A stretch of DNA of 64,000 nucleotides from a virus. Taxonomy: Duplodnaviria > Caudoviricetes. Each line of letters starts with the position of its first letter. Within the stretch, counting starts at the first letter, position 1. Made by a program: the position numbers and the translations under genes. Location of the stretch: the IMG/VR virus record IMGVR_UViG_3300007171_000004, positions 96,001-160,000 of that record; one strand, 5' to 3'. Below are positions 1 to 64,000 of this stretch, one piece after another. A model generated the notes under the pieces. It saw only the letters and a list, made by a program, of their open reading frames with translations, made no database searches and was not told where the DNA came from.

Positions 1-2540
1 CTATGGCTACAACAATAGATAATCAAAGAGCTACATACATTTTATCAGATGCTATGACATCTACAATGTATAATCCAGCATTAGCATTTTTAGGGCCAAA
101 AATTGATAATCAAACACAATATATGTACGTTATGATATCAAACACATCTAGTAATTTACGTGGCTCAATTTACAAATTTAACATTAGAGCATCATTATCT
201 GGTTTGTCGTCAGGAAGATCAACTTCTGGCTATTTATATAAAACCTTAGAAGTTGATCATAGTCCCTTGAATGTGATGGGCAGAGATCTTAGAATAGGAT
301 GTTTTGCTAATGTCAATCATAGCACAGGTAAAGGTGTAAATTCACTTTATTATCACTATGATAATAGATTCTTATATAGAGTTCCAGAATATTCAATTGA
401 AAATGGAAAAAATTACATTTTTGAAAGAGCTACTGTTGTTACTACAGTTAATGACGAAACAATTGTATTAGCTTCTTATGTAGATATGTCTTATGATCCA
501 TTTACTGACAAATTTTTGATGGGTAGATACAACAGCTATAGACAAGCTCATAGATGTGAAATATTAGAATTTAGTCCCACGAATAGGCCTTCAGATGGAT
601 ATTTAGGATTTGGCGGTGGACATGGATTATACAGAGATACGATGGATGATACTATTCGTCCTAATTCATATTCTGCCTTGAGAAACAACATAAGACAATA
701 TGGTGTTTCTTTTGAGGGTATATATTATAGATCTGACCAAAATGCTATTTATCCTGAAATTTATTGTGCTGATTATACTTTAGCAGACAAATTTAAATGT
801 TTTGCTATTACTCCTATTATTTCTTGTCCTGATAACGTAGGATTTGATAAATTACAAGTTGAGTATGATGATTATTTAGGAGATTTAGAGCAAGGTATTA
901 CTGCTGATACTTTTAAGATATATGCTAGAACTTCTGGCATGATTGATGACACAGGCACTTGGACACTATTATCTGATTCAAAAAATTTATCTTCTTTTAG
1001 TACTAGTGATAAAATCCAATTTAAAATTATGTTTAAGACTATTGGAGGTTCTGGAATTTACGCCAGAATTCATAGTTTAACAGTCATATACAATCGAGAT
1101 TCGAGTTTTGATTTAAAATTTGATACAAAAAACACTTTAGCTAATAATAATACAATATACCTAAATCAAAATCAAATGCTGAATAAAGCATTACCATATA
1201 CTATTGATATTTACAATAATGATACTCTTTATGCAAGTCAATCGTCTGAAAATGTTACATATGGAAAATTAGAAACATATACAAATTTATGGACTACAGC
1301 GCAAATTTCAGACAAATCAAATAGTAAAAAAATAATTAATACTAATAATGTTTTTATTTCATCACAAAAGAAAAATAGTGTAAATTCTGTTTATTTTAAT
1401 AACAGTTATATAGCTACAAATAATTCAAATGATTTCAATTTTGATTCTGATTTTCATATTGAGTTTTTCTACAAACCTTTCTCATTGTCTGATTTTGGTG
1501 GATCGTCTTTTAGAATTTTGAGTTTTGGTGGATCAGGAAGAGATGCAGGATGGGAAATTGGAAAAGAAACAATTTCGAGTATAGATAAGCTAGTATTTTA
1601 TATCGGAAATAGTAGTGCAAACACATTTATTGAAATTTGTAATATATCTGAACTTTTGAATAACTGGAACAGAATATCAGTCTATCGAAGAAGTGGAGAA
1701 ATCTGCACATTTTTAAATGGAACAAGAAAAAGTAAAGTTACAAATACTACAATTTTCAATAATATCACTAACACCTTAAATATAGGTTGTGGAAATATAT
1801 CTAATTCAAATTCTTATATGAAAGGTTATCTAGATAATCTATTTATATTAAAAGGATATGCTTTAAATTCATTACAAACTCAAGTGATACCGCCTGATGG
1901 AAATAGCATTGTGGGATTTACAAGAAAAACATTTGGAAGCTATTGGGGTGGCAATTTATCATTTTTCAAAACTAATTTACCTACAGCTACAACAGTAGTT
2001 ACTAATATGAATGATAATGCTGTACCAACATTCACTAGTTATGAATTTTTCGGTTATTTATATGCACCTTATGATCAAACAGTTACGATTTCTTTAGCTA
2101 ATGATGATGAAGGTAGATTATACGTTGGTCCTGCAGCATTAGAAGAGAATTATTCAGCAGCAAACTCTTTAATATATTTTGCATCAGCATCTAGCACACC
2201 AGTATTTGCATCCTATTATGCTACTGCGGGCTATCATCCTTTTAGAATTCTTACTGGAAATAATGGTGGTCCAGGATATTGTCTTGTAACTATTAATGGT
2301 TTTTATGATGTGAGCAATTTTATATACACATCTCAACAGATTGGAGTTACTGACTATTTCTTGTTAGATACTAAAATATATACACAATGGAATAATTTTA
2401 GAAATAATTCCTTTAGTAAATATTGTGTATTGCATTTAGATTTTAAAGATGAAACAAATTATACAGGAGTTAAAAGAAGATTCGTTTTTAATACAGGAGT
2501 TTTAGATTCTTTAGGGAAAGTAAAAATTAAGATAAGATGA
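1..2540 (+). CDS. Phage fibre/virion mosaic protein, 5'-truncated at the window edge; paralogue of the next two genes; carries a LamG plus PA14-like insertion
   Basis: The track's MATTIDNQRATY matches internal VPMATTVDNQRAVY (next gene) and VPFATTVDRIRATY (third gene), so this Met is internal. Shared KIYARTSGMIDDTGTW...IQFK...RIHSL block. LamG-like FHIEFFYKP...GYLDNLFILKG and PA14-like FFGYLYAP...NDDEGRLYVG segments. ATGA overlap with the next gene. Confidence 0.75.
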   Translation, partial: MATTIDNQRATYILSDAMTSTMYNPALAFLGPKIDNQTQYMYVMISNTSSNLRGSIYKFNIRASLSGLSSGRSTSGYLYKTLEVDHSPLNVMGRDLRIGCFANVNHSTGKGVNSLYYHYDNRFLYRVPEYSIENGKNYIFERATVVTTVNDETIVLASYVDMSYDPFTDKFLMGRYNSYRQAHRCEILEFSPTNRPSDGYLGFGGGHGLYRDTMDDTIRPNSYSALRNNIRQYGVSFEGIYYRSDQNAIYPEIYCADYTLADKFKCFAITPIISCPDNVGFDKLQVEYDDYLGDLEQGITADTFKIYARTSGMIDDTGTWTLLSDSKNLSSFSTSDKIQFKIMFKTIGGSGIYARIHSLTVIYNRDSSFDLKFDTKNTLANNNTIYLNQNQMLNKALPYTIDIYNNDTLYASQSSENVTYGKLETYTNLWTTAQISDKSNSKKIINTNNVFISSQKKNSVNSVYFNNSYIATNNSNDFNFDSDFHIEFFYKPFSLSDFGGSSFRILSFGGSGRDAGWEIGKETISSIDKLVFYIGNSSANTFIEICNISELLNNWNRISVYRRSGEICTFLNGTRKSKVTNTTIFNNITNTLNIGCGNISNSNSYMKGYLDNLFILKGYALNSLQTQVIPPDGNSIVGFTRKTFGSYWGGNLSFFKTNLPTATTVVTNMNDNAVPTFTSYEFFGYLYAPYDQTVTISLANDDEGRLYVGPAALEENYSAANSLIYFASASSTPVFASYYATAGYHPFRILTGNNGGPGYCLVTINGFYDVSNFIYTSQQIGVTDYFLLDTKIYTQWNNFRNNSFSKYCVLHLDFKDETNYTGVKRRFVFNTGVLDSLGKVKIKIR

Positions 2541-5500
2541 GCACTTACCCTTCATACAGACCTCCAATTGGTTCTACAATTAACTACAACAACCCCATTA
2601 CACATGGCTTGATAGCTTGTTACCCTTTTAATGATCAAATGGGTAATATTGCTCATGATCTGGTATCACAAAGAAATTTATCTTTAATTAATGGGCCTAC
2701 GTGGACAGCAGCAAATGGTGGTGGATTATCATTTGATGGGAGCAATGACTATGCTGAAAACGGAAGAATATTTATTCCATTTAATTCGTTAACATTTTCT
2801 ATTTGGGTATTTAAGCCAGTAACATTTGAAAGTGCATATAAAAAGATAGTTGTAATTGGAGATGCTGGTGGTAATGTTTCGCTCTATCTTTCGCAAGGAC
2901 CAGGACCTCAAATTTATTTTGGAATAGGTACAACTTCAGGACAAAACGGGCCTTTTTTAAATACTGCTTTAGCTGCAAATACTTGGCATCATTTAGTAGG
3001 TACATGGAATGGATCTGTAGTTAAATTATTTATAAATGGTAAATTTGTTAATCAAATAAATTACGCTGGAACATGGCCTGGAGGATATAGAAATTATCCA
3101 TTACGTGTAGGCTGGGGATATAGTGCAGAATATTTTAACGGGACAGTAAGAGATTTATTAATATTCGATAGAGCTTTAGACGCAGGTGAAGTTCAAAGCT
3201 TATATGAAAATCCAAAATCTGTTTACGCTGAACCTATTTCTTATAGTTTACCAGTCACTAATTATAGAATGTTAGGAGCTCCATCAATTGGTACAGGAGA
3301 ATCATTTGGAAACAACTATCTAAATGGTCCGATTCGATTCTACTTAAATTCTATCCAAGCTCCAACAGTTCCGCAAAATATCAATATTAAAAAGAATAAT
3401 GTTCTTAAATTATCTAACAAAAAATCAAAAATTTTAGAGTATGATTTTAATAAAGAAACACAATTTGCTAATTACAAATCTTTAGACAATCCTATTTCAT
3501 CTGTAGAAGTATTTGGTACAACAGGATCAACAATTTATTCATATAGAGTTACAGCATATGATAGCTTTGGTGAGTCTACATCTAATCAAGTAATTATAAA
3601 TAATGGAAATAATGTTTTAAATTCTTCTAATTTTAACAGAATAACATGGAAACCAATAAGAAATGTTATTGGATATAAAATATATGGCAGAACAAAAGAT
3701 AATGAAAGATTTTTAGCAACAATAACTAATACAAATTATTATGATGATATTGGATCTGCTACACCAACAATATTATTTCCATCAGTAAATACATCTGGCT
3801 ATAATCCGAATAAATTAAACTTAGGTCCTCTAATTAAAAAATACACAGGCGATAAACACTATGATAATTTTATTGGACCTAGAAAAGTTTATCACATTCC
3901 ATTAGATTATATTGGTAACTGGACTGATTTAATAAGAGTTTTTGAATATAATGATGATTTCAATTATATATTGACTTATTATTCATCTAGTGCTGGGCAA
4001 ATTAGACTATTATATTTATTTAAATTTTTCAAAAAAATAGATGAGTTTTTATATGTAGGTAGATTAGACTTGAATTTAAGTCCAACATCTAGTATGAGTA
4101 TCTACGGAAACCCTTTGGCTGAATTATATTATCATAATAATGGAACAGTATCAGTATCAGGAACATCAGTAACTGGCGCAAATACTACATGGGTGTCTGA
4201 TAGAATAGCTGTTGGCGCAAGAATAGGCTTTGGATCTACAGAAGCAAGATTCATCACAATATGGTATGATATTACTGCTATCAATTCAAATACATCAATA
4301 ACAATAAATACATCAGCTGGAACTATTAATTCCAATACTCCTTATGTCATAGAGGAGTTAAGAGTTATGATGTCTTCTAGGCAAACGGTGTCTCCTTTTA
4401 ATCAAGCTGGATTATATATAGCTAAAGGATTACACTTCGGATTATTTAGAATTTATTTGGGTAATTCAGTTCCTATGGCTACAACAGTAGATAATCAAAG
4501 AGCTGTATATAGATTAACTCATCCTACTACTCCTCCAAATGATATGTATATTGGTACGGATGAAAAATATACAAATACCACACATTATGTATATGGTAAT
4601 AATTATATTACTACACGTACTAACAGATTTTATAAATTTAATGTCAGGGCAGCATTGACAGATCTAGTTGCTGGCACATCTACACTAGCGGCAGTAGCAA
4701 TGACTGCTAATGTAAGCAGTAATAATAATCAAACATCTCATCTAACAAGAGTACATACTCCTAAATCTGGCCCTTATGCTGGAAGAAATATTATGCTCAC
4801 ACCGGATAGTAGCTGGTTATATGTTATAGATGTAGATAAAATAAAGAATTTTGCCACTGATATTTATTTAGATAGAACAAGATATATACGTTTAGGTGGT
4901 GACAACTATGCAGCTTTAGAAACAAGAAGTAGTCCAGAATTAAACTGTTATGATAATAATTTAGACTTATACTTTGGAACTATAACTAGACAGTCATTTT
5001 TGTATAGGTTCGAAAATTTAATTAACATAAGTACTTCAGAAAGAATGAGTTCTAATAATGCTGCATCAGAACATGAGAGTATGATCTATAAATATCCATT
5101 AAATGGAGATTATAATTATATTTGGAATTTGCCCGTGTATCAAATATCTGATGAAGGTTTGCATTATATGACAGCGAATAATCAAGGTAGAAAAAACAGT
5201 GTGCTAATATGGCCTTTATACGCTGAATCAAACATAGCTGAATTAACTAAAAATAGATTAGTTTTACCTAAATTTTCTACTATAAATGCTACATTATTTA
5301 AAAAAGTATATGTGCAAAATTCCCTAAACTTATATGATGAATCATTTGGAATTAGACCGGATCCATACAAAATATATGCAAGAACTATGGGTATTGATGA
5401 TGATTCAGGGAAATGGACTTTAATAGAAAATAATGATATGTCTGCAATTCAACCAGCTGATTATATTCAATTTATGTTCGAATTTAAAGTGATGAAAAAA

Positions 5501-5860
5501 ATTATGGTGTTTGCAAGATTATATTCATTATCTATGTCATATGAAACAGATGAATATTTGCCAAAAGAACTTACTTTTAATTTACAAGATACAGATTTAA
5601 ACAACAACGTGATTGGCTTTAAACAAAAATTCTTATTTGAATCGTTAAATTATTTAGCTATAGAAATTTATGACAAACAGAATGATAATTTAATATTCAA
5701 ACAATTAAGTACAGAAACAACATTTGGTAATTTTCAATATTATAATAATGGATGGGTCAATGGCATAGGAGCTAATATTATTGGAACTAGAAGAAGATTT
5801 ATAGTAACTGCATCTATGCCTAATACTTCATATAAAATAAAAATTTACAGAGGAATATAA
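2537..5860 (+). CDS. Phage fibre/virion protein (1107 aa): N-terminal LamG/ConA-like domain, FnIII-like module, RIGFGST module, conserved C-terminal domain
   Basis: LamG signature YPFNDQMG...GLSFDGSNDY...WHHLVGTWNG..VKLFING...VRDLLIFDRAL. YSYRVTAYDSFGES FnIII-like strand. Paralogy with the flanking genes. Translationally coupled at both ends (ATGA, TAATG). Confidence 0.8.
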   Translation: MSTYPSYRPPIGSTINYNNPITHGLIACYPFNDQMGNIAHDLVSQRNLSLINGPTWTAANGGGLSFDGSNDYAENGRIFIPFNSLTFSIWVFKPVTFESAYKKIVVIGDAGGNVSLYLSQGPGPQIYFGIGTTSGQNGPFLNTALAANTWHHLVGTWNGSVVKLFINGKFVNQINYAGTWPGGYRNYPLRVGWGYSAEYFNGTVRDLLIFDRALDAGEVQSLYENPKSVYAEPISYSLPVTNYRMLGAPSIGTGESFGNNYLNGPIRFYLNSIQAPTVPQNINIKKNNVLKLSNKKSKILEYDFNKETQFANYKSLDNPISSVEVFGTTGSTIYSYRVTAYDSFGESTSNQVIINNGNNVLNSSNFNRITWKPIRNVIGYKIYGRTKDNERFLATITNTNYYDDIGSATPTILFPSVNTSGYNPNKLNLGPLIKKYTGDKHYDNFIGPRKVYHIPLDYIGNWTDLIRVFEYNDDFNYILTYYSSSAGQIRLLYLFKFFKKIDEFLYVGRLDLNLSPTSSMSIYGNPLAELYYHNNGTVSVSGTSVTGANTTWVSDRIAVGARIGFGSTEARFITIWYDITAINSNTSITINTSAGTINSNTPYVIEELRVMMSSRQTVSPFNQAGLYIAKGLHFGLFRIYLGNSVPMATTVDNQRAVYRLTHPTTPPNDMYIGTDEKYTNTTHYVYGNNYITTRTNRFYKFNVRAALTDLVAGTSTLAAVAMTANVSSNNNQTSHLTRVHTPKSGPYAGRNIMLTPDSSWLYVIDVDKIKNFATDIYLDRTRYIRLGGDNYAALETRSSPELNCYDNNLDLYFGTITRQSFLYRFENLINISTSERMSSNNAASEHESMIYKYPLNGDYNYIWNLPVYQISDEGLHYMTANNQGRKNSVLIWPLYAESNIAELTKNRLVLPKFSTINATLFKKVYVQNSLNLYDESFGIRPDPYKIYARTMGIDDDSGKWTLIENNDMSAIQPADYIQFMFEFKVMKKIMVFARLYSLSMSYETDEYLPKELTFNLQDTDLNNNVIGFKQKFLFESLNYLAIEIYDKQNDNLIFKQLSTETTFGNFQYYNNGWVNGIGANIIGTRRRFIVTASMPNTSYKIKIYRGI

Positions 5861-8265
5861 TGGCTATCGAAAGTATAGATTTTACATTTGATTCTAGCTT
5901 AAATTATAGAAATTATATTCCTGCAAAAGCACCAACCTTATCTAGATATGATAATATTGGAACTCCTGGAAATACATCTTATAGCTACAAATTGTCTTTA
6001 GTTAATAATGATGGTGAATCTGATTTATCAGACGAAATTATTACCTATAACTCTAATTCAGTGTTATCATCATCAAATTACGTAAGAATATTTTGGAATC
6101 AATCTGAGCTAACCAATTATTACAAATTATATAAATTAGTTAACGGATCTTATGTATTTTTAGCTAATATTTATGATCACTTACATTATGATGATATTGG
6201 AACAACACCTAGCTCAATTAATCATCAAGGATATAATTCAACAGGATATGACCCATCATATGTAAATCTTGGATATCTAATGTATAGGTACTCCGGTGCA
6301 AATAAATATGATAATTATGTATCACCCTTAAGATTAGAACATATATTTCATGGTGCTAATTATTATAACAATACATTTAGTTATTTATTTAAAGTAATAA
6401 GATATACAAAAAATTTAGATTATTTATTTACAACAAACACGTCAAGTACACAAAATATACAATACATGATTTATAATCGCAAAGAAAATAAATTTTATCA
6501 AGGTGGCGTAGTTTATATATTTTTCCGTGGCACTACAAATATGTATATATATGATGCTGATATAAATGTAGAAAGCTCATCTGATGGATATGTAACTGTT
6601 TCAGGAAATACAGTCACAGGTACAAATACTAAATTTAATTCTTCTGGATTTAGTGTTGGTAGTAGAATAGGCTTTGGTTCCACAAACCCTGAAGCTATAA
6701 CAGAGTGGTATGAGGTAGCATCTATTATTTCAGATACTTCATTAACCCTAACAGAAACATTAAGTAAAACTTACCCTCCTAACTCACCTTATATCATTGA
6801 AGAAGTGATAATGTTAAGTGCAAATTATTGGAATACCAGTCCTTATAACTTAGGTGGTGTTTATATAACAAAAGGCATGAATTTTACATTCATGAAACAT
6901 AATAACACAGTTCCTTTTGCCACTACAGTAGATAGAATTAGAGCTACATATAGAATAATTAATTCTGGAACGAATATTATTACTTATGCTGGTTCGTTAG
7001 TATCATTGCCAAAAGCATCTAATAATGAACATATTTTTTATGCATCTATCGAACAAGGTAATACATTAAGAATCGCATGTTTTAATGCAAAAGCTCCTCT
7101 AACTCTAGTAGCAGGAGAGTCAACAAGTGCTTTAAAATTCATCACGAAAAGTTATGATTGTATAAATACAGCTGATGGTTTAAGAATGTTCTGTTTACCT
7201 TTTGGACCTGGAAGAAATAAATATTCTATATATTTCAGAAGTGGAGGTGCAAGTGTATTACAAAGAATAGATTTAAATGATCTTAAACAAGATGCTGATT
7301 TATTTGGGCAAGATCATGGATATGTAAGACCAATAGCTAATGCCTACAGAGGTTTTAGCTTAGTTAATCCTTCTAATGCAAGATATATCCCAAATCTAGA
7401 ACAAGTGTTATTTTCAGCAACAACAAATACTGTAATGCCATATGATACAAATTATCCATACTACTATAATGAGTTTGGAGAAGTTAATTATGAAAGTTCA
7501 GATTACAGAATGCCTTCTAAAGATACTGTATCACACTTAAAAGAAAGTTCAAACTTTAATATTTCAGATGGGCTTTGGTATTATGTAGCAAACAGTTATA
7601 AACTAGGCGTATTTCCGGGAGAAGCTGATTGGAGATTTGCTTCAAGAAATAATGCAAGAATTATTACTCATTCAATCGATACTAGTCATATAACAAAATT
7701 CAATAAATTATTAGTACATCATCCTGAAGTATTAGGAAGTCATGATTTAGGGTCGATGCCTGAACCATTTAGAGTTTACTTCAGAACAGAAGGTATATCA
7801 GATGACTCAGGAGATTGGTGTCTATTAAATGATTCTTTTGATATGTCATTTATAACTCCAAAAGACAATATTCAATTTATGCTTGAATTCAGAATATTAG
7901 GCAGAGCATCTGTTCCTAATAGAATTTATGGTTTATCAATATCGTATTTTGTTGATGAAGATTTACCTACAGGATTTGAATGGAATTTATATGATTCAAA
8001 TGCATCATCATCAATTATAGGATTTGAACAAACAAGTGTATTGAATACTTTAGGCAATTTTAAGATTACATATTATTTATCAGAATCAGATGAAGAAGTA
8101 TTTACAGCATACAGTACAGAAAATATAAATGGTTCTTTTCAATATTGGAATGGATCATCTTGGATAAATGGTGTTGGACCTAATATGTTTGGAACTAGAA
8201 GAAGATTTGCAGCTTCACATTATTTACCAAGCACTGATGTATATGCTAAAATTGCTTTAGTCTGA
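5860..8265 (+). CDS. Phage fibre/virion protein (801 aa), paralogue of the two upstream genes, lacking the LamG domain
   Basis: Colinear with 2537..5860: YSYKLSLVNNDGES, YDDIGTTP, SRIGFGSTNP, ATTVDRIRATY, FRVYFRTEGISDDSGDW, IQFMLEFR, GTRRRF. Confidence 0.8.
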   Translation: MAIESIDFTFDSSLNYRNYIPAKAPTLSRYDNIGTPGNTSYSYKLSLVNNDGESDLSDEIITYNSNSVLSSSNYVRIFWNQSELTNYYKLYKLVNGSYVFLANIYDHLHYDDIGTTPSSINHQGYNSTGYDPSYVNLGYLMYRYSGANKYDNYVSPLRLEHIFHGANYYNNTFSYLFKVIRYTKNLDYLFTTNTSSTQNIQYMIYNRKENKFYQGGVVYIFFRGTTNMYIYDADINVESSSDGYVTVSGNTVTGTNTKFNSSGFSVGSRIGFGSTNPEAITEWYEVASIISDTSLTLTETLSKTYPPNSPYIIEEVIMLSANYWNTSPYNLGGVYITKGMNFTFMKHNNTVPFATTVDRIRATYRIINSGTNIITYAGSLVSLPKASNNEHIFYASIEQGNTLRIACFNAKAPLTLVAGESTSALKFITKSYDCINTADGLRMFCLPFGPGRNKYSIYFRSGGASVLQRIDLNDLKQDADLFGQDHGYVRPIANAYRGFSLVNPSNARYIPNLEQVLFSATTNTVMPYDTNYPYYYNEFGEVNYESSDYRMPSKDTVSHLKESSNFNISDGLWYYVANSYKLGVFPGEADWRFASRNNARIITHSIDTSHITKFNKLLVHHPEVLGSHDLGSMPEPFRVYFRTEGISDDSGDWCLLNDSFDMSFITPKDNIQFMLEFRILGRASVPNRIYGLSISYFVDEDLPTGFEWNLYDSNASSSIIGFEQTSVLNTLGNFKITYYLSESDEEVFTAYSTENINGSFQYWNGSSWINGVGPNMFGTRRRFAASHYLPSTDVYAKIALV

Positions 8266-8275
8266 GGATAAGAAA

Positions 8276-11200
8276 ATAGCTGATATTATTTCAGATGGCT
8301 CATTTTCAATTTACACGAGCACATCAAATCAAACTTCAACTTCTCTTAATTTTAATGGGAATGTAAGTTTAACTTCGTCTAGTCCTTATGTACAAACAGC
8401 CTTATCTTACAGTATATCTGATAGTGAATTAATATACTCGGTAGCTCAATCTGTATTTACAAAATCTGCTAATCCATTTTACACATATACTACTGACGGT
8501 TTAAAATTATATGTAAATGCGTTCTCTAAAGATTCTTACCCAGGTACAGGAAATGTTTGGTATGATCTTTCTGGTAATAATGCTAATGTCACTCTTGTAA
8601 ATAGTCCAATAAAATCTCCATATTCTTTTGATTTTTCTGGTGCTACAGATTATGCCACTGGAACTGTTGTCATTTCTGATTCAAATCCTGGCGATACAGT
8701 CACAGTTGAATTTTTGATGTTTGGAGATTTAGCTACTTTCACTGTGCCATTTAAATTTGATGGACTTAATTACGGTATTTACACAAAAAATGGGCATCTA
8801 GGATTCAATACATGGTCAGATGATATTTACGGTGTTACATCTGCACCATATGAAAATGAATACAACCACTTTGTATTTATTTTTAAACGAAATCAAGTTG
8901 AAAATTGTAAGATGTACATCAATGGCAATCTTCAAACTTTAACAAATAGAATGAATCCTTATAATAATTCCAATGCTAATTTTAATAGTGGTGGATTTAT
9001 TATTGGAAATACTTTAAATACAAGTGGTTATAATGCCAATGTCCGTGTATGCTACTTAAGAATCTACAATAAAGAATTAGCCCAAGCAGAAGTTACACAA
9101 AACTATATCTGGTCAACAAAGATCTTTTATCCATTCTTTACAATTCCGAGTGCACCAGAAAAAATTACACAAGATTTAGTATTAGATATTGATGCTGGAA
9201 ATCTTTATTCATATCCTAGCTCTGGAACAAAAGTAATATCACCTAAACCATATGATAATCCTTCTATTTTAAGATCTATGATTATGCCTCTAGGTCTATC
9301 AACAAATTACATTGGAGGAGACATTGAAGGTGTATTATATAATGGAGTTGGATTCTCTACAAATTTTGGCGGTGTGTGGAATTTTGATGGAACTAATGAT
9401 TATATAGAATTTCCATACAATAGTGCAATAAATAATGCTGATAATTTTACTTTTGAATGCTGGTTTAAATCTAACAATATAGCTTTAGAACAAGTAATTT
9501 TTAACACAAATAATTATGGACAAAGCCCTGAGAGAGGATATCATATAGAAATCTACCAATCTAAAATGATCTTGCAGGTTTTTCCCTCTCAGCAATTTAC
9601 ATTTTCTACTGTCACTTTGCAATCAAATGTTTGGTATTTTCTATCTGTCACATATAGTAATGGTTCTGTAAATTACTATGTTAACAATGTATCTGCTGGA
9701 ACTGGGAATTACACTTTTATACCTTCTACAGCAACTTTATTAATTGGAAGATATCCTCAAGGATTTTTTAATCTTAATGGTCAAGTGAGCAATTTAAGAT
9801 TCTATTCAAGAGTATTAACTGAAACTGAAAGAAAATTGAACTATGATGCTTTGTCTCCTAGATTCCAAGTACAAGCATTAAATAACGTAAACTATCTACC
9901 AACTAAAGAAATGTATCCAGATATTGTTCAAACTGGATTACTTTTGAATATTGATCCTGGATATTATAAATCTTACACAGGATCTGGAACTACAATTAAT
10001 TCTTTAGTCAACAATTATACTGGCACTCTTAATAATGGTGTTGGATATTTAGCAAAGAATTACGGACAACTAGTTTTTGATGGTACTAATGATTATGTAA
10101 GCATCCCAAATGCAGATCTTTTAAATCTTGGAAGCAGTTTTACTATTTCAGCATGGGTTAAGATTAATGATATTAGTGCTACTGGTGTTTATGCTATATT
10201 CAATAATGTTGACATAAATCCAGGTGTAGTTACAAAAGGCTATTCTTTTTATTGGATAGGCTCTGGAATATATGGCATTAATTCAAAAAGTATCGCATTA
10301 CAATTTGGACAAAATGCATGGGAATGGAATGTTTATTCTTCAGCCGTTAACTCTATAAATGATACAAACTTTCATCATGTTGTAGTAACTATTTCGAATG
10401 CTAATACAAACAACCCAACTGTAAACTTTTATATAGATGGAAATGTTTCAACATCAAACTGGTGGAATTCTTCAACAAAAAGAGCAATTAATTACAATGA
10501 TAATGTAAACGCAATAAGAATTGGTCATTATTTTATTCCAACAGATCCTAATTATGCAAACACTAATGTATACGCAAACATAAATTTAGGAAATGTTCAA
10601 ATCTACACTACAGCATTATCAGGTAAAGAAATAAAGCAAAATTATTATGCTACATATTGGAAATTTAACACACAAATAAAATCTGGTCAACAATTATATC
10701 TTGACGCTGGTAATAATAACTCATATTCTGGCTCTGGTACATCTATTTTAGATATATCAGGAAATTCCAGAAATGGGACTCTAGTAAATGGTGTAGCTTT
10801 TACTTCTAATTACGAAGGTGGATTAATTTTTGATGGCACTAACGACCAAATCCAATTAAGTAGTGTAATTTTATCAGGATCGCAAGATTTTACAATTAGT
10901 GCATGGGTGGAAAGTACTGGCGGAGTTGGAACCATTTTTGGTAACTACCCTGCTGGCACACTCCAAATGTTCTATTCTCCAAACTATATTGGTTTCTGGT
11001 TGAATAACAATAGTGCTTATGCCAATGCTGCTTTATATTACAAATCTGGGCCTGTAAATTTAACTGTCCAAAGGTCTGGAGGTTCTAATCTTTTTGTATA
11101 TCTAGATGGACTATTAATTAAAACAGGGTCTTCAAACGCATTAATTGGAACAACTTCAGATTTTAGAATTGGTGCTACAACTGCAAATGCTGAATTATTC

Positions 11201-14200
11201 CAAGGAAGAATTTATAACATCCAAGTGTACAACAGAGCCTTATCCTTCTCTGAAATACAAGAAAATTACACAGCATATGCAAGTAAATTCGGAAAATCAG
11301 GTATTAAATTCTTATTAGAGAGCTCATCGTTAAGAAATTTAAATACACCTCAACCGCCATCAATTATATCTGCAGAGAATTTACCATCTCATACATTCAA
11401 TAATATCTTCTATGATAAATTTGATTATGGATTAAATCTAACATTAGGAGATACAGATTTTTATGAATTTGCATCTGATTTTGGTATTCAACAACTTGGC
11501 ATGTACAACTCTTGGCTCTATCCTATGGGCTTTAATAATGATCCAGGGGCTAAATACTCTTTCAATATTGGATTAAATTCTTTCTTAGATTTTCCAGGCG
11601 CTCCAATTACAAACACTGCAAGCTTTGAAAGAAATGGTATATATAGAGCACCAAGCAGCCCAGGAAATAAAGTAATTGCATATAACGTAAATTATGCAAG
11701 AGGAACAAACTTCTTCTACTCTGGATTCTTAAAAACTAATCTATATTATGAAACAACAGGTCTTACAGGTCTTGGTATAGGTATTCAAGGGGACGTAAAA
11801 TTAGGTTACTTTGCAGTTATTGATGTTAGAAATGGTACTGGCGAAACTGCTGCATTCCAATTAAGAAAAGACATTAATAATACAGTACCTCTAGCAACTG
11901 ACACCTCAATCACAATTCAAGCAGATAGATGGTATAGAATTAGCTTTACATGGTCTTCTGCTGGCCTTATTATTGCAAAACTTTATGATGGGGTTGGAGT
12001 ACTCCTTTCAACATTAACAGTTACAGATACATCATACACCTCTGGATATCTAGGAATTACAAGTTTCTCATTAAGCTCTTATGATAACTTGACAAATATA
12101 TTCAATCTTTCTTTTAGTCCTTCAGCAATTACAACAGCGGAAGCATTGAATAATAATAACGTTATAATCCCTGGAAATGTAAATCTTCTTTCTGGGACAA
12201 TTTCTAAGACTCTTGTAACTAACGGCTTATCTTTACATTATGATATTGGAAACAGCTCATCTTATAATGGAACTTCAACAATAACAGACCTTCAGGGAAA
12301 TTATAACGGAACAATTTCTGGAAGTCCAGTTCTTTACAATACATATGGAAAATATTTAGAGTTAAATAGTAGCAGTAATATCACTCTAAGTACTCTTCCT
12401 GCAACATTTTGGAATAATGCTTCTTGGACAGTTTCTTTCTGGGTGTGGGGGAATAATCTTTCAGCAACTTCAATTTATTTATTAATTCACGGAACGGCAG
12501 GAATTAATAACAGCTGGCTGCATTTAAGAATTAATACTACAAGAAGTATTACCTTTGGAATGTGGAATAATGATTTAAATTCTGTAAGTTTATTAGAACA
12601 TAACAGATGGCATTATATAACATTTAGATTTGATAAAACTAATCTTACTAAATCTATCTATATAGATGGTAAATTAGATGCCACTTCTTCATCAAATGCA
12701 TATATAGGTACTGGTACAAATACAATTTTATTTAGCCCTTTTAGTGGTAGGTTTGCTAAATTTGAAGCATACAATAGAGCACTTCAACCGCAAGAAATTA
12801 ACCAGAATTACATGGCTAATAAAGATAGATTTGGTAACCACTATCTTATTCCTAAATTCTATGAACAGTTTGAATCGACAAGCATTTTCACAGAGGGCGA
12901 TTTAGATCATTACATAAGATTGATTGATTATGGTCCTGGTTATGGTATTAATGCATTATTTACCCCTCCTTATATGGCTGGTTATGTTTCTGCAGCTGGA
13001 TGGACAGGTTATGGATTAGCAAGAGTACCAGGCGAGTCTTTCAAAATTGTAAACACATCTTTTAGCTATCTTTCTGATTCTAATTTCTTTTGGTCTGGTT
13101 GGCTAAAAGTACAGCCTAATTATCAAACTTCTTCTATTTCTGGATTAGGTTTTGGAATACAATCTTCTAATGTTCTTGGATATTTTGCTGTAATTGATAT
13201 AAGAAATGGTACAGGATCTTCAGCAGCGTTCCAATTAAGAAAAGACATCTATTCTGTACCATTAGTAACAGCAACAAATATTACGATAGTTCAAGATGAA
13301 TGGTATAGAATTACAATCACTTGGAATAATAGCTTAATAACTGTAAATCTTCATAATAAATTTGGAGATATCATTTCTACTTTAACAACAACAGATTATT
13401 CATATACTAGCGGAAAAGTGGGAATTGTTTCGTATTCTAATGCTTCCTTTGATAACTTTACAAACCTTACATATTTAACGATTTCTAGGGCAAAAGTAAG
13501 GCCTGATTTAATATCTGACAATCTACAATTCTACTATTCTCCATCAAATTTAGAATCATATCAAGGAACTGGGAATGCTTTGATAGATATGTCAAAAAAC
13601 TATGACATTATTAAAACAGGGCTAATTGTTCATCTTGAAGCTGGAAACAAATCTTCATATCCCGGTTCTGGTAATATTTGGTATAGTTTAGTAGGAAATG
13701 CATATGGAGAGCTGATTAACAATGTTGGTTTTGTAGATAATTATAAAGCTAGTTATTTTACATTAAATGGCACTAATCAATACATTCAATTAAACAATTT
13801 TACTTTTACTCAATCTTCTTCAGCAAATCAGTATACAATTATTATATCTGCAAAATTAAATTCAACATCATCTTCTAGAAGGCAATTAATATCTCCTGAC
13901 AATGCTGGTTTTGATTGGGGATTTGGAGCTGGAGATGGAACTAAATTCTCAATCTTTACTGGAGATAATATACAAACAGGAAGAAACCAAGACACTAATT
14001 GGCACATCTTCGCTGGACAATGGAGCTCTACTGGTACTAAACTATATATAGATGATGTAATTGATATCAATACTACTACAATTGGTTATGATTCAAGTAT
14101 TAATGTAACAAATATCGGTAGAAATCCAAGCTTTGGGGAATATTGGCATGGAACTGTATCAACTGTTTTAATTTATGATAGAATTTTAACAACACAAGAA

Positions 14201-16705
14201 TTAACTCAAATATATAACTCGCTAAGAATCACTACATTCCCAGCTTTACTTAACAACGTCACATACTCAACAGACAACTCAGGATCTTTAGTATTTGATG
14301 GAACAAATAGCTACATTGATGTTCCATATACCCAAACATCTATCACAAAATACTCAATATCTTTGTGGGTAAAAACTACACAATCTGCAACAACACTTAT
14401 CTACAACAGAGGAATTACTTCAACTTCTGGTATTTCTGCAACTCTTGGAATAGCTGGTGGGAAAGTTAAATTTGTACCTTGTGATGGAAATGGTATTATC
14501 TTCGGAATTACTGGATCAACTACAATAAATGATAACGTCTGGCATCACATTGTAGCTGTAATTGATGGAACAACTGGATTAACACCAACAGAACAAAACT
14601 TTAATTCGTTTATCAGAATTTATGTTGATAATACTCTTCAAACATTAACATACACAGGAGCCATGAATGCACCAGCTCTTCCATACACAGGCTTAGAAAA
14701 CTTACAAATTGGAAGATCTGTTGCTTGGAATGAATACTACTCAGGTCAAATTGGCACAGTGCAAATTTTCACTAAAGCCCTAACACCAACAGAAGTGAGA
14801 GGTATTTATTTAGGAGAAGAAAATCCAAATATTGGCACACATACAATTAAACCTGAACTTGTCAATATCCCAACAGGAACAATACCATCCTTAGAAAATG
14901 TTAACATACAAAATATCTATGCTAATTACAATCTAAGACATCTTTCTGTTCTAAGTTCCGAAATTGTACCAAATACAAATTCATTTACAAATATTTTCTA
15001 CGAACAATTTGAAACTGCTAGCTCATTAAACTTCGGAGATACTGTCAACTATGTAAAATCCGATACAACAGATCAGATATATGGTCTTAATACATTTAAT
15101 GAGCCACCTCCAATAAATGCTGGTGCTACAGGATTTGGAATTTACTGGTTTACAATGGGCCCTCTTTATAAACCATTCGTAAAATATACTGGAATTTCTG
15201 GTTTTGGCATGAAGAGGGTAGATAATCAAAGCGAAAATAAGGTTTTAATCTACCAAACTCAATATAGCAGATCTTCTACTTTCTTCTGGTCAGGATTTGT
15301 TAGAACGACACCAGGATATATTACAACTGGACTTTCTGGAATTGCTTTTGCTATACAACCTAATAATATCTATAATGGATACTTTGCTGTCATAGATATT
15401 AGAAATGGTATTGCAGACACAGCAGGATTCCAATTAAGAAAAGGTATCAATAATCTTACTCCTATAGCTTTTGATGCTGGAGTAAATATAACTTTAGATG
15501 CATGGTATAGAATTACAGCTGAATGGAAAACAAACGGAGATATAACTGTAAGACTATATAGCTTCGAAAATATTTTATTATCAACTCTTTCTGTAAATGA
15601 TAATACATACTCAACAGGTTATATTGGACTTACATCTTATTCTAACAGCTTATTTGATAATTTTACCAACATAAATTCTCAAACTGCATTCCCATCGACA
15701 ATTGCATCTAGAGAATTTGTCAGTTTACATAGAATTGCTCCAGGTCAAGTAGGAATAACTCAATCTGGATCTATCTTAACTGGTGAAGCAACTGGAATTC
15801 ATCGTATTAAGACTGAAGTGGTTTATCTTGTTTCTGGATCTATATCGTCTCAAGAATTTTTACCCACACAAAGAATAAATGCTGGTGCTGTTAGAATCTT
15901 ACATCAAGGTTTCACAAATGTATCAACTCTAGGCTCGCATACATTATTAGCTGGTGGAAAGAACTTATCACCAACAACAATCTTAAGTGGACAAATTCTT
16001 GGAACTCATACAATTAAGCCTGAAGCTGCAAAGATTTTACATCAAAGCTTAATTAATACAAACATCTTAGGAATACATAGACTTAATCCTGGAAATGTAA
16101 ATGTAACTGGTGTAACATCCATACCTACAAGAGAACAATTTGAAAGTTATAAGTTAATTGCTGGTGTTGCGAAAATCTTGCCAACATCATTTACAGTTGC
16201 TCATGTTTTAGGAATTCATACTGTAAGACCTGGAGTTGTTAATATTCTATCTGGAACAATTTCTTCAAGGGAATTTGTAAACAGACATAGTTTATCTTCA
16301 GTAGCTAGATTATTACCAACAAGCATTCTGACAGGACAAGCTTTAGGATTACATAGATTCGAACTTAAGAATAATATTAGTGCTGGAACAATATTATCTG
16401 CAGAAGCCTTTGGAATTCATCTATTTAGAGCAGTTCATAAGATTTTACCACCAACATTAATCAATAATTCTTATGTTGAAACTCCTAAATTTATCTTTGC
16501 ATTCCGTGATGGCATTCTTAAGGTTATGATATTACCTTTAGGAACAATAGGAATGACAACTAATGACTACGGTAATATCAATGTAAGTGTAAGAGATATT
16601 TCAGTAATTGAAGAACAAATTAGTAGTAAATATCTTTTGGAAAATGAAGTCGATAACAAATACATTATGGAAATTAAAATTTATGATAGTGAAAGGTTAC
16701 CTTAG
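8276..16705 (+). CDS. Giant multi-LamG/ConA-like adhesin or receptor-binding tail protein (~2809 aa if started at ATA 8276; the track starts it at TTG 8714)
   Basis: About seven LamG domains (LDAGN..SY.GSG, L.FDGTNDY, YNRAL...E..QNY), three copies of a GYFAVID.RNG...AAFQLRK beta-sandwich, and C-terminal ~23 aa repeats. The frame is open and LamG-like from 8261 to 8714 (SYPGTGNVWYDLSGNNANVTLVN). GAGGA sits 7 nt upstream of ATA at 8276. Confidence 0.8.
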   Translation: MADIISDGSFSIYTSTSNQTSTSLNFNGNVSLTSSSPYVQTALSYSISDSELIYSVAQSVFTKSANPFYTYTTDGLKLYVNAFSKDSYPGTGNVWYDLSGNNANVTLVNSPIKSPYSFDFSGATDYATGTVVISDSNPGDTVTVEFLMFGDLATFTVPFKFDGLNYGIYTKNGHLGFNTWSDDIYGVTSAPYENEYNHFVFIFKRNQVENCKMYINGNLQTLTNRMNPYNNSNANFNSGGFIIGNTLNTSGYNANVRVCYLRIYNKELAQAEVTQNYIWSTKIFYPFFTIPSAPEKITQDLVLDIDAGNLYSYPSSGTKVISPKPYDNPSILRSMIMPLGLSTNYIGGDIEGVLYNGVGFSTNFGGVWNFDGTNDYIEFPYNSAINNADNFTFECWFKSNNIALEQVIFNTNNYGQSPERGYHIEIYQSKMILQVFPSQQFTFSTVTLQSNVWYFLSVTYSNGSVNYYVNNVSAGTGNYTFIPSTATLLIGRYPQGFFNLNGQVSNLRFYSRVLTETERKLNYDALSPRFQVQALNNVNYLPTKEMYPDIVQTGLLLNIDPGYYKSYTGSGTTINSLVNNYTGTLNNGVGYLAKNYGQLVFDGTNDYVSIPNADLLNLGSSFTISAWVKINDISATGVYAIFNNVDINPGVVTKGYSFYWIGSGIYGINSKSIALQFGQNAWEWNVYSSAVNSINDTNFHHVVVTISNANTNNPTVNFYIDGNVSTSNWWNSSTKRAINYNDNVNAIRIGHYFIPTDPNYANTNVYANINLGNVQIYTTALSGKEIKQNYYATYWKFNTQIKSGQQLYLDAGNNNSYSGSGTSILDISGNSRNGTLVNGVAFTSNYEGGLIFDGTNDQIQLSSVILSGSQDFTISAWVESTGGVGTIFGNYPAGTLQMFYSPNYIGFWLNNNSAYANAALYYKSGPVNLTVQRSGGSNLFVYLDGLLIKTGSSNALIGTTSDFRIGATTANAELFQGRIYNIQVYNRALSFSEIQENYTAYASKFGKSGIKFLLESSSLRNLNTPQPPSIISAENLPSHTFNNIFYDKFDYGLNLTLGDTDFYEFASDFGIQQLGMYNSWLYPMGFNNDPGAKYSFNIGLNSFLDFPGAPITNTASFERNGIYRAPSSPGNKVIAYNVNYARGTNFFYSGFLKTNLYYETTGLTGLGIGIQGDVKLGYFAVIDVRNGTGETAAFQLRKDINNTVPLATDTSITIQADRWYRISFTWSSAGLIIAKLYDGVGVLLSTLTVTDTSYTSGYLGITSFSLSSYDNLTNIFNLSFSPSAITTAEALNNNNVIIPGNVNLLSGTISKTLVTNGLSLHYDIGNSSSYNGTSTITDLQGNYNGTISGSPVLYNTYGKYLELNSSSNITLSTLPATFWNNASWTVSFWVWGNNLSATSIYLLIHGTAGINNSWLHLRINTTRSITFGMWNNDLNSVSLLEHNRWHYITFRFDKTNLTKSIYIDGKLDATSSSNAYIGTGTNTILFSPFSGRFAKFEAYNRALQPQEINQNYMANKDRFGNHYLIPKFYEQFESTSIFTEGDLDHYIRLIDYGPGYGINALFTPPYMAGYVSAAGWTGYGLARVPGESFKIVNTSFSYLSDSNFFWSGWLKVQPNYQTSSISGLGFGIQSSNVLGYFAVIDIRNGTGSSAAFQLRKDIYSVPLVTATNITIVQDEWYRITITWNNSLITVNLHNKFGDIISTLTTTDYSYTSGKVGIVSYSNASFDNFTNLTYLTISRAKVRPDLISDNLQFYYSPSNLESYQGTGNALIDMSKNYDIIKTGLIVHLEAGNKSSYPGSGNIWYSLVGNAYGELINNVGFVDNYKASYFTLNGTNQYIQLNNFTFTQSSSANQYTIIISAKLNSTSSSRRQLISPDNAGFDWGFGAGDGTKFSIFTGDNIQTGRNQDTNWHIFAGQWSSTGTKLYIDDVIDINTTTIGYDSSINVTNIGRNPSFGEYWHGTVSTVLIYDRILTTQELTQIYNSLRITTFPALLNNVTYSTDNSGSLVFDGTNSYIDVPYTQTSITKYSISLWVKTTQSATTLIYNRGITSTSGISATLGIAGGKVKFVPCDGNGIIFGITGSTTINDNVWHHIVAVIDGTTGLTPTEQNFNSFIRIYVDNTLQTLTYTGAMNAPALPYTGLENLQIGRSVAWNEYYSGQIGTVQIFTKALTPTEVRGIYLGEENPNIGTHTIKPELVNIPTGTIPSLENVNIQNIYANYNLRHLSVLSSEIVPNTNSFTNIFYEQFETASSLNFGDTVNYVKSDTTDQIYGLNTFNEPPPINAGATGFGIYWFTMGPLYKPFVKYTGISGFGMKRVDNQSENKVLIYQTQYSRSSTFFWSGFVRTTPGYITTGLSGIAFAIQPNNIYNGYFAVIDIRNGIADTAGFQLRKGINNLTPIAFDAGVNITLDAWYRITAEWKTNGDITVRLYSFENILLSTLSVNDNTYSTGYIGLTSYSNSLFDNFTNINSQTAFPSTIASREFVSLHRIAPGQVGITQSGSILTGEATGIHRIKTEVVYLVSGSISSQEFLPTQRINAGAVRILHQGFTNVSTLGSHTLLAGGKNLSPTTILSGQILGTHTIKPEAAKILHQSLINTNILGIHRLNPGNVNVTGVTSIPTREQFESYKLIAGVAKILPTSFTVAHVLGIHTVRPGVVNILSGTISSREFVNRHSLSSVARLLPTSILTGQALGLHRFELKNNISAGTILSAEAFGIHLFRAVHKILPPTLINNSYVETPKFIFAFRDGILKVMILPLGTIGMTTNDYGNINVSVRDISVIEEQISSKYLLENEVDNKYIMEIKIYDSERLP
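15697..16480 (+). repeat. About 11-12 degenerate tandem protein repeats of 22-24 aa, consensus (S/T)I.S.E.(L/F)G.H.I.PG.V.I
   Basis: Read from the translation, e.g. SILTGEATGIHRIKTEVVYLVSG / TILSGQILGTHTIKPEAAKILHQ / SFTVAHVLGIHTVRPGVVNILSG / TILSAEAFGIHLFRAVHKILPP. Confidence 0.85.
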
Positions 16706-16774
16706 TGTATAAAAAAGGATAACTAAGAACTATTTGTAGAAAATTACTATTATACTTCTTGTGAGGAACAATAT

Positions 16775-17179
16775 ATGGCTAACGCTCTTTATGATACTGG
16801 TAGAAATGCATTCTTATTAGGTCAAATTAACTGGTCCAGCAATACATTCAAGGTTGTGCTTTTATCCAGTGCTTATTCAGTTAACTTAACAACACATCAA
16901 TATTTATCGGATATTACTGCTGGTGCTAGAGTTGCGACATCATCTGCTTTAACAACATCGACTCCTGGTGCTGGTGTTGCTAATGCTTCTAACATCACTC
17001 TTACTGCTGTTTCTGGTTCGCAAATCACCCAGTTCGTAATTTATAAAGATACTGGCACTGAAGGAACATCACAATTGATTGCTTATTTCGATACTGCAAC
17101 AAACTTGCCGATTCAACCAAACGGTGGCGACATCACTGTACAATGGTCAACAGATACATCGAAAATTTTCAAGCTCTAA
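16775..17179 (+). CDS. Small phage virion/tail structural protein (134 aa)
   Basis: MANALY...IN....KVVL...VIYKDTG...TSQLIAYFD...P..PNGGDITVQW...KIFKL resembles a family I recall from phage tail modules. GAGGA RBS. Confidence 0.7.
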   Translation: MANALYDTGRNAFLLGQINWSSNTFKVVLLSSAYSVNLTTHQYLSDITAGARVATSSALTTSTPGAGVANASNITLTAVSGSQITQFVIYKDTGTEGTSQLIAYFDTATNLPIQPNGGDITVQWSTDTSKIFKL

Positions 17180-17197
17180 TTTTAGGAATTAAATAAA

Positions 17198-17458
17198 ATG
17201 GATTTTTCAACATTAACTGACGAGCAACTTAATGAGCTTTGGGCAGAAAAACAATTAGCTGTAGAAGTTGCAAATGAAGAATTAAATCAAGTTGCTACAG
17301 CTGTAAAGGCAAGATTGATTGAAGCAGAGATTGTGAGAAAGATTGGTGGAATTACTCCTGAAGAATTAGAAGTTCTTAGGAATATGGCCCCAGCTGCACA
17401 AAGCATGAACACTTCATCGATCGAATCTGCGGAAAGTGTTGCCTGGAACGAGAAGTAA
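17198..17458 (+). CDS. Hypothetical acidic helical protein (86 aa)
   Basis: AGGA RBS, heptad-like helical pattern, followed by an intrinsic terminator. Confidence 0.7.
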   Translation: MDFSTLTDEQLNELWAEKQLAVEVANEELNQVATAVKARLIEAEIVRKIGGITPEELEVLRNMAPAAQSMNTSSIESAESVAWNEK

Positions 17459-17477
17459 CATTTAAATATCTATCCTT

Positions 17478-17506
17478 AAAAAGCCAGCTTAATGCTGGCT
17501 TTTTTT
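17478..17506 (+). terminator. Intrinsic terminator, probably bidirectional
   Basis: AAAAAGCCAGC-TTAAT-GCTGGCTTTTTTT: GC stem with a 7-T tail and an upstream A run. Confidence 0.9.
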
Positions 17507-17554
17507 GTAAGAATACTAGCATTCATTTAAGAATATATTTAAAGAGGTAACGCT

Positions 17555-17854
17555 ATGAATCAAAAATTATATTCGAATTCTACGATTAGGATTGAAGCTC
17601 AAGTAAAATTAAGAGATGGAACTTTGACAGATCCTACGGGTATTAGATTCTTAATTACTGATCCAGCTGATGTCACCACTACTTATGTTTATGGTACAAA
17701 TGTCCAACTCAAACACGATGTTGGAGCTACAGGCATTTATTATGTAGAATGGTTAGCTTTATTACCCGGAAAATATAGATACACTTGGGAATCGTATGGT
17801 GATATTTCAATTGCTCAAAAAGGCATGTTTGAAGTAGAAGATTCAAGGTGGTAA
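17555..17854 (+). CDS. Small Ig-like beta-sandwich phage protein (99 aa)
   Basis: All-beta pattern TDP...F.ITDP...TTYVY...TGIYYVEW...PGKYRYTW. GAGG RBS. Confidence 0.6.
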   Translation: MNQKLYSNSTIRIEAQVKLRDGTLTDPTGIRFLITDPADVTTTYVYGTNVQLKHDVGATGIYYVEWLALLPGKYRYTWESYGDISIAQKGMFEVEDSRW

Positions 17855-17858
17855 TTAG

Positions 17859-18809
17859 ATGCCTTATCCTGGTCCTATAAATAATCATGAGGGTGCAACT
17901 GGTTTATTAATAAGAAGTTTAAAAGTAAATAATTATTATCTTATGGTTGATGATTTTAGCATTAATCAAAAACAAGATATAGAAATAAATCAAAACTTCA
18001 TACAAGGTGGACCAGGGGCAGCTATTTCAAATATTGGTGCTAAAAGATTTGAAGGATCTTTAACTTGTCCATTACGAGTTGATAGAAATGGAAATTTAGA
18101 TCCTGCTGTTAAAGAATTATTAAAGCATGCTGAAAATCCCATGACAGCTTTAAGGATAGATACAAACCACGTAGCTTCTCATTATGGTTTAACTGCAGGT
18201 AGCATTCCAACAATTAACAATGAACTTTTATCTTTAGATTGTGTTTTAATAAAAAATTTAAAAATCAACTGTTCTCCTGATGATGAATATGCAAAATTGA
18301 CAGCAGATTTTGTTGGAATGATAGATGTAAGAACCAGTTTGGGATATGTTGCTCCTTCTGATGCTACATATTTAAAAAGAGCTTTATCTTGGCTTGATCT
18401 AGATGCTTACAGAGAAGAAAGTCAAATGAGATCTTTATCAGGATTCAGCATAAATATTGAAAATCAATCTGAAACACATGCTTTTCTTATGCCTATTAGT
18501 ACAACCGTTGCACAAAGAAATGATCAAGTCCAATTCATAGGTGTTAAAGGTACTAAGTGGACTGGAGAAATGAATGAAGTAATGAGAAGAGGATTAGAAT
18601 TACATCAACACATTCATGGTGGCTGGATGGTTAATGAAAATTTAACTTTTAAGCTTGGTAAATTACAAATAACCTTTCATCATCCATTATTCAATATATC
18701 TGATGTACCTTTGTCTGCTAAAATTCTTAAGAGAACTACATCTTGGACTAAAATTCAAGCTCCTAATGAACCAATGACAGCAGGAGGACTTTTTACTTTT
18801 AATGAATAA
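17859..18809 (+). CDS. Putative tail-tube-like structural protein (316 aa), paralogue of the next gene
   Basis: N-terminus aligns with 18902..19921 (FIQGGPGAAISNIG vs YVQGTPLSAILDIG). Beta-rich tube-protein-like pattern in a tail gene context. Confidence 0.55.
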   Translation: MPYPGPINNHEGATGLLIRSLKVNNYYLMVDDFSINQKQDIEINQNFIQGGPGAAISNIGAKRFEGSLTCPLRVDRNGNLDPAVKELLKHAENPMTALRIDTNHVASHYGLTAGSIPTINNELLSLDCVLIKNLKINCSPDDEYAKLTADFVGMIDVRTSLGYVAPSDATYLKRALSWLDLDAYREESQMRSLSGFSINIENQSETHAFLMPISTTVAQRNDQVQFIGVKGTKWTGEMNEVMRRGLELHQHIHGGWMVNENLTFKLGKLQITFHHPLFNISDVPLSAKILKRTTSWTKIQAPNEPMTAGGLFTFNE

Positions 18810-18901
18810 ATCTTTAATAACAAGGAAAATAAAGAATTCTTGTAATATAAAAAGTTATATCGTGTCGCAAAAACGAAATTTAAATTTATAGGTGGAACAA
18901 C

Positions 18902-19921
18902 ATGCCTCTTAATAATAACCTTTACGGTGTATATAAGACCCTCAGAATTGGTGGGACTTCGTACATCGTTGAAAATGCATCTAGAAATAGATCGATGGAA
19001 GTTAGCCCTAAGAGCTACGTCCAAGGAACTCCTCTTTCGGCTATCTTGGACATTGGTGGCGTAACAGAAGACATTTCGATCCAAGCTCCAATTCTTGTCG
19101 GTGGTGCTTCTGCTCATGACGGTAGATCGCTTGCTAATACAAAGATTACTGAAATTCTTTCTCCTTCGACAGCTACATTGCCATTGCTTCAAAATGCAAA
19201 CTTTAGAGTTTCTGAGGGTGGAGCTTCGGTTTCCATGTCTCTTATGTCTGATGGTTCGGCTGCATCTTCGCTTGCTGGTTACTTCCAGTTAGTCAATAGC
19301 CCAATTCCTGCTTTGAGCCCAGTTTCTGCTGGTGGTCCTACAAGAGTTGCAAGATTCTACGACTTCCGTGTAAACATCGGTGGTAGAACATTCTTCGTTA
19401 TTGAAGCGAACATTGAAGTCAAGTCCCAAGTTGACAAGAAGTACTTCCTCGTTCCTAATGCTACATCGACCAACATTATGGATGAAACCGGACAAGGTGA
19501 GCTTGTTACCATTCCTAATACAGGTGGTACACAATACTCCTTCGGTAACCAATTCCCATTTATTGGTATCACTGGTGTAGAAATCTCCGGTGGTGGTAAG
19601 GCTGCTGTTCTTTTACAAGACCTTAACTCTGACGGTGACTTCACTGACTATACCGCAGGTACAACTGATGAATCTATCAACCTTACCTACGGTATCAACG
19701 AGCCATCTTCTGGAGACCTTACACTTCAAATCCCTGGTGGAGCTGTTTATGAATCAGTTGCGTTCTCCTTTGAGATCTACAACCCATCAACTGATGCATG
19801 GGTCAGCCTTCTCCCATCACTCAACCTTACAAGATCGGTTATCAACAAGTCTAACTTCGAGATTACCAACGGTCTTCTTACTGTAGACTTCGGATTCACC
19901 TGCTGGGTTACCACAGCTTAG
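18902..19921 (+). CDS. Putative major tail tube or other major structural protein (339 aa), probably highly expressed
   Basis: Marked C-ending codon use (AAC, TTC, ATC, TAC) and visibly higher GC than neighbours. Many stop-free shadow frames. AGGTGG RBS. Paralogous to the upstream gene. Confidence 0.6.
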   Translation: MPLNNNLYGVYKTLRIGGTSYIVENASRNRSMEVSPKSYVQGTPLSAILDIGGVTEDISIQAPILVGGASAHDGRSLANTKITEILSPSTATLPLLQNANFRVSEGGASVSMSLMSDGSAASSLAGYFQLVNSPIPALSPVSAGGPTRVARFYDFRVNIGGRTFFVIEANIEVKSQVDKKYFLVPNATSTNIMDETGQGELVTIPNTGGTQYSFGNQFPFIGITGVEISGGGKAAVLLQDLNSDGDFTDYTAGTTDESINLTYGINEPSSGDLTLQIPGGAVYESVAFSFEIYNPSTDAWVSLLPSLNLTRSVINKSNFEITNGLLTVDFGFTCWVTTA

Positions 19922-20331
19922 TGATTTTTGCATAATTTACAAGATTCGCATAAACTTTTGTTTATCTTATATGAGTAAATTATCAAAATAGATCCTATAA
20001 CTAGTAACAAATTAAACACTAGGTTGCTCTTATTTATATGTTCATGTAATGTATGGATAAGAGCAACCATTCCAAACCCAACATAAAAATACAGAGATGC
20101 TTTGATTGATTTATGCCTTTTATATCCAAAGCACATAGTTAACAATCCTGAAATTCCTGATAACAACAATAAAATTAATTCAAGATTTTCATCTGCAAAC
20201 ATACTAATTCCCAATAAAGGCAAAAAGGTCATTAATATTGGCATCAATGTGCAGTGAATTGCACAAATAAAGGATGCAGAATATCCAAGCTTTTCAAATA
20301 AATTTATAAGAATACGATTTCCTGTGAACAT
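19918..20331 (-). CDS. merC: MerC-family membrane protein (137 aa)
   Basis: SASFICAIHC motif, four hydrophobic segments, GYKRHK loop and a Cys/His-rich tail CESCKLCKNH. Confidence 0.75.
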   Translation of the reverse strand: MFTGNRILINLFEKLGYSASFICAIHCTLMPILMTFLPLLGISMFADENLELILLLLSGISGLLTMCFGYKRHKSIKASLYFYVGFGMVALIHTLHEHINKSNLVFNLLLVIGSILIIYSYKINKSLCESCKLCKNH

Positions 20332-20893
20332 CTGTTAATCCATTTTCTATAATAGCTTGAATATGATCTTTAGTTAAATATCCCTTGTTTGATAAAAATT
20401 TGTAATTGGGATATTGTTCATCCAAATCTTTCATTAAGCGACACTGAATAACTTTAGCTACTATGCTTGCACATGCTACCACAAAACTAGTCGAATCGGC
20501 TTTAGGTAGCATGTGCATATTTTTTAAACTTATATCAGAAGCTTGATCTAAGATAAATAAATCTACTTTATGATATTTTAATACCTCTAAAGCAGATTCT
20601 TCTATAATATCTTTATTTGCCCGATTTATTCCATGTTTATCGATGAAATATTGATCACGAGTAGAAACATGAATCTTTATAGCCTTTTTTAAAATTTGCT
20701 CATATAATTCATCTCTTTTTTTCTCTGATAGTTTTTTAGAATCATTAACACCAGGGATAAAAACAGTAGAATCCATCAATACACATGCTGCAACAATACT
20801 ACCTGCACAAGATCCTCTACCACATTCATCTATACCAGCAATATATTCTCCATGAACGCTTCTTAAATCATCATCATAGTTTTTGAGTGACAT
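20294..20893 (-). CDS. rnhB: Ribonuclease HII; probable start MSLKN at 20893 (the track starts at 20917)
   Basis: IAGIDECGRG, ILD, KADSTS..VACASIVAKV, NKGY.T..H, HRKSY motifs. Confidence 0.92.
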   Translation of the reverse strand: MSLKNYDDDLRSVHGEYIAGIDECGRGSCAGSIVAACVLMDSTVFIPGVNDSKKLSEKKRDELYEQILKKAIKIHVSTRDQYFIDKHGINRANKDIIEESALEVLKYHKVDLFILDQASDISLKNMHMLPKADSTSFVVACASIVAKVIQCRLMKDLDEQYPNYKFLSNKGYLTKDHIQAIIENGLTDVHRKSYSYKFI

Positions 20894-22607
20894 GCTCTTT
20901 TGCCTTTTTGTAAACAATTTGACTATATTCTTTTATATCATCATTTGTAGATTCTAGCAAGCCGGTCAACATTTCAATATTATTAGACTCGCTAGATTCT
21001 TGAAGAGATTTTTTCATATCAGTTAAATCTTCTACTATATGTCGTGGCAATACATCTGTTCTCAACAATTCCTCAATCTGAATAATCCTGTCTGTCAATT
21101 GAGATTTAATGTTAGAAATTTCCAAGAATAATTTATCATCATTTTTATTATTTTCAGCTTCTTGGATTAGCTTTTGAATTTGGTCGCTTGTCAAAGATGA
21201 TGAACCTTCAAGAGTAAGATATTTTGAAATTCCAGAATCCTCATCTTTTGCCATAACTGAAAGAATACCATTAGAATCAATTTCAAATGTAACTTCGATT
21301 TTTGGCACACCTCTAGAAGCTTTTTTAATACCATCTAATGTAATCTTTCCCAATAAATGATTAAAAACTGCCTGTGGTCTTTCGCCTTGATAAATTGAGA
21401 CATCTACTTTTTCCTGATTATCAAAAGCTGTAGTAAATGTTTCTGTTACTTCTGCTGGAATTGATGAGTTTCTTTTAATCATAACATTCATCAAACCACC
21501 CTGAGTTTCAATTCCAAGAGATAAGGGAGTGACATCTACAAGAAAAATCACCTTATCACTATTTCCAGACAAAATATTTGCTTGAATAGCTGCTCCGATT
21601 GCCACAGCCTCATCTGGGTTAATAGACTTGTTAGGATTCTTGTTTGTCCATGCTTTTACAGATTCAGATATATATGGAACTCTAGTTGACCCACCTACAA
21701 AAACTACTTCATCAATATCATGAAACTTAAGACCAGCATCAAAAAGTGCTTGATCTACACATTTTTTAGTTTTATCAATTAAACTTTGAATTTTACCTTG
21801 AAACTCTTCCCTATTAATTGTTACTTTTAAATTAATTGGTTTGCCATCGATAAATTCATAATAAGGTATAGATACATTAGTTTCTGTTTTGAATGATAGT
21901 TCTTTTTTAGCTTTTTCTGCTGCATTTCTTAATCTAGGATCATTACTTTGATTAACACCATGTTTTTCTACAATTAGATCTACTAAACATTTATCAAAGT
22001 CATCGCCACCTAATTCTGTGTCACCTGAGGTACTTAAAACATGAAAATCCATTCCTTCAGCGATTTTAAGTACAGTAACATCAAAAGTTCCTCCGCCTAA
22101 ATCGTATACAAGAATAGTTTGATTAAGATTCTTATCTAAACCATAAGCAAGAGAAGCAGCTGTAGGTTCATTTATGATTCTGGAAACTCTAAGACCAGCT
22201 AATTCTGCAGCAACTTTAGTGGCTTTTCTTTGGTCATTATTAAAATATGCAGGAACGGTTATAACAGCAGAATCGATAGTGTCACCAATAAATGTTTCTG
22301 CATCTTTTTTAAGTTTTGATAAAATAAATGAGGAGATTTGCTCCGGTGAATATTCTTTATTATTTAGGACATATGTAAAATTTTTGCCCATATTTCTTTT
22401 AACAGATCTTATAGTTTCAGCTGGATTTTCATTTTCATTATCAACTGCAGAAAGACCAACTAAAATTTCTTGCCCGGCAAATGACACAACAGATGGAGTA
22501 GTGCGAAATCCTTCTTCATTTGTTAAAACTTGTGGATTACCGTTATTATCAATATAAGCTACTACAGAATTAGTTGTTCCTAAATCAATTCCTACTGTTA
22601 CTGGCAT
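20874..22607 (-). CDS. dnaK: Hsp70 chaperone DnaK (577 aa; short form without the subdomain IB insert or the C-terminal tail)
   Basis: GIDLGTTNS, AVITVPAYF, IINEPTAA, DLGGGTFD, LGGDDFD, VGGSTRVP, NPDEAVAIGAAIQ, DVTPLSLGIET. GAGG RBS. Confidence 0.97.
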   Translation of the reverse strand: MPVTVGIDLGTTNSVVAYIDNNGNPQVLTNEEGFRTTPSVVSFAGQEILVGLSAVDNENENPAETIRSVKRNMGKNFTYVLNNKEYSPEQISSFILSKLKKDAETFIGDTIDSAVITVPAYFNNDQRKATKVAAELAGLRVSRIINEPTAASLAYGLDKNLNQTILVYDLGGGTFDVTVLKIAEGMDFHVLSTSGDTELGGDDFDKCLVDLIVEKHGVNQSNDPRLRNAAEKAKKELSFKTETNVSIPYYEFIDGKPINLKVTINREEFQGKIQSLIDKTKKCVDQALFDAGLKFHDIDEVVFVGGSTRVPYISESVKAWTNKNPNKSINPDEAVAIGAAIQANILSGNSDKVIFLVDVTPLSLGIETQGGLMNVMIKRNSSIPAEVTETFTTAFDNQEKVDVSIYQGERPQAVFNHLLGKITLDGIKKASRGVPKIEVTFEIDSNGILSVMAKDEDSGISKYLTLEGSSSLTSDQIQKLIQEAENNKNDDKLFLEISNIKSQLTDRIIQIEELLRTDVLPRHIVEDLTDMKKSLQESSESNNIEMLTGLLESTNDDIKEYSQIVYKKAKEHVTQKL

Positions 22608-22633
22608 ATTAAACCTCTTTTAATATATTGTAC

Positions 22634-22649
22634 AGGATATTATATCTTA
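22634..22649 (-). promoter_or_regulatory. Promoter/operator motif TAAGATATAATATCCT upstream of dnaK (-10 box TATAAT at 22639-22644)
   Basis: Identical 16-mer also at 24682-24697 upstream of the helicase. Near-palindromic. Flanked by an 8 bp inverted repeat TATTGTAC (22626-22633) / GTACAATA (22656-22663). Confidence 0.65.
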
Positions 22650-22653
22650 GATT

Positions 22654-22662
22654 TGGTACAAT
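22654..22662 (+). promoter_or_regulatory. Extended -10 promoter candidate (TGgTACAAT) for the divergent sORF
   Basis: TG-n-TACAAT about 70 nt upstream of ATG 22732. No consensus -35. Confidence 0.5.
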
Positions 22663-22731
22663 AGATGAGGGTAATCACTGTAGATTCTCACTCCATATTG
22701 TTGTGGATATTAACATATAAAGGAGAAGGAT

Positions 22732-22803
22732 ATGAGAATCTTTAAAGACATGGAAAAAATGTTCGGTGAAGTGATTGATATGTTGTTTAAATTAGAGTTG
22801 TAA
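22732..22803 (+). CDS. Small ORF, 23 aa, MRIFKDMEKMFGEVIDMLFKLEL (not in the ORF track)
   Basis: Strong AAAGGAGAAGGA RBS directly upstream, candidate extended -10 promoter, terminator 4 nt after TAA, amphipathic helix pattern. Confidence 0.6.
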   Translation: MRIFKDMEKMFGEVIDMLFKLEL

Positions 22804-22807
22804 ATAC

Positions 22808-22837
22808 AAAAAGGAGCTTAACTTTAAGCTCCTTTTT
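22808..22837. terminator. Bidirectional intrinsic terminator between the sORF and the helicase
   Basis: AAAAAGGAGCTTA-ACTT-TAAGCTCCTTTTT, a perfect 13 bp inverted repeat with T/A tails on both sides. Confidence 0.92.
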
Positions 22838-22838
22838 C

Positions 22839-24680
22839 TTATTCAGCCTTTATGGGATAATATTGCCATGCTCTTTCATTCCTATAAACTCTTGCTCTTA
22901 AATTTGAATGAGTTTTAAGGTTTTTATGATTAACTTTAAAATCAACAATAATAGCATTAGGTTTTCCATTTTCAGCAGATTGTTTAGCATCCATACCTAC
23001 ACATCTCAAAACTCTTCCAACTTGCTGATACGTAGTGATTGGAGAACTGCTACTTCCTGCTAATATAAGAGCTGTAATTTTGGGAGCATCAACACCAACA
23101 TTTGCCCATTGAGTTGCTATAAGAATAATTTCATTGTTTTCAACTTTATTTAGCATCCTTCGGCGATAATTTTTCTCTTCATCTGATGGATCTAATTCCC
23201 CCTTATCCCCTCCTGGCACAAAAACTGCATTTTCAATAATCTCTTCTAAAAGATTACCATGCTCCATTCTTTCTACTAAAATAAGGGTCGGAGTACCATT
23301 ATCTTTAAATGTCTCAGCAAATTGTTTAATTCTATAGTTTCTTTCAGTGTTTTTGATTATATTAAGTTCATAAGCTTCTTGATATGTTTGAGCTTCGTGA
23401 TGTTCTTTAATTTCACATTGGAAGATTTTAGGTGGTACTAGAAAACCTCTTTCCACTAAATCACTTGCAGAAACTTCAATAATTTTTTGACCTAACGTAC
23501 CTTCAATTCGAATTTCTTGATTGTCAGTACGATAGGGAGTAGCTGAAAGTCCTCCACGAATAGTTGCATTTACAGCATATTTACCAATCTCTTCTATAAT
23601 AACAGATGCTATATGTGCCTCGTCAACAATATAAGCCTGACATGCAGTAACTAAATCTCTAATTTTGTTTTTATCTTCTGAAGTTGCCATTCTGTTTTGA
23701 TATACAGAATCTGCCTTTTTGAAGTTGTTATTTTGAAGTTTTATTAATGAGTCATATTTTCTCGAATATTCTTTAAGCTTTAGATCTAAATCTTTTTGAG
23801 CTTTATTTAATATTCTTTGATTTTTAGTATCCAAATTATCCTGAAATAAATTAGTTAGTTCTTCAAATTTAGCTTGTAATGAATCAATTTCTAACTGAAG
23901 ACTTTTAAGTTGGTTTTTAGCACTTCTCTTAGCAATAGAAAGATCTTTAAGTGCTTTCTCATATTCTTCTTCGATTTGAGCATTTGATTTCCTAACACCA
24001 TCTGAAGGAGCTATGTCAACAACCTTGTATTGACTTTCAACATACTTCTTATCATATGCGCCTAAAACTGTTTGATAAGTTACTACGTTTATGCCTTCCA
24101 TGTTTAAATCACAAATGCTATCACCTGCGATTCCAACTTTTACTGGTTTTCCATCTAACCTTAAGTACTTTTCAAATTCTTTTTTAGTTTGTTTGAGAAG
24201 TTCAAGAGCTGGAACTACAAAAATAACTGGAGCAACTTTAAGCTTTGAAAAAATATAACAAGAAGTCATAGTTTTACCAGCACCAGTAGCTAATGAAAGT
24301 ATGCCACCATTTTGCTTATAAAACTCATCTCCTGCTTTGATTTGATAATCTCTTAATGTCTTTGGACCAAAATCACAAGTAAATGGGTAATTTCGTTGAA
24401 TATCGGGCCTTTTATCGACCGTTTCAAATTCAACATTAAGATTCTGCAATAGATTCTTGACTTTTGGATATAAACCTATTGGAAATGTGCCGAATTTCTT
24501 GTTGTAAAGTGATATTTTGCCATCCCATTGTCCAAGTTTATATTTTGGACTCCAATCGGCATTTGGTTGTATATAAGATAATTCATCTCTTATTACAGAA
24601 TGTAGGCTATATAAAACATGAGGGTCAGATAGATTAAAGTCTATCTGACACCTTTCATTAAATAAGTTTATTACTATCAC
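22839..24680 (-). CDS. Superfamily 2 DEAH helicase (UvsW/XPB-like) with a long coiled-coil insertion
   Basis: TLRDYQ (Q motif), LATGAGKT (Walker A), IVDEAH (motif II), LSATPYR (III), QQVGRVLR (VI). GTG start. Confidence 0.9.
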   Translation of the reverse strand: MIVINLFNERCQIDFNLSDPHVLYSLHSVIRDELSYIQPNADWSPKYKLGQWDGKISLYNKKFGTFPIGLYPKVKNLLQNLNVEFETVDKRPDIQRNYPFTCDFGPKTLRDYQIKAGDEFYKQNGGILSLATGAGKTMTSCYIFSKLKVAPVIFVVPALELLKQTKKEFEKYLRLDGKPVKVGIAGDSICDLNMEGINVVTYQTVLGAYDKKYVESQYKVVDIAPSDGVRKSNAQIEEEYEKALKDLSIAKRSAKNQLKSLQLEIDSLQAKFEELTNLFQDNLDTKNQRILNKAQKDLDLKLKEYSRKYDSLIKLQNNNFKKADSVYQNRMATSEDKNKIRDLVTACQAYIVDEAHIASVIIEEIGKYAVNATIRGGLSATPYRTDNQEIRIEGTLGQKIIEVSASDLVERGFLVPPKIFQCEIKEHHEAQTYQEAYELNIIKNTERNYRIKQFAETFKDNGTPTLILVERMEHGNLLEEIIENAVFVPGGDKGELDPSDEEKNYRRRMLNKVENNEIILIATQWANVGVDAPKITALILAGSSSSPITTYQQVGRVLRCVGMDAKQSAENGKPNAIIVDFKVNHKNLKTHSNLRARVYRNERAWQYYPIKAE

Positions 24681-24681
24681 G

Positions 24682-24697
24682 AGGATATTATATCTTA
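24682..24697 (-). promoter_or_regulatory. Promoter motif TAAGATATAATATCCT placing the start site at the GTG (probable leaderless mRNA)
   Basis: TATAAT (24687-24692) ends 6 nt before the GTG at 24680. No SD present. Identical to the motif upstream of dnaK. Confidence 0.65.
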
Positions 24698-24704
24698 TAG
24701 TTCT

Positions 24705-25148
24705 TTATGCTGCAAATTTCATAATTCCAATTTGAACATCTCTACTAGATTTATTCTCAATCATTCCAAGAGTTGTGACAATCAAATCTTTAACAATTTC
24801 ATATTCAGAATCAGAGAGTTCAATATTATTCTTGCTTGCTACAATCTTAATAAATCTAAGAAATGAATCAGCTTTATCATTTTCATCAAAAGTGCCGTCA
24901 ACACAAGATTTTAAACCCTCTGCCCAAGCATCAATAATAATAACTGCTTTTGGCCCTAATTGAGCCGCTAATACACTTTTGACAATTAATAGAGCTTTAT
25001 AAACAAAATCACTTTCTCTTGTAAATCTTCTTGCAATGTGAGGAGCCAAAATAATTACCAGAGCTGTGCAAATTAATAAAGTTAAATGTTCTTGAACCGC
25101 ATGTAGTAATAGTTGCTTAATTTTTAAAGCAGTGAATAGTTGAGACAT
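24705..25148 (-). CDS. Hypothetical membrane-anchored protein (147 aa)
   Basis: One hydrophobic segment LTLLICTALVIILAPHI followed by RR. AAGGA RBS. Confidence 0.6.
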   Translation of the reverse strand: MSQLFTALKIKQLLLHAVQEHLTLLICTALVIILAPHIARRFTRESDFVYKALLIVKSVLAAQLGPKAVIIIDAWAEGLKSCVDGTFDENDKADSFLRFIKIVASKNNIELSDSEYEIVKDLIVTTLGMIENKSSRDVQIGIMKFAA

Positions 25149-25149
25149 T

Positions 25150-25365
25150 CTAGCAATCCTTAGCGATTACATCATCTCCTGTATCGGATGCTTCTGGGTC
25201 AAGAAATACATCAGCAACGACAGGAATTTCCAAAACATCCTTTACTACAATAGATTGAGCTTCAGGCGCATCGGTGGTCTCTTCAACTTCCGACGCTTGT
25301 ACTTCTTCACCTTCTACATCTGTAAACTGTTCAATTCTTCCGGTAGCACGTTTAATCATAGACAT
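25150..25365 (-). CDS. Hypothetical small acidic protein (71 aa)
   Basis: AGGAG RBS. D/E-rich. Coupled between dnaJ and the 147 aa gene. Confidence 0.65.
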   Translation of the reverse strand: MSMIKRATGRIEQFTDVEGEEVQASEVEETTDAPEAQSIVVKDVLEIPVVADVFLDPEASDTGDDVIAKDC

Positions 25366-25376
25366 TGTTTTTTCTC

Positions 25377-26378
25377 CTATTTTAAAGTAGACACATAATT
25401 TTGCAAGATATCTTTTTGTTCTTGAGACAGATTCTTAGGTGTTTTATACACTACATTAATTACGAAATCTGTTCTTGCGTTCTCATTCTTAAATAAGCCC
25501 TTTTGAGATAAATTAAACTTTTGACCATTAGTAGTATATTCTTTCATTTTAATTGTAGTTTTACCGCCTTCAGGCAAATCAACTTCAACATCTTTACCTA
25601 ATATTGCTACTACTGGATCAATTTCAAAATCAAGTTTTACATTACCATTTCTATCAAATTCAAAATGTCCAACATCTGTAAGTTCAAAATCTATAATTAC
25701 TGGTCCAGGATCAATTGTTCTATTCTCTTGATTACCCTTACCTTTAATAAATTGAGAATTGAAAATCGATCCTTTTTTAACTTCTATTTCAATTGTTTCT
25801 GAAACTAATTTTAAGCCAGAAGAATTACAATCAGAACAATTTGATGTATATCTAGAACCTTTGCCTTGACAAGAACCGCAAGGAGTAATGAATTGCTGTG
25901 TAAACATACCTTGGCGGATTTGCTTAACTACATTTCCTGCACCATTGCATTCTTTACAAGTAATTTTTTCTCCTAAACCACCATTGCCATTACACTTCAC
26001 GCAAAAAACATTTCTATTAAATGTGACATTTTTTTTGAAATTTTTGAAAGATTCTGCTAATGTAATGTTAACTCTAATAGAAACTGGAGAATTTTCCATC
26101 CTATTCTGTCTCTGATGCCCGAAGGGATTAAAGTCAAAATCAAATCCAAATGGCATTCCTCCTCCAAAAGGACTACCATGCTGCTCTGCTTCATACCTAG
26201 CTTTTTTCTGAGGATCTGTCAAAATAGAATAAGCCTCACCTATTTGCTTGAATTTATCTTCAGCATCGGGAGACTTATTAACATCTGGATGATATTCTCT
26301 AGCTAATTTACGATAAGCTGATTTAATTTCATCAGCTGTAGCATTTTCATTTAAACCAAGAACTTCATATGGATTCAT
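25377..26378 (-). CDS. dnaJ: Type I (class A) J-domain co-chaperone DnaJ
   Basis: NPYEVLG...AYRKLAREYHPDVN J-domain, G/F-rich linker, four CxxCxGxG-type motifs (CVKCNGNG, CKECNGAG, CGSCQGKG, CSDCNSSG), and a C-terminal client-binding domain. Confidence 0.96.
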   Translation of the reverse strand: MNPYEVLGLNENATADEIKSAYRKLAREYHPDVNKSPDAEDKFKQIGEAYSILTDPQKKARYEAEQHGSPFGGGMPFGFDFDFNPFGHQRQNRMENSPVSIRVNITLAESFKNFKKNVTFNRNVFCVKCNGNGGLGEKITCKECNGAGNVVKQIRQGMFTQQFITPCGSCQGKGSRYTSNCSDCNSSGLKLVSETIEIEVKKGSIFNSQFIKGKGNQENRTIDPGPVIIDFELTDVGHFEFDRNGNVKLDFEIDPVVAILGKDVEVDLPEGGKTTIKMKEYTTNGQKFNLSQKGLFKNENARTDFVINVVYKTPKNLSQEQKDILQNYVSTLK

Positions 26379-26386
26379 GTATGTTA

Positions 26387-27064
26387 TTATACATTAATTT
26401 TTTGCAGCAAAGATTTAATTTTATTGGATGGGCATACTGAATTTTCACCAATAGCAATATCTGCATGTTCGCCTGTAACACCAATAACTAAGCCGTAAAC
26501 CAATCCATCTGTACCAATAACCATACCACCAGAGATACCTTGCAAAATATCAGCATCAATAAAAATTAAATCTGACCAAGCTGGAGAATCTGCATTTCGA
26601 ACCGTTTGATGAATATTAGAAATTCTACCAACAGTTGCAGTATCATGCCATCCCTCTGGCGATCCAATAGCTGCAATAATATCTCCTACTTCAGCAGTGT
26701 CAGAATCTGCTAAACTGACTGCTGTGACAGAATCTGGAATATCTTCGCAATAAAGAATCGCTACGTCTAGATTTGGCTGGGAATCAATTACTCTTGCTCC
26801 AAATGAATTTTTACCATCAAAACTAACTTGCAACCCCATGTAATTATTAATAAGTTTAGGAGGAGCAACGTGTGATGCTGTAGCAATTAACCCATTGCCA
26901 ATATGAAATCCACTACCAGTCCATTGCTCTTTACCATCTTTAACAAAAATTGTACATGATGCTGCAATTGCATTTTGGATGACAATCTTAATTGGATCAT
27001 CAACTTTATTTTGAGCTTCTCTTAAGAACATCTCAACCATATTTGCATCTAAACGTAGCGACAT
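26387..27064 (-). CDS. Trypsin-like (S1/HtrA-type) serine protease without PDZ domain or signal peptide
   Basis: GSGFHIG..LIATASHV (His), DVAIL (Asp), AIGSPEG, IFIDADILQGISGG (Ser). Confidence 0.88.
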   Translation of the reverse strand: MSLRLDANMVEMFLREAQNKVDDPIKIVIQNAIAASCTIFVKDGKEQWTGSGFHIGNGLIATASHVAPPKLINNYMGLQVSFDGKNSFGARVIDSQPNLDVAILYCEDIPDSVTAVSLADSDTAEVGDIIAAIGSPEGWHDTATVGRISNIHQTVRNADSPAWSDLIFIDADILQGISGGMVIGTDGLVYGLVIGVTGEHADIAIGENSVCPSNKIKSLLQKINV

Positions 27065-27068
27065 AAAT

Positions 27069-27533
27069 TTAATACCCTAGAATTTTATACTCAATCTCAT
27101 CAAATGTCAAAGTGCCAAATCTTCTTGAATCATCAGAATGAAATGTGTTATCACCCAAAACATAATAATGATTTTTTGGAACTCTTGTAATTGTCAATAA
27201 AGAACCATAGACTTTTTTAAACTCTAATAATTCTTTTGTGTCGTAGCCTTCAAGTAAAATAGCGTTTGTATTTTCTAAGTCAAGCAAAGAAGCATAACTA
27301 TCTCCACCTACATACTTGACTCTTTTTATAATCGCATCTTCACCCTCTAGATTACAAACAACAATATCATTTTTCTTGATATCTTTAGTTTTATAACCAA
27401 TTAATATTTGACCATGATGAAGAGTGGGATACATCGAATTGCCTCTTACAACAATTACTCTGAATGGCCTGTAGTATATTAATAACAAACAAGCCAAACT
27501 CAATACCGTAGTCAAAATAAATTTAAGCTTCAT
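27069..27533 (-). CDS. lepB: Signal peptidase I (S26)
   Basis: N-terminal TM anchor, VRGNSMYPTL (catalytic Ser), IIKRV (catalytic Lys), GDN..HSDDSRRFG. Confidence 0.92.
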   Translation of the reverse strand: MKLKFILTTVLSLACLLLIYYRPFRVIVVRGNSMYPTLHHGQILIGYKTKDIKKNDIVVCNLEGEDAIIKRVKYVGGDSYASLLDLENTNAILLEGYDTKELLEFKKVYGSLLTITRVPKNHYYVLGDNTFHSDDSRRFGTLTFDEIEYKILGY

Positions 27534-27534
27534 A

Positions 27535-27565
27535 GTCCTCTCCTTTTATGCGTGTAGAGAAGGAC
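27535..27565 (-). promoter_or_regulatory. Hairpin able to sequester the signal peptidase RBS
   Basis: On the - strand GTCCTTCTC...GAGAGGAC pairs over the AAGGAGAGGA SD, with a one-base bulge. Confidence 0.5.
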
Positions 27566-27584
27566 ATTTTTGTTTTTTAAGCCC

Positions 27585-28499
27585 TTAATTAAATTTCATA
27601 TTAGCGTATTTAGGGACACCAAATCCCCAATCACCAGTTCTTCCAACTGTGATGTTTTGAGATTCTAATGAAGAAATATCATCTAATCTCTGAAGCATAT
27701 CCTTATAATCACAAATAGGCTTCAAGTTTGGATTTTTTCTTGTCCATGCTAACATCAACGCACAGACTCCAGCAATAAATGGACAAGCTTGTGATGTGCC
27801 ATTTAATTTAGCATATCCATTGTCCTTATAAGTTGAATAAATATCTACTCCAGGAGCAATCGCATCCACTTCTGGACCATGACTTGAAAAATGCGCCATG
27901 TTCCCTCTAGCATCTAAAGCAGCAACTGCAATCACTTCTTCAAATCTAGCTGGATAATTTACAGCTCCAGCGTCATTGCCAGCAGCAGCAATCATAATTA
28001 CCCCAGCATCTGCAGCTCTCTTAATAGCAGTATAGAGTTCTGGAGGAGCAGAAGATGCACCCAAAGACATGCTGATAATATCCACATTGCAATCTACAGC
28101 AGCATTAATTCCAGCAATAATATTATCATAAGATCCATTACCACCATTACCCAAAACCTTGACTGGAAGAATTTTTGCTTTAGGAGCTACACCAACAACG
28201 CCAAAATCATTATTAGCTGCTGCAATGATTCCAGCACAGTGAGTTCCGTGGCCATTCCAGTCCTTATCATCTGATTCACCTGAAAAATTTAAAGCTGGCA
28301 ATAGATTATCTCTTAAATCGGAGTGGTTCCATACACCAGTGTCGAGAACAGCAATTGTAATACCATCGCCCTCAGTATAAGCCCAAGCACCAGGAATATT
28401 GGATTGCATCAAGCCCCAGTCTGTAGTTTGACTGAGAGTTTGCATCACATGAATCGGTTGCATCTCAATATCTGGAATAAACTGAATTTCTTTATCCAT
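27585..28499 (-). CDS. Subtilisin-like serine protease (S8), 304 aa, no signal peptide, very short pro-region
   Basis: IAVLDTG (Asp), HGTHCAG (His), AAAGND (oxyanion Asn), GTSQACP (Ser). GGAG RBS. Confidence 0.95.
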   Translation of the reverse strand: MDKEIQFIPDIEMQPIHVMQTLSQTTDWGLMQSNIPGAWAYTEGDGITIAVLDTGVWNHSDLRDNLLPALNFSGESDDKDWNGHGTHCAGIIAAANNDFGVVGVAPKAKILPVKVLGNGGNGSYDNIIAGINAAVDCNVDIISMSLGASSAPPELYTAIKRAADAGVIMIAAAGNDAGAVNYPARFEEVIAVAALDARGNMAHFSSHGPEVDAIAPGVDIYSTYKDNGYAKLNGTSQACPFIAGVCALMLAWTRKNPNLKPICDYKDMLQRLDDISSLESQNITVGRTGDWGFGVPKYANMKFN

Positions 28500-28556
28500 T
28501 TTTAGTCTCCAATTGTTTACTAATTATTTATTCTTGAAACCTAACCAGAATAACTT

Positions 28557-31500
28557 TTAAGAAACTGTAATATCTTCTGATCTTACAGGGTCGCCATACA
28601 TAGATCCGTCATAAGGTTTAACTATAAATGAAATTGTTTTGCCCTTTACAACTAAATTAGATGGAAGAGTTGCTTTAGTTGATATTGGCTGAAGTTCATC
28701 ATTGTAATACCAAGAAATACTGTTGGTAGATTCTTGTCCTTCGTAAATAATATTAGAGCTTCCAGTTTCACCATCATTAAATATAAATCTAGCTTTCAAT
28801 TCTGTGCCTTCTGTAACATAATTGACTCCACTAACTGTTGTCTTATTGGCGCATGCTATACTAACGTCATAAACATAAGGTCTTTTGGTTCCTAATAATG
28901 TAGCAATATTTGATTCATAAGGAATTCCAGTTGTAATTCCGTCAGAAGGTCTTACAATTACTTTAACTTTATCGGTGGAAATAAATAATGAATTTAAGTC
29001 GCTTAATTTTTGGACAGTTCTGTTATCGTAATTTGGCATTGAATTTGAAGCATTAACTCTTAAATATGCACCATTTGATCTTGATCTGTACCATTCTGTC
29101 TTAGTGTCTAATTCTTTATTGTTGTCTACTGAAACATATTTATATTCAATGTAGAGTCTTTCACTTACATTAGGAATAGATGGCAATAATTGTAATGTTC
29201 CAGGATAGATTGTTGGACTAGGAGAATTTGCAAAAGAATTCTCAAGATCTGAATTAGTTATTGTAGTATATGTTAATCCAAACTGTATCAACCCTAAAGA
29301 AACATTAGTGTAGTTTTTGATTTGAATACCAACTCTAAATTTATCTGACGGAGCAACATACACAGTAATCTTATCCGAATCATTTTGTTCCTGTGTGAAA
29401 GTAATTGTTCCTGATTCTCTATTTACAAAGTATCCACCACGAACAATAGAATTATTTTTAAGAACAATAATCGTTGAATCACTTGGATATCTACCATTAC
29501 TTAAATAATAAGTCCTGTTATCAATAGTAGTAGTTAATTCACCATTCAATTTATAAACTTCAGATGGTGTAGTTATGTCAACTGTTACAACTACTGTAGA
29601 TGGCTTTTCAGTACTAAAATAAATCAAACCATTTACATTATCAAGAGAATAATAACCATCACTGTCTGAAGTAGCAATACCATCTAATCTAATAGTGACA
29701 ATATCAGTAGAAGACCATTTGGCCTTTGACCCATTAACTTCATATACTTGATAAATAAAATAATCTGAAGTTTTTGTTGAAAGTCCAGTTTTGCTTACTT
29801 CATCTGTGAACAAAATCGATTCTTGTCTGTTAGGCAATACGCCATTTCTTCTGGAGATAATTGGTGAATAATCAGCCCAATCTAAAGAATCACCTCTACA
29901 AATTCCCCATGATAATTTAGCAGTTTCTGGGATTGAACTCTTTGGCGATAAAATATATTCAAACATAGATCCATTTATGTTCTGTGGATAAGTAAAGATA
30001 TAACTTGTTGATGGATTGATTATGACATGATAAAGTTCAGTTACAAATGGCTTAACAGGAGCAGACCCATTCCATCCATCAGCAAGAGTGACTTTATATT
30101 CAATTGCTAATATTTCTCTATTAATTAAGCTGTCAACATTATTAGTTAAAGTAATCCAGGAACTATAGCTTCTTCTATCGCTTGAATATCTATACTGTAT
30201 GATGCAGGAACTATTAACTGTTGAAAGAGGAGCAGTAAATGCACTATAAACTTTCGATACATAAGTCAAACTTTCATAATCAAATTTACGTGTCCATGAT
30301 GCTTTGAAAAGATTATTTGATCCGCCATGTAAGAAAGAATCAAATGTTGTGTCAAAATCCTGAGCATTGGCATCTGTAGAAATATGAATAAATTTTCCTC
30401 TAGATGTTCCAATTGTCTGAAGATCTTTGTTGAGGTTTGATTTACCTAACAAGAAACTATAAACATTTACTCCAAGATCATTCCAAGATGATTCAGCGGT
30501 TGTAACAATTTCATCAGCAGTATATTCTGATATATTTTTACCATCAGCAAAAATAGTTGAGAATGGAATATAAGAATTAGCCCATTTACTAACAAAATAA
30601 GTTCTAATATTCTCTGATGATTTGATAGTATTTATTTGACCATCCCAATCTGATCTTATAACAACCTTTAGAATATCTGTCAAAAGAAGAGGCGTAGAGA
30701 ATGTAATTTGACCTAAAGAGGGATTAATACTAAATCCTGATGATTGAACAATATTATTTACACTTACTTCGATATATGGATAAGTTGCAGTTGACCATGT
30801 AAAAGTGTCAATTCCATTCAAAGAAAGAGTGATTGGATTTACGTTTAACGCAGTTTTTGGAATTAAAGTTTCTTGATAATCTGATTGTGCATACCAAGAT
30901 TTCAATTCATCTAATCCAAGAGCATTAATAGAATTCAAATAATCTACAATTGCTCCAACTCTTATCTGATTATTTGCCTCATCATCAACTTTTAAAATAG
31001 ATTCAACAATTGCTTCAGGATTCATAGAAGTAATTGAAGCATTAACAGACTCTAATAATGTACTACTAATACCATTTTGCCTGAGAGCTGATACGTTAGA
31101 TTTTAATTGAGTTCTATTGTTGATAAATCCATTTGTTCTATCTTGCAACTTATTATTGAAAACATATTGAGATGTGTATGTTTTAGGGAATAAAGTTGAA
31201 ACTACTGTAGAATCTGTGCGATCATAAATTCTATCAATAAATCCATTAATTTCAGCCTCAAAATTAGATGTTCCAAATGCATTAAGAATAGAATATGAAT
31301 CATCAATCACCATAGACATTGCAAATTTAAAGTCGGTAGTTAAGTATCCACTATCATTTACAATAACACCTAAACTATCACCAAGAAGCCAATTGTTTAT
31401 ATTAAGCGAATTATTTCTTCCAGCAACCTCAATTGTTTCAGAATATTGATTTGTCCCTGTGAAATTAACTTTAAAATAGAAATCATCACCTGAATTTAAG

Positions 31501-34500
31501 GCTGACCAAGATGTCCCATTATTGCTTGAATATGTTCTTCCAAGAGTATATGGATTAGTCGAAGGTGATTTTTTCCATGTTACAATTGACAATCCTCCAA
31601 CATTATTTTCTTGTAATACTAAAGCATACGTCGAAGTTGAGTTAGGCAAAGTCACTGGAAGATTAATGCTATAAAATCCAGGGTATTTAATATCTCTGGC
31701 AAGCAACAAGTCATTGGTAATTGAGTTACTTGAAAAACCTGCCAAAATAAATCCAGAATTGCCAGTAAATCCTTGAGAAATGATAGATCCAACTGAATTT
31801 GATGTATTGTAAAATCCATTTGAAATCAAATTATTAATTGTTGTACTATTTGACAAAGCAATAGGAGTAGTTGGAATACCATTACCATCTGTTAAATATA
31901 TAGCAGCTGTAATTGTATTATTTAAAGATGCTTCATATAATGGATTAGTTTTAAGATCTTGTAATTCGAAATAACCAGAAATCTTAAATATCTGAGTTTG
32001 TCCAGAAACAGGTTTGAATGTTTGTGCAAGGTATCCAGCATTGAATGAAGTTGCATTGCTAATTGTTGATGAAAATTCTACCGGATAAGCGTTAAATTCA
32101 TTTGGATTACCAGCTAAATACCATGTATCACCATCGTCAGTAGAATACCATAAGCCATTTTCTGTACCAGCTAAAATAACTTGCTTAGTTACGGATACAG
32201 CATTTTCAGTATATGTAGATGAGAAATTAACAAGCGAATAGACACTAACTCTGCCACCTAAAATTCTCTCACACTTCTCAAAAGTACTTCCTTCATTTAA
32301 AGATCTATAAACACCATCATTTGTTCCGATAAATATTTTGCTTTTACCAGGAGTACCAGCAGAAGTATAGAGACTATAACAATTACAACTTAGGCCAGAT
32401 AAGAATGTATTTTCAGTTTCAAATGTCAATTCGTTTTCTGTTGGATCGCACCATCTCCAGTTTCTTACTTTCAAAAGACCATTAGATGTAAGAATAAACA
32501 TAGGAACCGGAGCATTAGTAGAAGGAGGTGTTGCTAATGGTCTAAATATGTCATAAAATTTAACAGATTTAGTGCCTCCAAACATTTCTCTACCATCTAA
32601 TAATGAAGAATATGCAGTGCCTCTATTACCGCTTGTGACCCCATATAAACCATCTTCAGCACAGATATATAAGGCATCAACTTTTGTCTGAACATTATTA
32701 CCCTGAGAATCGACTGACATTCTAATGAATTGATCTTTATATAATCCATAAACATTCTTATTATCGACTAAATCATAATGGTCAGAAGTAAATGTTGTAG
32801 AACCGCTAGGAATATTAATAAAAGCCAAACCATCTTCTTTTCCATAAGCTTCAAATGTACCACTAAACCATGAGCCAGAAGTATATGAGAATTGAGCTTG
32901 GGTATACAAACTAGATTGCGACCAAAGAGTATTTTTATTCCACAATCCATTATCTGCACCTAATCTTAAAGTTGAACCGACACTTTTGAGATAATAGGTT
33001 CTAGAAGCATCGTTTAAATTTGAATCTAATACCCATTTTAATCCATCATAATTCCATACGCCAGCATCAGTGGCAATCTTCATATTAGTGCCTGATTTAG
33101 AAGGGTTATATATTGAATAGATTACTTTAGGATTATATGTTTGTTCATTTGCACTTGGTTCGTTTCCAGAATACGAGCTAGAGTCTGAAGCTCTGGTGTC
33201 ATAGATATTTGGGTTTAATGAACTTGCTAAAAGAGTCTTTACTAAACCTCTTTCATCTTCTCCTAATGTTGGACTTTCGGAAAAATTCTTAAAAATGTCA
33301 CCCAAGGTAGTTTGAATATTTAAAGAAAGCTGCAGAGTATTAGCATTATCAACAGAACTTAAATGATATGTTTGTTTATTTTGATTTAAAGTTATTAGAT
33401 CTTCAATTCCCAAAACATTTTTAGTTGAAATTACATGAACAGTAGAGCCAGCAAAATAAATTACACTTGAAGATCTTGCATATGGTATAGTAATTTCATA
33501 AGATTCAGGGTCAACATTGATTGTAAATATCTCTTTGATTGTTGCTGATAATCTAATTTCAATTAATGTATTTGTGCTATTCAGTGCTGTTGGCTTATCC
33601 AGATAAATATTTAAGTCTTCTGGGTTAAAATCTTTCGATAATTTTGCAACAGGGCTTTCATCAATAACAAATGCTCTAATCTGCTCACCATGTGGATTAG
33701 TACCAACATTTGAAATATAAGCACCAGGCCTAGAAATAGTAACTTTAATAGAACTTTTATCGGCCTTAGACAGCGATGATAAGAATGAAATTTTCCCAGA
33801 AGTTGGATCTAAAGTATATGGGTAAACAGATGGCTTGTCCTTATAATAAACTACAACTGATGAGCCATTACCTGTCCAAGAATCTACATAAAAATCTACA
33901 TATTCTCTTTCATAAACAAATGCATCCCAAAGGTTTTTATTAATATCAAATGTTATAGCTTGATTAGATGCATTAACAGTATATCCTGATGTAATTTCCT
34001 CTAAAGTGTAAGCATCATAAATAGATAATTGATCAGTTGAGAAAAACTGGCTATAAGGTCTTTTCCAATTATCATAACTTAATGTATTGTCCCAAAGAGA
34101 TTGAGTAGAAACATATAATCCTCTGTCAGACCCTGCGTAAATTAATTCATAAGAACTACCAGACTGATTCAAAACATCGATACACTCAATTGTTCCATTA
34201 TAAGCATACCAATTCAAATTAGTACGAACCGGAGCTAAATAGTCAAATGTTTCAGTGATTTTTGAAATACCAATATTATGAGCTATGTAATAATTTGCAT
34301 ATCCAGATCTTTTGTCGATATCTTTAATAATTGATGATAGATTCTCGAAAATCTTGAATTTAAAAATCTTCCAATAATTAGCTTGTGTACCAAAGTTACC
34401 TACAGATGACTTTTCTAAAATCCATTCACTTGATCCATTAATTGTTCCCGAAGTAATGGTAACCTTTTTAGAAGATGTAAATGTATCAGCTGATCTTGTC

Positions 34501-37241
34501 CAAATTCTTGATGATGAATTGGTGCAAACATAAATACCATTTTCAATTGGATTTGTTTGATTTTTAACAAGAATTCTATTATTATTTGCAAGTGTAACTC
34601 CATCTACAATCTGAGGAGTTGAACCTGAAGTTAAATTTACATTTCCAGTTGTTGCTACTAAACAATCTGCATACGATGGAGTGGTTATAGCTAAAGGTTG
34701 ATACCAATTTGTAGAAGTATCAGTTGCCTCAAAGTATGCTGATTGAGTTATCCATGCAGCAGTATCAGTAGCCCATATAATATTATTTAAATTTTGATTT
34801 GCTACGCCATCCTGAATCCAATAAATATGTTTGACTATATCAGAAGAATATTTTTGAACTTCTCCATAATTTCCAATATAAAATCCATTATTTGCACCAA
34901 TAAAAAGTACATTTGAAAATGATTTAGTGGTTATTTTAGTTTCAGGATCAGTAGTTGTAGACATCAAGGTCATATCTAAAATAGAATTGACGCTTGAAAA
35001 AGTTGATGGTGAGCCGTTAGTATCCTTAATTCTAGAAAGCTTAGTCCAAACCCAATCTTGTTCAGTCTGACCTTCTAAAATTCTAACATAATATGCACCA
35101 AAATTAGTACCAATAACAATATTTGTGTACCATTTTTTAACAAGAAGAATACCTTGCTCAACTTCTTCCCATTGACTAGAAACTGAGAATGCATTTATTA
35201 CTACCGGTACTGTATTATTGCCTTCTATTGGGGATTTGATTACTGTCCATCCGATACCATTGTTAGATGATCTGTAAAGTTTACCATTAGAAGAAAGAAC
35301 ATAAATCCTCTTAAAATAATTAGTAAAATCATCAGCTTGAAGAATCTCATCTTGGACATCTTTGATATAGCCATTATCAATATTCCAAGAAGACATATAA
35401 GAATTATCAAGATATGTAGATGATTGCAAAAGACCAGTTTTTGTAGAAATTAACTTACTTTTGGATGTAAGATTCTTAGATGATCCCAAAAAATATAGCT
35501 TTGAATTGTATTGAAGATCATTACTAAGAACTTCAGGATAAAAAATAGTCTTATTGCCTTCAGAGAATAATCTTAAATTAGGTTTAGTAGAAGCAATTTC
35601 TTTATATCTATTTTGCCCAACATGATCGAGTTTAGCTATTCTTTTGCTGTTTAATTTACCTCTAGAGAAAGTGCTGGCATTAACATCCTTTATTCGTTTT
35701 CCCGATAATTTTGATTGAATTTCTCTACCTAAAGACTCTATCACTAAAGAAACATCAGACAAAGAGTAAGTTGAATAAGAAGGCAAGTTTAACGAAAAAA
35801 CAATTGTGCCTTGATTTGAATTGATAGTATAAAATTTAGGATCAATTAATATATCTTTTAAATAAACTGATGCTGGGTGATAATAGAGATCAGACCATGA
35901 AAAAGTCTTATAGGTTGTTTGATTATTAACTGTTTGTGTACTGCCATCAGTTAATTTAATAACTCCTGAAAATGCAGTAGTTTCATCGGTATTTGGAAAT
36001 AGATATTTTTGAGTTGACAATGGAAGTACTAATTGAAGTACATTTCCTGTCTCTAAACTATTTTTAAGAAAAATTCTTCCCGTTGTCGGGCTTAATGTAT
36101 ATTCAGTTTCATCAAGTTTTATATTATTCAAACGAACTTCTGGTAAACCATAATTTGTTGAAGACCAGATAAAATTACTTCTTTGAGATAATGGCAAATC
36201 AGATTGAACTTTAACATCAAAGATCGTAGATGATGTAGGGGCATAACAATCTAAAATTAATTGAGTCGATAATAAGATTTTAGAAGGTGTATCGGAATTG
36301 CCTAAGTGGACATGCCTATAAAAAGCCTTATTTAAAGCATCCTCTAATGCAGAAGCTAAATTTTTAAGATTATTTCTTCTTTCACCATATTCAATTGAGT
36401 AGATTGTAGAAATACCAGTTGTAGGATCCGAAGTAAATGTAACATCTGCAAGATATGTAGCTTCTGAAATACTATCATAAAATTCATTATCAACGGAGAC
36501 AATTGCACAAATGCCTTCAGAATTTAAACATAAACTTTTGTCAGCCCAAACATAATAAATACTTTCAGCTTGATGTCTAATATAAGAAGTTTCATATGTT
36601 CTTGCTGAAAATAAATCTACAATTCCATATCCTGGCGTTACTCTAATTACTTGTTTAAAAGCATCTTCAAAGTAAATACTTGTGGAACCAACAACCACTC
36701 CAGATATAGGTGGACTAGACATAACCCACACAGTATCAGAATATACATTTCCTTCACCTACTAAAACAATAAAATTTGAAACAAAATCTACGGGTGAATT
36801 TAGCTCATCAGATCTTGTCCAAGCCCCAGCAGAAACAGTGTAAATTCCGTTCTGAGATGCTGTCGATTGATTCTTTACTAAGACTTTGTCACCAGAAATT
36901 AAAACAACATTATCTATTGTAAGCAAACCTGATAAACTTATTATGTTTTCTGTTGTAGCTGCTCTTACTTGAACATCTGGTCTCAAACCTAATGCTAAAT
37001 ATCTCTGTCCTAATTCTGAATCTGGATCATTTCGCCATGCTGATATTAATGATTTCTGTTCTAAAATATAGTCAGATAATTTAGTTACTTCCCAGCCTTC
37101 AATAATTCCAGTTCCAATAAATTTATATAAGCCCTGCAATTGATTTTCAGCAGTAAGCATATTTTCATAATCGTAACCTGGATACCATTTATCTCCTAAT
37201 TCAAGATAGAGATACTTATAAATACTGGTTCGTTTTGACAT
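28557..37241 (-). CDS. Giant virion/baseplate-fibre protein (2894 aa): BNR beta-propellers, vWA-like domain, two tail-fibre ATT..DG..GD.VLVK modules, repeated small beta domains, C-terminal Ig-like domains
   Basis: Asp-box motifs (YRSSNNGIGW, YRSLNEGSTF, WYSTDDGDTW, YSSNNGTSW). MIDAS-like VIDDSYS...FADG. VRAATT..ISLSG..TIDN...GDKVLVKNQ...NGIY. About 7 copies of Y.(L/I)....G.I.F. Confidence 0.75.
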   Translation of the reverse strand: MSKRTSIYKYLYLELGDKWYPGYDYENMLTAENQLQGLYKFIGTGIIEGWEVTKLSDYILEQKSLISAWRNDPDSELGQRYLALGLRPDVQVRAATTENIISLSGLLTIDNVVLISGDKVLVKNQSTASQNGIYTVSAGAWTRSDELNSPVDFVSNFIVLVGEGNVYSDTVWVMSSPPISGVVVGSTSIYFEDAFKQVIRVTPGYGIVDLFSARTYETSYIRHQAESIYYVWADKSLCLNSEGICAIVSVDNEFYDSISEATYLADVTFTSDPTTGISTIYSIEYGERRNNLKNLASALEDALNKAFYRHVHLGNSDTPSKILLSTQLILDCYAPTSSTIFDVKVQSDLPLSQRSNFIWSSTNYGLPEVRLNNIKLDETEYTLSPTTGRIFLKNSLETGNVLQLVLPLSTQKYLFPNTDETTAFSGVIKLTDGSTQTVNNQTTYKTFSWSDLYYHPASVYLKDILIDPKFYTINSNQGTIVFSLNLPSYSTYSLSDVSLVIESLGREIQSKLSGKRIKDVNASTFSRGKLNSKRIAKLDHVGQNRYKEIASTKPNLRLFSEGNKTIFYPEVLSNDLQYNSKLYFLGSSKNLTSKSKLISTKTGLLQSSTYLDNSYMSSWNIDNGYIKDVQDEILQADDFTNYFKRIYVLSSNGKLYRSSNNGIGWTVIKSPIEGNNTVPVVINAFSVSSQWEEVEQGILLVKKWYTNIVIGTNFGAYYVRILEGQTEQDWVWTKLSRIKDTNGSPSTFSSVNSILDMTLMSTTTDPETKITTKSFSNVLFIGANNGFYIGNYGEVQKYSSDIVKHIYWIQDGVANQNLNNIIWATDTAAWITQSAYFEATDTSTNWYQPLAITTPSYADCLVATTGNVNLTSGSTPQIVDGVTLANNNRILVKNQTNPIENGIYVCTNSSSRIWTRSADTFTSSKKVTITSGTINGSSEWILEKSSVGNFGTQANYWKIFKFKIFENLSSIIKDIDKRSGYANYYIAHNIGISKITETFDYLAPVRTNLNWYAYNGTIECIDVLNQSGSSYELIYAGSDRGLYVSTQSLWDNTLSYDNWKRPYSQFFSTDQLSIYDAYTLEEITSGYTVNASNQAITFDINKNLWDAFVYEREYVDFYVDSWTGNGSSVVVYYKDKPSVYPYTLDPTSGKISFLSSLSKADKSSIKVTISRPGAYISNVGTNPHGEQIRAFVIDESPVAKLSKDFNPEDLNIYLDKPTALNSTNTLIEIRLSATIKEIFTINVDPESYEITIPYARSSSVIYFAGSTVHVISTKNVLGIEDLITLNQNKQTYHLSSVDNANTLQLSLNIQTTLGDIFKNFSESPTLGEDERGLVKTLLASSLNPNIYDTRASDSSSYSGNEPSANEQTYNPKVIYSIYNPSKSGTNMKIATDAGVWNYDGLKWVLDSNLNDASRTYYLKSVGSTLRLGADNGLWNKNTLWSQSSLYTQAQFSYTSGSWFSGTFEAYGKEDGLAFINIPSGSTTFTSDHYDLVDNKNVYGLYKDQFIRMSVDSQGNNVQTKVDALYICAEDGLYGVTSGNRGTAYSSLLDGREMFGGTKSVKFYDIFRPLATPPSTNAPVPMFILTSNGLLKVRNWRWCDPTENELTFETENTFLSGLSCNCYSLYTSAGTPGKSKIFIGTNDGVYRSLNEGSTFEKCERILGGRVSVYSLVNFSSTYTENAVSVTKQVILAGTENGLWYSTDDGDTWYLAGNPNEFNAYPVEFSSTISNATSFNAGYLAQTFKPVSGQTQIFKISGYFELQDLKTNPLYEASLNNTITAAIYLTDGNGIPTTPIALSNSTTINNLISNGFYNTSNSVGSIISQGFTGNSGFILAGFSSNSITNDLLLARDIKYPGFYSINLPVTLPNSTSTYALVLQENNVGGLSIVTWKKSPSTNPYTLGRTYSSNNGTSWSALNSGDDFYFKVNFTGTNQYSETIEVAGRNNSLNINNWLLGDSLGVIVNDSGYLTTDFKFAMSMVIDDSYSILNAFGTSNFEAEINGFIDRIYDRTDSTVVSTLFPKTYTSQYVFNNKLQDRTNGFINNRTQLKSNVSALRQNGISSTLLESVNASITSMNPEAIVESILKVDDEANNQIRVGAIVDYLNSINALGLDELKSWYAQSDYQETLIPKTALNVNPITLSLNGIDTFTWSTATYPYIEVSVNNIVQSSGFSINPSLGQITFSTPLLLTDILKVVIRSDWDGQINTIKSSENIRTYFVSKWANSYIPFSTIFADGKNISEYTADEIVTTAESSWNDLGVNVYSFLLGKSNLNKDLQTIGTSRGKFIHISTDANAQDFDTTFDSFLHGGSNNLFKASWTRKFDYESLTYVSKVYSAFTAPLSTVNSSCIIQYRYSSDRRSYSSWITLTNNVDSLINREILAIEYKVTLADGWNGSAPVKPFVTELYHVIINPSTSYIFTYPQNINGSMFEYILSPKSSIPETAKLSWGICRGDSLDWADYSPIISRRNGVLPNRQESILFTDEVSKTGLSTKTSDYFIYQVYEVNGSKAKWSSTDIVTIRLDGIATSDSDGYYSLDNVNGLIYFSTEKPSTVVVTVDITTPSEVYKLNGELTTTIDNRTYYLSNGRYPSDSTIIVLKNNSIVRGGYFVNRESGTITFTQEQNDSDKITVYVAPSDKFRVGIQIKNYTNVSLGLIQFGLTYTTITNSDLENSFANSPSPTIYPGTLQLLPSIPNVSERLYIEYKYVSVDNNKELDTKTEWYRSRSNGAYLRVNASNSMPNYDNRTVQKLSDLNSLFISTDKVKVIVRPSDGITTGIPYESNIATLLGTKRPYVYDVSIACANKTTVSGVNYVTEGTELKARFIFNDGETGSSNIIYEGQESTNSISWYYNDELQPISTKATLPSNLVVKGKTISFIVKPYDGSMYGDPVRSEDITVS

Positions 37242-37243
37242 TA

Positions 37244-40200
37244 TTAATCCATGAATTTAAGGTCTTCTTCACCCAAGTCAAGTTGTACCGCAAAATCGTT
37301 TACAATCGCTGGTGTTAAGCCTACAGATACAAATAGAATTCCAAACCTAATCTTTGATGCTGGTTCAGAAATTTCAAAGACTTTATTTGGTTCGATGATG
37401 GTATAACTATTGAAATCAAATGAAGCTACAGCATCACTGTTTGTAGTATATCCATATACTATTCTTCCACCATTTGGTATCTCATTACTTGTTAAAAGAC
37501 CTCTTCTAAATTCAGGAGATACTGTCGATAAAGATTCAACACTTGTATCAAATAATTTAGTAAAGAAATAAGATGAATTTGCAGCAATATAAGAAAAACT
37601 TACACCTCTCAATATTGGAGTAGAATTTGGAGAAGATGATACTAATTCTGCCTTAAATTGCATCCATTTACCTGTGATTGTCGAAATATCATAAGTGCCA
37701 ATATGAACACCTGCATTGGCACTATTGCCAATAGTTCCGTAAGAATATGGATCTCCCCAATCAGTAGAGAGTAATCCGCTCTCTGTATCAGAACTCCTCA
37801 AGTAAATTCTAATTTCTGTACCATAATCTAAGCCTGAATCTATTGCCAAGCCAGCTGGTGTCGTAGTATATACTACTAAATCATCCCATCTTGTTAATGT
37901 GGAAATATAAAATGGCTCTGTTGTGTAAAAACCTGATACTGAAATTTTTCTATCTGGCGCATATAAAGGTGAAATATCTTTTGAAACAAATGTTGCTTTA
38001 AGATTCTTGTCAGTACCAACTTGATAAATTTTTCCTTGAGAAATTGAAATTGTTGTAGTTCCTGTTGTAACTGTCGGGTTGCCTAGCTTAATATTGTCAT
38101 AGATATATATATTTTTTTCATATTGATTATTATTTAAATTGACTAAGCTAGGATTTGATGAATGATAATTTCCAGCCAAATCTTTCAATCTAACAAAAAC
38201 TTCTTTGCTTGAACCAGTTACTGAGGAAGAATCGAATTCATAGACGAATCCATCTTTAAATGTCGCATATGTATTTGTTGAGAATCTAAAGATATCTGAA
38301 GCTGAATTTCTTCTAAATAAATTAGTATTTGGGATTACAACATATGTACTTCCATTTGATAGCTTCCATGCTAATTCAATAGAAGGAGTTGAAACTGTAT
38401 CCACGAATCCAATAATTTTAATTTTTGTTAATTTAGTACTTATTAAAGATTTAGTAAAAACAGTGTTACTTACTACAGTTTTATTTGTCCAAGAATCTGC
38501 TACTAAAATATCATCCAAATAAACTCTAGCTCCAATATTTGTAGCCAATCTAAAATCATAAGAATCAGATTGATCAGATTTGATATAACCTTCAATTGTG
38601 ATATTATAATATGAAGTAGATGATAATGGGTTAGTATCTAGATTTGTAAAATTAATATTGTTTGCAAAAACAGAAATTTTTTGAATATAGTTATCAAAAA
38701 GCTTATATGAATCTAGTGTAGAAGATCGATATGTAATATCAATACCATTATTATTAGAATCTGGATATGCAACAGAACTAAAAGATTTATCAGATAACTT
38801 GTAACCAATAGCTTCTTTATCCGCAGTAAACCATACATATCCGCCAGTTAAATCGTCATTAATTCCGTAAAAATACCCATTATCAGTTTCATACAATCTG
38901 CTCCAAGAGACTGGTTTGTTATTAGTGTCAAATGATAATGAATAAATATCTCCAGTTCTAAATCCTGCAAAAACTAGATTAGCTGCCGAAGAATAATATA
39001 AAACATCAATTTGATCATAATCAGACTGAAGAGCTAAAGACCAATCTCTGTTATCAAATTTATAAACAGCTGCATCTCCGAACCCATCTTTTCCACTTAA
39101 ACCAACATATAAATTTGCATAAGCAGCTGTTAAAGTAGAAACTTCTAACTCGACAAATTCTTTTCTTTTATCAATAGAAGTTCCACTCCATGAATACACA
39201 GCAGCCTTAAAGGTTTGATTTGAACGTGTACCTATCCAAAGCATGCCCCTATATGAAGCTAAAGATGTAATAGGAAGAGTATATATTGGTGTTGAGTCCA
39301 AGGAAGACACTGGTGGATTGATATATGCCCATGAAGTTCCTGATGCTGATTCATAAACAAGACCATTATTTGTTCCAGCATATAGCTTGCCATTATGATT
39401 TACCAAACTTGTAATTTCAACGTTTGCAGCTAATGTTAATACAGTTGATAAAACATCGCTTGAATAATTATAAATTTTATTATTTGCAACAGATACAATT
39501 TTAGATCCAAAAGCCAAAGATTTAGTAAAGGGACTATCAGATGATGTAGCTTTTTCTGTCCAAATTCTAGGAGTATTAGAAAGTAACCAATCAAAAGTTG
39601 AAATGCCTTCTTCAAAGCTTACCCAACCCTCAAGATCAGCAGATGGAAAATCTGTTACATCTCTAAAGTCTGAATAATGAGATGCTTGAAAACTTGAAAT
39701 TCCAGAGAGATCATCATATCCTGAAATTGTAATCTTTCCTAAATTAGAACCTGCATAATAATCGCCTCTATATGAAATTCTAACATTTGAAATTTGAACA
39801 GGATCTTTAAACGTATACTTCAAAAAATCATAAGAGTATGGATCAGCAATAGTTCTATAAACGGATAACCAATCAGAATCTGGAGTCAATTTAACTTCCA
39901 CAGAATATTGCTTAGGTGTCGATGCTGTTGCTCCAATAATCATAGACGCAACTGAAGGATATGTAGCAACGCCTTGACTAGAAACTGAAATTGGATCAAA
40001 AGATTTGTTTAAATATTGAACTCCACCATAACCAATAATTTCATAAGAACTTTCATTTTCAGAACCACCAAAATTATTAGCAACTCTAATTGGATTATCT
40101 AACATATCATAAGCAACTGTAGTATCAGACAAGGAAGATGAATTTTCTCCTTCTAAAATGTAGTATGCTCTACCAGAACTTTTTTGCCATGTAAGGTTAT

Positions 40201-40909
40201 CAGAAGAATATGCAAAATTATTATTAGAATCTGTTTGAGAAGCTATGTAAATACTAGCGTTATCTGAAGTCGGAGGAAATACTTCAATTTCAATTACAAA
40301 CCAATATTTAGTTGATTGAGACAGAGTATATACTACATCAAATTTATAATCTGCCAAAGTGTCTGTCAGAGTCGCAAATGTAAATGAAGAAGATGATGTT
40401 GCAATAATACTACTTGGATTACCGGCACTATCAGAGTAAATGTAAAACTTAAATCCATTTGCAGTGTTAGAAATTGTGCCGCTTTTCTTTAACTTTACTG
40501 TTACAGATTTAATTTCTTGCTCTATATTTGGTGTATAACTCCAGGCTTCATATCTCTTAGTTAAAGTTCTTACATTAGTGGTTGTGTTGTCGGAAGATGA
40601 AGAAGAAGCAAATGCAGAAAATTGATGTACGAATATACCACCAGAATCTTCATTTTGATTAATAATAACATATCCTTGGGGAGCTTTGGTATCAAGAAAA
40701 ACGCTAGCTTTAGGATATGTGTATGCTTTCTCAAGAACTTCGCATTTTGGAAGTGCAGATGGAGAGTCTATCCAACTATAAATATCAAAAAAGTTGCTTG
40801 GTTGAACAGTTAATGTAGATACTTCATTTATCTCAGGTGTAGAAGTAATATTTACATCTTTAGCTTTTTTGGACTTTCTGGTTTTCTTATCTTGAGACAT
40901 ATTAGACAA
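37244..40909 (-). CDS. Large virion protein (1221 aa) with beta-propeller and PA14 domain
   Basis: ITSL..HNGKLYAGT / ITSLASYRGMLWIGT propeller blades. PA14-like IEGYIK.....YDFRL....GARVYLDD...IELAWK. VFVRLKDLAGN Ig-like strand. Confidence 0.7.
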   Translation of the reverse strand: MSNMSQDKKTRKSKKAKDVNITSTPEINEVSTLTVQPSNFFDIYSWIDSPSALPKCEVLEKAYTYPKASVFLDTKAPQGYVIINQNEDSGGIFVHQFSAFASSSSSDNTTTNVRTLTKRYEAWSYTPNIEQEIKSVTVKLKKSGTISNTANGFKFYIYSDSAGNPSSIIATSSSSFTFATLTDTLADYKFDVVYTLSQSTKYWFVIEIEVFPPTSDNASIYIASQTDSNNNFAYSSDNLTWQKSSGRAYYILEGENSSSLSDTTVAYDMLDNPIRVANNFGGSENESSYEIIGYGGVQYLNKSFDPISVSSQGVATYPSVASMIIGATASTPKQYSVEVKLTPDSDWLSVYRTIADPYSYDFLKYTFKDPVQISNVRISYRGDYYAGSNLGKITISGYDDLSGISSFQASHYSDFRDVTDFPSADLEGWVSFEEGISTFDWLLSNTPRIWTEKATSSDSPFTKSLAFGSKIVSVANNKIYNYSSDVLSTVLTLAANVEITSLVNHNGKLYAGTNNGLVYESASGTSWAYINPPVSSLDSTPIYTLPITSLASYRGMLWIGTRSNQTFKAAVYSWSGTSIDKRKEFVELEVSTLTAAYANLYVGLSGKDGFGDAAVYKFDNRDWSLALQSDYDQIDVLYYSSAANLVFAGFRTGDIYSLSFDTNNKPVSWSRLYETDNGYFYGINDDLTGGYVWFTADKEAIGYKLSDKSFSSVAYPDSNNNGIDITYRSSTLDSYKLFDNYIQKISVFANNINFTNLDTNPLSSTSYYNITIEGYIKSDQSDSYDFRLATNIGARVYLDDILVADSWTNKTVVSNTVFTKSLISTKLTKIKIIGFVDTVSTPSIELAWKLSNGSTYVVIPNTNLFRRNSASDIFRFSTNTYATFKDGFVYEFDSSSVTGSSKEVFVRLKDLAGNYHSSNPSLVNLNNNQYEKNIYIYDNIKLGNPTVTTGTTTISISQGKIYQVGTDKNLKATFVSKDISPLYAPDRKISVSGFYTTEPFYISTLTRWDDLVVYTTTPAGLAIDSGLDYGTEIRIYLRSSDTESGLLSTDWGDPYSYGTIGNSANAGVHIGTYDISTITGKWMQFKAELVSSSPNSTPILRGVSFSYIAANSSYFFTKLFDTSVESLSTVSPEFRRGLLTSNEIPNGGRIVYGYTTNSDAVASFDFNSYTIIEPNKVFEISEPASKIRFGILFVSVGLTPAIVNDFAVQLDLGEEDLKFMD

Positions 40910-43900
40910 TTATGCTTTCGTATTGACCTGACACAACTAAAATATTATTGTGAGTTATTGCTAATAAAGGTCTGATCATACCCTTGGTGTCATTATTAAT
41001 AATTTCCCTAGCTACAACTCCATCTTCCTGTACCCAAATTTCTTTTTCTGCAATATATTTGAATGTTTTACTCATTCTATCAATTGGATTATCAGATAAT
41101 CTTGTTGTTAATAATCCATCAGTCAAAGCATAAAGAGTACCTAAATGATGCACTAGTTTTTGTACACCGCCAGTAGAAGGGAATCTCCATGTCAAATGGA
41201 AATCATCAATTTTCTTAGTTGATGGAGATAAAGATTCACCATACAAGAAATTTAAATGTCCATAAATAAACTTTGAAGCTGCTTCGTTATAATCAATTTT
41301 ACCTAATTTAATATATTCAGCACTGTTTTTTGATACCAAACAATTAACCTTACTAAATACTGGATTTACATTGCCACCATACCAAATCTTTAAATCTCTA
41401 TTTTCTACACCTATTCTAATAGATGTAGGATTTTGAGTAATAGAATTTGGTAAATCGTTGTCATAAATCATAACATAATCTACGTAGATATTATTAGGCC
41501 TTAGATTCTCTTCAAAATTAGCAAATTCAAAAGCCAAGTAGTTAACTTCGCCATTCCATGATGGAGAGAATTCATAAGTGTAATATTTTGCAGATTTGTT
41601 CTCAAGAGGAACTTCGCAATAATTTAAATCTTGCTTAGAATGGGATGACCAATACATTCTGATTTTTGCTTCTGATGCATTTTCATACAGAGGAGTATTG
41701 TAAACTAATCTCAACTTAATTTTAACTCTAGTTGTTTCATCTACAATCATAGTTTTAGAAGTTGTTAATGATTGAGTAGTAAAATCAGAACTAAATAAAT
41801 CAGTATTGGACCAGAAGATAAATGGGTTTCCATAATTAAAACTGGAATCTAATTGAACATTTAAATACTGCTCATTACCAGCACTAACAGGAGTACCCGC
41901 TTTCTTATTATCTCCAACAGGTACTACATATTTTCCAGCAAACCAATCTTCATTAATTGCTGTAGAATTTGTTGTCTCCCAATAAGGGCCAGTATCTTCT
42001 GTATTGTTATTTGAAAAACTCCAAATCTTGATGATATTTGATTTTTGAATTCCATTAATTGTTGGGTAGTAAGAAATCTCAGAAGTGGTTGTTCCATTTT
42101 CAAGATACATTTTTGTAGAATCGTATCTTAAAGTATAATTATAAAAACCATCTGAAACCTCAATTGCTTGTTTGCCTGTACCAGAGACATGCTGTAGATC
42201 TAAATCAATAGTGTATTTATATTTATCAAAAATAAATGATCCAGTAGCAAATGTATAATCTGCAGCAGGTTGTAAAATCCATAAAGATTTGGTATTTCTA
42301 GTGCCATAATCAACATTAATTGCCCAACCTGCAGTAATATTAGATGCACCTGTGGAAAAAGCCGAATCTCTTACCCAGCTAGTCGAGGAAACTACATATA
42401 GTCCATTTTCATTTGGATTAGTTTGATTTTTAACAAGAACTATATCACCAATGCTTAATAAAATTCCATCAATTGTTTGAGTACCTGATAAAGTAATTAA
42501 CTCTGTAGTTGCAACCTTAGCATTATATGGATTAGTGTAAATTGGCTTCAAAGAATTACATAAATATTCCCAGTCACTTCCAGAATCAAAAGAAAATAAT
42601 GCTGTTGAAGAAGATGTAGTGTCTAAAGCAATATAATTTCTAATAGATCCAATATAATTATCATCTATAATTGGACTATAAGATAATGCAGAAGAAGATC
42701 TTTGTGTAGAATTTCCTAAATAACTTGTTGAAGAGCTAAAATAATATTGAGCAGGATAAGGATCTCTAGCAAAAACTTCATCAAACTCAACTTGCATCCA
42801 TTTATCAACATTAGATGGATTTAATACACTTGTCTCAACATAACTATAAATTTCAGGTCTTCCATCTAAACCAGCTAAAACTTGATTATCAGATGCAGCT
42901 AAAGCCCTAACTGCTGGCAATGATGTTTCACTTAATCCTAAGTTTTGATTAATTAATAAAGTGCTAGTAACTAACTCTGATTCGAGTCCTAATTCATTAA
43001 TAAATCTTTCATATCTGACCATTTTAGAAGATCTACAGCCAACAAATATTTTATTGAATGCAGAAACTAATGACATTGCACCACCAGAAGTTAATGCTAA
43101 ATCTCCTGTGTTGCCAACCTGTAACCAAGAAGCATTACTTGAAATTTCAGTAAGTTTTGATCTAAATAATCTTGGTTTTTTGTCAGTAGAAACATAAACA
43201 TAATACTCAGATTCATGTAAATACTGATGAATTAAAATTGATGTAATGGGCAAAGCAATACCATCAAAAGCTGTAAATATTGGTCCTGTTAACTTACTAC
43301 CATCATATAAATAAACTGAGCCTTTACTTGTGCCTAAAATAATCCCATTTGCATATGATTTGACAGCTGTGATACAAATTTCTCCATAATGCCCAAGATC
43401 TAAAGCTTTTTTGAATACATTGTCATCCCACGAATAAAGAATAGCGGAGTTCCTTGTAACTGTACATGTAATTTGCACTCCTAAAGGTATCGCTGAAGCA
43501 AATACAATGAGTCCAGAAGATGGATCAACTACATAAGAAAGTGCAGTTCCATTAATAACAATAGTATCGTTTGTTCTAGCTGATAAAATTCTTCCTGTAG
43601 TATTAGACTTGATATAAAATGCAGTTCTAGCTACATAATTACCATTAGTAGATTCAATTAAACTCATATTCAAATACTGAGTTTGTTTAGTACCTCCGAA
43701 GAATAAGGTTTCAGAATACACTCCTGTTTTTTGCCAAGAATCTGCACTTACGAAAACAATTCCTCTTGAACTAGCTTCATATAGTTTACTCCAGATATTT
43801 TCCTGAAGAGATATATTATTTCCATAGTCTCTTAATTGAAATTGCAAACTCTTTCTACCATCACCGGAAGATAATGAAAAATTATTAATATTCTTATATG

Positions 43901-46900
43901 AATTCCAATTTGACCAAGAAGTATATCCATTTGAATTTACTGTGCGATATCTGAAATCTTTAATCCCTGAAACTCTATCATTTGCAGTAAATTTAACAGT
44001 TGATTTTAAAGAATTTACATAACTTAAATCTAGATTATTTGATGTGTCATAGAAATTTGCATTTCCAGTTGGAGGTGTGGTGTCAACAATTGCCTGACCT
44101 TGAGCAAATACAGTCAACGGGAATGATTCAGAAATATTTCCCATAAAATCAATTACTTGTGCCCAGATTTTTCTAGCACCAATCATTCCAGCATTCATGT
44201 TAGAAGTTACTGATTCAGAAATACCAAAATTATTAGTAGAGCTAGATCCATATAAATAAACTACATACTGAGCACTACCAGACTGATCAAATTGTTCCCA
44301 GGATTGCCAAGGAGTATAAGAAACATTTCCATAGTCAGTTTCTTTGCCAAATCTAAATGCTAACACACCTGAAGAAGAATCATTTGCTTTAATTCTTACC
44401 GTAGCAGTTCTTACCGTAGTTTTATCAACAAATTCAATTACAGGTTTATTATTAACAAAAGCTGGTGGAGTAATATCAACTTTTAACGAATCAGAAAGTA
44501 TTGATGCAGACGAGCTAATATTTGCATGTGACAAAGCTCTTACTCTACCTGTCAAATACAAATTATCTCTTTTGTTTCTTTCTCTTAATACTGCTTTAGA
44601 ATAAACCTTAAACCATAATCTAGGTGCTAAATTCCATCCAGCAAAATCTCCAGTTGAAATAACTTCAGATTCTGTAGTTTCTTTAGAATTTGAAGTGCCT
44701 AGTGTAAGACCCATAGGAAGTCTAATTGCAACCCAAACTTTTTCATTTGCAGTTATATTTAAAGGTCTTGATTCTGTTGGTAATGGACTTTCAGGATTAG
44801 TTACCGGAATTTCATCTAATACAAAAGCTCCAACACTATATGTTCCATAACTAAGAATCTTTTGAATCAAATCATTATAAGCTGCTGAAACACCACTTGT
44901 CAATAATGGTGCAAGATCGTAAGTAAACCAATCTGTTTTAGAAGATCCAATTTCTTCATTATTATTTGAAAAGAATCTAAATTTTACATTAATAGATTCA
45001 GATGGTAAAGCTCTAGATGTCCATAATGCTTTAATTTCAAGTAATGTTGGATTGATAGCTGAATAAAAGGAAGATAAAGATCCAAATGTGATTTTCTTGG
45101 TAAATACTGTTGATTTATAATGATAATATTCTTGATTAGAATAATTATCTGGATAATCTAAATACCAATATGTCTTACCATTTACGTTTCCATTTAAGAT
45201 TGCATAAGGTTGATATCTAGATGCTGCTGTTGACGAATCTAAAACCCAAGAGCCATTAAGTCCACTTCCAGGATTAATGACTTTATAAATTCCATTTTGA
45301 TATTTGTCGAGCTGGTCTTTAACTAAAACTAAATCTCCTGAAGACAATGTATATCCATCAAGAACAGAAGGTGCTGCTAAAATATTTATATTTATGCCGT
45401 TTGTAGTAGCTTTGATAGAAATAGCAGATAATTCAGTATATGGAATCTTATAATCCCATCCTTGGAAATCTGTACTACCTGCTAATAAAAATTGTCCAAG
45501 CCATGGTTTAATTTGTCCACTTCCAGTATCTGATTTTAAAAAGTGTCTGATAGTTGAATTATTTAAACTATCATCAGAAATTAATCTAGGCAAACCATAT
45601 ACACTGAAATTATTAACAATAGAACTTCCTGAGCCAAATGTAGAACCAACAAATCCAGTAGCTATATAATATCCCAAACCATTCTTATAAGTCCAAATTT
45701 TGTTCGATAAAAGAATAGATCCTTTAATTTCATTGTTTCTTTTTAAGATAATCCATGTACCATCAGCATTTGACTTATTTAATTGCCCCTTATAACCTAC
45801 TGGATGTTCGTCAGTGATATAAATAGCATAATCATCTATATCGTTAGGGTTATACTTACATAAAACTTGAGAGGTTGAAACATTGGAATAAATTCTCTCA
45901 ACTAATAAAACTTGAGAATTTTTAGCATCAAAGAAAACAGCAACTGTAGTAGTATTAATTGGTTCATGAGTAGGAACATAATCAGGAAGACATCTTGTAA
46001 TCATTGGTCTTAAAAGAGTACTATCAGATGCATTAACTGTTGGATCAGTGCTAAAAACTACATAATAAGTATCTGAATTATGGTCTATATTTGTATATAC
46101 TACAGCTCTTGAAGACATAGTAGGCTTATTTAATTGATACTCTACAATTTCAGAAGAATTTAACTTATTAACTGTAAGTCCTGTAGCTAAAGTCACTGGT
46201 GAACTTGAACCAATCAAAGGCTCAGAATAAAGAGTCCACTCATTTTTGATATTAACTGAATTGACCCAGCTAGTAACATTGACAGTTGGAAAATTTACTG
46301 GATGTTTATCATCAACTTTACAGTCGCCCAAGTCTGCATTAAGATAAGCATTACCCTTGACTAATGCAATTTCACTAATCGTTACAGTACCATCGTGAGC
46401 ATTTATAGAAGCCCCGTAACCACATTTAATCGTATCAACTGTAAATTCTGGAATCAAAGATGAAGCCAATAAATAACTTTGATTATCAGTGGCTGTCCAA
46501 TAAAATTCAACAATATATTGATCATCTGTAGTTTTAGAAAGATAAGATTCAAATAAACCACCTTGAAGAATCAAATCTCTGAGGTGAAGTGGTAGATTTG
46601 TAGTTTGATTTTCTACAGAATCGACTCCATTTACAACTTTATATAATTTTGCAACCGGATAAGCATTAGGAGAAGATGTAATTGAACATACAATTTCCTG
46701 AGAAGAGCCTGGGTTTGAAGCTAAATCTAAATAATGAAGTTTTGCAAAGATTTTATATTCAGCTGCAGTATTTGATACACTTAAATTAATCTTAGATTGG
46801 GACAAAATTGAAAGGTCAGAACCTACTAAAGAAAAACCATTATTACCATAGAAAAATACACCTCTTCTTGATGAGTTGAGAGCAATAGAAGTTCCTAAAG

Positions 46901-47741
46901 TTAATGATTCTGAAGTGTATGTAGTTGCAGCGTAGTTAATTTTATAGCTTGTTGTTGGAAGGTTTGTACCAGCAACATTATTGACCATAGATCTAAAATT
47001 ACCAGAAGTATTATTTGAACGTGTCGTGAGTAAATTCAAAACCCCTGTGTCATAAGAAATTTCAAAAATATCACCAATATACGAGCTAACTCCAGATCCA
47101 TAAATGCCAGTTGAAGATTCTGAGCTTGATCTAAAGTGAAATAAAGATTGAGCACCTGTAAATCCAGTTTTATTAGTATCTGCAATCAGTCTTCCTGGAG
47201 TAGATGGTAATTCTCCTTCCCAAGAAATTTGATCATATATGGCATAGCCTTCTGGATAACTAGCTTGTTCGCCAGAAGTTGATTGAACTAAAGCTTTGAT
47301 ATAAACTGTTGACAATCCACCTGTAGCAGATAATGGCCAGTTATTGATTACATAAAGACCTGTTCCAGCAGCAGTTGTCCTTGAAGTCTCTATAGTTGAA
47401 CTAGAGTTGAAAAAATATAATGAATTTAAATTTAATGTATAGTCAGTACTTGAAGAATAATTTCCTGCGCTTGGCCAGTTTTCAATTTTAATAGTTGACT
47501 GATTACTGAATTCTGGGTCGTTGGAGATTTCTAAGCTAACAATTTTTTGAAGTGCAACTGGTTCTCTATTAACAGTATCTAAAAGCTCAAATTTTAATGT
47601 AATTGTATGATTATTAGCATCTAAAGCAGAAGTTAACGCAGGTTTATTTGTGTTGTAAACTGCACCTGAATCTAAAAAATTTGAACGTAAATATGTGCTT
47701 CTCAGATTATCTGGAAGAACTAATTGAGCTTTAATTGGCAT
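40902..47741 (-). CDS. Giant virion/fibre protein (2279 aa) with Ig-like repeats, propeller blades and two tail-fibre ATT..DG..GD.VLVK modules
   Basis: IWAQVIDFMGNIS and LQFQLRDYGNNIS Ig repeats, DITPP/DTTPP linkers, KVATT..ITLSGTQTIDG...GDIVLVKNQ. AGGA RBS. Confidence 0.7.
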   Translation of the reverse strand: MPIKAQLVLPDNLRSTYLRSNFLDSGAVYNTNKPALTSALDANNHTITLKFELLDTVNREPVALQKIVSLEISNDPEFSNQSTIKIENWPSAGNYSSSTDYTLNLNSLYFFNSSSTIETSRTTAAGTGLYVINNWPLSATGGLSTVYIKALVQSTSGEQASYPEGYAIYDQISWEGELPSTPGRLIADTNKTGFTGAQSLFHFRSSSESSTGIYGSGVSSYIGDIFEISYDTGVLNLLTTRSNNTSGNFRSMVNNVAGTNLPTTSYKINYAATTYTSESLTLGTSIALNSSRRGVFFYGNNGFSLVGSDLSILSQSKINLSVSNTAAEYKIFAKLHYLDLASNPGSSQEIVCSITSSPNAYPVAKLYKVVNGVDSVENQTTNLPLHLRDLILQGGLFESYLSKTTDDQYIVEFYWTATDNQSYLLASSLIPEFTVDTIKCGYGASINAHDGTVTISEIALVKGNAYLNADLGDCKVDDKHPVNFPTVNVTSWVNSVNIKNEWTLYSEPLIGSSSPVTLATGLTVNKLNSSEIVEYQLNKPTMSSRAVVYTNIDHNSDTYYVVFSTDPTVNASDSTLLRPMITRCLPDYVPTHEPINTTTVAVFFDAKNSQVLLVERIYSNVSTSQVLCKYNPNDIDDYAIYITDEHPVGYKGQLNKSNADGTWIILKRNNEIKGSILLSNKIWTYKNGLGYYIATGFVGSTFGSGSSIVNNFSVYGLPRLISDDSLNNSTIRHFLKSDTGSGQIKPWLGQFLLAGSTDFQGWDYKIPYTELSAISIKATTNGININILAAPSVLDGYTLSSGDLVLVKDQLDKYQNGIYKVINPGSGLNGSWVLDSSTAASRYQPYAILNGNVNGKTYWYLDYPDNYSNQEYYHYKSTVFTKKITFGSLSSFYSAINPTLLEIKALWTSRALPSESINVKFRFFSNNNEEIGSSKTDWFTYDLAPLLTSGVSAAYNDLIQKILSYGTYSVGAFVLDEIPVTNPESPLPTESRPLNITANEKVWVAIRLPMGLTLGTSNSKETTESEVISTGDFAGWNLAPRLWFKVYSKAVLRERNKRDNLYLTGRVRALSHANISSSASILSDSLKVDITPPAFVNNKPVIEFVDKTTVRTATVRIKANDSSSGVLAFRFGKETDYGNVSYTPWQSWEQFDQSGSAQYVVYLYGSSSTNNFGISESVTSNMNAGMIGARKIWAQVIDFMGNISESFPLTVFAQGQAIVDTTPPTGNANFYDTSNNLDLSYVNSLKSTVKFTANDRVSGIKDFRYRTVNSNGYTSWSNWNSYKNINNFSLSSGDGRKSLQFQLRDYGNNISLQENIWSKLYEASSRGIVFVSADSWQKTGVYSETLFFGGTKQTQYLNMSLIESTNGNYVARTAFYIKSNTTGRILSARTNDTIVINGTALSYVVDPSSGLIVFASAIPLGVQITCTVTRNSAILYSWDDNVFKKALDLGHYGEICITAVKSYANGIILGTSKGSVYLYDGSKLTGPIFTAFDGIALPITSILIHQYLHESEYYVYVSTDKKPRLFRSKLTEISSNASWLQVGNTGDLALTSGGAMSLVSAFNKIFVGCRSSKMVRYERFINELGLESELVTSTLLINQNLGLSETSLPAVRALAASDNQVLAGLDGRPEIYSYVETSVLNPSNVDKWMQVEFDEVFARDPYPAQYYFSSSTSYLGNSTQRSSSALSYSPIIDDNYIGSIRNYIALDTTSSSTALFSFDSGSDWEYLCNSLKPIYTNPYNAKVATTELITLSGTQTIDGILLSIGDIVLVKNQTNPNENGLYVVSSTSWVRDSAFSTGASNITAGWAINVDYGTRNTKSLWILQPAADYTFATGSFIFDKYKYTIDLDLQHVSGTGKQAIEVSDGFYNYTLRYDSTKMYLENGTTTSEISYYPTINGIQKSNIIKIWSFSNNNTEDTGPYWETTNSTAINEDWFAGKYVVPVGDNKKAGTPVSAGNEQYLNVQLDSSFNYGNPFIFWSNTDLFSSDFTTQSLTTSKTMIVDETTRVKIKLRLVYNTPLYENASEAKIRMYWSSHSKQDLNYCEVPLENKSAKYYTYEFSPSWNGEVNYLAFEFANFEENLRPNNIYVDYVMIYDNDLPNSITQNPTSIRIGVENRDLKIWYGGNVNPVFSKVNCLVSKNSAEYIKLGKIDYNEAASKFIYGHLNFLYGESLSPSTKKIDDFHLTWRFPSTGGVQKLVHHLGTLYALTDGLLTTRLSDNPIDRMSKTFKYIAEKEIWVQEDGVVAREIINNDTKGMIRPLLAITHNNILVVSGQYESIIV

Positions 47742-47754
47742 GTTTGATTCCTAA

Positions 47755-47789
47755 AATAGGCAATGAAAAATAGAGATTTCTTGCCTATT
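47755..47789. other. Intergenic inverted repeat (hairpin) upstream of the 2279 aa gene
   Basis: AATAGGCAA (47755-47763) / TTGCCTATT (47781-47789), extendable by GAAA/TTTC. No long T tail. Confidence 0.55.
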
Positions 47790-47814
47790 AATTCCAATTT
47801 TACAAGATTTTTAC

Positions 47815-48768
47815 CTATACGATTCCAAACGATATAGGCATAGATTCTTGAATGATCATTGGGCAGTAAACATCCATTAACATAAATCCATCGACATAAT
47901 TGACTGTATCTTCTTTATGAAAGTCAAAAGAAGCTACATAAATCGACATTGTTGGATTTAAAGCACTATCATGTTCAACAAAATACATTGATAAGCTAAT
48001 TGGATCCTTTACTGTATCCAAGCCCGCTGGGAGAGATAATTTAAGTTTTAAAGCAGACTTTTCGCCTTGAGTAATTGCTGGTTCTACTACTCTATCTGAA
48101 ACTATTTTGAAATAAATTGTTCTTTTGTCAAATCCAATGCCTTCATTAATTGCGTCTAATTCTGCCGTAGTTAAATCAGGACCATGAGTAGGAACAGTTG
48201 AAATTACTGGATTGCCATGTCTAATGTCTCTTGGTCTGCTAAAAGTATTACTGCTAAATTTGTCATAGACACCAATTGCGAATTCAGGATCTCTCTGACC
48301 AACAGAAATATTTAATGGTGAAGTCAATGCAGTAAACGCAGACACAGAAGAAGATTTAAATTCACTTGTTACTTCTTCAAAAATTAATGTAGAAGTAAAT
48401 GACATAAATCTAAGAACCGTTAATCCAGATTTATCAACTTCAATATGTAGATCGTTTCCAATAGCCCTTAAAGATTTATTACCAAAATTGATAACAGAAT
48501 AATTTTCATTAACATTATTGAAAGACGAAATGCTTCTAAAAATAATACCAGCAGCTGAAGATCTAAAATTTTCATTATTGAACGTCAACTTTAGTTTGCT
48601 ATCGTCTTTTTCAATTGTGCATTTGACATCTTCATTAATCAAAAACAATGAAGCATCTGATTCTAACAATGAGAAATTATCTGGCGCACTGATTAATTCT
48701 ATTTCAAATTTATGACCATTATTTTCAATTGTTAATAGTTTTTGATATTTATGAATTTTATATTCCAT
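47815..48768 (-). CDS. Hypothetical protein (317 aa), beta-rich, in the virion gene block
   Basis: Long ORF tightly coupled to the upstream gene. No recognised motif. Confidence 0.6.
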   Translation of the reverse strand: MEYKIHKYQKLLTIENNGHKFEIELISAPDNFSLLESDASLFLINEDVKCTIEKDDSKLKLTFNNENFRSSAAGIIFRSISSFNNVNENYSVINFGNKSLRAIGNDLHIEVDKSGLTVLRFMSFTSTLIFEEVTSEFKSSSVSAFTALTSPLNISVGQRDPEFAIGVYDKFSSNTFSRPRDIRHGNPVISTVPTHGPDLTTAELDAINEGIGFDKRTIYFKIVSDRVVEPAITQGEKSALKLKLSLPAGLDTVKDPISLSMYFVEHDSALNPTMSIYVASFDFHKEDTVNYVDGFMLMDVYCPMIIQESMPISFGIV

Positions 48769-48769
48769 T

Positions 48770-51700
48770 TTATTCTGATACCACTAAAGTAGAGTTTCCT
48801 AACATTTTTAGACCTGTTGGATGAGTTAAAGTACCTACACCCCATGAGTATGTCAATTCACCGCTTGAGTTGAGTTTGATTAATCTTGATTGCTTACCGT
48901 CATTCTTAACATCATCAACAATTACCCAATAGGAATCATAACTTGGATCTTCAATAGCTTTAATCGCATCTCCATTTACGTTTATAGAAGTTAAAATTGT
49001 ATTATCAGAAATTCTATTTAACACTAAGATTCTACCAGCATTATCAGAAGCAGGTGAAGGAAGTGCAACAAGCAAATTCTCACTTGATAATTCAATTGCT
49101 CCACCAAGTTTATTTTCAACAAATGAACATACAGTACTTGGTACACTCCATACTGTTTCACCCGAAGAGTTTAATGCAACAATTGAATCATCAGAAATAT
49201 TAGAAACAATATAATATCCATATTTATTAGTTGTTACATGTATAGGTTCAAGAATATTTGTCATATAAATATTACCAACTAAAACATTGATAATCAAAGT
49301 ATTACTAGCAGTTAACAATGTCTGATCTGGACCATATAAAGATGAAGTTATAATTTGACCATCTTTATTAAAATCAGCAAAATCACTAATAGTCTCTGTA
49401 TACTGACTGATACCACTGAGACATTTACCCTCTCCAGCTAATGATGTATTACTTGAAATTTCTATAAAATTCAAAGCTTGGCAAATATCTGTTGTAGTTG
49501 TAGTTCCATCTGTTAAAGTACCACCATCACTACCTACATAAGAGAATGCCCCGTTTTGAACAATTAACTTAACATCACTTCCCCATGAATTTATTTTAGT
49601 TTTCAGAGTAGTATTGAATGAAGCAACTATAGTAGCAGATTTTCCATCAATAGGATTAAATAAAACAACACTTACACCAGTTTCCGAAAGTTTGATAGAT
49701 TGTTTACCAGACACCAATGTTGAATTTGCTGCTGATGTTATAGAAACATATTGAGAAAAATTGATATATAATTTACCTACATTTGGATTGTAATATGAAT
49801 TTAATAATACAAAATCTCTCGTTTCTCTTTTCAGTCTCAAATTGCCTTGATAGATTTTTGTTATTGCTCCCAAAGAATCAAATTCTACAACTCTATCGTT
49901 TTTAGTGTCAGCAAATAATAATGAAGTTCCAACTGATTCATAGTATTTAGGTTCTAAAAATCCATATTCGCTATAACCTCTCCAAACTTGCACTGGAGAT
50001 TGGTAAGAACTCAATGATAATGCATCAATGCCATCTTCAACAACAACTTCATCACTAGCATCTAATAAGGAGGACTGAAGAGCATTATTCTTTCTTAAAT
50101 ATCTCCACTTGCCTATTTCAGCTGTATTAGAAATAGTTAAAAAGTTAACTGTTTTGCCCGGAAAATCTGAATCTGTTGTGTTTGATCCAAAAGTAATATT
50201 TTCGTATTCTTTTGCAGTAGAAAACCATCCAGTTTGAGCAGTTGAAATATCAGTTTCGTATTTATTCCAAATTTTTAAAGCAGAAGAACCAAGACCATTA
50301 TAAGCCAAGACTAATCTATCTAATGTGGGAGCTAAAGTTTTAGAACTATTAGAATACAAGTTAACAATGATATCAAAATATCTTCCAGTATTTGAACTTG
50401 GGCTAACAGTCCATGTTCCTTGTGTAATCTCATTTGTTAAGTAACTTCCTAATGAAGACTCAACATTTGCTGTTCTTGTGTAAACTCTTAAACTAGTTCC
50501 AGAAGGAATGGTTGCATCCCAAAGGACTTGGTCATAAGTAGTAGTTGTACTGTTTGTATCTAATCTGAAAACTAAAGTAGCATATGTATTAAATAATGTA
50601 TCATTAAAAATAAATACAGAAGATGTTGCATCAGGCAACGTATTCATTGCTGCATTAATTGAACTACTCTGAGTCGATATTGCTATAATTTCATCAGTTC
50701 TGGGGTGGAGTAAATAAAAATTTAGTTCATTGCCGTCCCAAAATTCTGCTGTATCCCAAACAAAACCTATTCCTGCAACGGATGCCAATTGAGCTTCAGT
50801 AAGACCAAATTCAGAAAGATTTTTTTCTACATACAATCTTGTCTTTGGGTCTGTATTATCTTTAGAAAGAATCTGAACAGGAGTAGAAATGTTAATTGTT
50901 GTAGCTACTCCATCGGACATTATGCTCTTTGCAGTTCCACCAGAAGAAAGAGTCAAATAAACATAAACATTTCCAGGTACAGAAGCTACATTAAATCCAA
51001 AGCCGATTCCAATTCTAGATCTTTCAGTCCAATCTTGAGTGGTACTGAACTGATTATAGAAATACCTAGCGACATCGTAATCTTCGTTAAATTGATTATA
51101 ATATGCTGGAGCAGACAAGACAGGAGGTGGCGGTGGTACGACTGAAGTCTTTGTCTTTTTGTCTGTAAATAAATATCCATCTTTCCACTTAGTATCTTGT
51201 AAATTTGTGTCTAAAATTCCAAGATATTTGAGTGTTTTGTCAACAGTTATAGATCCATTAACACCTGAAGTTTGTTCAATTACATAATTTCCAGTTGACT
51301 GACCTGAGGCAGATACTGTTAATACCAATGTTGTATTATTTGTAATTGAGGAAATATTAAACCATGTAGTAATAGCACTAGGATTTGTAGAACCAAAACC
51401 AATTCTTGCTGGTAAAATCAAAGATGACCAAGATGTACCTGAACCTGTTATTGTTACAGTATTTATTGTAGAAACAGAACCAGTAGAATAAATTTTTGGA
51501 GCAGTAATTGCAATATTTTCTGACAGTGGGCTATTAGCAATAACTCTTGCTTGAGCTGCCTTCCATGCTCTATCAAAATCTTCATATGTATTCCAGACAA
51601 TATTATCAGAAGAAATCGTTGATGAATTTGTGCCTTCGAGTCTTTTATTGACCCTATTGATTGTAGCTTGATTTATTCCAGCTGGAATACCAGTTGCTTC

Positions 51701-52606
51701 GTAAGGTTGAGAAGTACTATTCGGCACATAAAAGATAGCATTAATTTGAGTAGCTTCAATATTAGATAATGTGCCTAATCTTTTTAAAGCAAGTACAATT
51801 TTAAGTCTATTGGCTAAAGAAATATCTGATAATCTATAGTTATCTGGTAAAGAAGTAAGTGAAGCTAAAAGCGTATCAATTTGACTATGAGATAGACTTC
51901 CAATATTAGATAAAGTACTATGGTCAATCTGTGGTAATCTATCTGCGGACAGGCTACCTGATGTAACTTTGTCCAAATCCAAGTTCTCAATATAATCTCC
52001 TGAGAGTTTTCCTCTTACATGTTTTGATAAATCAATAGGGCTTGGATTTGTTGCACCACCAATATGCTTATGCTTATTTACAATCCCAGATATAGTTCCA
52101 AATAAACTAATATCTACTCTTCCATATTCTGCTGTATTATAGATTGTTAATGTATCTGGGTCTGTAGATCTATCTACTAATACTGCTCCAAGACCAATAT
52201 AATTATCTGGATCGTTAAGTTGTACTAATGATGCCATAAATTCTACAGTTTTTGCTGAAGGGGTGGTAGCATCTTCTATGGCATATAAGTAAAATAGTGC
52301 AGATGTTGCTCCAGCTGGCAAAGCTGGTAATGCAAAAGTAACATTTGTAGTTGTTTCTGCATATTTCCAAGAAACATGACCTCGACCAGAAGTAATTAAA
52401 ACATTATTATAATCATTTGGGATCGAAAGAATATACCAAGATGGATTAGCTGGGTCTTCATCGAGAACACCATTTCCAAAAATTGAATATAAAGCTAAAG
52501 TCTGTGTATCAATAGCTTTAAATCTTAATTCATCTAAATCTAATTCTGCTCCAATATCTTGATTAGGTTCAAAATATCCAAGCTTATATATTGGTGTCTT
52601 TCCCAT
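48770..52606 (-). CDS. Large virion protein (1278 aa): N-terminus paralogous to the 2894 aa protein, RIGFGST module, C-terminal NHL-like beta-propeller
   Basis: KTPIYK..Y.E vs KRTSIYKY.Y.E; KHKHIGG..NPS.I vs RHVHLGN...PS.I; GKLSG..I.....GSLSADR...IDH. LLFADTKNDRVVEFD blades. Confidence 0.7.
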   Translation of the reverse strand: MGKTPIYKLGYFEPNQDIGAELDLDELRFKAIDTQTLALYSIFGNGVLDEDPANPSWYILSIPNDYNNVLITSGRGHVSWKYAETTTNVTFALPALPAGATSALFYLYAIEDATTPSAKTVEFMASLVQLNDPDNYIGLGAVLVDRSTDPDTLTIYNTAEYGRVDISLFGTISGIVNKHKHIGGATNPSPIDLSKHVRGKLSGDYIENLDLDKVTSGSLSADRLPQIDHSTLSNIGSLSHSQIDTLLASLTSLPDNYRLSDISLANRLKIVLALKRLGTLSNIEATQINAIFYVPNSTSQPYEATGIPAGINQATINRVNKRLEGTNSSTISSDNIVWNTYEDFDRAWKAAQARVIANSPLSENIAITAPKIYSTGSVSTINTVTITGSGTSWSSLILPARIGFGSTNPSAITTWFNISSITNNTTLVLTVSASGQSTGNYVIEQTSGVNGSITVDKTLKYLGILDTNLQDTKWKDGYLFTDKKTKTSVVPPPPPVLSAPAYYNQFNEDYDVARYFYNQFSTTQDWTERSRIGIGFGFNVASVPGNVYVYLTLSSGGTAKSIMSDGVATTINISTPVQILSKDNTDPKTRLYVEKNLSEFGLTEAQLASVAGIGFVWDTAEFWDGNELNFYLLHPRTDEIIAISTQSSSINAAMNTLPDATSSVFIFNDTLFNTYATLVFRLDTNSTTTTYDQVLWDATIPSGTSLRVYTRTANVESSLGSYLTNEITQGTWTVSPSSNTGRYFDIIVNLYSNSSKTLAPTLDRLVLAYNGLGSSALKIWNKYETDISTAQTGWFSTAKEYENITFGSNTTDSDFPGKTVNFLTISNTAEIGKWRYLRKNNALQSSLLDASDEVVVEDGIDALSLSSYQSPVQVWRGYSEYGFLEPKYYESVGTSLLFADTKNDRVVEFDSLGAITKIYQGNLRLKRETRDFVLLNSYYNPNVGKLYINFSQYVSITSAANSTLVSGKQSIKLSETGVSVVLFNPIDGKSATIVASFNTTLKTKINSWGSDVKLIVQNGAFSYVGSDGGTLTDGTTTTTDICQALNFIEISSNTSLAGEGKCLSGISQYTETISDFADFNKDGQIITSSLYGPDQTLLTASNTLIINVLVGNIYMTNILEPIHVTTNKYGYYIVSNISDDSIVALNSSGETVWSVPSTVCSFVENKLGGAIELSSENLLVALPSPASDNAGRILVLNRISDNTILTSINVNGDAIKAIEDPSYDSYWVIVDDVKNDGKQSRLIKLNSSGELTYSWGVGTLTHPTGLKMLGNSTLVVSE

Positions 52607-52830
52607 TAGTCTTCTTGATCCGGTTTATTTTTACTAGTTACTTTTTCTACACCCCAGCGAGAAAATCCCCATCTTACAATATTTTCTTCTGATAAAGTTT
52701 CTGGTTCCAAAATTACTTCTGATTTCAAATAAATTGATGCCTCAGATCTAGGTAAAGGTCTAGGCTCCATTTGTTTTTGGTTGTGTATTTGATAATTAAT
52801 TATATCTGTTAAACTTCTAAAGTCTGGCAA
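52606..52830 (-). CDS. Hypothetical small protein (74 aa)
   Basis: Coupled on both sides (TAATG overlap at 52606). Contains RWGFSRWG. Confidence 0.55.
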   Translation of the reverse strand: MPDFRSLTDIINYQIHNQKQMEPRPLPRSEASIYLKSEVILEPETLSEENIVRWGFSRWGVEKVTSKNKPDQED

Positions 52831-52831
52831 T

Positions 52832-55735
52832 TTATGTTCCTACGTTCGCATCTTTAGCGCCATTTATTTGTGCTGTAATTACATTTGTTTTTTTATCAAT
52901 TATATAAGTACATCCAGTATATAAGTATCTATCAGTAATTAATGGTTCCTGATTGCCTATAAATGTCTGAATTGCAAAAGTTCCATATAAAGTTAATGGC
53001 TTACTTACAATACATGTAAATTTTATATCTGAAAAAGTATTTCTTATTATTCTTTTTACTTGTTTGAAATAAATATTTAAACCTGTATAATCTTGCAAAA
53101 ATCCTGATGTGTCTCTTACTAAATGAAATTTCCTATAGCCTACATAGCCAATTTTGGAAGGTACTATTGTTTTATCATCTACACAATCATTCAATCTTTG
53201 TATTCCTAATTCTGTAAGAGCTGTATCATTAATTGAAACAGATCCATCATAAAATTCATTTCTTCCAATAACTGTAGAATCAAAGCCCTGTCCATACATT
53301 TCAAGCCCAGCAGCTAGATTATTAGTTTGTGATGTAATTGTATAGCTACTTGATAAAACTCCATGCCAATTCTTAGGAAATCTAGAGTCAAATTCAGATC
53401 CAGCAGAAAAATCAACTCCAAATGTTTCTCTTTCTCCAATAAAATAAAGAACATCACTAAAAGAAGGCTCATATCTCCAAGTTAATTGAAAATATCTTAA
53501 CTCTGCATTCCAAATAAAAGATGGGAACCCTCTGTAGTTCAAACATTGATTTAAAATACTATTGATTTTAGGAAGAATAAATTCATCACTTCTTGCACTA
53601 AAGTTTCCAGCATCAGGAACACTATATTGACCATAAGATACTTGATTTCTTAAAGCTAATGTATATTCTGAAAATGTAGGATCTTCTGAAGATTCTTGAA
53701 TAAAGAATTGATTTTGAAAACCTGCAGAGAGTATGATTCTTTTAATAATGTCTAAATACTGCATACCTCCAAATTCAATATATGGAATAGTAAAGCGAGT
53801 TTCTTCTAAGACAGAAGTTACATCTTTAAGGCTAATAGAAATCGTGGATCCAGTAGCTGATCTTACTACAGTTACGCTATCATTTATTCCTTGGTAATAT
53901 GTGTAAAGTTCGTCATATCCAGCTTTGATGGTAAATAATAAGACATTGTTCTCAATAGCTTCTAAAATTCTTGCCCCACGTTCAGTAGTATCAATATTTT
54001 TAAGTGTTAACGTTGCAGATCCTGTTATTAAACTATGATTCTGATTTTTACTAGAGTAAATGATATTTACGCTATCAAAATATGGACTTAAATCTCCCCA
54101 ATTTAAATCAACAATACCAGAATCTTTAATTTCAGAAACTGGAGTATTAAGAACAATTTTACGTAAGCAAGGACCCTCGATAGTTGTGTTCCATTGAAAA
54201 TATCCAGTAACAGAAACAGTATTTTTTTTGGTATTTATTGATTTTGATAATTCATAATATCTTATGGTACTTAAATCACTGCTTCGCTTATCTATGAAAG
54301 CTTGTGTGTCAGAAAATTGATCTGTTATTTCAGAATATTGTTCTAAATCCTTAAATTTATGTCTATTGAAAGCTTCATTTACTTTCTCGGCATTAAAAGA
54401 CTCAGTATATTGCTCTTGTGTGCCTTTGAAAGAAAACTTATACTTGTTCTTCAAAGCGTCAAAATCTAATTTACTACTCTTGAGAAACGAATCAGTATCA
54501 AAATTTTTAAAAGCAATTGGAGCATATGTGTAAGAGCAATTAATATTGTTAAACTGGATTTTAATTTTATTTATTTTGTCCGCAGAATGGATAATTTTCT
54601 CATTATAATTTGAATCAGGAGAAATGTTTAACGGAAACAATGTATCCCATTTTGAAGGATTATCATCTGTGCCAATCATTAAGTTAGATCCAACAAAATA
54701 CATGTGAATCTTAAACAAATTACTATCAATAGAAAAATTTAATGGTGGAGCTTCAACAATTGCGCCGACTAAAGGATGATAATATTTTAAGACAATTTTA
54801 GTGTCAACAATTTCTATTCTATAAAAAGAAATTACTGGAAGCAAATTTGAAAATGTAATATCACCTAATTCAACTACAATTCCAGAAACCGAACTAACTG
54901 AATTTGGATTATTATTTTTGGAACTTGCAGATCTATCAAATGTTAAAGTACAACCACTAAAACCATTTGTATTGATTGATTCAGACCTGCGATAAACTTG
55001 TCCATCATTCCATAAAGCACTGTAAGAAAGCTTAGCTCCATTGTTTGCTAAATCTTGCTTTACAGAAAATAGTCTAGTCATAATGCAAGATGAATTTATA
55101 GCAGATACATAAATTTTAGCTGAACCATCGTTTGTATAGACTTGTCTTACAGATGAACCTTTATAAGTTGGTCCATATTTGTATCCATGATATTTAATTA
55201 TTTGAACATCAGAAGATGAAGTTATTCCTTCTTGATACCAAACATTTGGGCTAACAACAGGATAAATAACGTCTGCAAACTTTGAATTCTTTCGAGTCAA
55301 AACAGTAGGAATGTCTGTAACTTCGTTAAGTTGTAACTGATCTGTGTAAATGCTCGAATATCTTGCAGTTAAATCCAAATCAGATGAATAATTTACAGTA
55401 TAATTTGGACCCTTGATGAGATTGAAAACCGGATGTACATCATCAGGAGCTAATGCTCCATAGACAAATGTACATTCAGGTGCACCAATGTTAGTATTAA
55501 TTGTTGGTAAATACGTCCCAGCATTAGAATTGCTATAAACTAAACCTGTAGTTGCAATTTTTCTATTACCTTTATTGTCTATAGCATATGAAGATTTTCT
55601 ACCTAAAACAAACTTCTCTCCACCATCAAATACTGCAGATACATTACCGCCAGGATAAGTACCGTCTTGTGGATAGTATAATGCTGAAACAGTACAACTA
55701 ATCTTTAATTCTCTTGTGTCATCTAAAAGTGGCAT
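52832..55735 (-). CDS. Putative baseplate hub / tail protein (967 aa)
   Basis: C-terminal half has a hub-like pattern: GSATLTLKN...TIKAGY....YQG..DSV.V.RS.TG..ISISLKD....L...GMQYLDIIKRI..SAG. TAATG-coupled. Confidence 0.5.
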   Translation of the reverse strand: MPLLDDTRELKISCTVSALYYPQDGTYPGGNVSAVFDGGEKFVLGRKSSYAIDNKGNRKIATTGLVYSNSNAGTYLPTINTNIGAPECTFVYGALAPDDVHPVFNLIKGPNYTVNYSSDLDLTARYSSIYTDQLQLNEVTDIPTVLTRKNSKFADVIYPVVSPNVWYQEGITSSSDVQIIKYHGYKYGPTYKGSSVRQVYTNDGSAKIYVSAINSSCIMTRLFSVKQDLANNGAKLSYSALWNDGQVYRRSESINTNGFSGCTLTFDRSASSKNNNPNSVSSVSGIVVELGDITFSNLLPVISFYRIEIVDTKIVLKYYHPLVGAIVEAPPLNFSIDSNLFKIHMYFVGSNLMIGTDDNPSKWDTLFPLNISPDSNYNEKIIHSADKINKIKIQFNNINCSYTYAPIAFKNFDTDSFLKSSKLDFDALKNKYKFSFKGTQEQYTESFNAEKVNEAFNRHKFKDLEQYSEITDQFSDTQAFIDKRSSDLSTIRYYELSKSINTKKNTVSVTGYFQWNTTIEGPCLRKIVLNTPVSEIKDSGIVDLNWGDLSPYFDSVNIIYSSKNQNHSLITGSATLTLKNIDTTERGARILEAIENNVLLFTIKAGYDELYTYYQGINDSVTVVRSATGSTISISLKDVTSVLEETRFTIPYIEFGGMQYLDIIKRIILSAGFQNQFFIQESSEDPTFSEYTLALRNQVSYGQYSVPDAGNFSARSDEFILPKINSILNQCLNYRGFPSFIWNAELRYFQLTWRYEPSFSDVLYFIGERETFGVDFSAGSEFDSRFPKNWHGVLSSSYTITSQTNNLAAGLEMYGQGFDSTVIGRNEFYDGSVSINDTALTELGIQRLNDCVDDKTIVPSKIGYVGYRKFHLVRDTSGFLQDYTGLNIYFKQVKRIIRNTFSDIKFTCIVSKPLTLYGTFAIQTFIGNQEPLITDRYLYTGCTYIIDKKTNVITAQINGAKDANVGT

Positions 55736-58700
55736 TATGCATATCCTATCGAATTATTAACATTCCCATCAGCAAATAATATTCTGGATTTTAATTTGTC
55801 TTGTGAATCTTTATACCAAATATGTAGTTCACCTTGTTTACCGGGATTGTTAGAAATTAGTAACCCAGGCTTTTGAGAAGGAACATTGGTTTCAACTTCT
55901 CCAGATTGCTTGACAGAAATATAGCCTATATTTACCATAGCTTCAAGGGCGCTATCTAAACTATTATTTGCCGAATCGAAAGTTCTGCTACCTGCCACAA
56001 GATTCAAAATAGGTGCAATAGATATAATTTCTTGCGACCCATGTAAGTAATCGTGATTAGGATTTATTATAGCTACAAAGATTCTACCTGCACACCAAAA
56101 GGCTAAACAATATGTATTTTCGATATGATTATATTGCAAATTTAATCCTTTGATTTTTAATGTAGAAGGTATTAATATGCCGGTGTTTTTCATCTCAATA
56201 ATAGGAAACTGTTCAGATGGAATTTCATTATTTACAGTTTTGCCGTAAATAGATCCGGGATTGCTAGCAGAAGAATAGCAGACAAATACATTTCCATATT
56301 TATCAAGTGCAATTCCAGGAAAAGTATTTTCTGGAGAATCAGAATCTTGAGAATCTGCATGAATCAAAAAATTATCATTCTCAGATGTTTTTACTCCAGC
56401 AATCCATACAAATCTATTTTCAGAAACACCATTTGAAAAAACAACAGTTGGATTAGCAAGACTATAAACTACTTTATTGTTTTCTAAAATTCCAACAATA
56501 TGAGTTAAATCATTAATCATATTATTAGCTGTGCTTGCAAAATTAAGACTGTTCAATATTTTAGATGAATTATTAAATGAGTTGTCTTCTGAATCAAAAC
56601 CTATTCTAGACCAACTTCTCTCTCTGCCAGCTGAAAAATTATAATATCCATCAACCGAATTTATCTGTTCGCCAGTTTGACCTAATAATAAACCTAAAGA
56701 TTTATTTCCGTAAAGAGAGTGATTGTTATTATTCATGGTAAAAAGCTGTGGATTATTACCTTTTATTTCAACAGTAGCTTCACCATTCATACCAGCAAGA
56801 TTAGTTTTGGTAAAGAAATTTAATTCGTTTGAATTAGTGGAAAAATATTTGACATAATTTCTGCCATCAGAGAATGTAATAGCTGTAGAAGGATCATCAA
56901 AAGCCACATGAGTAGAAAATGACAAATTATCTTCTACTGCAGTGACCGATATCTCACCAATTTCAGCTTCTCCGGGTACAGTCCTAAACCAGAAATCTTT
57001 GTTTGTATATCCTAATGCTCCAGATCTTACTTCAGTAGAATTCGGCATTGAGAGCTGCCAAGTAGGGGAGTATAGACAACCACTTACATTTAGACCGTCT
57101 GTGATAGTAGTTATCATTGTATCTTTTAAATCATCATCTAAAATAAACCAACAACTTGAATCGTCAAAGGCTATTCCTGGCACTAAATCTAAATCTTCAT
57201 AAAATCCTGGAGAACCCAATTTAGAATCAGAAGCATCTAAATCTAAAAATTTAACTGTATGAGAAGTTATTTCAATAGATTCTAATTCATAAAACAGCTC
57301 TGTAAATCCAAATTCAGTTCTAATATCGCCTAGAGATTTATCAGCAAATAAAGCATATGGATATAAATTAATTCTTAATATTAATTGTGAATTATTATTG
57401 CCTGTAAGAAATGGGAATGCAACATCAAATTTAAAATCATAAACTTTGTTTAAATAACCGGACTTATATATTCTCTCGACAACATTGCCATCTAAAGAAA
57501 TTGAGAATATCTCATATGAAATCCTGAAGTTTAGAAAAGTCTCTATCTTCATTCCTAAATTTGATGGTTTTATTGAAATTTGCCATGTTCCAATGTCAAC
57601 TTTAGCTGAATTTAATGGTCTTATTAATGTGCAAAAGTCAAATATAAAAGATAGTTTGGGATTAAAAGATTCAGCAAAAGAATCAAAATATAATCTTACC
57701 AAAGGTCTTTCATTAACTTCGTCTTGCATAATCAATAAATCTTGGAATGCATTATCAGAATTAGTCTTGGCTATACCTTTATATAAAATATATTCCCCAA
57801 CTTCTGTGCCGTTAACGAGACTTTTAGACACAACAAAAGGTTCAGGTAATTTTGTATATTTAGCATTATCAAACTCAGAAGCTTTTCTTGGATATAAAGT
57901 TGCTGTAATTGCTCTTTGTATAGGAGTTTGTATACCATCACTAGTCGAAGATAAATCAAAAACTACAGTTGGGGTATAAAGCAATTCTTTTTCACTAAAC
58001 TTCTTATTTTTATATTCATCATTAAGTGAAGAAATTGCATATATCCCAACACAAAGTTTATAAGATGTTGCTCCTGAAACTTGAAATCCTTTAACTTCTG
58101 CTGCATATCTAACCAGATCAATAAAAGTAAAATCAGAAGAAATCGAGGATGATACAAAAACTTCATCTAAAGAAGAAGGCTTACCTATTTGAGCCTGAGT
58201 TATATTATTACTATATTTGAAAATAATTTCATTAACATCTCTATATTGGTGAAAATTAGCGGTATTTGGAACAAAATCTTTTGGAACAAACCATATTCTA
58301 GCAATAATATGTGTGTTTGCCATATTTAATTTATCTATAACCTTCGCAGTTACTTTAAATGTATATGCACCTTGAGAAGCTGAAATTGAGGGTTCATAGC
58401 TGAATTTATCATCGCTAACAAAAAACAAAATAGGATCTAAGGCGTTAATAGCGTTCATGCTAAAGTCACCAGATTTATTTGGATTTATTAAAAGTGGTTT
58501 ACCCGAATGCTCCGAAGAATCTGTTGAACTATACAAAGTTTCTTCATTCATAACCAGAGCTGAATTATAATGATCCAGCTCAGGAGTGATAGATTCTTGA
58601 TATGTAGAGCCATCTGGGTATCTGACAAAGACTCTAAATTTTATATCATTAAAAGAAAAGCCTGTACTATTAATAAATCTATAAATATAAGGGGCAACGA

Positions 58701-59937
58701 AATTCTCAGTATTTCCTAAAGTTGATGTAATCGTGTGAACTAAAGACCATTCATCACTTTCTTTTGGGGCAACTTGAATTTGTAAAGAAGACCAATCTTC
58801 ATTTATATTTAATTTTGGAAGTGATAATATTCTTGATTTAGAATAAACACTTTGATTCAAAAAAGATAGATTTAACTGCTTGCTTTCAGCTATTGTGCTA
58901 ATAATTCTTGTGAAGTATAATCCAGATCCTGACAATTGCCCCATACTTAAAATTGCTAATGGATCTAATACAGTTACAGGCCAGGAAAATATTAAAAATC
59001 TCAAAGAAACTGAATGTGCAAATCCAGGACTATTAAATGTTTGCGTTGGATCAAAAAGTTTTATATGAAGATTAGGTCGTTTAAAATCTATCGAAGTTGG
59101 AAAATATAATGACCTGACTGTTGGATTATAATTAAATAAAGTAGGAAATGCATAACTCAAAACATTACATGGAACTTGCTCATCTCTTAAATTAACTTTC
59201 TGAGCGTCAAATAGGTAAATTTTATATATAGAAAGTCTTACAGAAGGAGCATTTCCTAGTACTTTAATTTGAATATTTGATACTTCTGCAAAATCTGTTG
59301 TAACAACTCCACTCCCAAATCTAATAGTTGTCTCCCTTTGAGTTAATAATGTTGCATCAGAATTTCTAAGACCAGTAGCTTTTAATTCAAGTTTATCCTT
59401 ATTAGAATCAATTTTTGGATCAGGGTATTCTTTACCATCAATCAAAACAGTACCTAAAACATACTTATTCATATCTACATTAAAAGAAGCTTCAGGATTA
59501 TTTCTATTGTTTATAATCTCTTGATAATCAGCTGTATCAACTATAGAAGATAATTTTGGATCAAATGGAGATATAGATAGAGTGTATACAATCTTAATTG
59601 CCGATAATCTAGATTTAGAATTTAAGTCAATCGAATATAAAGAATTAATTCCATCAACTGTAAATGGAGTATTTGTAGCAAACTTTGTGAATGATGCTGG
59701 ATTTGCTAACAATCTAAAAGCATTCACAAAAGGAAAATCAAATGAATTCTTACTTGACTTCAACTCACCTTTGTAAGAAACTTTGACACTTTTATCAACA
59801 ACATCATTTCTGAACTTGCCATTTTCCAGACCCAAAGTTAAAAATCCCGTAGGTATTGAAGCACCAGTAGCCAAAGTTGTTGGATACCAATTAAAATTAC
59901 CTAAAAACGGTTTTCTTGTAGGATTTTCAAATGGCAT
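55735..59937 (-). CDS. Large hypothetical virion protein (1400 aa), beta-rich, possible C-terminal propeller
   Basis: Long ORF coupled within the structural block. PGIALDKYGNVFVCY-type blades near the C-terminus. Confidence 0.55.
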   Translation of the reverse strand: MPFENPTRKPFLGNFNWYPTTLATGASIPTGFLTLGLENGKFRNDVVDKSVKVSYKGELKSSKNSFDFPFVNAFRLLANPASFTKFATNTPFTVDGINSLYSIDLNSKSRLSAIKIVYTLSISPFDPKLSSIVDTADYQEIINNRNNPEASFNVDMNKYVLGTVLIDGKEYPDPKIDSNKDKLELKATGLRNSDATLLTQRETTIRFGSGVVTTDFAEVSNIQIKVLGNAPSVRLSIYKIYLFDAQKVNLRDEQVPCNVLSYAFPTLFNYNPTVRSLYFPTSIDFKRPNLHIKLFDPTQTFNSPGFAHSVSLRFLIFSWPVTVLDPLAILSMGQLSGSGLYFTRIISTIAESKQLNLSFLNQSVYSKSRILSLPKLNINEDWSSLQIQVAPKESDEWSLVHTITSTLGNTENFVAPYIYRFINSTGFSFNDIKFRVFVRYPDGSTYQESITPELDHYNSALVMNEETLYSSTDSSEHSGKPLLINPNKSGDFSMNAINALDPILFFVSDDKFSYEPSISASQGAYTFKVTAKVIDKLNMANTHIIARIWFVPKDFVPNTANFHQYRDVNEIIFKYSNNITQAQIGKPSSLDEVFVSSSISSDFTFIDLVRYAAEVKGFQVSGATSYKLCVGIYAISSLNDEYKNKKFSEKELLYTPTVVFDLSSTSDGIQTPIQRAITATLYPRKASEFDNAKYTKLPEPFVVSKSLVNGTEVGEYILYKGIAKTNSDNAFQDLLIMQDEVNERPLVRLYFDSFAESFNPKLSFIFDFCTLIRPLNSAKVDIGTWQISIKPSNLGMKIETFLNFRISYEIFSISLDGNVVERIYKSGYLNKVYDFKFDVAFPFLTGNNNSQLILRINLYPYALFADKSLGDIRTEFGFTELFYELESIEITSHTVKFLDLDASDSKLGSPGFYEDLDLVPGIAFDDSSCWFILDDDLKDTMITTITDGLNVSGCLYSPTWQLSMPNSTEVRSGALGYTNKDFWFRTVPGEAEIGEISVTAVEDNLSFSTHVAFDDPSTAITFSDGRNYVKYFSTNSNELNFFTKTNLAGMNGEATVEIKGNNPQLFTMNNNNHSLYGNKSLGLLLGQTGEQINSVDGYYNFSAGRERSWSRIGFDSEDNSFNNSSKILNSLNFASTANNMINDLTHIVGILENNKVVYSLANPTVVFSNGVSENRFVWIAGVKTSENDNFLIHADSQDSDSPENTFPGIALDKYGNVFVCYSSASNPGSIYGKTVNNEIPSEQFPIIEMKNTGILIPSTLKIKGLNLQYNHIENTYCLAFWCAGRIFVAIINPNHDYLHGSQEIISIAPILNLVAGSRTFDSANNSLDSALEAMVNIGYISVKQSGEVETNVPSQKPGLLISNNPGKQGELHIWYKDSQDKLKSRILFADGNVNNSIGYA

Positions 59938-59938
59938 T

Positions 59939-62900
59939 TTATGATCTCATAAGTTTATTAATCGAATCTTGAATATAATTCAGTATTCTCTTATTTACAT
60001 CTGTTGACAAGACTTCAAGCTTTAAATTGGTCTTTTTCTCTATCTCTTGAATGATTGTCTCTTTATATATCTTAAACTGATTCTTTGTGACAAACTGTTC
60101 AACTTGCTTATCATTATTTTCTTTTAATTTTTTCTCAATAACGTTGTCAACAATCTGCATAACTCTTTCAACTTCTTTTTGATTATTAACAGATGTATTC
60201 ATAAATGTTGTATTGAAACTACTATCGCCAGATTTTGAAATTAATTGAGTCATGAAAGTATCATTCTTTTCAAATAATCTGTTAATACCTTGCATGAGAA
60301 TATTTTCAACATATTCTTCGGATTCAATATTATTATTTGTTATATTATCCTGTTTCTTACTAAATGGAGATTTACCATTACCATAATTATTTGTAGAGTA
60401 ATTATTAACTGTCTCATTTTTAATTAGATCCACATACTTATCCAAGGAGCCTAAAATTATTTGATCTTGAATGTCACTATAAGGAGAAGCAGAATTTATA
60501 TATGACTGGCTTTGATCGTATCTTATTGTTTCTAAAAGACTATTATTGACGTAAGAATTTTGCTGATTGTAAATATTATTAGTTGATCTTGAGTTAGATG
60601 AATTATTAGGCTTAGAAGGTGAGTAATATTTTCCTGTAAGTCTATCTATTCTTAATTGCTCTTGGGTAACAACTGGATTTGAATTATTATAAATATTAGA
60701 GAAATTAGCTTGCTCTTGATTATATTCTGTAAAGTTTCTAGTATTTTGAGTATTATTTGTCTCATTATATTCATTCACAGCATTATCATAATAAGTTTCA
60801 GTATATAAATTATCAGAACTAAAGAATTCATTTGATCCAGATTTCAAGTCCACATAATTAACTGGTTTATTCTCTGTGACATTTAAGCTATTCTGATATC
60901 TAGACAAATGAGATTCAAAACTATCTTTATTAAAATTATTGTTTACATTAATAATTTTTCTTTTGCTTTTTCTATTTGAAGTATTATTTGTAACTGAAGA
61001 AGATTTTGTATCCCCTTCTATATTTTGATTATTGAAAGTTTGGTTTGTAGTAGAATTTACATCTGAATAATTTTGAGTATTTAAAGTTTCTTGGTTATAT
61101 ACAGTTGAAGAATCATTATTTACTGTAGATGATTGTGTGTTGTATTCATTATTTTCTGTGGACGAATAGTTAGCAGAATCATTTTGATAATATTCTTCTG
61201 TTTCTAAAGTAATCTGCTCTTCAGAGATGTTTACATTTGTATCTCCATCTTCGTAATTGGAATTTTCAGAATTATATGTTGTATTATTATTCTCATTAGA
61301 TACATTATTTGAAGATTGATTATAACTCTGATTATTATTAGTAGTATTACCCTCTACGTTTTGATTAGATACATTTACACTCGAAACTGTCTGATCATTG
61401 CTAATATTATCAACATTAACATTGTTTTGGAAATTATAACTTTCAGTAACAAGTTGCTCAGAAGAATTTACTATATTATTTGATTGAACATTATTAAGAC
61501 TATTTGATATGTTAGTCTGAGAACTGTTATTTGTGTTATTGTTTTGAATACTAGCATTATTTGTTTCTATATTTACATTTTCTTCAGAACTATTTGACTC
61601 ATTATTAGTAACAGAATTTACATTTTGGCTTTGAGAGTTATAGATATCAAAATTATCAGTATTGCCTTCATAATATTCTTCAGTCTGTAAAGTACTCTGA
61701 TTATTGCTTACGCTTGAAGAGATATTATTATCAGTATTTGTAATATCTTGTTTTAATTCATTAGTGACATTCTGGTTATTGGATTCTGCAGATGAGTTAT
61801 TATAAACATTGTTGGTTTCAGAATTATATCCATTGGTTACAGTAGAACTTAAATTAGTTACCTCTGTCTGATTAACAATATTCTGACTATTATCTTGTGT
61901 ATTAAATGCAGTATTTTCTACATCATATTGTTCAGTATTTAAAGTTTCTTGATTATTGACAACAGAATCATTTGAGTTAATATTTAAAGATGTGCTATTA
62001 TTTACTACAGACTCATTAATATTAGACTGTGTATTATTTTCTATATTAGTATTATTCGTATTTGATTCTTGACTGCTAATGTATTCTTGGTTATTTTCAG
62101 AACTATAGGCATCTTGCTGACTATTTGAATTGTTTGTAGTATTCTGATTATATGTGTTATTGTCTGTGGAATTTATATTCTGATTATTGACAATATTTTC
62201 GGAATTAGTTGTTTGATTTAAGACTGTATTAGAATCTGATGAAATATTATTCTGAGTACTATTAAAGCTTTCAGAAGAGCTATAATTTTCAGTATTTAAT
62301 GTCTCTTGATTAATTAAATTTTGGTTAGACTCATTATTAACTGTCTCAAATTCCATGTTAGTAAGATTTTGAGAGTTGTTGATATTTTGGCTATTATTGT
62401 CTTGAGTATAGTTTTCAGTATTTAATGTCTGTTGATAGCTCTCGTTGAAAGTGTTATTTTGGTCCTTAAATGAGTTATTTTCCTCAGTATTAACCGTTTG
62501 ATTGTTGATGTTAAGATTGTCTGTATTTTGTTCATTAATTGTGCTATTTATCTGGACATTTTGATTCTGATTATTTATATCTGTCTGTTCATAAGAAGTA
62601 GACTCATTAATATTAAATTCATTTGAGTTTTGATTATTAATATTGCTTACAGATGAAGTATTATTGATATTATTGCCCGACGATGTGTAATTTACTTCCT
62701 CACTATTTTGATTGATATTTGTATTATTGCTACTTTGACTGAGATCTAGATTTGTATAGTTTTCTGTATTTAAAGTCTCTTGATTAACGATATTTTCTTG
62801 TTCAATTTCAGAGCTATTACTTACATTATTAGATTGGTTATTAATTTCCGTAGAATAATTATAATTTTCTTGAGATAGATAATTTTCTGTATTTAAAGTT

Positions 62901-64000
62901 TCTTGACTACTAAAATTTTCGTACTTATTTTCATTATTTGTATTCTGACTATTGTAATTTTGTTCAATATCGTTAGATTCAATATTTTCAGTATTTACAT
63001 TTGTCTCGTTATAATTTGATTCAGTATTAGATGTAGAGTTTTGAACTGAGGAATTATTTGAAGAGTTGGCAATATTAGTTGTAGAATTTTGCTCTTGATT
63101 AACATTCTGATTAAAAGTCTCAGAAGTTGTCTCGTTAAAATTTTGAGTATTTTCTTGGCTATTAGTTACATTGCTCGTAGTTGCATCATTTTGTGTATAT
63201 TGTTCAGAATTATAGATGTTTTCAGCACTATTATATGATTCTGTATTCAATGTCTCTTGAGTAAAGTTATTCTCTTCATAAGCATTTGATAAATTGTTTT
63301 CAGAAATATTTACTGTACTAGAATTTTGATTATTGATATTATTGCTATTATTGTTATCAGTGTAGTTTTCAGTTGCCAAAGTCTCATAATTATTGGTTTC
63401 AGATTGAGAATTTTCTGAATTAAATGTTTGAGAATTTTCCTGATTAATTAAAGACTCCTGATTATTAACATTAGTCGTACTAGAGTTATTTTGAATATTT
63501 GTTTCAGATTCAAAGATTTCTTGATTAGATTGATTTGTCTGATTATTATTTTGTTGATTATAATTATTTTCAATATTATTATTTGAAACGTTATTATCAA
63601 TATTATTTTCAGAACTAATCTTATTATTTACATTTTGAGTTGAAGAGACATTATTTTCTGATATAGAGCTATTTGAGACATCTAGATTATTAAAATTTTG
63701 TAGGCTATCTCCATTGATTGTTGAAGAATAATTTTCAGTGTTTAATGTCTCTTGAGAATCGATAAAAGTATTAGATTCATTATTAGAAACATTATTTGAT
63801 ACATTTGTTTCATTAAATGCTAAAGATTCATTGGATACAAATTCGTTATTCTCTTCATTTTCGTTTTTATTTACAGTTGTTTGATTAGAAGAAATAGATG
63901 TATTGTTTTGGTTCTGATTATTTTCCAAACTAGAATTTACAACATTATCATTAAAAACGGATGTAGATTCTTCATTCATGGAAACAGAAGAAGAGTCATT
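59939..64000 (-). CDS. Asn/Ser/Glu/Gln/Thr-rich low-complexity protein (at least 1346 aa, probably 5'-truncated) with a helical C-terminal region
   Basis: The frame stays open from 63979 to the window edge (NDSSSVS) and no RBS precedes the ATG. About 1000 aa contain no P, R, H, C or W. Helical C-terminal ~120 aa. Confidence 0.8.
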   Translation of the reverse strand, partial: NDSSSVSMNEESTSVFNDNVVNSSLENNQNQNNTSISSNQTTVNKNENEENNEFVSNESLAFNETNVSNNVSNNESNTFIDSQETLNTENYSSTINGDSLQNFNNLDVSNSSISENNVSSTQNVNNKISSENNIDNNVSNNNIENNYNQQNNNQTNQSNQEIFESETNIQNNSSTTNVNNQESLINQENSQTFNSENSQSETNNYETLATENYTDNNNSNNINNQNSSTVNISENNLSNAYEENNFTQETLNTESYNSAENIYNSEQYTQNDATTSNVTNSQENTQNFNETTSETFNQNVNQEQNSTTNIANSSNNSSVQNSTSNTESNYNETNVNTENIESNDIEQNYNSQNTNNENKYENFSSQETLNTENYLSQENYNYSTEINNQSNNVSNSSEIEQENIVNQETLNTENYTNLDLSQSSNNTNINQNSEEVNYTSSGNNINNTSSVSNINNQNSNEFNINESTSYEQTDINNQNQNVQINSTINEQNTDNLNINNQTVNTEENNSFKDQNNTFNESYQQTLNTENYTQDNNSQNINNSQNLTNMEFETVNNESNQNLINQETLNTENYSSSESFNSTQNNISSDSNTVLNQTTNSENIVNNQNINSTDNNTYNQNTTNNSNSQQDAYSSENNQEYISSQESNTNNTNIENNTQSNINESVVNNSTSLNINSNDSVVNNQETLNTEQYDVENTAFNTQDNSQNIVNQTEVTNLSSTVTNGYNSETNNVYNNSSAESNNQNVTNELKQDITNTDNNISSSVSNNQSTLQTEEYYEGNTDNFDIYNSQSQNVNSVTNNESNSSEENVNIETNNASIQNNNTNNSSQTNISNSLNNVQSNNIVNSSEQLVTESYNFQNNVNVDNISNDQTVSSVNVSNQNVEGNTTNNNQSYNQSSNNVSNENNNTTYNSENSNYEDGDTNVNISEEQITLETEEYYQNDSANYSSTENNEYNTQSSTVNNDSSTVYNQETLNTQNYSDVNSTTNQTFNNQNIEGDTKSSSVTNNTSNRKSKRKIINVNNNFNKDSFESHLSRYQNSLNVTENKPVNYVDLKSGSNEFFSSDNLYTETYYDNAVNEYNETNNTQNTRNFTEYNQEQANFSNIYNNSNPVVTQEQLRIDRLTGKYYSPSKPNNSSNSRSTNNIYNQQNSYVNNSLLETIRYDQSQSYINSASPYSDIQDQIILGSLDKYVDLIKNETVNNYSTNNYGNGKSPFSKKQDNITNNNIESEEYVENILMQGINRLFEKNDTFMTQLISKSGDSSFNTTFMNTSVNNQKEVERVMQIVDNVIEKKLKENNDKQVEQFVTKNQFKIYKETIIQEIEKKTNLKLEVLSTDVNKRILNYIQDSINKLMRS
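61060..63760 (-). repeat. Dispersed protein motif QETLNTENY: 8 near-exact copies and about 4 degenerate copies
   Basis: Near-exact DNA copies near 61077, 61934, 62293, 62420, 62767, 62889, 63243 and 63738 (+ strand GT(A/G)TT(T/C)AA(A/T)GT(T/C)T(C/G)TTG) differ mostly at synonymous positions. Confidence 0.9.

What the first reader, a model, noticed from the sequence alone, without database searches (positions are those of the whole stretch)
20874..28499. Phage-encoded protein-maturation module: three different serine proteases in tandem plus DnaJ and DnaK, directly after the giant virion genes
Seen: S8 subtilase, S26 signal peptidase I and S1 trypsin-like protease genes are consecutive and have intact catalytic residues. 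A complete class A DnaJ follows 8 nt later and DnaK about 2.8 kb further on, all co-oriented behind about 35 kb of 1000-2900 aa beta-rich structural genes. There is no grpE, hrcA or CIRCE, so this is not a cellular dnaK operon. The S8 and S1 enzymes lack signal peptides, implying cytoplasmic substrates. Inference: a dedicated folding and processing line for giant fibre/baseplate proteins, or a way to degrade host defence proteins. I do not know this combination as a described unit.
Basis: partly seen in the sequence, partly recalled or inferred. Interest (0 to 1): 0.72.

Follow-up and report, generated by a model that had tools for sequence, protein, structure and literature searches.

The report
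Conserved protease–chaperone block of huge phages
An uncultured group of very large water-borne phages keeps a fixed set of its own protein-cutting enzymes and protein-folding helpers (DnaJ, DnaK), which looks like a general protein-care kit and not a special finishing line for the giant tail proteins next to it.

Summary
On the minus strand, S8 (27585-28499), S26 (27069-27533), S1 (26387-27064), class A DnaJ (25377-26378) and DnaK (20874-22607) are intact. They follow 35 kb of giant virion-type genes, with no GrpE or CIRCE. The genome is a 300-kb phage with its own portal and head protease.

About 20 distinct relatives (39 loci fetched; S1 50-62% identical) keep the same order. Four much more distant relatives (S1 36-43%) still keep S8-S1 ... 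DnaJ, and two of them the helicase. Only L049 reaches DnaK. They lack the giant genes and S26.

The block has three units:
- A tightly coupled operon: S8-S26-S1-DnaJ-orf71-orf147.
- A UvsW-type helicase.
- DnaK-RNase HII-MerC.

S8 resembles intracellular subtilisins with an inhibitory N-terminal peptide. S26 is a true membrane-anchored signal peptidase I, so it cannot act on cytoplasmic virion proteins. It lies 95 kb away in one relative. S1 is a PDZ-less HtrA-type protease. Its N-terminal leader ends in the [KR]-x-A|Q motif found on other leader-tagged proteins of this phage.

My reading is a phage-owned proteostasis set, not a fibre-specific line (confidence 0.5). Function is inferred, not shown.

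The scan found the same operon before on another genome (e1-5361629), with a similar verdict.

The parts
28557..37241 (-). 2894-aa giant virion-type protein directly upstream (context, not part of the module)
   Evidence: ORF. PHROG hits to a tail-fibre/virion-protein domain. Homologues at 26-43% identity precede S8 in most of the closer relatives. In L012, L014 and L015 several small genes intervene, and the distant relatives lack it.
27585..28499 (-). S8 subtilase, 304 aa, of the intracellular (ISP-like) type: no signal peptide, no I9 prodomain, short N-terminal extension with a conserved F-[IL]-P motif
   Evidence: Pfam PF00082, E 8e-57. Triad D53/H85/S236. Best PDB match is an intracellular serine protease, 7y6m. 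The N-terminal motif is conserved in 23 relatives, and reads L-F-P-Y in distant L049. Single copy in 5 of 5 genomes.
27069..27533 (-). S26 signal peptidase I, 154 aa, with an N-terminal membrane anchor (residues 5-19) and a Ser33/Lys70 dyad
   Evidence: Pfam PF10502. NCBIfam TIGR02227 scores 77.5 bits against a cut-off of 47. Anchor and catalytic boxes are conserved in 21 sequences. PDB relatives are SpsB-type enzymes. It is relocated in relative G001.
26387..27064 (-). S1 (HtrA-type, PDZ-less) serine protease, 225 aa
   Evidence: Pfam Trypsin_2. A profile search hits HtrA/DegP structures at E 8e-23. H65/D100/S178 are invariant. AF2 model has pLDDT 85. The family has 475 hits at E<=0.001 among the word-matched candidates, the best 120 all at least 51% identical, but only 14 clusters at 50% identity with E<=1e-30.
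27014..27064 (-). N-terminal leader of S1 (residues 1-17): a helix ending R-E-A|Q18, the phage's recurrent [KR]-x-A|Q motif
   Evidence: Q18 is nearly invariant and a variable linker follows it. The model shows helix 7-17 followed by a loop. [KR]xAQ is 4.9-fold enriched in the first 40 residues of the proteome. L036 and L038 S1 proteins start just after this site. An A-Q site is kept in distant homologues.
25377..26378 (-). Class A (type I) DnaJ, 333 aa
   Evidence: Pfam J domain, CXXCXGXG and DnaJ_C. HPD and 8 Cys are invariant in 19 sequences. It scores below the NCBIfam equivalog cut-off, 236 against 377.
25150..25365 (-). orf71: conserved acidic 71-aa protein that always follows DnaJ. Some relatives have a Zn ribbon in the middle
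   Evidence: Alignment of 19 sequences. Zn-ribbon forms occur in L012, L014, L015 and L018, and in distant L051 and L052. No Pfam or PHROG hit.
24705..25148 (-). orf147: single-pass membrane protein with a helical C-terminal domain, weakly like LL-H holins
   Evidence: TM segment and conservation. AF2 pLDDT 87, all-helical. Weak but repeated PF09682 signals. It is absent together with S26 from the operon in L036 and L038.
24682..24697 (-). 16-nt element containing TATAAT, directly before the helicase start. An identical copy lies before dnaK
   Evidence: The core G-A-T-A-T-A-A-T-A-T-C occurs only twice in the 300-kb genome, and both copies are here.
22839..24680 (-). UvsW-type superfamily 2 helicase, 613 aa
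   Evidence: Pfam ResIII, UvsW_N and Helicase_C. PHROG DNA helicase. In relatives a hairpin, a -10 box and a near-leaderless start precede it.
22634..22649 (-). Second copy of the 16-nt promoter-like element, before dnaK
   Evidence: Relatives have TGTA[TC]AAT close to the dnaK start.
20874..22607 (-). DnaK (Hsp70), 577 aa
   Evidence: Pfam HSP70, 592 bits. NCBIfam PRK00290 scores 649.7 against a cut-off of 648. At most about 50% identical to any DnaK in the phage collection.
20294..20917 (-). RNase HII, overlapping the dnaK end. Present in about half of the relatives
   Evidence: Pfam PF01351. Presence and absence across relatives.
19918..20331 (-). MerC-family membrane protein, last gene of the dnaK unit
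   Evidence: Pfam PF03203. Conserved in relatives.

Best explanation
This is a vertically inherited gene block of an uncultured group of huge aquatic phages (about 300-420 kb). It supplies the infected cell with phage-owned protein-homeostasis functions. It is not one assembly line.

The old core, in order:
- Two cytoplasmic serine proteases, each made in a latent form. One is an ISP-like subtilase blocked by its own N-terminal F-[IL]-P peptide. The other is a PDZ-less HtrA-type protease with a removable N-terminal leader.
- A class A DnaJ with a small acidic or Zn-ribbon partner ORF.
- A UvsW-type helicase.
- DnaK.

Inferred mechanism:
- DnaJ hands newly made phage proteins to the phage DnaK. 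The proteome is dominated by very large beta-rich proteins. DnaK cycles without a phage GrpE, using the host's GrpE or none.
- The two proteases carry out regulated cytoplasmic proteolysis, either quality control or turnover.

In the crown clade, which includes this window, two membrane proteins were inserted into the operon. One is a genuine signal peptidase I, which serves exported proteins at the outer face of the cytoplasmic membrane. The other is a holin-LLH-like protein.

Shown: gene identity, catalytic integrity, operon structure and deep conservation. Inferred: every functional statement.
For: 1. Identity and integrity of all five enzymes.
2. It is a phage. The record is an IMG/VR virus record with a portal and head maturation protease elsewhere in the genome. 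The three proteases are therefore extra to the canonical head protease.
3. The order is collinear in about 20 distinct relatives. Gaps are tiny or overlapping: S26/S1 is -4 to +4 nt, DnaJ/orf71 is -4 nt, and orf71/orf147 overlap.
4. Four distant relatives (S1 36-43% identical) keep S8 then S1 then DnaJ. The helicase follows in L049 and L051, and only L049 reaches DnaK. Their neighbours differ. L049 and L050 have peptide deformylase and Thg1 between S1 and DnaJ, and L049 also has IF3 between DnaJ and the helicase. These also act on translation or nascent proteins.
5. All family assignments point to protein care. ISPs do regulated intracellular proteolysis and are held inactive by an N-terminal LIPY/F peptide (PMC6220982). 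HtrA proteases do protein quality control (established knowledge). DnaJ and DnaK are a folding pair.
6. GrpE is absent from six genomes of the clade. The Hsp70 pair is therefore kept as a two-part set.
7. S26 remains in the genome when it leaves the operon (G001). It is useful on its own and not physically tied to S8 or S1.
Against: - There is no expression, localisation or activity data. The one metatranscriptome that holds pieces is contigs only, and DNA carry-over cannot be excluded.
- The whole neighbourhood is collinear in the crown clade. Synteny there could be mere inheritance.
- The helicase, RNase HII and MerC within the block have nothing to do with proteostasis.
- The S1 leader carries the phage's head-type cleavage motif. 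This hints at a virion-linked role instead of, or beside, cytoplasmic quality control.
- HtrA-type enzymes normally work outside the cytoplasm and with PDZ domains. This one meets neither condition.
- DnaJ scores well below the curated DnaJ cut-off. It may have a narrower, specialised client range.
Confidence: 0.5

Rival explanations
1. The block is a dedicated folding and trimming line for the giant fibre or baseplate proteins encoded just upstream.
For: The block has the same strand as the 2894-aa gene and lies 57 nt from it, with no terminator-like site between them. Homologues of that giant gene precede S8 in most of the closer relatives. Very large beta-rich proteins are plausible Hsp70 clients (inference).
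Against: - S26 acts on the far side of the membrane.
- In L012, L014 and L015 six small genes separate the giant gene from S8.
- In distant relatives the block sits beside methylases, sugar-metabolism and DNA-metabolism genes, not structural genes.
- The giant proteins of the window carry none of the phage's recurrent cleavage motifs.
- DnaK has its own promoter element, shared with the helicase.
Confidence: 0.1
2. The S1 protease is a virion-linked enzyme. Its leader marks it for loading into the prohead and trimming by the head protease, like the other leader-tagged proteins. It would then act inside the head or be ejected into the next host. A variant of this idea is that S1 itself cuts the [KR]-x-A|Q sites.
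For: - The leader is a helix ending in [KR]-x-[AGS]|Q, with Q18 nearly invariant and a variable linker after it.
- Only 12 of 247 proteins have [KR]xAQ in their first 40 residues. That is a 4.9-fold enrichment over the rest of the proteome.
- An A-Q site is kept before the protease domain in homologues down to 34% identity.
- In the one subclade whose S1 starts right after that site, the complete genome G001 has no M-W-Y-[KR]-x-A starts. Four other genomes have 8, 8, 8 and 3, and the reversed-pattern controls give none.
- HtrA enzymes prefer small aliphatic P1 residues (established knowledge). Self-cleavage is therefore chemically plausible.
Against: - There are no virion proteomics data.
- The motif is short.
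- A separate assemblin-like head protease with seven such motifs in its own polyprotein is the more natural cutter.
- S1 is kept, with its triad intact, in the subclade without leaders. Its core job therefore does not depend on the leader system.
- S1 is encoded far from the head genes.
Confidence: 0.25
3. Host takeover or counter-defence. The two cytoplasmic proteases destroy host proteins, either defence systems or bulk protein for amino acids. The phage J-protein and Hsp70 pair rewires host chaperone-dependent regulation.
For: - In distant relatives the neighbours are early or middle-type genes: helicase, topoisomerase, thymidylate synthase and methylases.
- The moraphage paper cites two precedents. 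A J-domain protein of phage RB43 acts on host DnaK and sigma-32. DnaJ is needed for sensing by the defence protein bNACHT25 (cited in PMC12619734).
- Many Bacillus phages carry ISP-like S8 genes of unknown role.
Against: - No host target is known.
- No match of any module protein to a known defence or anti-defence family was sought or seen beyond a faint S8 hit to IteS.
- Latent, zymogen-like designs fit timed activation but do not point to host targets.
Confidence: 0.15
4. DnaJ and DnaK serve DNA replication. They would remodel the helicase or an initiator, as host DnaK and DnaJ do for lambda P-DnaB and P1 RepA. The proteases would be unrelated passengers.
For: - The helicase and dnaK carry an identical 16-nt promoter element found nowhere else in the genome.
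- DnaJ then helicase is kept in distant L049 and L051, and L049 reaches DnaK.
- RNase HII follows dnaK.
- Chaperone-driven replication initiation is established for lambda and P1 (established knowledge).
Against: - A UvsW-type helicase is a recombination and repair helicase, not a replicative DnaB-type helicase that needs unloading.
- The S8-S1 pair is linked at least as tightly as the helicase.
- Peptide deformylase, Thg1 and IF3 in the same block of distant relatives point to protein synthesis, not replication.
Confidence: 0.07
5. An envelope, export or lysis function. The signal peptidase, the holin-like orf147 and the proteases would act together on the cell envelope or export the leaderless proteases.
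For: - Two membrane proteins (S26 and orf147) sit in the operon. They are present or absent from it together, although this reflects one evolutionary event.
- orf147 gives weak, repeated LL-H holin signals.
- The phage encodes exported proteins with classic signal peptides.
Against: - All holin signals are below significance.
- No endolysin was seen nearby. Pfam or PHROGs named no lysis enzyme among the neighbours tested.
- Distant relatives have S8, S1 and DnaJ without S26.
- S26 works from another locus in G001.
Confidence: 0.05

Closest known systems
Intracellular subtilisin proteases (ISPs) of Bacillus and Planococcus (MEROPS S8A), and their uncharacterised copies in large Bacillus phages
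   Same: - Size of about 300 aa, with no signal peptide and no I9 prodomain.
- Full Asp-His-Ser triad.
- A short N-terminal extension with a hydrophobic-hydrophobic-Pro motif near residue 7.
- The best solved match is an intracellular serine protease.
- Phage copies exist in SPO1-like and other Bacillus phages at about 40% identity.
   Different: - The motif is F-[IL]-P-[DE], not [LVI]-[IFLV]-P-[YFH]. Only distant L049 fits the published pattern (PMC6220982).
- The catalytic Ser sits in G-T-S-Q-A, not G-T-S-M-A.
- It is always paired with an HtrA-type protease gene.
Bacterial type I signal peptidase (SpsB/SipS type, TIGR02227)
   Same: - One N-terminal membrane anchor.
- Ser/Lys dyad boxes.
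- Passes the curated family cut-off.
   Different: - It is encoded by a phage, and at 154 aa is at the short end of the family.
- No close homologue turned up in 50,697 GenBank phage records, apart from short, probably host-derived fragments.
- Only one PHROG of unknown function matched its C-terminus.
HtrA/DegP/DegS quality-control proteases (MEROPS S1C)
   Same: Chymotrypsin-fold protease domain with His-Asp-Ser. The best profile matches are HtrA structures.
   Different: - No PDZ domain.
- No signal peptide or membrane anchor.
- A cleavable-looking helical leader ending [KR]-x-A|Q.
- Scores far below every curated HtrA family cut-off.
Phage-encoded DnaK and DnaJ of 'moraphages', Lak megaphages and other huge phages from metagenomes
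   Same: Full-length Hsp70 and class A DnaJ in phages of more than 200 kb. The moraphage paper reports that some of its freshwater phages encode DnaK and DnaJ (PMC12619734).
   Different: - This clade has no family B polymerase, a marker gene used to place the moraphages.
- Here DnaK and DnaJ are core genes in fixed order with S8, S1 and a helicase.
- In moraphages only 8 of 25 genomes have DnaK, and seven of those fall within Flavobacteriaceae (PMC12619734).
- The huge phages in GenBank that have DnaK and DnaJ gave no S8 or S1 hits.
Phage morphogenetic chaperones and J-proteins (T4 gp31 and gp57A; RB43 Rki J-domain protein)
   Same: Phage-coded helpers that bend the host folding machinery to phage needs (established knowledge; RB43 as cited in PMC12619734).
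   Different: Those are single co-chaperones that depend on host GroEL or DnaK. Here the phage brings both the Hsp70 and its J-protein, plus proteases.
T4 capsid-targeting sequences and prohead-protease propeptides
   Same: A short N-terminal leader on unrelated proteins that ends at a protease motif. The S1 protease of this block carries such a leader.
   Different: - The motif here is [KR]-x-A|Q, closer to the A|S sites of herpesvirus assemblin than to T4's L/I-x-E sites. This comparison is from my own knowledge.
- Cleavage and capsid loading are not shown.

Membership tests
Intracellular subtilisin protease (ISP, S8A) | Asp-His-Ser triad and oxyanion Asn in a Peptidase_S8 domain | tested here: met
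   PF00082, E 8e-57. D53, H85, S236 and N175 are conserved in 23 sequences.
Intracellular subtilisin protease (ISP, S8A) | No signal peptide and no I9 prodomain; a short N-terminal extension instead | tested here: met
   No hydrophobic N-terminus. The catalytic domain starts at about residue 44.
Intracellular subtilisin protease (ISP, S8A) | LIPY/F motif [LVI]-[IFLV]-P-[YFH] near residues 6-9 (PMC6220982) | tested here: inconclusive
   The window has F-I-P-D at residues 7-10. Relatives have F-[IL]-P-[DEIK]. Only distant L049 has L-F-P-Y.
Intracellular subtilisin protease (ISP, S8A) | Removal of the pro-peptide activates the enzyme; dimeric state | not testable with these tools
   Needs enzyme assays.
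Signal peptidase I (S26A, TIGR02227) | Score above the curated equivalog cut-off | tested here: met
   77.5 bits against a cut-off of 47.
Signal peptidase I (S26A, TIGR02227) | Ser/Lys dyad boxes (S-M-x-P; K-R; G-D-N...S-x-D-S-R) | tested here: met
   Conserved in all 21 aligned sequences.
Signal peptidase I (S26A, TIGR02227) | N-terminal membrane anchor placing the catalytic domain outside the cytoplasm | tested here: met
   Hydrophobic segment at residues 5-19 after Lys residues, conserved in relatives. The topology itself is inferred.
Signal peptidase I (S26A, TIGR02227) | Cleaves Sec signal peptides | not testable with these tools
   Candidate phage substrates with A-x-A-like sites exist, but they are less conserved than S26.
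HtrA/DegP family (S1C) | Chymotrypsin-fold domain with His-Asp-Ser | tested here: met
HtrA/DegP family (S1C) | One or two C-terminal PDZ domains | tested here: not met
   The 225-aa protein is filled by the protease domain. It scores far below all curated cut-offs.
HtrA/DegP family (S1C) | Export signal or membrane anchor | tested here: not met
   The N-terminus is an amphipathic, charged helix.
Class A (type I) DnaJ | J domain with HPD, G/F linker, four CxxCxGxG motifs, C-terminal domains | tested here: met
   Pfam finds three domains. HPD and 8 Cys are invariant. The G/F stretch is short here and reduced in many relatives.
Class A (type I) DnaJ | Score above the curated bacterial DnaJ equivalog cut-off | tested here: not met
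   236 bits against 377 for TIGR02349. It has the architecture of DnaJ but is a divergent member.
DnaK (Hsp70) | Full nucleotide-binding and substrate-binding domains; curated cut-off | tested here: inconclusive
   HSP70 scores 592 bits over the full length. PRK00290 scores 649.7 against 648, just met. TIGR02350 scores 618 against 822.6, not met.
Cellular dnaK operon (hrcA-grpE-dnaK-dnaJ with CIRCE) | grpE next to dnaK; CIRCE operator | tested here: not met
   No GrpE in six genomes. No CIRCE in the window. hrcA was not searched.
LL-H holin family (PF09682), for orf147 | Significant profile match | tested here: not met
   Best E is 0.04, in 2 of 17 members. Feature score is 0.90 to a cluster where 26% of members carry PF09682. 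Structure TM is 0.46/0.58. The architecture fits, with an N-terminal TM segment and a helical tail.
Moraphages (PMC12619734) | Family B DNA polymerase, one of the marker genes used to place the lineage | tested here: not met
   No PF00136 match in five genomes of this clade. Contig names of relatives do not match the paper's Table 1.
Leader-tagged (head-cargo-like) proteins of this phage, for S1 | N-terminal leader ending in [KR]-x-A|Q | tested here: met
Leader-tagged (head-cargo-like) proteins of this phage, for S1 | Cleavage at the motif and presence in virions | not testable with these tools
   Needs proteomics.

The most novel reading that the evidence does not exclude
The HtrA-type S1 protease is made as a leader-tagged zymogen that the head protease trims and loads into the capsid. 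These huge phages would then deliver an active serine protease into the next host together with the DNA. Alternatively, head maturation would switch on a two-protease S1-to-S8 cascade in the cytoplasm. The GrpE-less DnaJ/DnaK pair would be an old, phage-adapted Hsp70 system inherited with it.
Probability: 0.15. Interest if true: 0.8.

Novelty: new variant of a known kind. Interest (0 to 1): 0.55.

Why it matters
Phage chaperones and phage proteases are each known. I found no description of a fixed, deeply conserved set of two latent cytoplasmic proteases, a full DnaJ and a DnaK without GrpE.

If the set works as a phage-owned proteostasis system, huge phages would replace another core cell function, beside translation and transcription parts.

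It also offers three things to study:
- A naturally minimal Hsp70 system.
- A very short signal peptidase I of viral origin.
- A PDZ-less HtrA enzyme.

The link between the S1 leader and the phage's cleavage motif gives a concrete, testable bridge between this block and capsid maturation.

Tried and rejected
- Binding of DnaJ and orf71: the complex prediction gave no verdict, score 0.00 against a mark of 0.32. This is no evidence either way.
- Sigma-70 promoter and terminator scans of 19800-28700 found no more sites than shuffled sequence. A 7-mer enrichment search upstream of genes gave only Shine-Dalgarno-like and extended -10-like words and no class-specific promoter. Timing of expression therefore stays unknown.
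- RNA evidence: all runs are stored as contigs. Two runs labelled RNA are probably DNA. One metatranscriptome holds short pieces of several genes of the block. This does not show transcription.
- Pfam terminase (PF17289) and T4-type prohead protease (PF03420) models found nothing in the genome. The PF03420 control also found nothing, so that search says nothing. PHROGs then found the portal and head protease.
- orf71 has no match in Pfam, PHROGs or the protein atlas.
- orf147: structural searches gave only weak matches.
- Signal peptidase as cutter of the [KR]-x-A|Q leaders: considered and rejected. The leaders have no hydrophobic core and carry Lys or Arg at -3, which type I signal peptidases disfavour (established knowledge).
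- Membership in the moraphage lineage: rejected.
- Host assignment: not settled. Signal peptides with Gln at +1 fit the Bacteroidetes Q-rule (PMC5837995). A DUF1559 prepilin-type gene is of a kind that, to my knowledge, is expanded in Planctomycetota and Verrucomicrobiota.
- Phylogenies against cellular homologues were not made. No tool gave me named cellular sequences in ranked order.

Full report
**What is there**

The window is bases 96001-160000 of a single 300,536-bp contig that IMG/VR holds as a virus record, 84% complete by CheckV. GC content is 33% and 94% of the contig is coding under table 11. My own check found a portal (phrog_16240) and, next to it, a head maturation protease domain (phrog_18299, E 1e-17) at genome 189-196 kb. 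The element is therefore a tailed phage with a canonical head protease of its own.

On the minus strand of the window the genes run in this order:
- a 2894-aa protein
- S8 (304 aa)
- S26 (154 aa)
- S1 (225 aa)
- DnaJ (333 aa)
- a 71-aa ORF
- a 147-aa ORF
- a UvsW-type helicase (613 aa)
- DnaK (577 aa)
- RNase HII
- MerC

The 35 kb upstream holds co-oriented genes of 317-2894 aa. Two of them carry a domain shared with tail-fibre and virion proteins.

**The enzymes look functional**

- S8 has D53, H85 and S236, with no signal peptide and no prodomain.
- S26 has a Lys-flanked hydrophobic anchor (residues 5-19) and the Ser and Lys boxes. It passes the curated signal peptidase I cut-off, 77.5 against 47 bits.
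- S1 has H65, D100 and S178, invariant in 50 sequences. It matches HtrA structures best but has no PDZ domain.
- DnaJ has HPD, a short G/F stretch, four invariant Cys pairs and the C-terminal domains. It scores below the curated DnaJ cut-off.
- DnaK is full length and just reaches one curated DnaK cut-off.
- GrpE is absent from this genome and from five relatives, two of them 99-100% complete. No CIRCE is present.

**Conservation in the crown clade**

The S1 protein has 475 hits at E<=0.001 among the word-matched candidates. The best 120 are all about 220-240 aa and 51-96% identical, on contigs of up to 421 kb. In the four ENA look-ups and the IMG/VR scan (24 loci), every contig long enough shows the same order: giant gene, S8, S26, S1, DnaJ, orf71, orf147, helicase, DnaK, (RNase HII), MerC.

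Identities to the window:

| Protein | Identity (%) |
|---|---|
| S1 | 50-62 |
| S8 | 40-57 |
| DnaK | 45-57 |
| Helicase | 39-65 |
| S26 | 28-40 |
| DnaJ | 31-39 |

The GenBank phage collection has no close S1 or S26 homologue, so this clade has no sequenced isolate. It is also not the recently named moraphage lineage. No family B polymerase is found in five genomes, and contig names do not match that paper's table (PMC12619734).

**Transcription units**

Gene spacing in the window and in relatives shows one tight operon from S8 to orf147:
- S26 and S1 are 4 nt apart here and overlap by 4 nt in most relatives.
- DnaJ and orf71 overlap by 4 nt in most relatives.
- orf71 and orf147 overlap or abut.

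In most relatives a hairpin with a T-run follows orf147. Then come a TATAAT-like box and the helicase start a few bases later. dnaK has a TGTA[TC]AAT box close to its start. In this phage the helicase and dnaK are each preceded by an identical 16-nt element whose 11-nt core occurs nowhere else in the genome. DnaK is therefore regulated with the helicase, not with the proteases. I found no terminator between the giant gene and S8 and no recognisable promoter. Timing of the protease operon is unknown.

**Deeper relatives give the most informative result**

A search of 1.8 billion cluster representatives found only 14 clusters of this S1 family at E<=1e-30. I read the surroundings of six of the more distant ones. 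Four, with S1 36-43% identical, lay on contigs long enough to show neighbours.

| Locus | Gene order |
|---|---|
| L049 | S8, three ORFs, S1, Thg1, peptide deformylase, DnaJ, IF3, helicase, DnaK |
| L050 | S8 (with an intein), two ORFs, S1, Thg1, peptide deformylase, DnaJ |
| L051 | S8 overlapping S1, topoisomerase, methylase, thymidylate synthase, DnaJ, a Zn-ribbon ORF, helicase |
| L052 | S8, S1, several ORFs, DNA methylase, DnaJ, a Zn-ribbon ORF homologous to orf71 |

None has S26 in the locus, and none has giant structural genes upstream. Three conclusions follow:
- The old core is the S8-S1 pair, then DnaJ with a small partner ORF, then the helicase (seen in two) and DnaK (seen in one).
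- S26 and orf147 are later insertions.
- The position behind the giant genes is a feature of the crown clade only.

In the complete genome G001 (the L038 subclade), S26 has left the operon but remains 95 kb away. There it sits beside sigma factors, an exported protein and ClpP.

**What each part suggests**

S8 resembles intracellular subtilisins:
- Its best solved match is one.
- All relatives keep a hydrophobic-[IL]-Pro motif at residues 7-9 of a short N-terminal extension.
- In ISPs the LIPY/F peptide lies across the active site and inhibits it (PMC6220982).
- The phage motif fits the published pattern only in L049, which has L-F-P-Y. I therefore call S8 ISP-like, not an ISP.

S26 is a real signal peptidase I, and the phage has plausible substrates. 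Three small proteins carry classic signal peptides with Gln at +1. These are less conserved than S26 itself.

orf147 is a single-pass membrane protein. It gives repeated but sub-threshold likeness to LL-H holins.

orf71 is acidic, with conserved ends and a Zn ribbon in some lineages.

**The S1 leader**

The first 17 residues of S1 form a helix that ends R-E-A, followed by Gln18.
- Across the family the site reads [KR]-x-[AGS]|Q. A linker of variable length follows.
- The same ending closes the N-terminal leaders of other proteins of this phage, both the M-W-Y-[KR]-x-A type and longer helical ones.
- [KR]xAQ occurs in the first 40 residues of 12 of 247 proteins, 4.9 times its density elsewhere.
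- The head protease polyprotein has seven [KR]-[TIVL]-A-[QSA] sites. The giant proteins of the window have none.
- Distant S1 homologues keep an A-Q site shortly before the protease domain.
- In L036 and L038 the S1 protein begins just after this site. G001, the complete genome of L038, has no M-W-Y-[KR]-x-A starts. Four other genomes have 8, 8, 8 and 3, and reversed-pattern controls give none.

I read this as follows. S1 is probably processed at this site, and is more likely a substrate of the leader system than its enzyme. S1 survives intact where the leaders are gone. Other agents of this scan proposed the motif and the leaders. I re-tested the enrichment and the distribution, but not cleavage.

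**Interpretation**

Every assignable gene of the old core acts on proteins: two latent proteases, a J-protein and an Hsp70. In two distant relatives the same stretch also holds peptide deformylase and Thg1, and in one of them IF3. That is why I favour a phage-owned proteostasis set (confidence 0.5).

- the topology of S26
- the separate control of dnaK
- the loss of the structural neighbourhood in distant relatives
- the lack of motifs in the giant proteins

Roles in host takeover, in replication with the helicase, or at the envelope cannot be excluded and are listed as rivals. A virion-linked role of S1 may hold alongside any of them.

**Prior knowledge and novelty**

DnaJ is sporadic in cultured jumbo phages (PMC7824862). 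I found DnaK and DnaJ genes in Lak megaphages and other huge metagenomic phages, and the moraphage paper reports them in some of its genomes (PMC12619734). The huge GenBank phages that have them gave no S8 or S1 hits. My literature searches found no description of the S8-S1-DnaJ-DnaK linkage or of a phage signal peptidase I.

The same operon was noted earlier in this scan on another genome (e1-5361629), with a similar verdict. This report adds the deep conservation, the secondary insertion of S26 and orf147, and the S1 leader.

Noticed in passing
genome 22603-23028 (+), 33686-34159 (-), 34156-34488 (-); L040:7013-7456 (+): Small phage proteins with classic Sec signal peptides, all with Gln right after the predicted cut (A-F-A|Q, S-F-A|Q, V-F-S|Q, A-P-A|Q). 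This is the pattern called the Bacteroidetes Q-rule (PMC5837995) and hints at a Bacteroidota host. The 157-aa protein is conserved in two relatives at 58-61% identity.
   Followed up: partly
genome 268177-269145 (-) (L045): A 322-aa protein with a prepilin-type N-terminal methylation motif plus DUF1559 (PF07963, PF07596). To my knowledge this family is expanded in Planctomycetota and Verrucomicrobiota. It conflicts with the Bacteroidota host hint.
   Followed up: partly
genome 294202-294627 (-) (L046); G001:324810-325346; G003:206392-206925: A ClpP-like protease gene in 3 of 5 genomes of the clade. This is a further serine protease beside S8, S26, S1 and the head protease. In G001 it lies 2 kb from the relocated S26.
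   Followed up: partly
L009:13002-16085; L050:6399-8870: Inteins interrupt genes of the block in relatives. The UvsW-type helicase is 1027 aa with an Intein_splicing hit in L009, L010 and L011. The S8 gene is 823 aa with intein and LAGLIDADG hits in L050.
   Followed up: no
window 22634-22649 and 24682-24697 (-): An identical 16-nt element with a TATAAT core lies before dnaK and before the helicase, and its core occurs nowhere else in the 300-kb genome. In most relatives the helicase and dnaK starts lie only 6-10 nt after a -10-like box, so the mRNAs may be leaderless.
   Followed up: partly
window 27792-27806 (-) (S8 residues 232-236 region): The catalytic Ser of S8 sits in G-T-S-Q-A in almost all of the crown-clade relatives. 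The usual subtilisin motif G-T-S-M-A is kept only in L036 and L038.
   Followed up: no
G001 (genome of L038), whole record: The complete 347-kb relative has no M-W-Y-[KR]-x-A protein starts, against 8 in this genome. Its S1 has no leader, and its operon lacks S26 and orf147. IMG/VR labels this record a provirus.
   Followed up: partly
L049:8871-9581: In a distant relative, a 236-aa ORF between S8 and S1 starts M-W-L-K-L-A. It resembles the six-residue leader seen on many proteins of this phage.
   Followed up: no
L012:11735-11971, L014:11764-12000, L015:11743-11985, L018:11794-12018, L052:6650-6805: The small ORF after DnaJ keeps its N-terminus (M-x-M-[IV]-[KR]-R) and mostly its acidic C-terminus. 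It carries a four-Cys Zn ribbon in some lineages and none in others, including this window.
   Followed up: partly
window 20000-29500: Near-identical DNA (about half of the sampled words) is present in estuary, reservoir and other aquatic metagenomes from at least nine studies.
   Followed up: partly

Follow-up and report, generated by a model that had tools for sequence, protein, structure and literature searches.

A giant phage protein with an acidic, asparagine-rich tract punctuated by a conserved motif: a candidate tape-measure-class tail component

We analysed a 64,000-nucleotide stretch of viral DNA (the window, meaning throughout the whole stretch at its full length) within the genome that carries it, and tentatively favor a model where a giant protein encoded at its edge is a tape-measure-class component of the tail lumen, with a disordered sticker-and-spacer ruler. 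The model builds on the anatomy of the protein, the pattern of selection along it, the quantised spacing of a repeated motif, insertions and deletions of whole units, two length classes and the position of the gene in its operon, all directly observed, and on a helical counterpart of the tract modelled in a sister clade. What we infer is where the protein sits (the tail lumen), its partner and its function as a ruler.

Anatomy of the giant protein and its motif

The gene is cut by the window edge, and the initial annotation sought its true start upstream; this lies 2634 nt past the edge and the complete protein has 2231 aa (table 1). It comprises an ordinary N-terminal region of ~200 aa, a tract of 1680 aa, about three quarters of the protein, and a C-terminal region of ~350 aa, and comparison among homologues places its entire length under purifying selection. 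The first description, of some 1000 residues lacking P, R, H, C and W, holds: the in-window tract contains none of the five, and the counts match (N 298, S 158, T 112, E 102, Q 86, V 56, I 48, Y 39, D 32). As a whole, the tract is 29% Asn and 7% Gln (N plus Q 37%), with 14% Asp plus Glu, basic residues nearly absent, neither Pro, Arg, Cys nor Trp, and a net charge of −216. In a charge-hydropathy plot it falls on the disordered side, and it is predicted to be disordered, not helical. Tyr is regularly placed, the longest homopolymer run is 4, and NNN runs are depleted (12 observed vs. 41 expected). The DNA of the tract has the lowest GC content in the window (26% vs. ~31%), the 300-kb genome being ~30% GC. 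The basic cluster RKSKRK ends the tract as first reported, and the C-terminal region may be helical, as the sister-clade model would suggest.

The motif, with the consensus phi-x-x-(Q/E)-E-T-L-N-T-E-N-Y over 12–14 residues, occurs 20 times in the tract; 12 copies fall in the in-window tract, in line with the approximate number given initially, one further copy lies in the C-terminal region, and the N-terminal region holds two additional related copies. In the tract the pattern LxTExY has 17 occurrences, whereas 5000 shuffles yield 0.02 on average and never more than 1. At identical motif residues codons agree in 601 of 932 cases, where codon usage alone predicts 516; an agreement so near expectation indicates that the copies are kept at the protein level, as had been proposed, and are not recent DNA repeats. 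Tandem Repeats Finder found no long DNA repeat either, and the linkers, as stated from the outset, are not repeats at the DNA level. Distances between motifs cluster at multiples of ~40 aa (R 0.71; p about 0.003), the copies sitting one, two or three ~40-residue units apart. A search of the 116–141-aa linkers for degenerate in-phase motifs found none (p 0.58), and linker-to-linker similarity amounted to nothing beyond composition (median z 0.5). No known protein family matches the giant protein: Pfam and PHROG gave no match for its N-terminal or C-terminal parts, nor for the sister-clade protein, the PDB gave no sequence match, and no signal peptide, beta-rich fibre domain or enzyme domain was found in it.

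Table 1. Features of the giant gene and its downstream neighbours (window positions unless stated; motif residue numbers are those given for each copy)
Feature	Position	Strand	Residues (aa)	Basis or remark
Giant gene, complete	G000:C1:155939-162634 (window-equivalent 59939-66634)	minus	2231 aa	ORF list
Giant gene, in-window portion	59939..64000	minus	879-2231 + stop	ORF lists and translation
Acidic Asn-rich tract, whole			201-1884	
Asn/Ser/Thr/Glu/Gln acidic tract, in-window portion	60983..64000	minus	879-1884 (1006 residues)	composition, charge, charge-hydropathy
Motif QETLNTENY	63728..63754	minus	961	right-hand junction of 508-aa long/short block
Motif YETLATENY	63362..63388	minus	1083	
Motif QETLNTESY	63233..63259	minus	1126	
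Motif QETLNTENY	62879..62905	minus	1244	
Motif QETLNTENY	62756..62782	minus	1285	
Motif QQTLNTENY	62408..62434	minus	1401	
Motif QETLNTENY	62282..62308	minus	1443	
Motif QETLNTEQY	61925..61951	minus	1562	
Motif QSTLQTEEY	61673..61699	minus	1646	
Motif SEQLVTESY	61436..61462	minus	1725	
Motif QITLETEEY	61190..61216	minus	1807	
Motif QETLNTQNY	61067..61093	minus	1848	
C-terminal region	59942..60982	minus	1885-2231	83-94% identity among close homologues
Basic cluster RKSKRK ending tract	60956..60973	minus	1888-1893	kept in homologues
Motif-like SDNLYTETY, within C-terminal region	60791..60817	minus	1940	
Next gene, start abuts giant-gene stop	55735..59937	minus	1400 aa	ORF list
Subsequent virion gene	52832..55735	minus	967 aa	hub candidate from gene order only

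Homologues, length classes and the sister-clade counterpart

The 1400-aa neighbour gene served as a synteny anchor in retrieving homologues. The giant gene is present in seven independent assemblies, and the six besides the source genome share its architecture. These six, and a single collinear 5.5-kb contig from another study's run that spans the long form, bear out the initial view that the region is no assembly artefact. Among homologues, motifs are 89% and linkers 65% (63–66%) identical; dN/dS is 0.09 in motifs and 0.18 (0.13–0.25) in linkers, with dS above 1. Despite this drift in sequence, linker lengths are constant to within 2 aa across the seven homologues and, apart from whole units, the linkers are nearly free of indels. 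Length changes either by whole units of 36–40 aa or by a single 508-aa block with its junction inside the motif. Two length classes are seen among the seven assemblies, 2231 aa and 1759/1760 aa, and they do not track the sequence tree: the two short lineages, each with its own extra unit, end at 1759 or 1760 aa, and between the two long lineages the distance from first to last motif differs by 2 aa. The difference between the classes, 27%, occurs between phages that are 90% identical, within a sub-lineage. In four runs no joint of the short form was seen, the listed joints having sides of at most 27 letters and not being credible. No RNA data set was listed as containing the sequence; the run X19 is labelled RNA-Seq and is probably DNA. 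The phage is an uncultured freshwater giant.

No homologue came from close-relative scans of IMG/VR, whether the query was the C-terminal region or either neighbour, of 665 aa and 1400 aa, and none from an N-terminal alignment scan or from a degenerate DNA pattern representing the block RRYSPxKTDxYSGNRP. The N-terminal region likewise returned nothing in a word-indexed search; HMMER, run exhaustively on the C-terminal region, recovered three fragments from close relatives and nothing more.

In a sister clade, the syntenic gene encodes a protein of 1164 aa. Identity between the two proteins is 45% over the N-terminal 165 aa (E 4e-43), and a weak end-to-end alignment covers the last 46 aa (hhalign E 0.0097). 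The middle of the sister-clade protein, ~900 aa, is unrelated to the tract and free of the motif. Homologues that keep the tract and lack the motif had been named initially as evidence that would count against the annotation; close homologues keep both, and this distant one has neither. A low-confidence model of the sister-clade protein is all-alpha from approximately residue 250 to its end and shows no confident tertiary fold, the usual outcome for tape measures; an ESM Atlas look-up of this protein gave no usable lead. Between the clades the giant gene varies twofold in length, unlike the neighbouring virion genes (1400/1451, 967/993, 74/75, 1278/1191, 317/312, 2279/2286 and 665/650 aa).

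Operon context and the tape-measure reading

The giant gene does not head its operon, as initially annotated, but is the second gene, with the 665-aa gene 3 nt ahead, of an operon that is tightly coupled and encodes giant virion proteins with PA14 and fibre-type domains. The 665-aa protein, helical in an Atlas model, is collinear between clades and keeps its length, and ESM Atlas gave no usable lead on the identity of either this protein or a 795-aa neck-block protein. The 967-aa neighbour was modelled by AlphaFold with a pLDDT of 34, and its lectin-like jelly-roll matches in Foldseek (TM 0.1–0.25) are uninterpretable. An adjacent block on the opposite strand holds a Mu gp36-type head-tail adaptor. 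Since no tube, sheath, chaperone or hub gene is confirmed in the genome, the positional argument rests on this adaptor and on gene order; none of the sheath, tube, gp25, gpD or tape-measure families of Pfam (PF10145 included) had a match in the genome. DnaK and DnaJ are also encoded. A circumstantial overlap with the "Moraphage" lineage (25 published genomes; PMC12619734) consists of aquatic sources, a 300-kb genome and the DnaK plus DnaJ pair.

Of the readings first offered, that of an acidic ruler fits best: conserved ends enclose a repeat-bearing middle that changes length by units, as in tape measures, and the ~40-aa spacing and the two lengths agree with it. Tape measures are regarded as rulers made of helix, in which each residue contributes about 1.5 angstrom and a tube ring corresponds to ~26–27 residues. 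We propose that the protein would be fastened at either end of the tail tube or hub through its conserved N-terminal region and C-terminal end, the middle being the length-bearing part, and that in the present clade an acidic disordered chain of 1200–1700 aa would replace the usual alpha-helical ruler. Each motif may dock on a periodic partner, putatively a tail-tube ring or a tail-assembly chaperone, with the Asn-rich linkers as entropic spacers; that linker lengths are quantised and conserved argues for a fixed periodic partner rather than self-association. A disordered linker of 40 residues would be expected to extend ~4 nm end to end, about one tube ring, and an unfolded polyanionic chain could leave through the tube ahead of the DNA. 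The most specific version, in which ~40-residue units of a disordered polyanion dock on tube rings or chaperones and rulers of 2231 and 1760 aa, hence two tail lengths, are switched by intra-motif recombination, we regard as unlikely.

In tape measures described so far, the ends are essential, and the periodic repeats, marked by aromatic residues, can be deleted (PMC5099701). The tape measure protein of the lactococcal phage TP901-1 (Belcaid et al. 2011; Mahony et al. 2016, PMC5099701) shares with ours the conserved ends, there essential, and a repeat middle marked by an aromatic residue at fixed spacing, where units are gained and lost; its repeats were proposed to dock on the assembly chaperone, and its gene precedes the baseplate genes, a position that gene order would suggest here too. 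On the other hand, TP901-1-type units are helical, of 11 or 18 aa and marked by Trp/Phe, whereas here units are of ~40 aa and the 12–14-aa motif alone is conserved, the remainder being acidic, Asn-rich and predicted disordered, with neither hydrophobic segments nor profile similarity. As for lambda gpH and T4 gp29, the gene would lie between tail and baseplate functions (here by gene order), its length varies between relatives, and the sister-clade homologue is modelled as all-alpha with low confidence; yet sequence similarity to them is absent, and the unit here is ~40 residues of a predicted non-helical chain. Against a tape measure stand the lack of detectable sequence or profile similarity to any tape-measure family, the predicted disorder of the tract, the absence of hydrophobic or lytic segments in the protein (maximum Kyte-Doolittle 19-residue mean 0.73), the equally placed candidate offered by the 665-aa helical protein upstream, the two tail lengths that the 27% gap would imply in close relatives, and the long linkers devoid of in-phase degenerate motifs.

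If true, a disordered, motif-punctuated ruler would mean that length can be measured by a second physical principle, and would account for the lack of any recognised tape measure in a recently described lineage of large freshwater phages, those bearing DnaK and DnaJ, in which none is reported to have been found (PMC12619734). Even if it is not a ruler, the tract would be a natural case of a very long disordered protein that conserves linker lengths, not sequences, and the helical sister-clade counterpart, together with the natural long/short dimorphism, gives a testable comparison.

Competing explanations

A possible, if rather unlikely, alternative is that the 665-aa protein is the true tape measure and the giant protein a pilot- or ejection-type tail or hub protein leaving the virion together with the DNA or ahead of it, whose acidic tract serves as a tether or decoy and whose length has little weight. 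The former is first in the operon, modelled as helical, collinear and conserved in length between clades, while the giant protein varies in length both between clades and within a sub-lineage, and its strong negative charge would suit a polyanionic tether. Were length free, however, one would not expect linker lengths and class totals to be kept to 1–2 aa at such dS, nor both short lineages to converge on 1759/1760 aa; moreover, quantised spacing needs a periodic partner.

We consider improbable a surface-exposed, possibly glycosylated fibre or whisker, a mucin-like brush with the motifs as attachment or folding nuclei. The operon neighbours with PA14 and fibre-type domains would be in keeping with it, as would an excess of N-x-S/T sequons in the tract (163 vs. 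129 expected; z 4.0). Yet the sequon excess is non-specific, N-x-[QE] being more enriched still (z 5.4), and its cause is the avoidance of NN. The signal peptide and beta-rich domain of a fibre are missing, the sister clade has a modelled helical middle and not a brush, and Pfam lends no support to the identity of nearby genes as glycosyltransferases.

T4-type and phiKZ-type head proteases cleave after Glu. The invariant T-E of the motif, and the S8, S26, S1 and head maturation proteases encoded by the phage, would suit a polyprotein that is processed at every motif copy, perhaps behind its Glu, into ~20 acidic peptides. This was also among the first readings; it is not supported and is decidedly improbable: the S8/S26/S1 proteases placed downstream are real, but lie more than 31 kb away, beside DnaJ, and the giant gene is outside the head module. 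Elsewhere in the genome the motif does not exceed chance, with LxT[DE]xY occurring 2 times vs. 2.7 expected in 86,000 other residues and no match scoring 18 or more in a motif profile search outside the giant gene. In IMG/VR, the motif DNA pattern had one single-copy match, in an unrelated structural protein, taken as chance; of the 54 loci given by a metagenome scan, 50 had a single match, and inspection covered the four with several matches. The internal proteins and peptides of T4 and the inner-body proteins of phiKZ are likewise large and acidic, with short recurring Glu motifs, but there the cleavage motifs recur across many head proteins encoded with the head genes, whereas here the motif is confined to one gene of a tail/fibre operon. 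Cleavage would also release the least conserved parts as peptides and leave quantised spacing and conserved linker lengths without a role.

The low GC content of the tract, and a sister clade that manages without it, could point to a low-complexity expansion that is driven by AT content, tolerated and without a function in itself, in which case only ends and motifs would matter. We find this highly improbable, given that the linkers are under purifying selection and indels are almost solely of whole units. The Asn-rich inserts of Plasmodium and Dictyostelium are similarly Asn-dominated, and the genome here is similarly AT-rich, but homopolymer runs are avoided in the tract, which has conserved lengths and embedded motifs.

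Least probable, and very doubtful, is a prion-like or condensate-forming scaffold organising an assembly compartment, since charged residues are depleted in prion-like domains whereas the tract is rich in Asp and Glu with hardly any basic residues, its Asn runs are avoided and its gene sits in a virion operon. In favour of such a scaffold would be the N plus Q content of the tract, its regular Tyr and its lack of Pro. The sticker-and-spacer part of the first proposal nevertheless stands, with short Tyr motifs under stronger constraint than the faster-evolving, Q/N/S-rich, Pro-free linkers, as in disordered or prion-like Q/N proteins; unlike those, the linkers conserve quantised lengths.

A tract, predicted to be disordered, carrying a repeated motif

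The open reading frame that the initial annotation placed at window 59939-64000 on the minus strand is real, yet the window edge cuts its gene; when upstream DNA was retrieved from the neighbouring stretch L005, the protein, P0001, reached 2231 aa. The source record, G000, measures 300.5 kb (estimated completeness 84%), and the window corresponds to G000:C1:96001-160000. The gene is real and unusual, and the earlier description of an acidic, Asn-rich, low-complexity tract with a recurring motif holds and can be extended beyond the window; it includes the basic cluster at the tract end (table). The tract contains no P, R, C, or W and two H, has no homopolymer longer than four residues, carries a net charge of -216, and falls on the disordered side of the charge-hydropathy plot. 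With a position matrix based on the clear copies, 20 motifs are recovered, all scoring 19-32 except the marginal copy at aa 342 (9.5, ~95th percentile of shuffles), and LxTExY is present 17 times where shuffled sequences give 0.02. Over 105 copies from seven homologues the consensus reads [IVF]-x-[NS]-[QE]-E-T-L-N-T-E-N-Y-[SYT], in which L, T, and Y are invariant by design, since the search pattern demanded them, and E reaches 92% under a pattern admitting only E or Q. In 18 of 19 copies the L is preceded, at a distance of 4-7 positions, by a hydrophobic residue. Synonymous codon choice within the copies is close to random and no DNA tandem repeats were found in the gene; thus, the motif is kept by selection on the protein, as had been proposed.

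Successive motifs are 41, 39, 72, 127, 141, 124, 116, 122, 43, 118, 41, 116, 42, 119, 84, 79, 82, 41, and 92 aa apart. These distances concentrate at multiples of ~40 aa (resultant 0.71, surpassed by 0.26% of random placements), with 72, 141, and 92 fitting poorly. Within P0001, linkers show no similarity to one another and no detectable degenerate motifs in phase. Two related copies lie in the N-terminal region, LPTDRY (aa 48) and LKTDEY (aa 85), with equivalents LPLERY and VKTDDY in the more distant sister-clade phages. PLITDRYLYTG, near the C-terminus of the 967-aa operon protein, resembles the N-terminal copy ALPTDRYTAG; outside the P0001 gene LxT[DE]xY matches just twice, here and at one other site, so the resemblance may be due to chance. 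A single exact ETLNTENY in an unrelated phage structural protein of ~1840 aa (IMGVR_UViG_3300030389_003520) is likewise taken as chance.

Locations of P0001 features and of genes discussed in the text
Feature	Location	Strand	Remarks
P0001 gene	G000:C1:155939-162634	minus	2231 aa
N-terminal region	P0001 aa 1 to ~200		ordinary composition
Tract	P0001 aa 201-1884		N 29%, S 15%, T 11%, E 10%, Q 7%
C-terminal region	P0001 aa 1885-2231		composition less biased
Basic cluster	P0001 aa 1888-1893		RKSKRK
Motif starts 1-10	aa 301, 342, 381, 453, 580, 721, 845, 961, 1083, 1126
Motif starts 11-20	aa 1244, 1285, 1401, 1443, 1562, 1646, 1725, 1807, 1848, 1940
P0002 gene	L005:7639-9636 = G000:C1:162638-164635, beyond window	minus	665-aa helical protein, operon head
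967-aa protein	window 52832-55735	minus	PLITDRYLYTG
74-aa ORF	window 52606-52830	minus	between 967-aa and 1278-aa genes
1221-aa protein	window 37244-40909	minus	PA14 domain
Protease, chaperone, and helicase genes	window 20874-28499
Three genes	L005:11988-14864	plus
1299-aa virion-module protein	L012:3072-6971	plus	PA14 carbohydrate-binding-type domain
1396-aa protein	L013:3221-7408 = G000:C1:189220-193407	minus
801-aa portal protein	L013:7492-9894	minus
ETLNTENY	L014:7665-7688	minus	unrelated phage locus
Frame break	L006:540-650		2966-bp contig
IS605 OrfB/TnpB gene	L010:1-1157	minus	Cas12f-like

Length classes among close homologues

No Pfam, PHROG, or PDB match was found for the P0001 domains. 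With the 1400-aa neighbour as anchor and a degenerate DNA pattern of the motif, we recovered six further gene copies, besides a partial one on the 2966-bp contig L006 from a close relative. In the latter the frame breaks at the boundary between tract and C-terminal domain, in the A-rich stretch encoding the basic cluster, and reads KKSKSYQCK before a stop, the cause being either a sequencing error in the homopolymer or a genuine frameshift. By sequence identity the copies form three sub-lineages: A, with long forms in G000 and L050 (at least 949 aa) and short forms in L011 and L059 (both 1759 aa); B, with short forms in L010 and L039 (both 1760 aa); and C, with the long form of L023 (at least 1980 aa), the genes of L050 and L023 being cut by contig ends. 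When G000 is compared with L010, identity and dN/dS are 94% and 0.07 in the N-terminal region, 89% and 0.09 in the motifs, 83% and 0.08 in the C-terminal region, and 65% and 0.18 in the linkers. The entire frame is thus under purifying selection, about twofold more relaxed in the linkers than in the remainder. Despite dS > 1, orthologous motif spacings never deviate by more than 2 aa among the seven sequences, and length differences are of two types: single units of 36-40 aa and a single 508-aa block (aa 462-969). Short forms run directly from the left flank of motif 453 into that on the right of motif 961, which places the junction inside the motif. Short lineage A has one additional unit of ~40 aa and short lineage B one of ~38 aa at another place, giving their respective totals; both long lineages have neither, and their first-to-last motif distance differs by 2 aa. 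Purifying selection also acts on the block specific to the long forms (dN/dS 0.23-0.25). Since long and short forms disagree with the sequence tree, either repeated deletion or recombinational exchange is implied. One metagenome assembly yields both the long L023 and the short L011, a 5.5-kb contig from a freshwater run of a separate study matches the long form collinearly through the 508-aa block, and sequence words of the gene are present in runs from no fewer than 11 aquatic studies. The L010 relative (87% identity) carries an IS605 OrfB/TnpB gene near the operon, and at the matching position G000 and L011 have a 351-aa gene.

Operon setting and the sister-clade counterpart

The gene had been thought to head its operon; it is in fact second on the minus strand, because the P0002 gene stops 3 nt short of its ATG, the start of the 1400-aa gene coincides with its stop, and no terminator-like site was found between the three. 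Proteins of 1400, 967, 74, 1278, 317, 2279, 1221, and 2894 aa follow. Sister-clade phages, in which the homologue of the 1400-aa protein is 31-32% identical, share this gene order, with lengths of 650, 1164, 1451, 993, 75, 1191, 312, and 2286 aa; the small 74/75-aa frame keeps its position and length in both clades. Their counterpart of P0001, P0016 (1163-1164 aa in each of ten clusters from this clade), has the N-terminal 165 aa in common (45% identity, E 4e-43), the C-terminal 46 aa align end to end (hhalign E 0.0097, at low probability), and both proteins terminate in L/M-R-S. The motif is retained together with the tract in the close homologues, whereas P0016 is without both: its middle of ~900 aa has 10% N and no motif copies. 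In the model this middle is all-alpha but lacks a confident fold (pLDDT 33), and the 240 N-terminal residues ahead of it are mostly coil. Between clades length changes twofold for P0001/P0016 but by at most 7% for every other operon protein.

Elsewhere in the window, Pfam identifies S8, S26, and S1 proteases, DnaJ, a UvsW-type helicase, and DnaK. The 2279-aa and 2894-aa operon proteins have a ~100-aa domain common in tail-fibre and virion proteins, and PA14 domains occur in the 1221-aa and 1299-aa proteins. Outside the window, a plus-strand block containing a Mu gp36-type head-tail adaptor is followed by the portal and the 1396-aa protein. The first ~240 residues of the latter match phrog_18299, a head maturation protease, with no match for the other ~1150; a C-terminal extension of the portal (aa 677-795) matches phrog_503, weakly an HNH endonuclease family. 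Sheath, tube, chaperone, gp25, and hub genes were not confirmed by profile or fold searches.

Candidate roles of P0001

Judging from anatomy, evolution, and position, we tentatively suggest that P0001 belongs to the tape-measure class, a lumen protein that would use a disordered, acidic chain bearing docking motifs instead of the helix. Pointing this way are the conserved ends, the middle of variable length, the periodic units marked by an aromatic residue and their unit-wise gain and loss, the all-alpha counterpart, and the place at the head of a virion operon beside the neck block. Tape measures with 11/18-aa Trp/Phe repeats and essential termini are similar in these respects, and deletions in them shorten the tail (PMC5099701); in large freshwater DnaK/DnaJ phages, a similar lineage for which Flavobacteriia are suggested as hosts, no tape measure was reported to be found (PMC12619734). 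Our caution arises because P0001 lacks homology with known tape measures, the identity of the tail genes is unconfirmed, the tract is predicted to be disordered rather than helical, and P0002, helical and length-conserved, is an alternative candidate as well placed. If correct, P0001 would depart from the helical ruler. One 40-residue disordered linker would span ~4 nm, comparable to one tube ring. If each unit matched a ring, the long-form tract would cover ~41 rings and the short-form tract ~30, predicting, once a helical C-terminal region is added, tails of ~170-220 nm, and the helical middle of P0016 would give ~140 nm. A protein expelled from the virion without acting as a ruler would account for charge and disorder but leaves the conserved lengths unexplained, and we consider it unlikely. 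A glycosylated surface brush is improbable: a sequon excess agrees with it but is non-specific, and the proposed glycosyltransferases are unsupported, the three L005 genes having no Pfam match at E <=0.01. Among the three readings initially offered, the ruler is the best supported; a polyprotein cut at the motif is more doubtful still than the brush, as the motif is confined to P0001 among the proteins of this genome. Neutral, AT-driven expansion of the tract fares slightly worse, conflicting with purifying selection and the lack of small indels, and a prion-like scaffold, least plausible of all, clashes with the 14% acidic content of the tract. As for P0002, it is collinear with the 650-aa sister-clade protein (25% identity), contains FIRVAA and FIKVAK, and ends in a basic tail, RRKKKKRTI.
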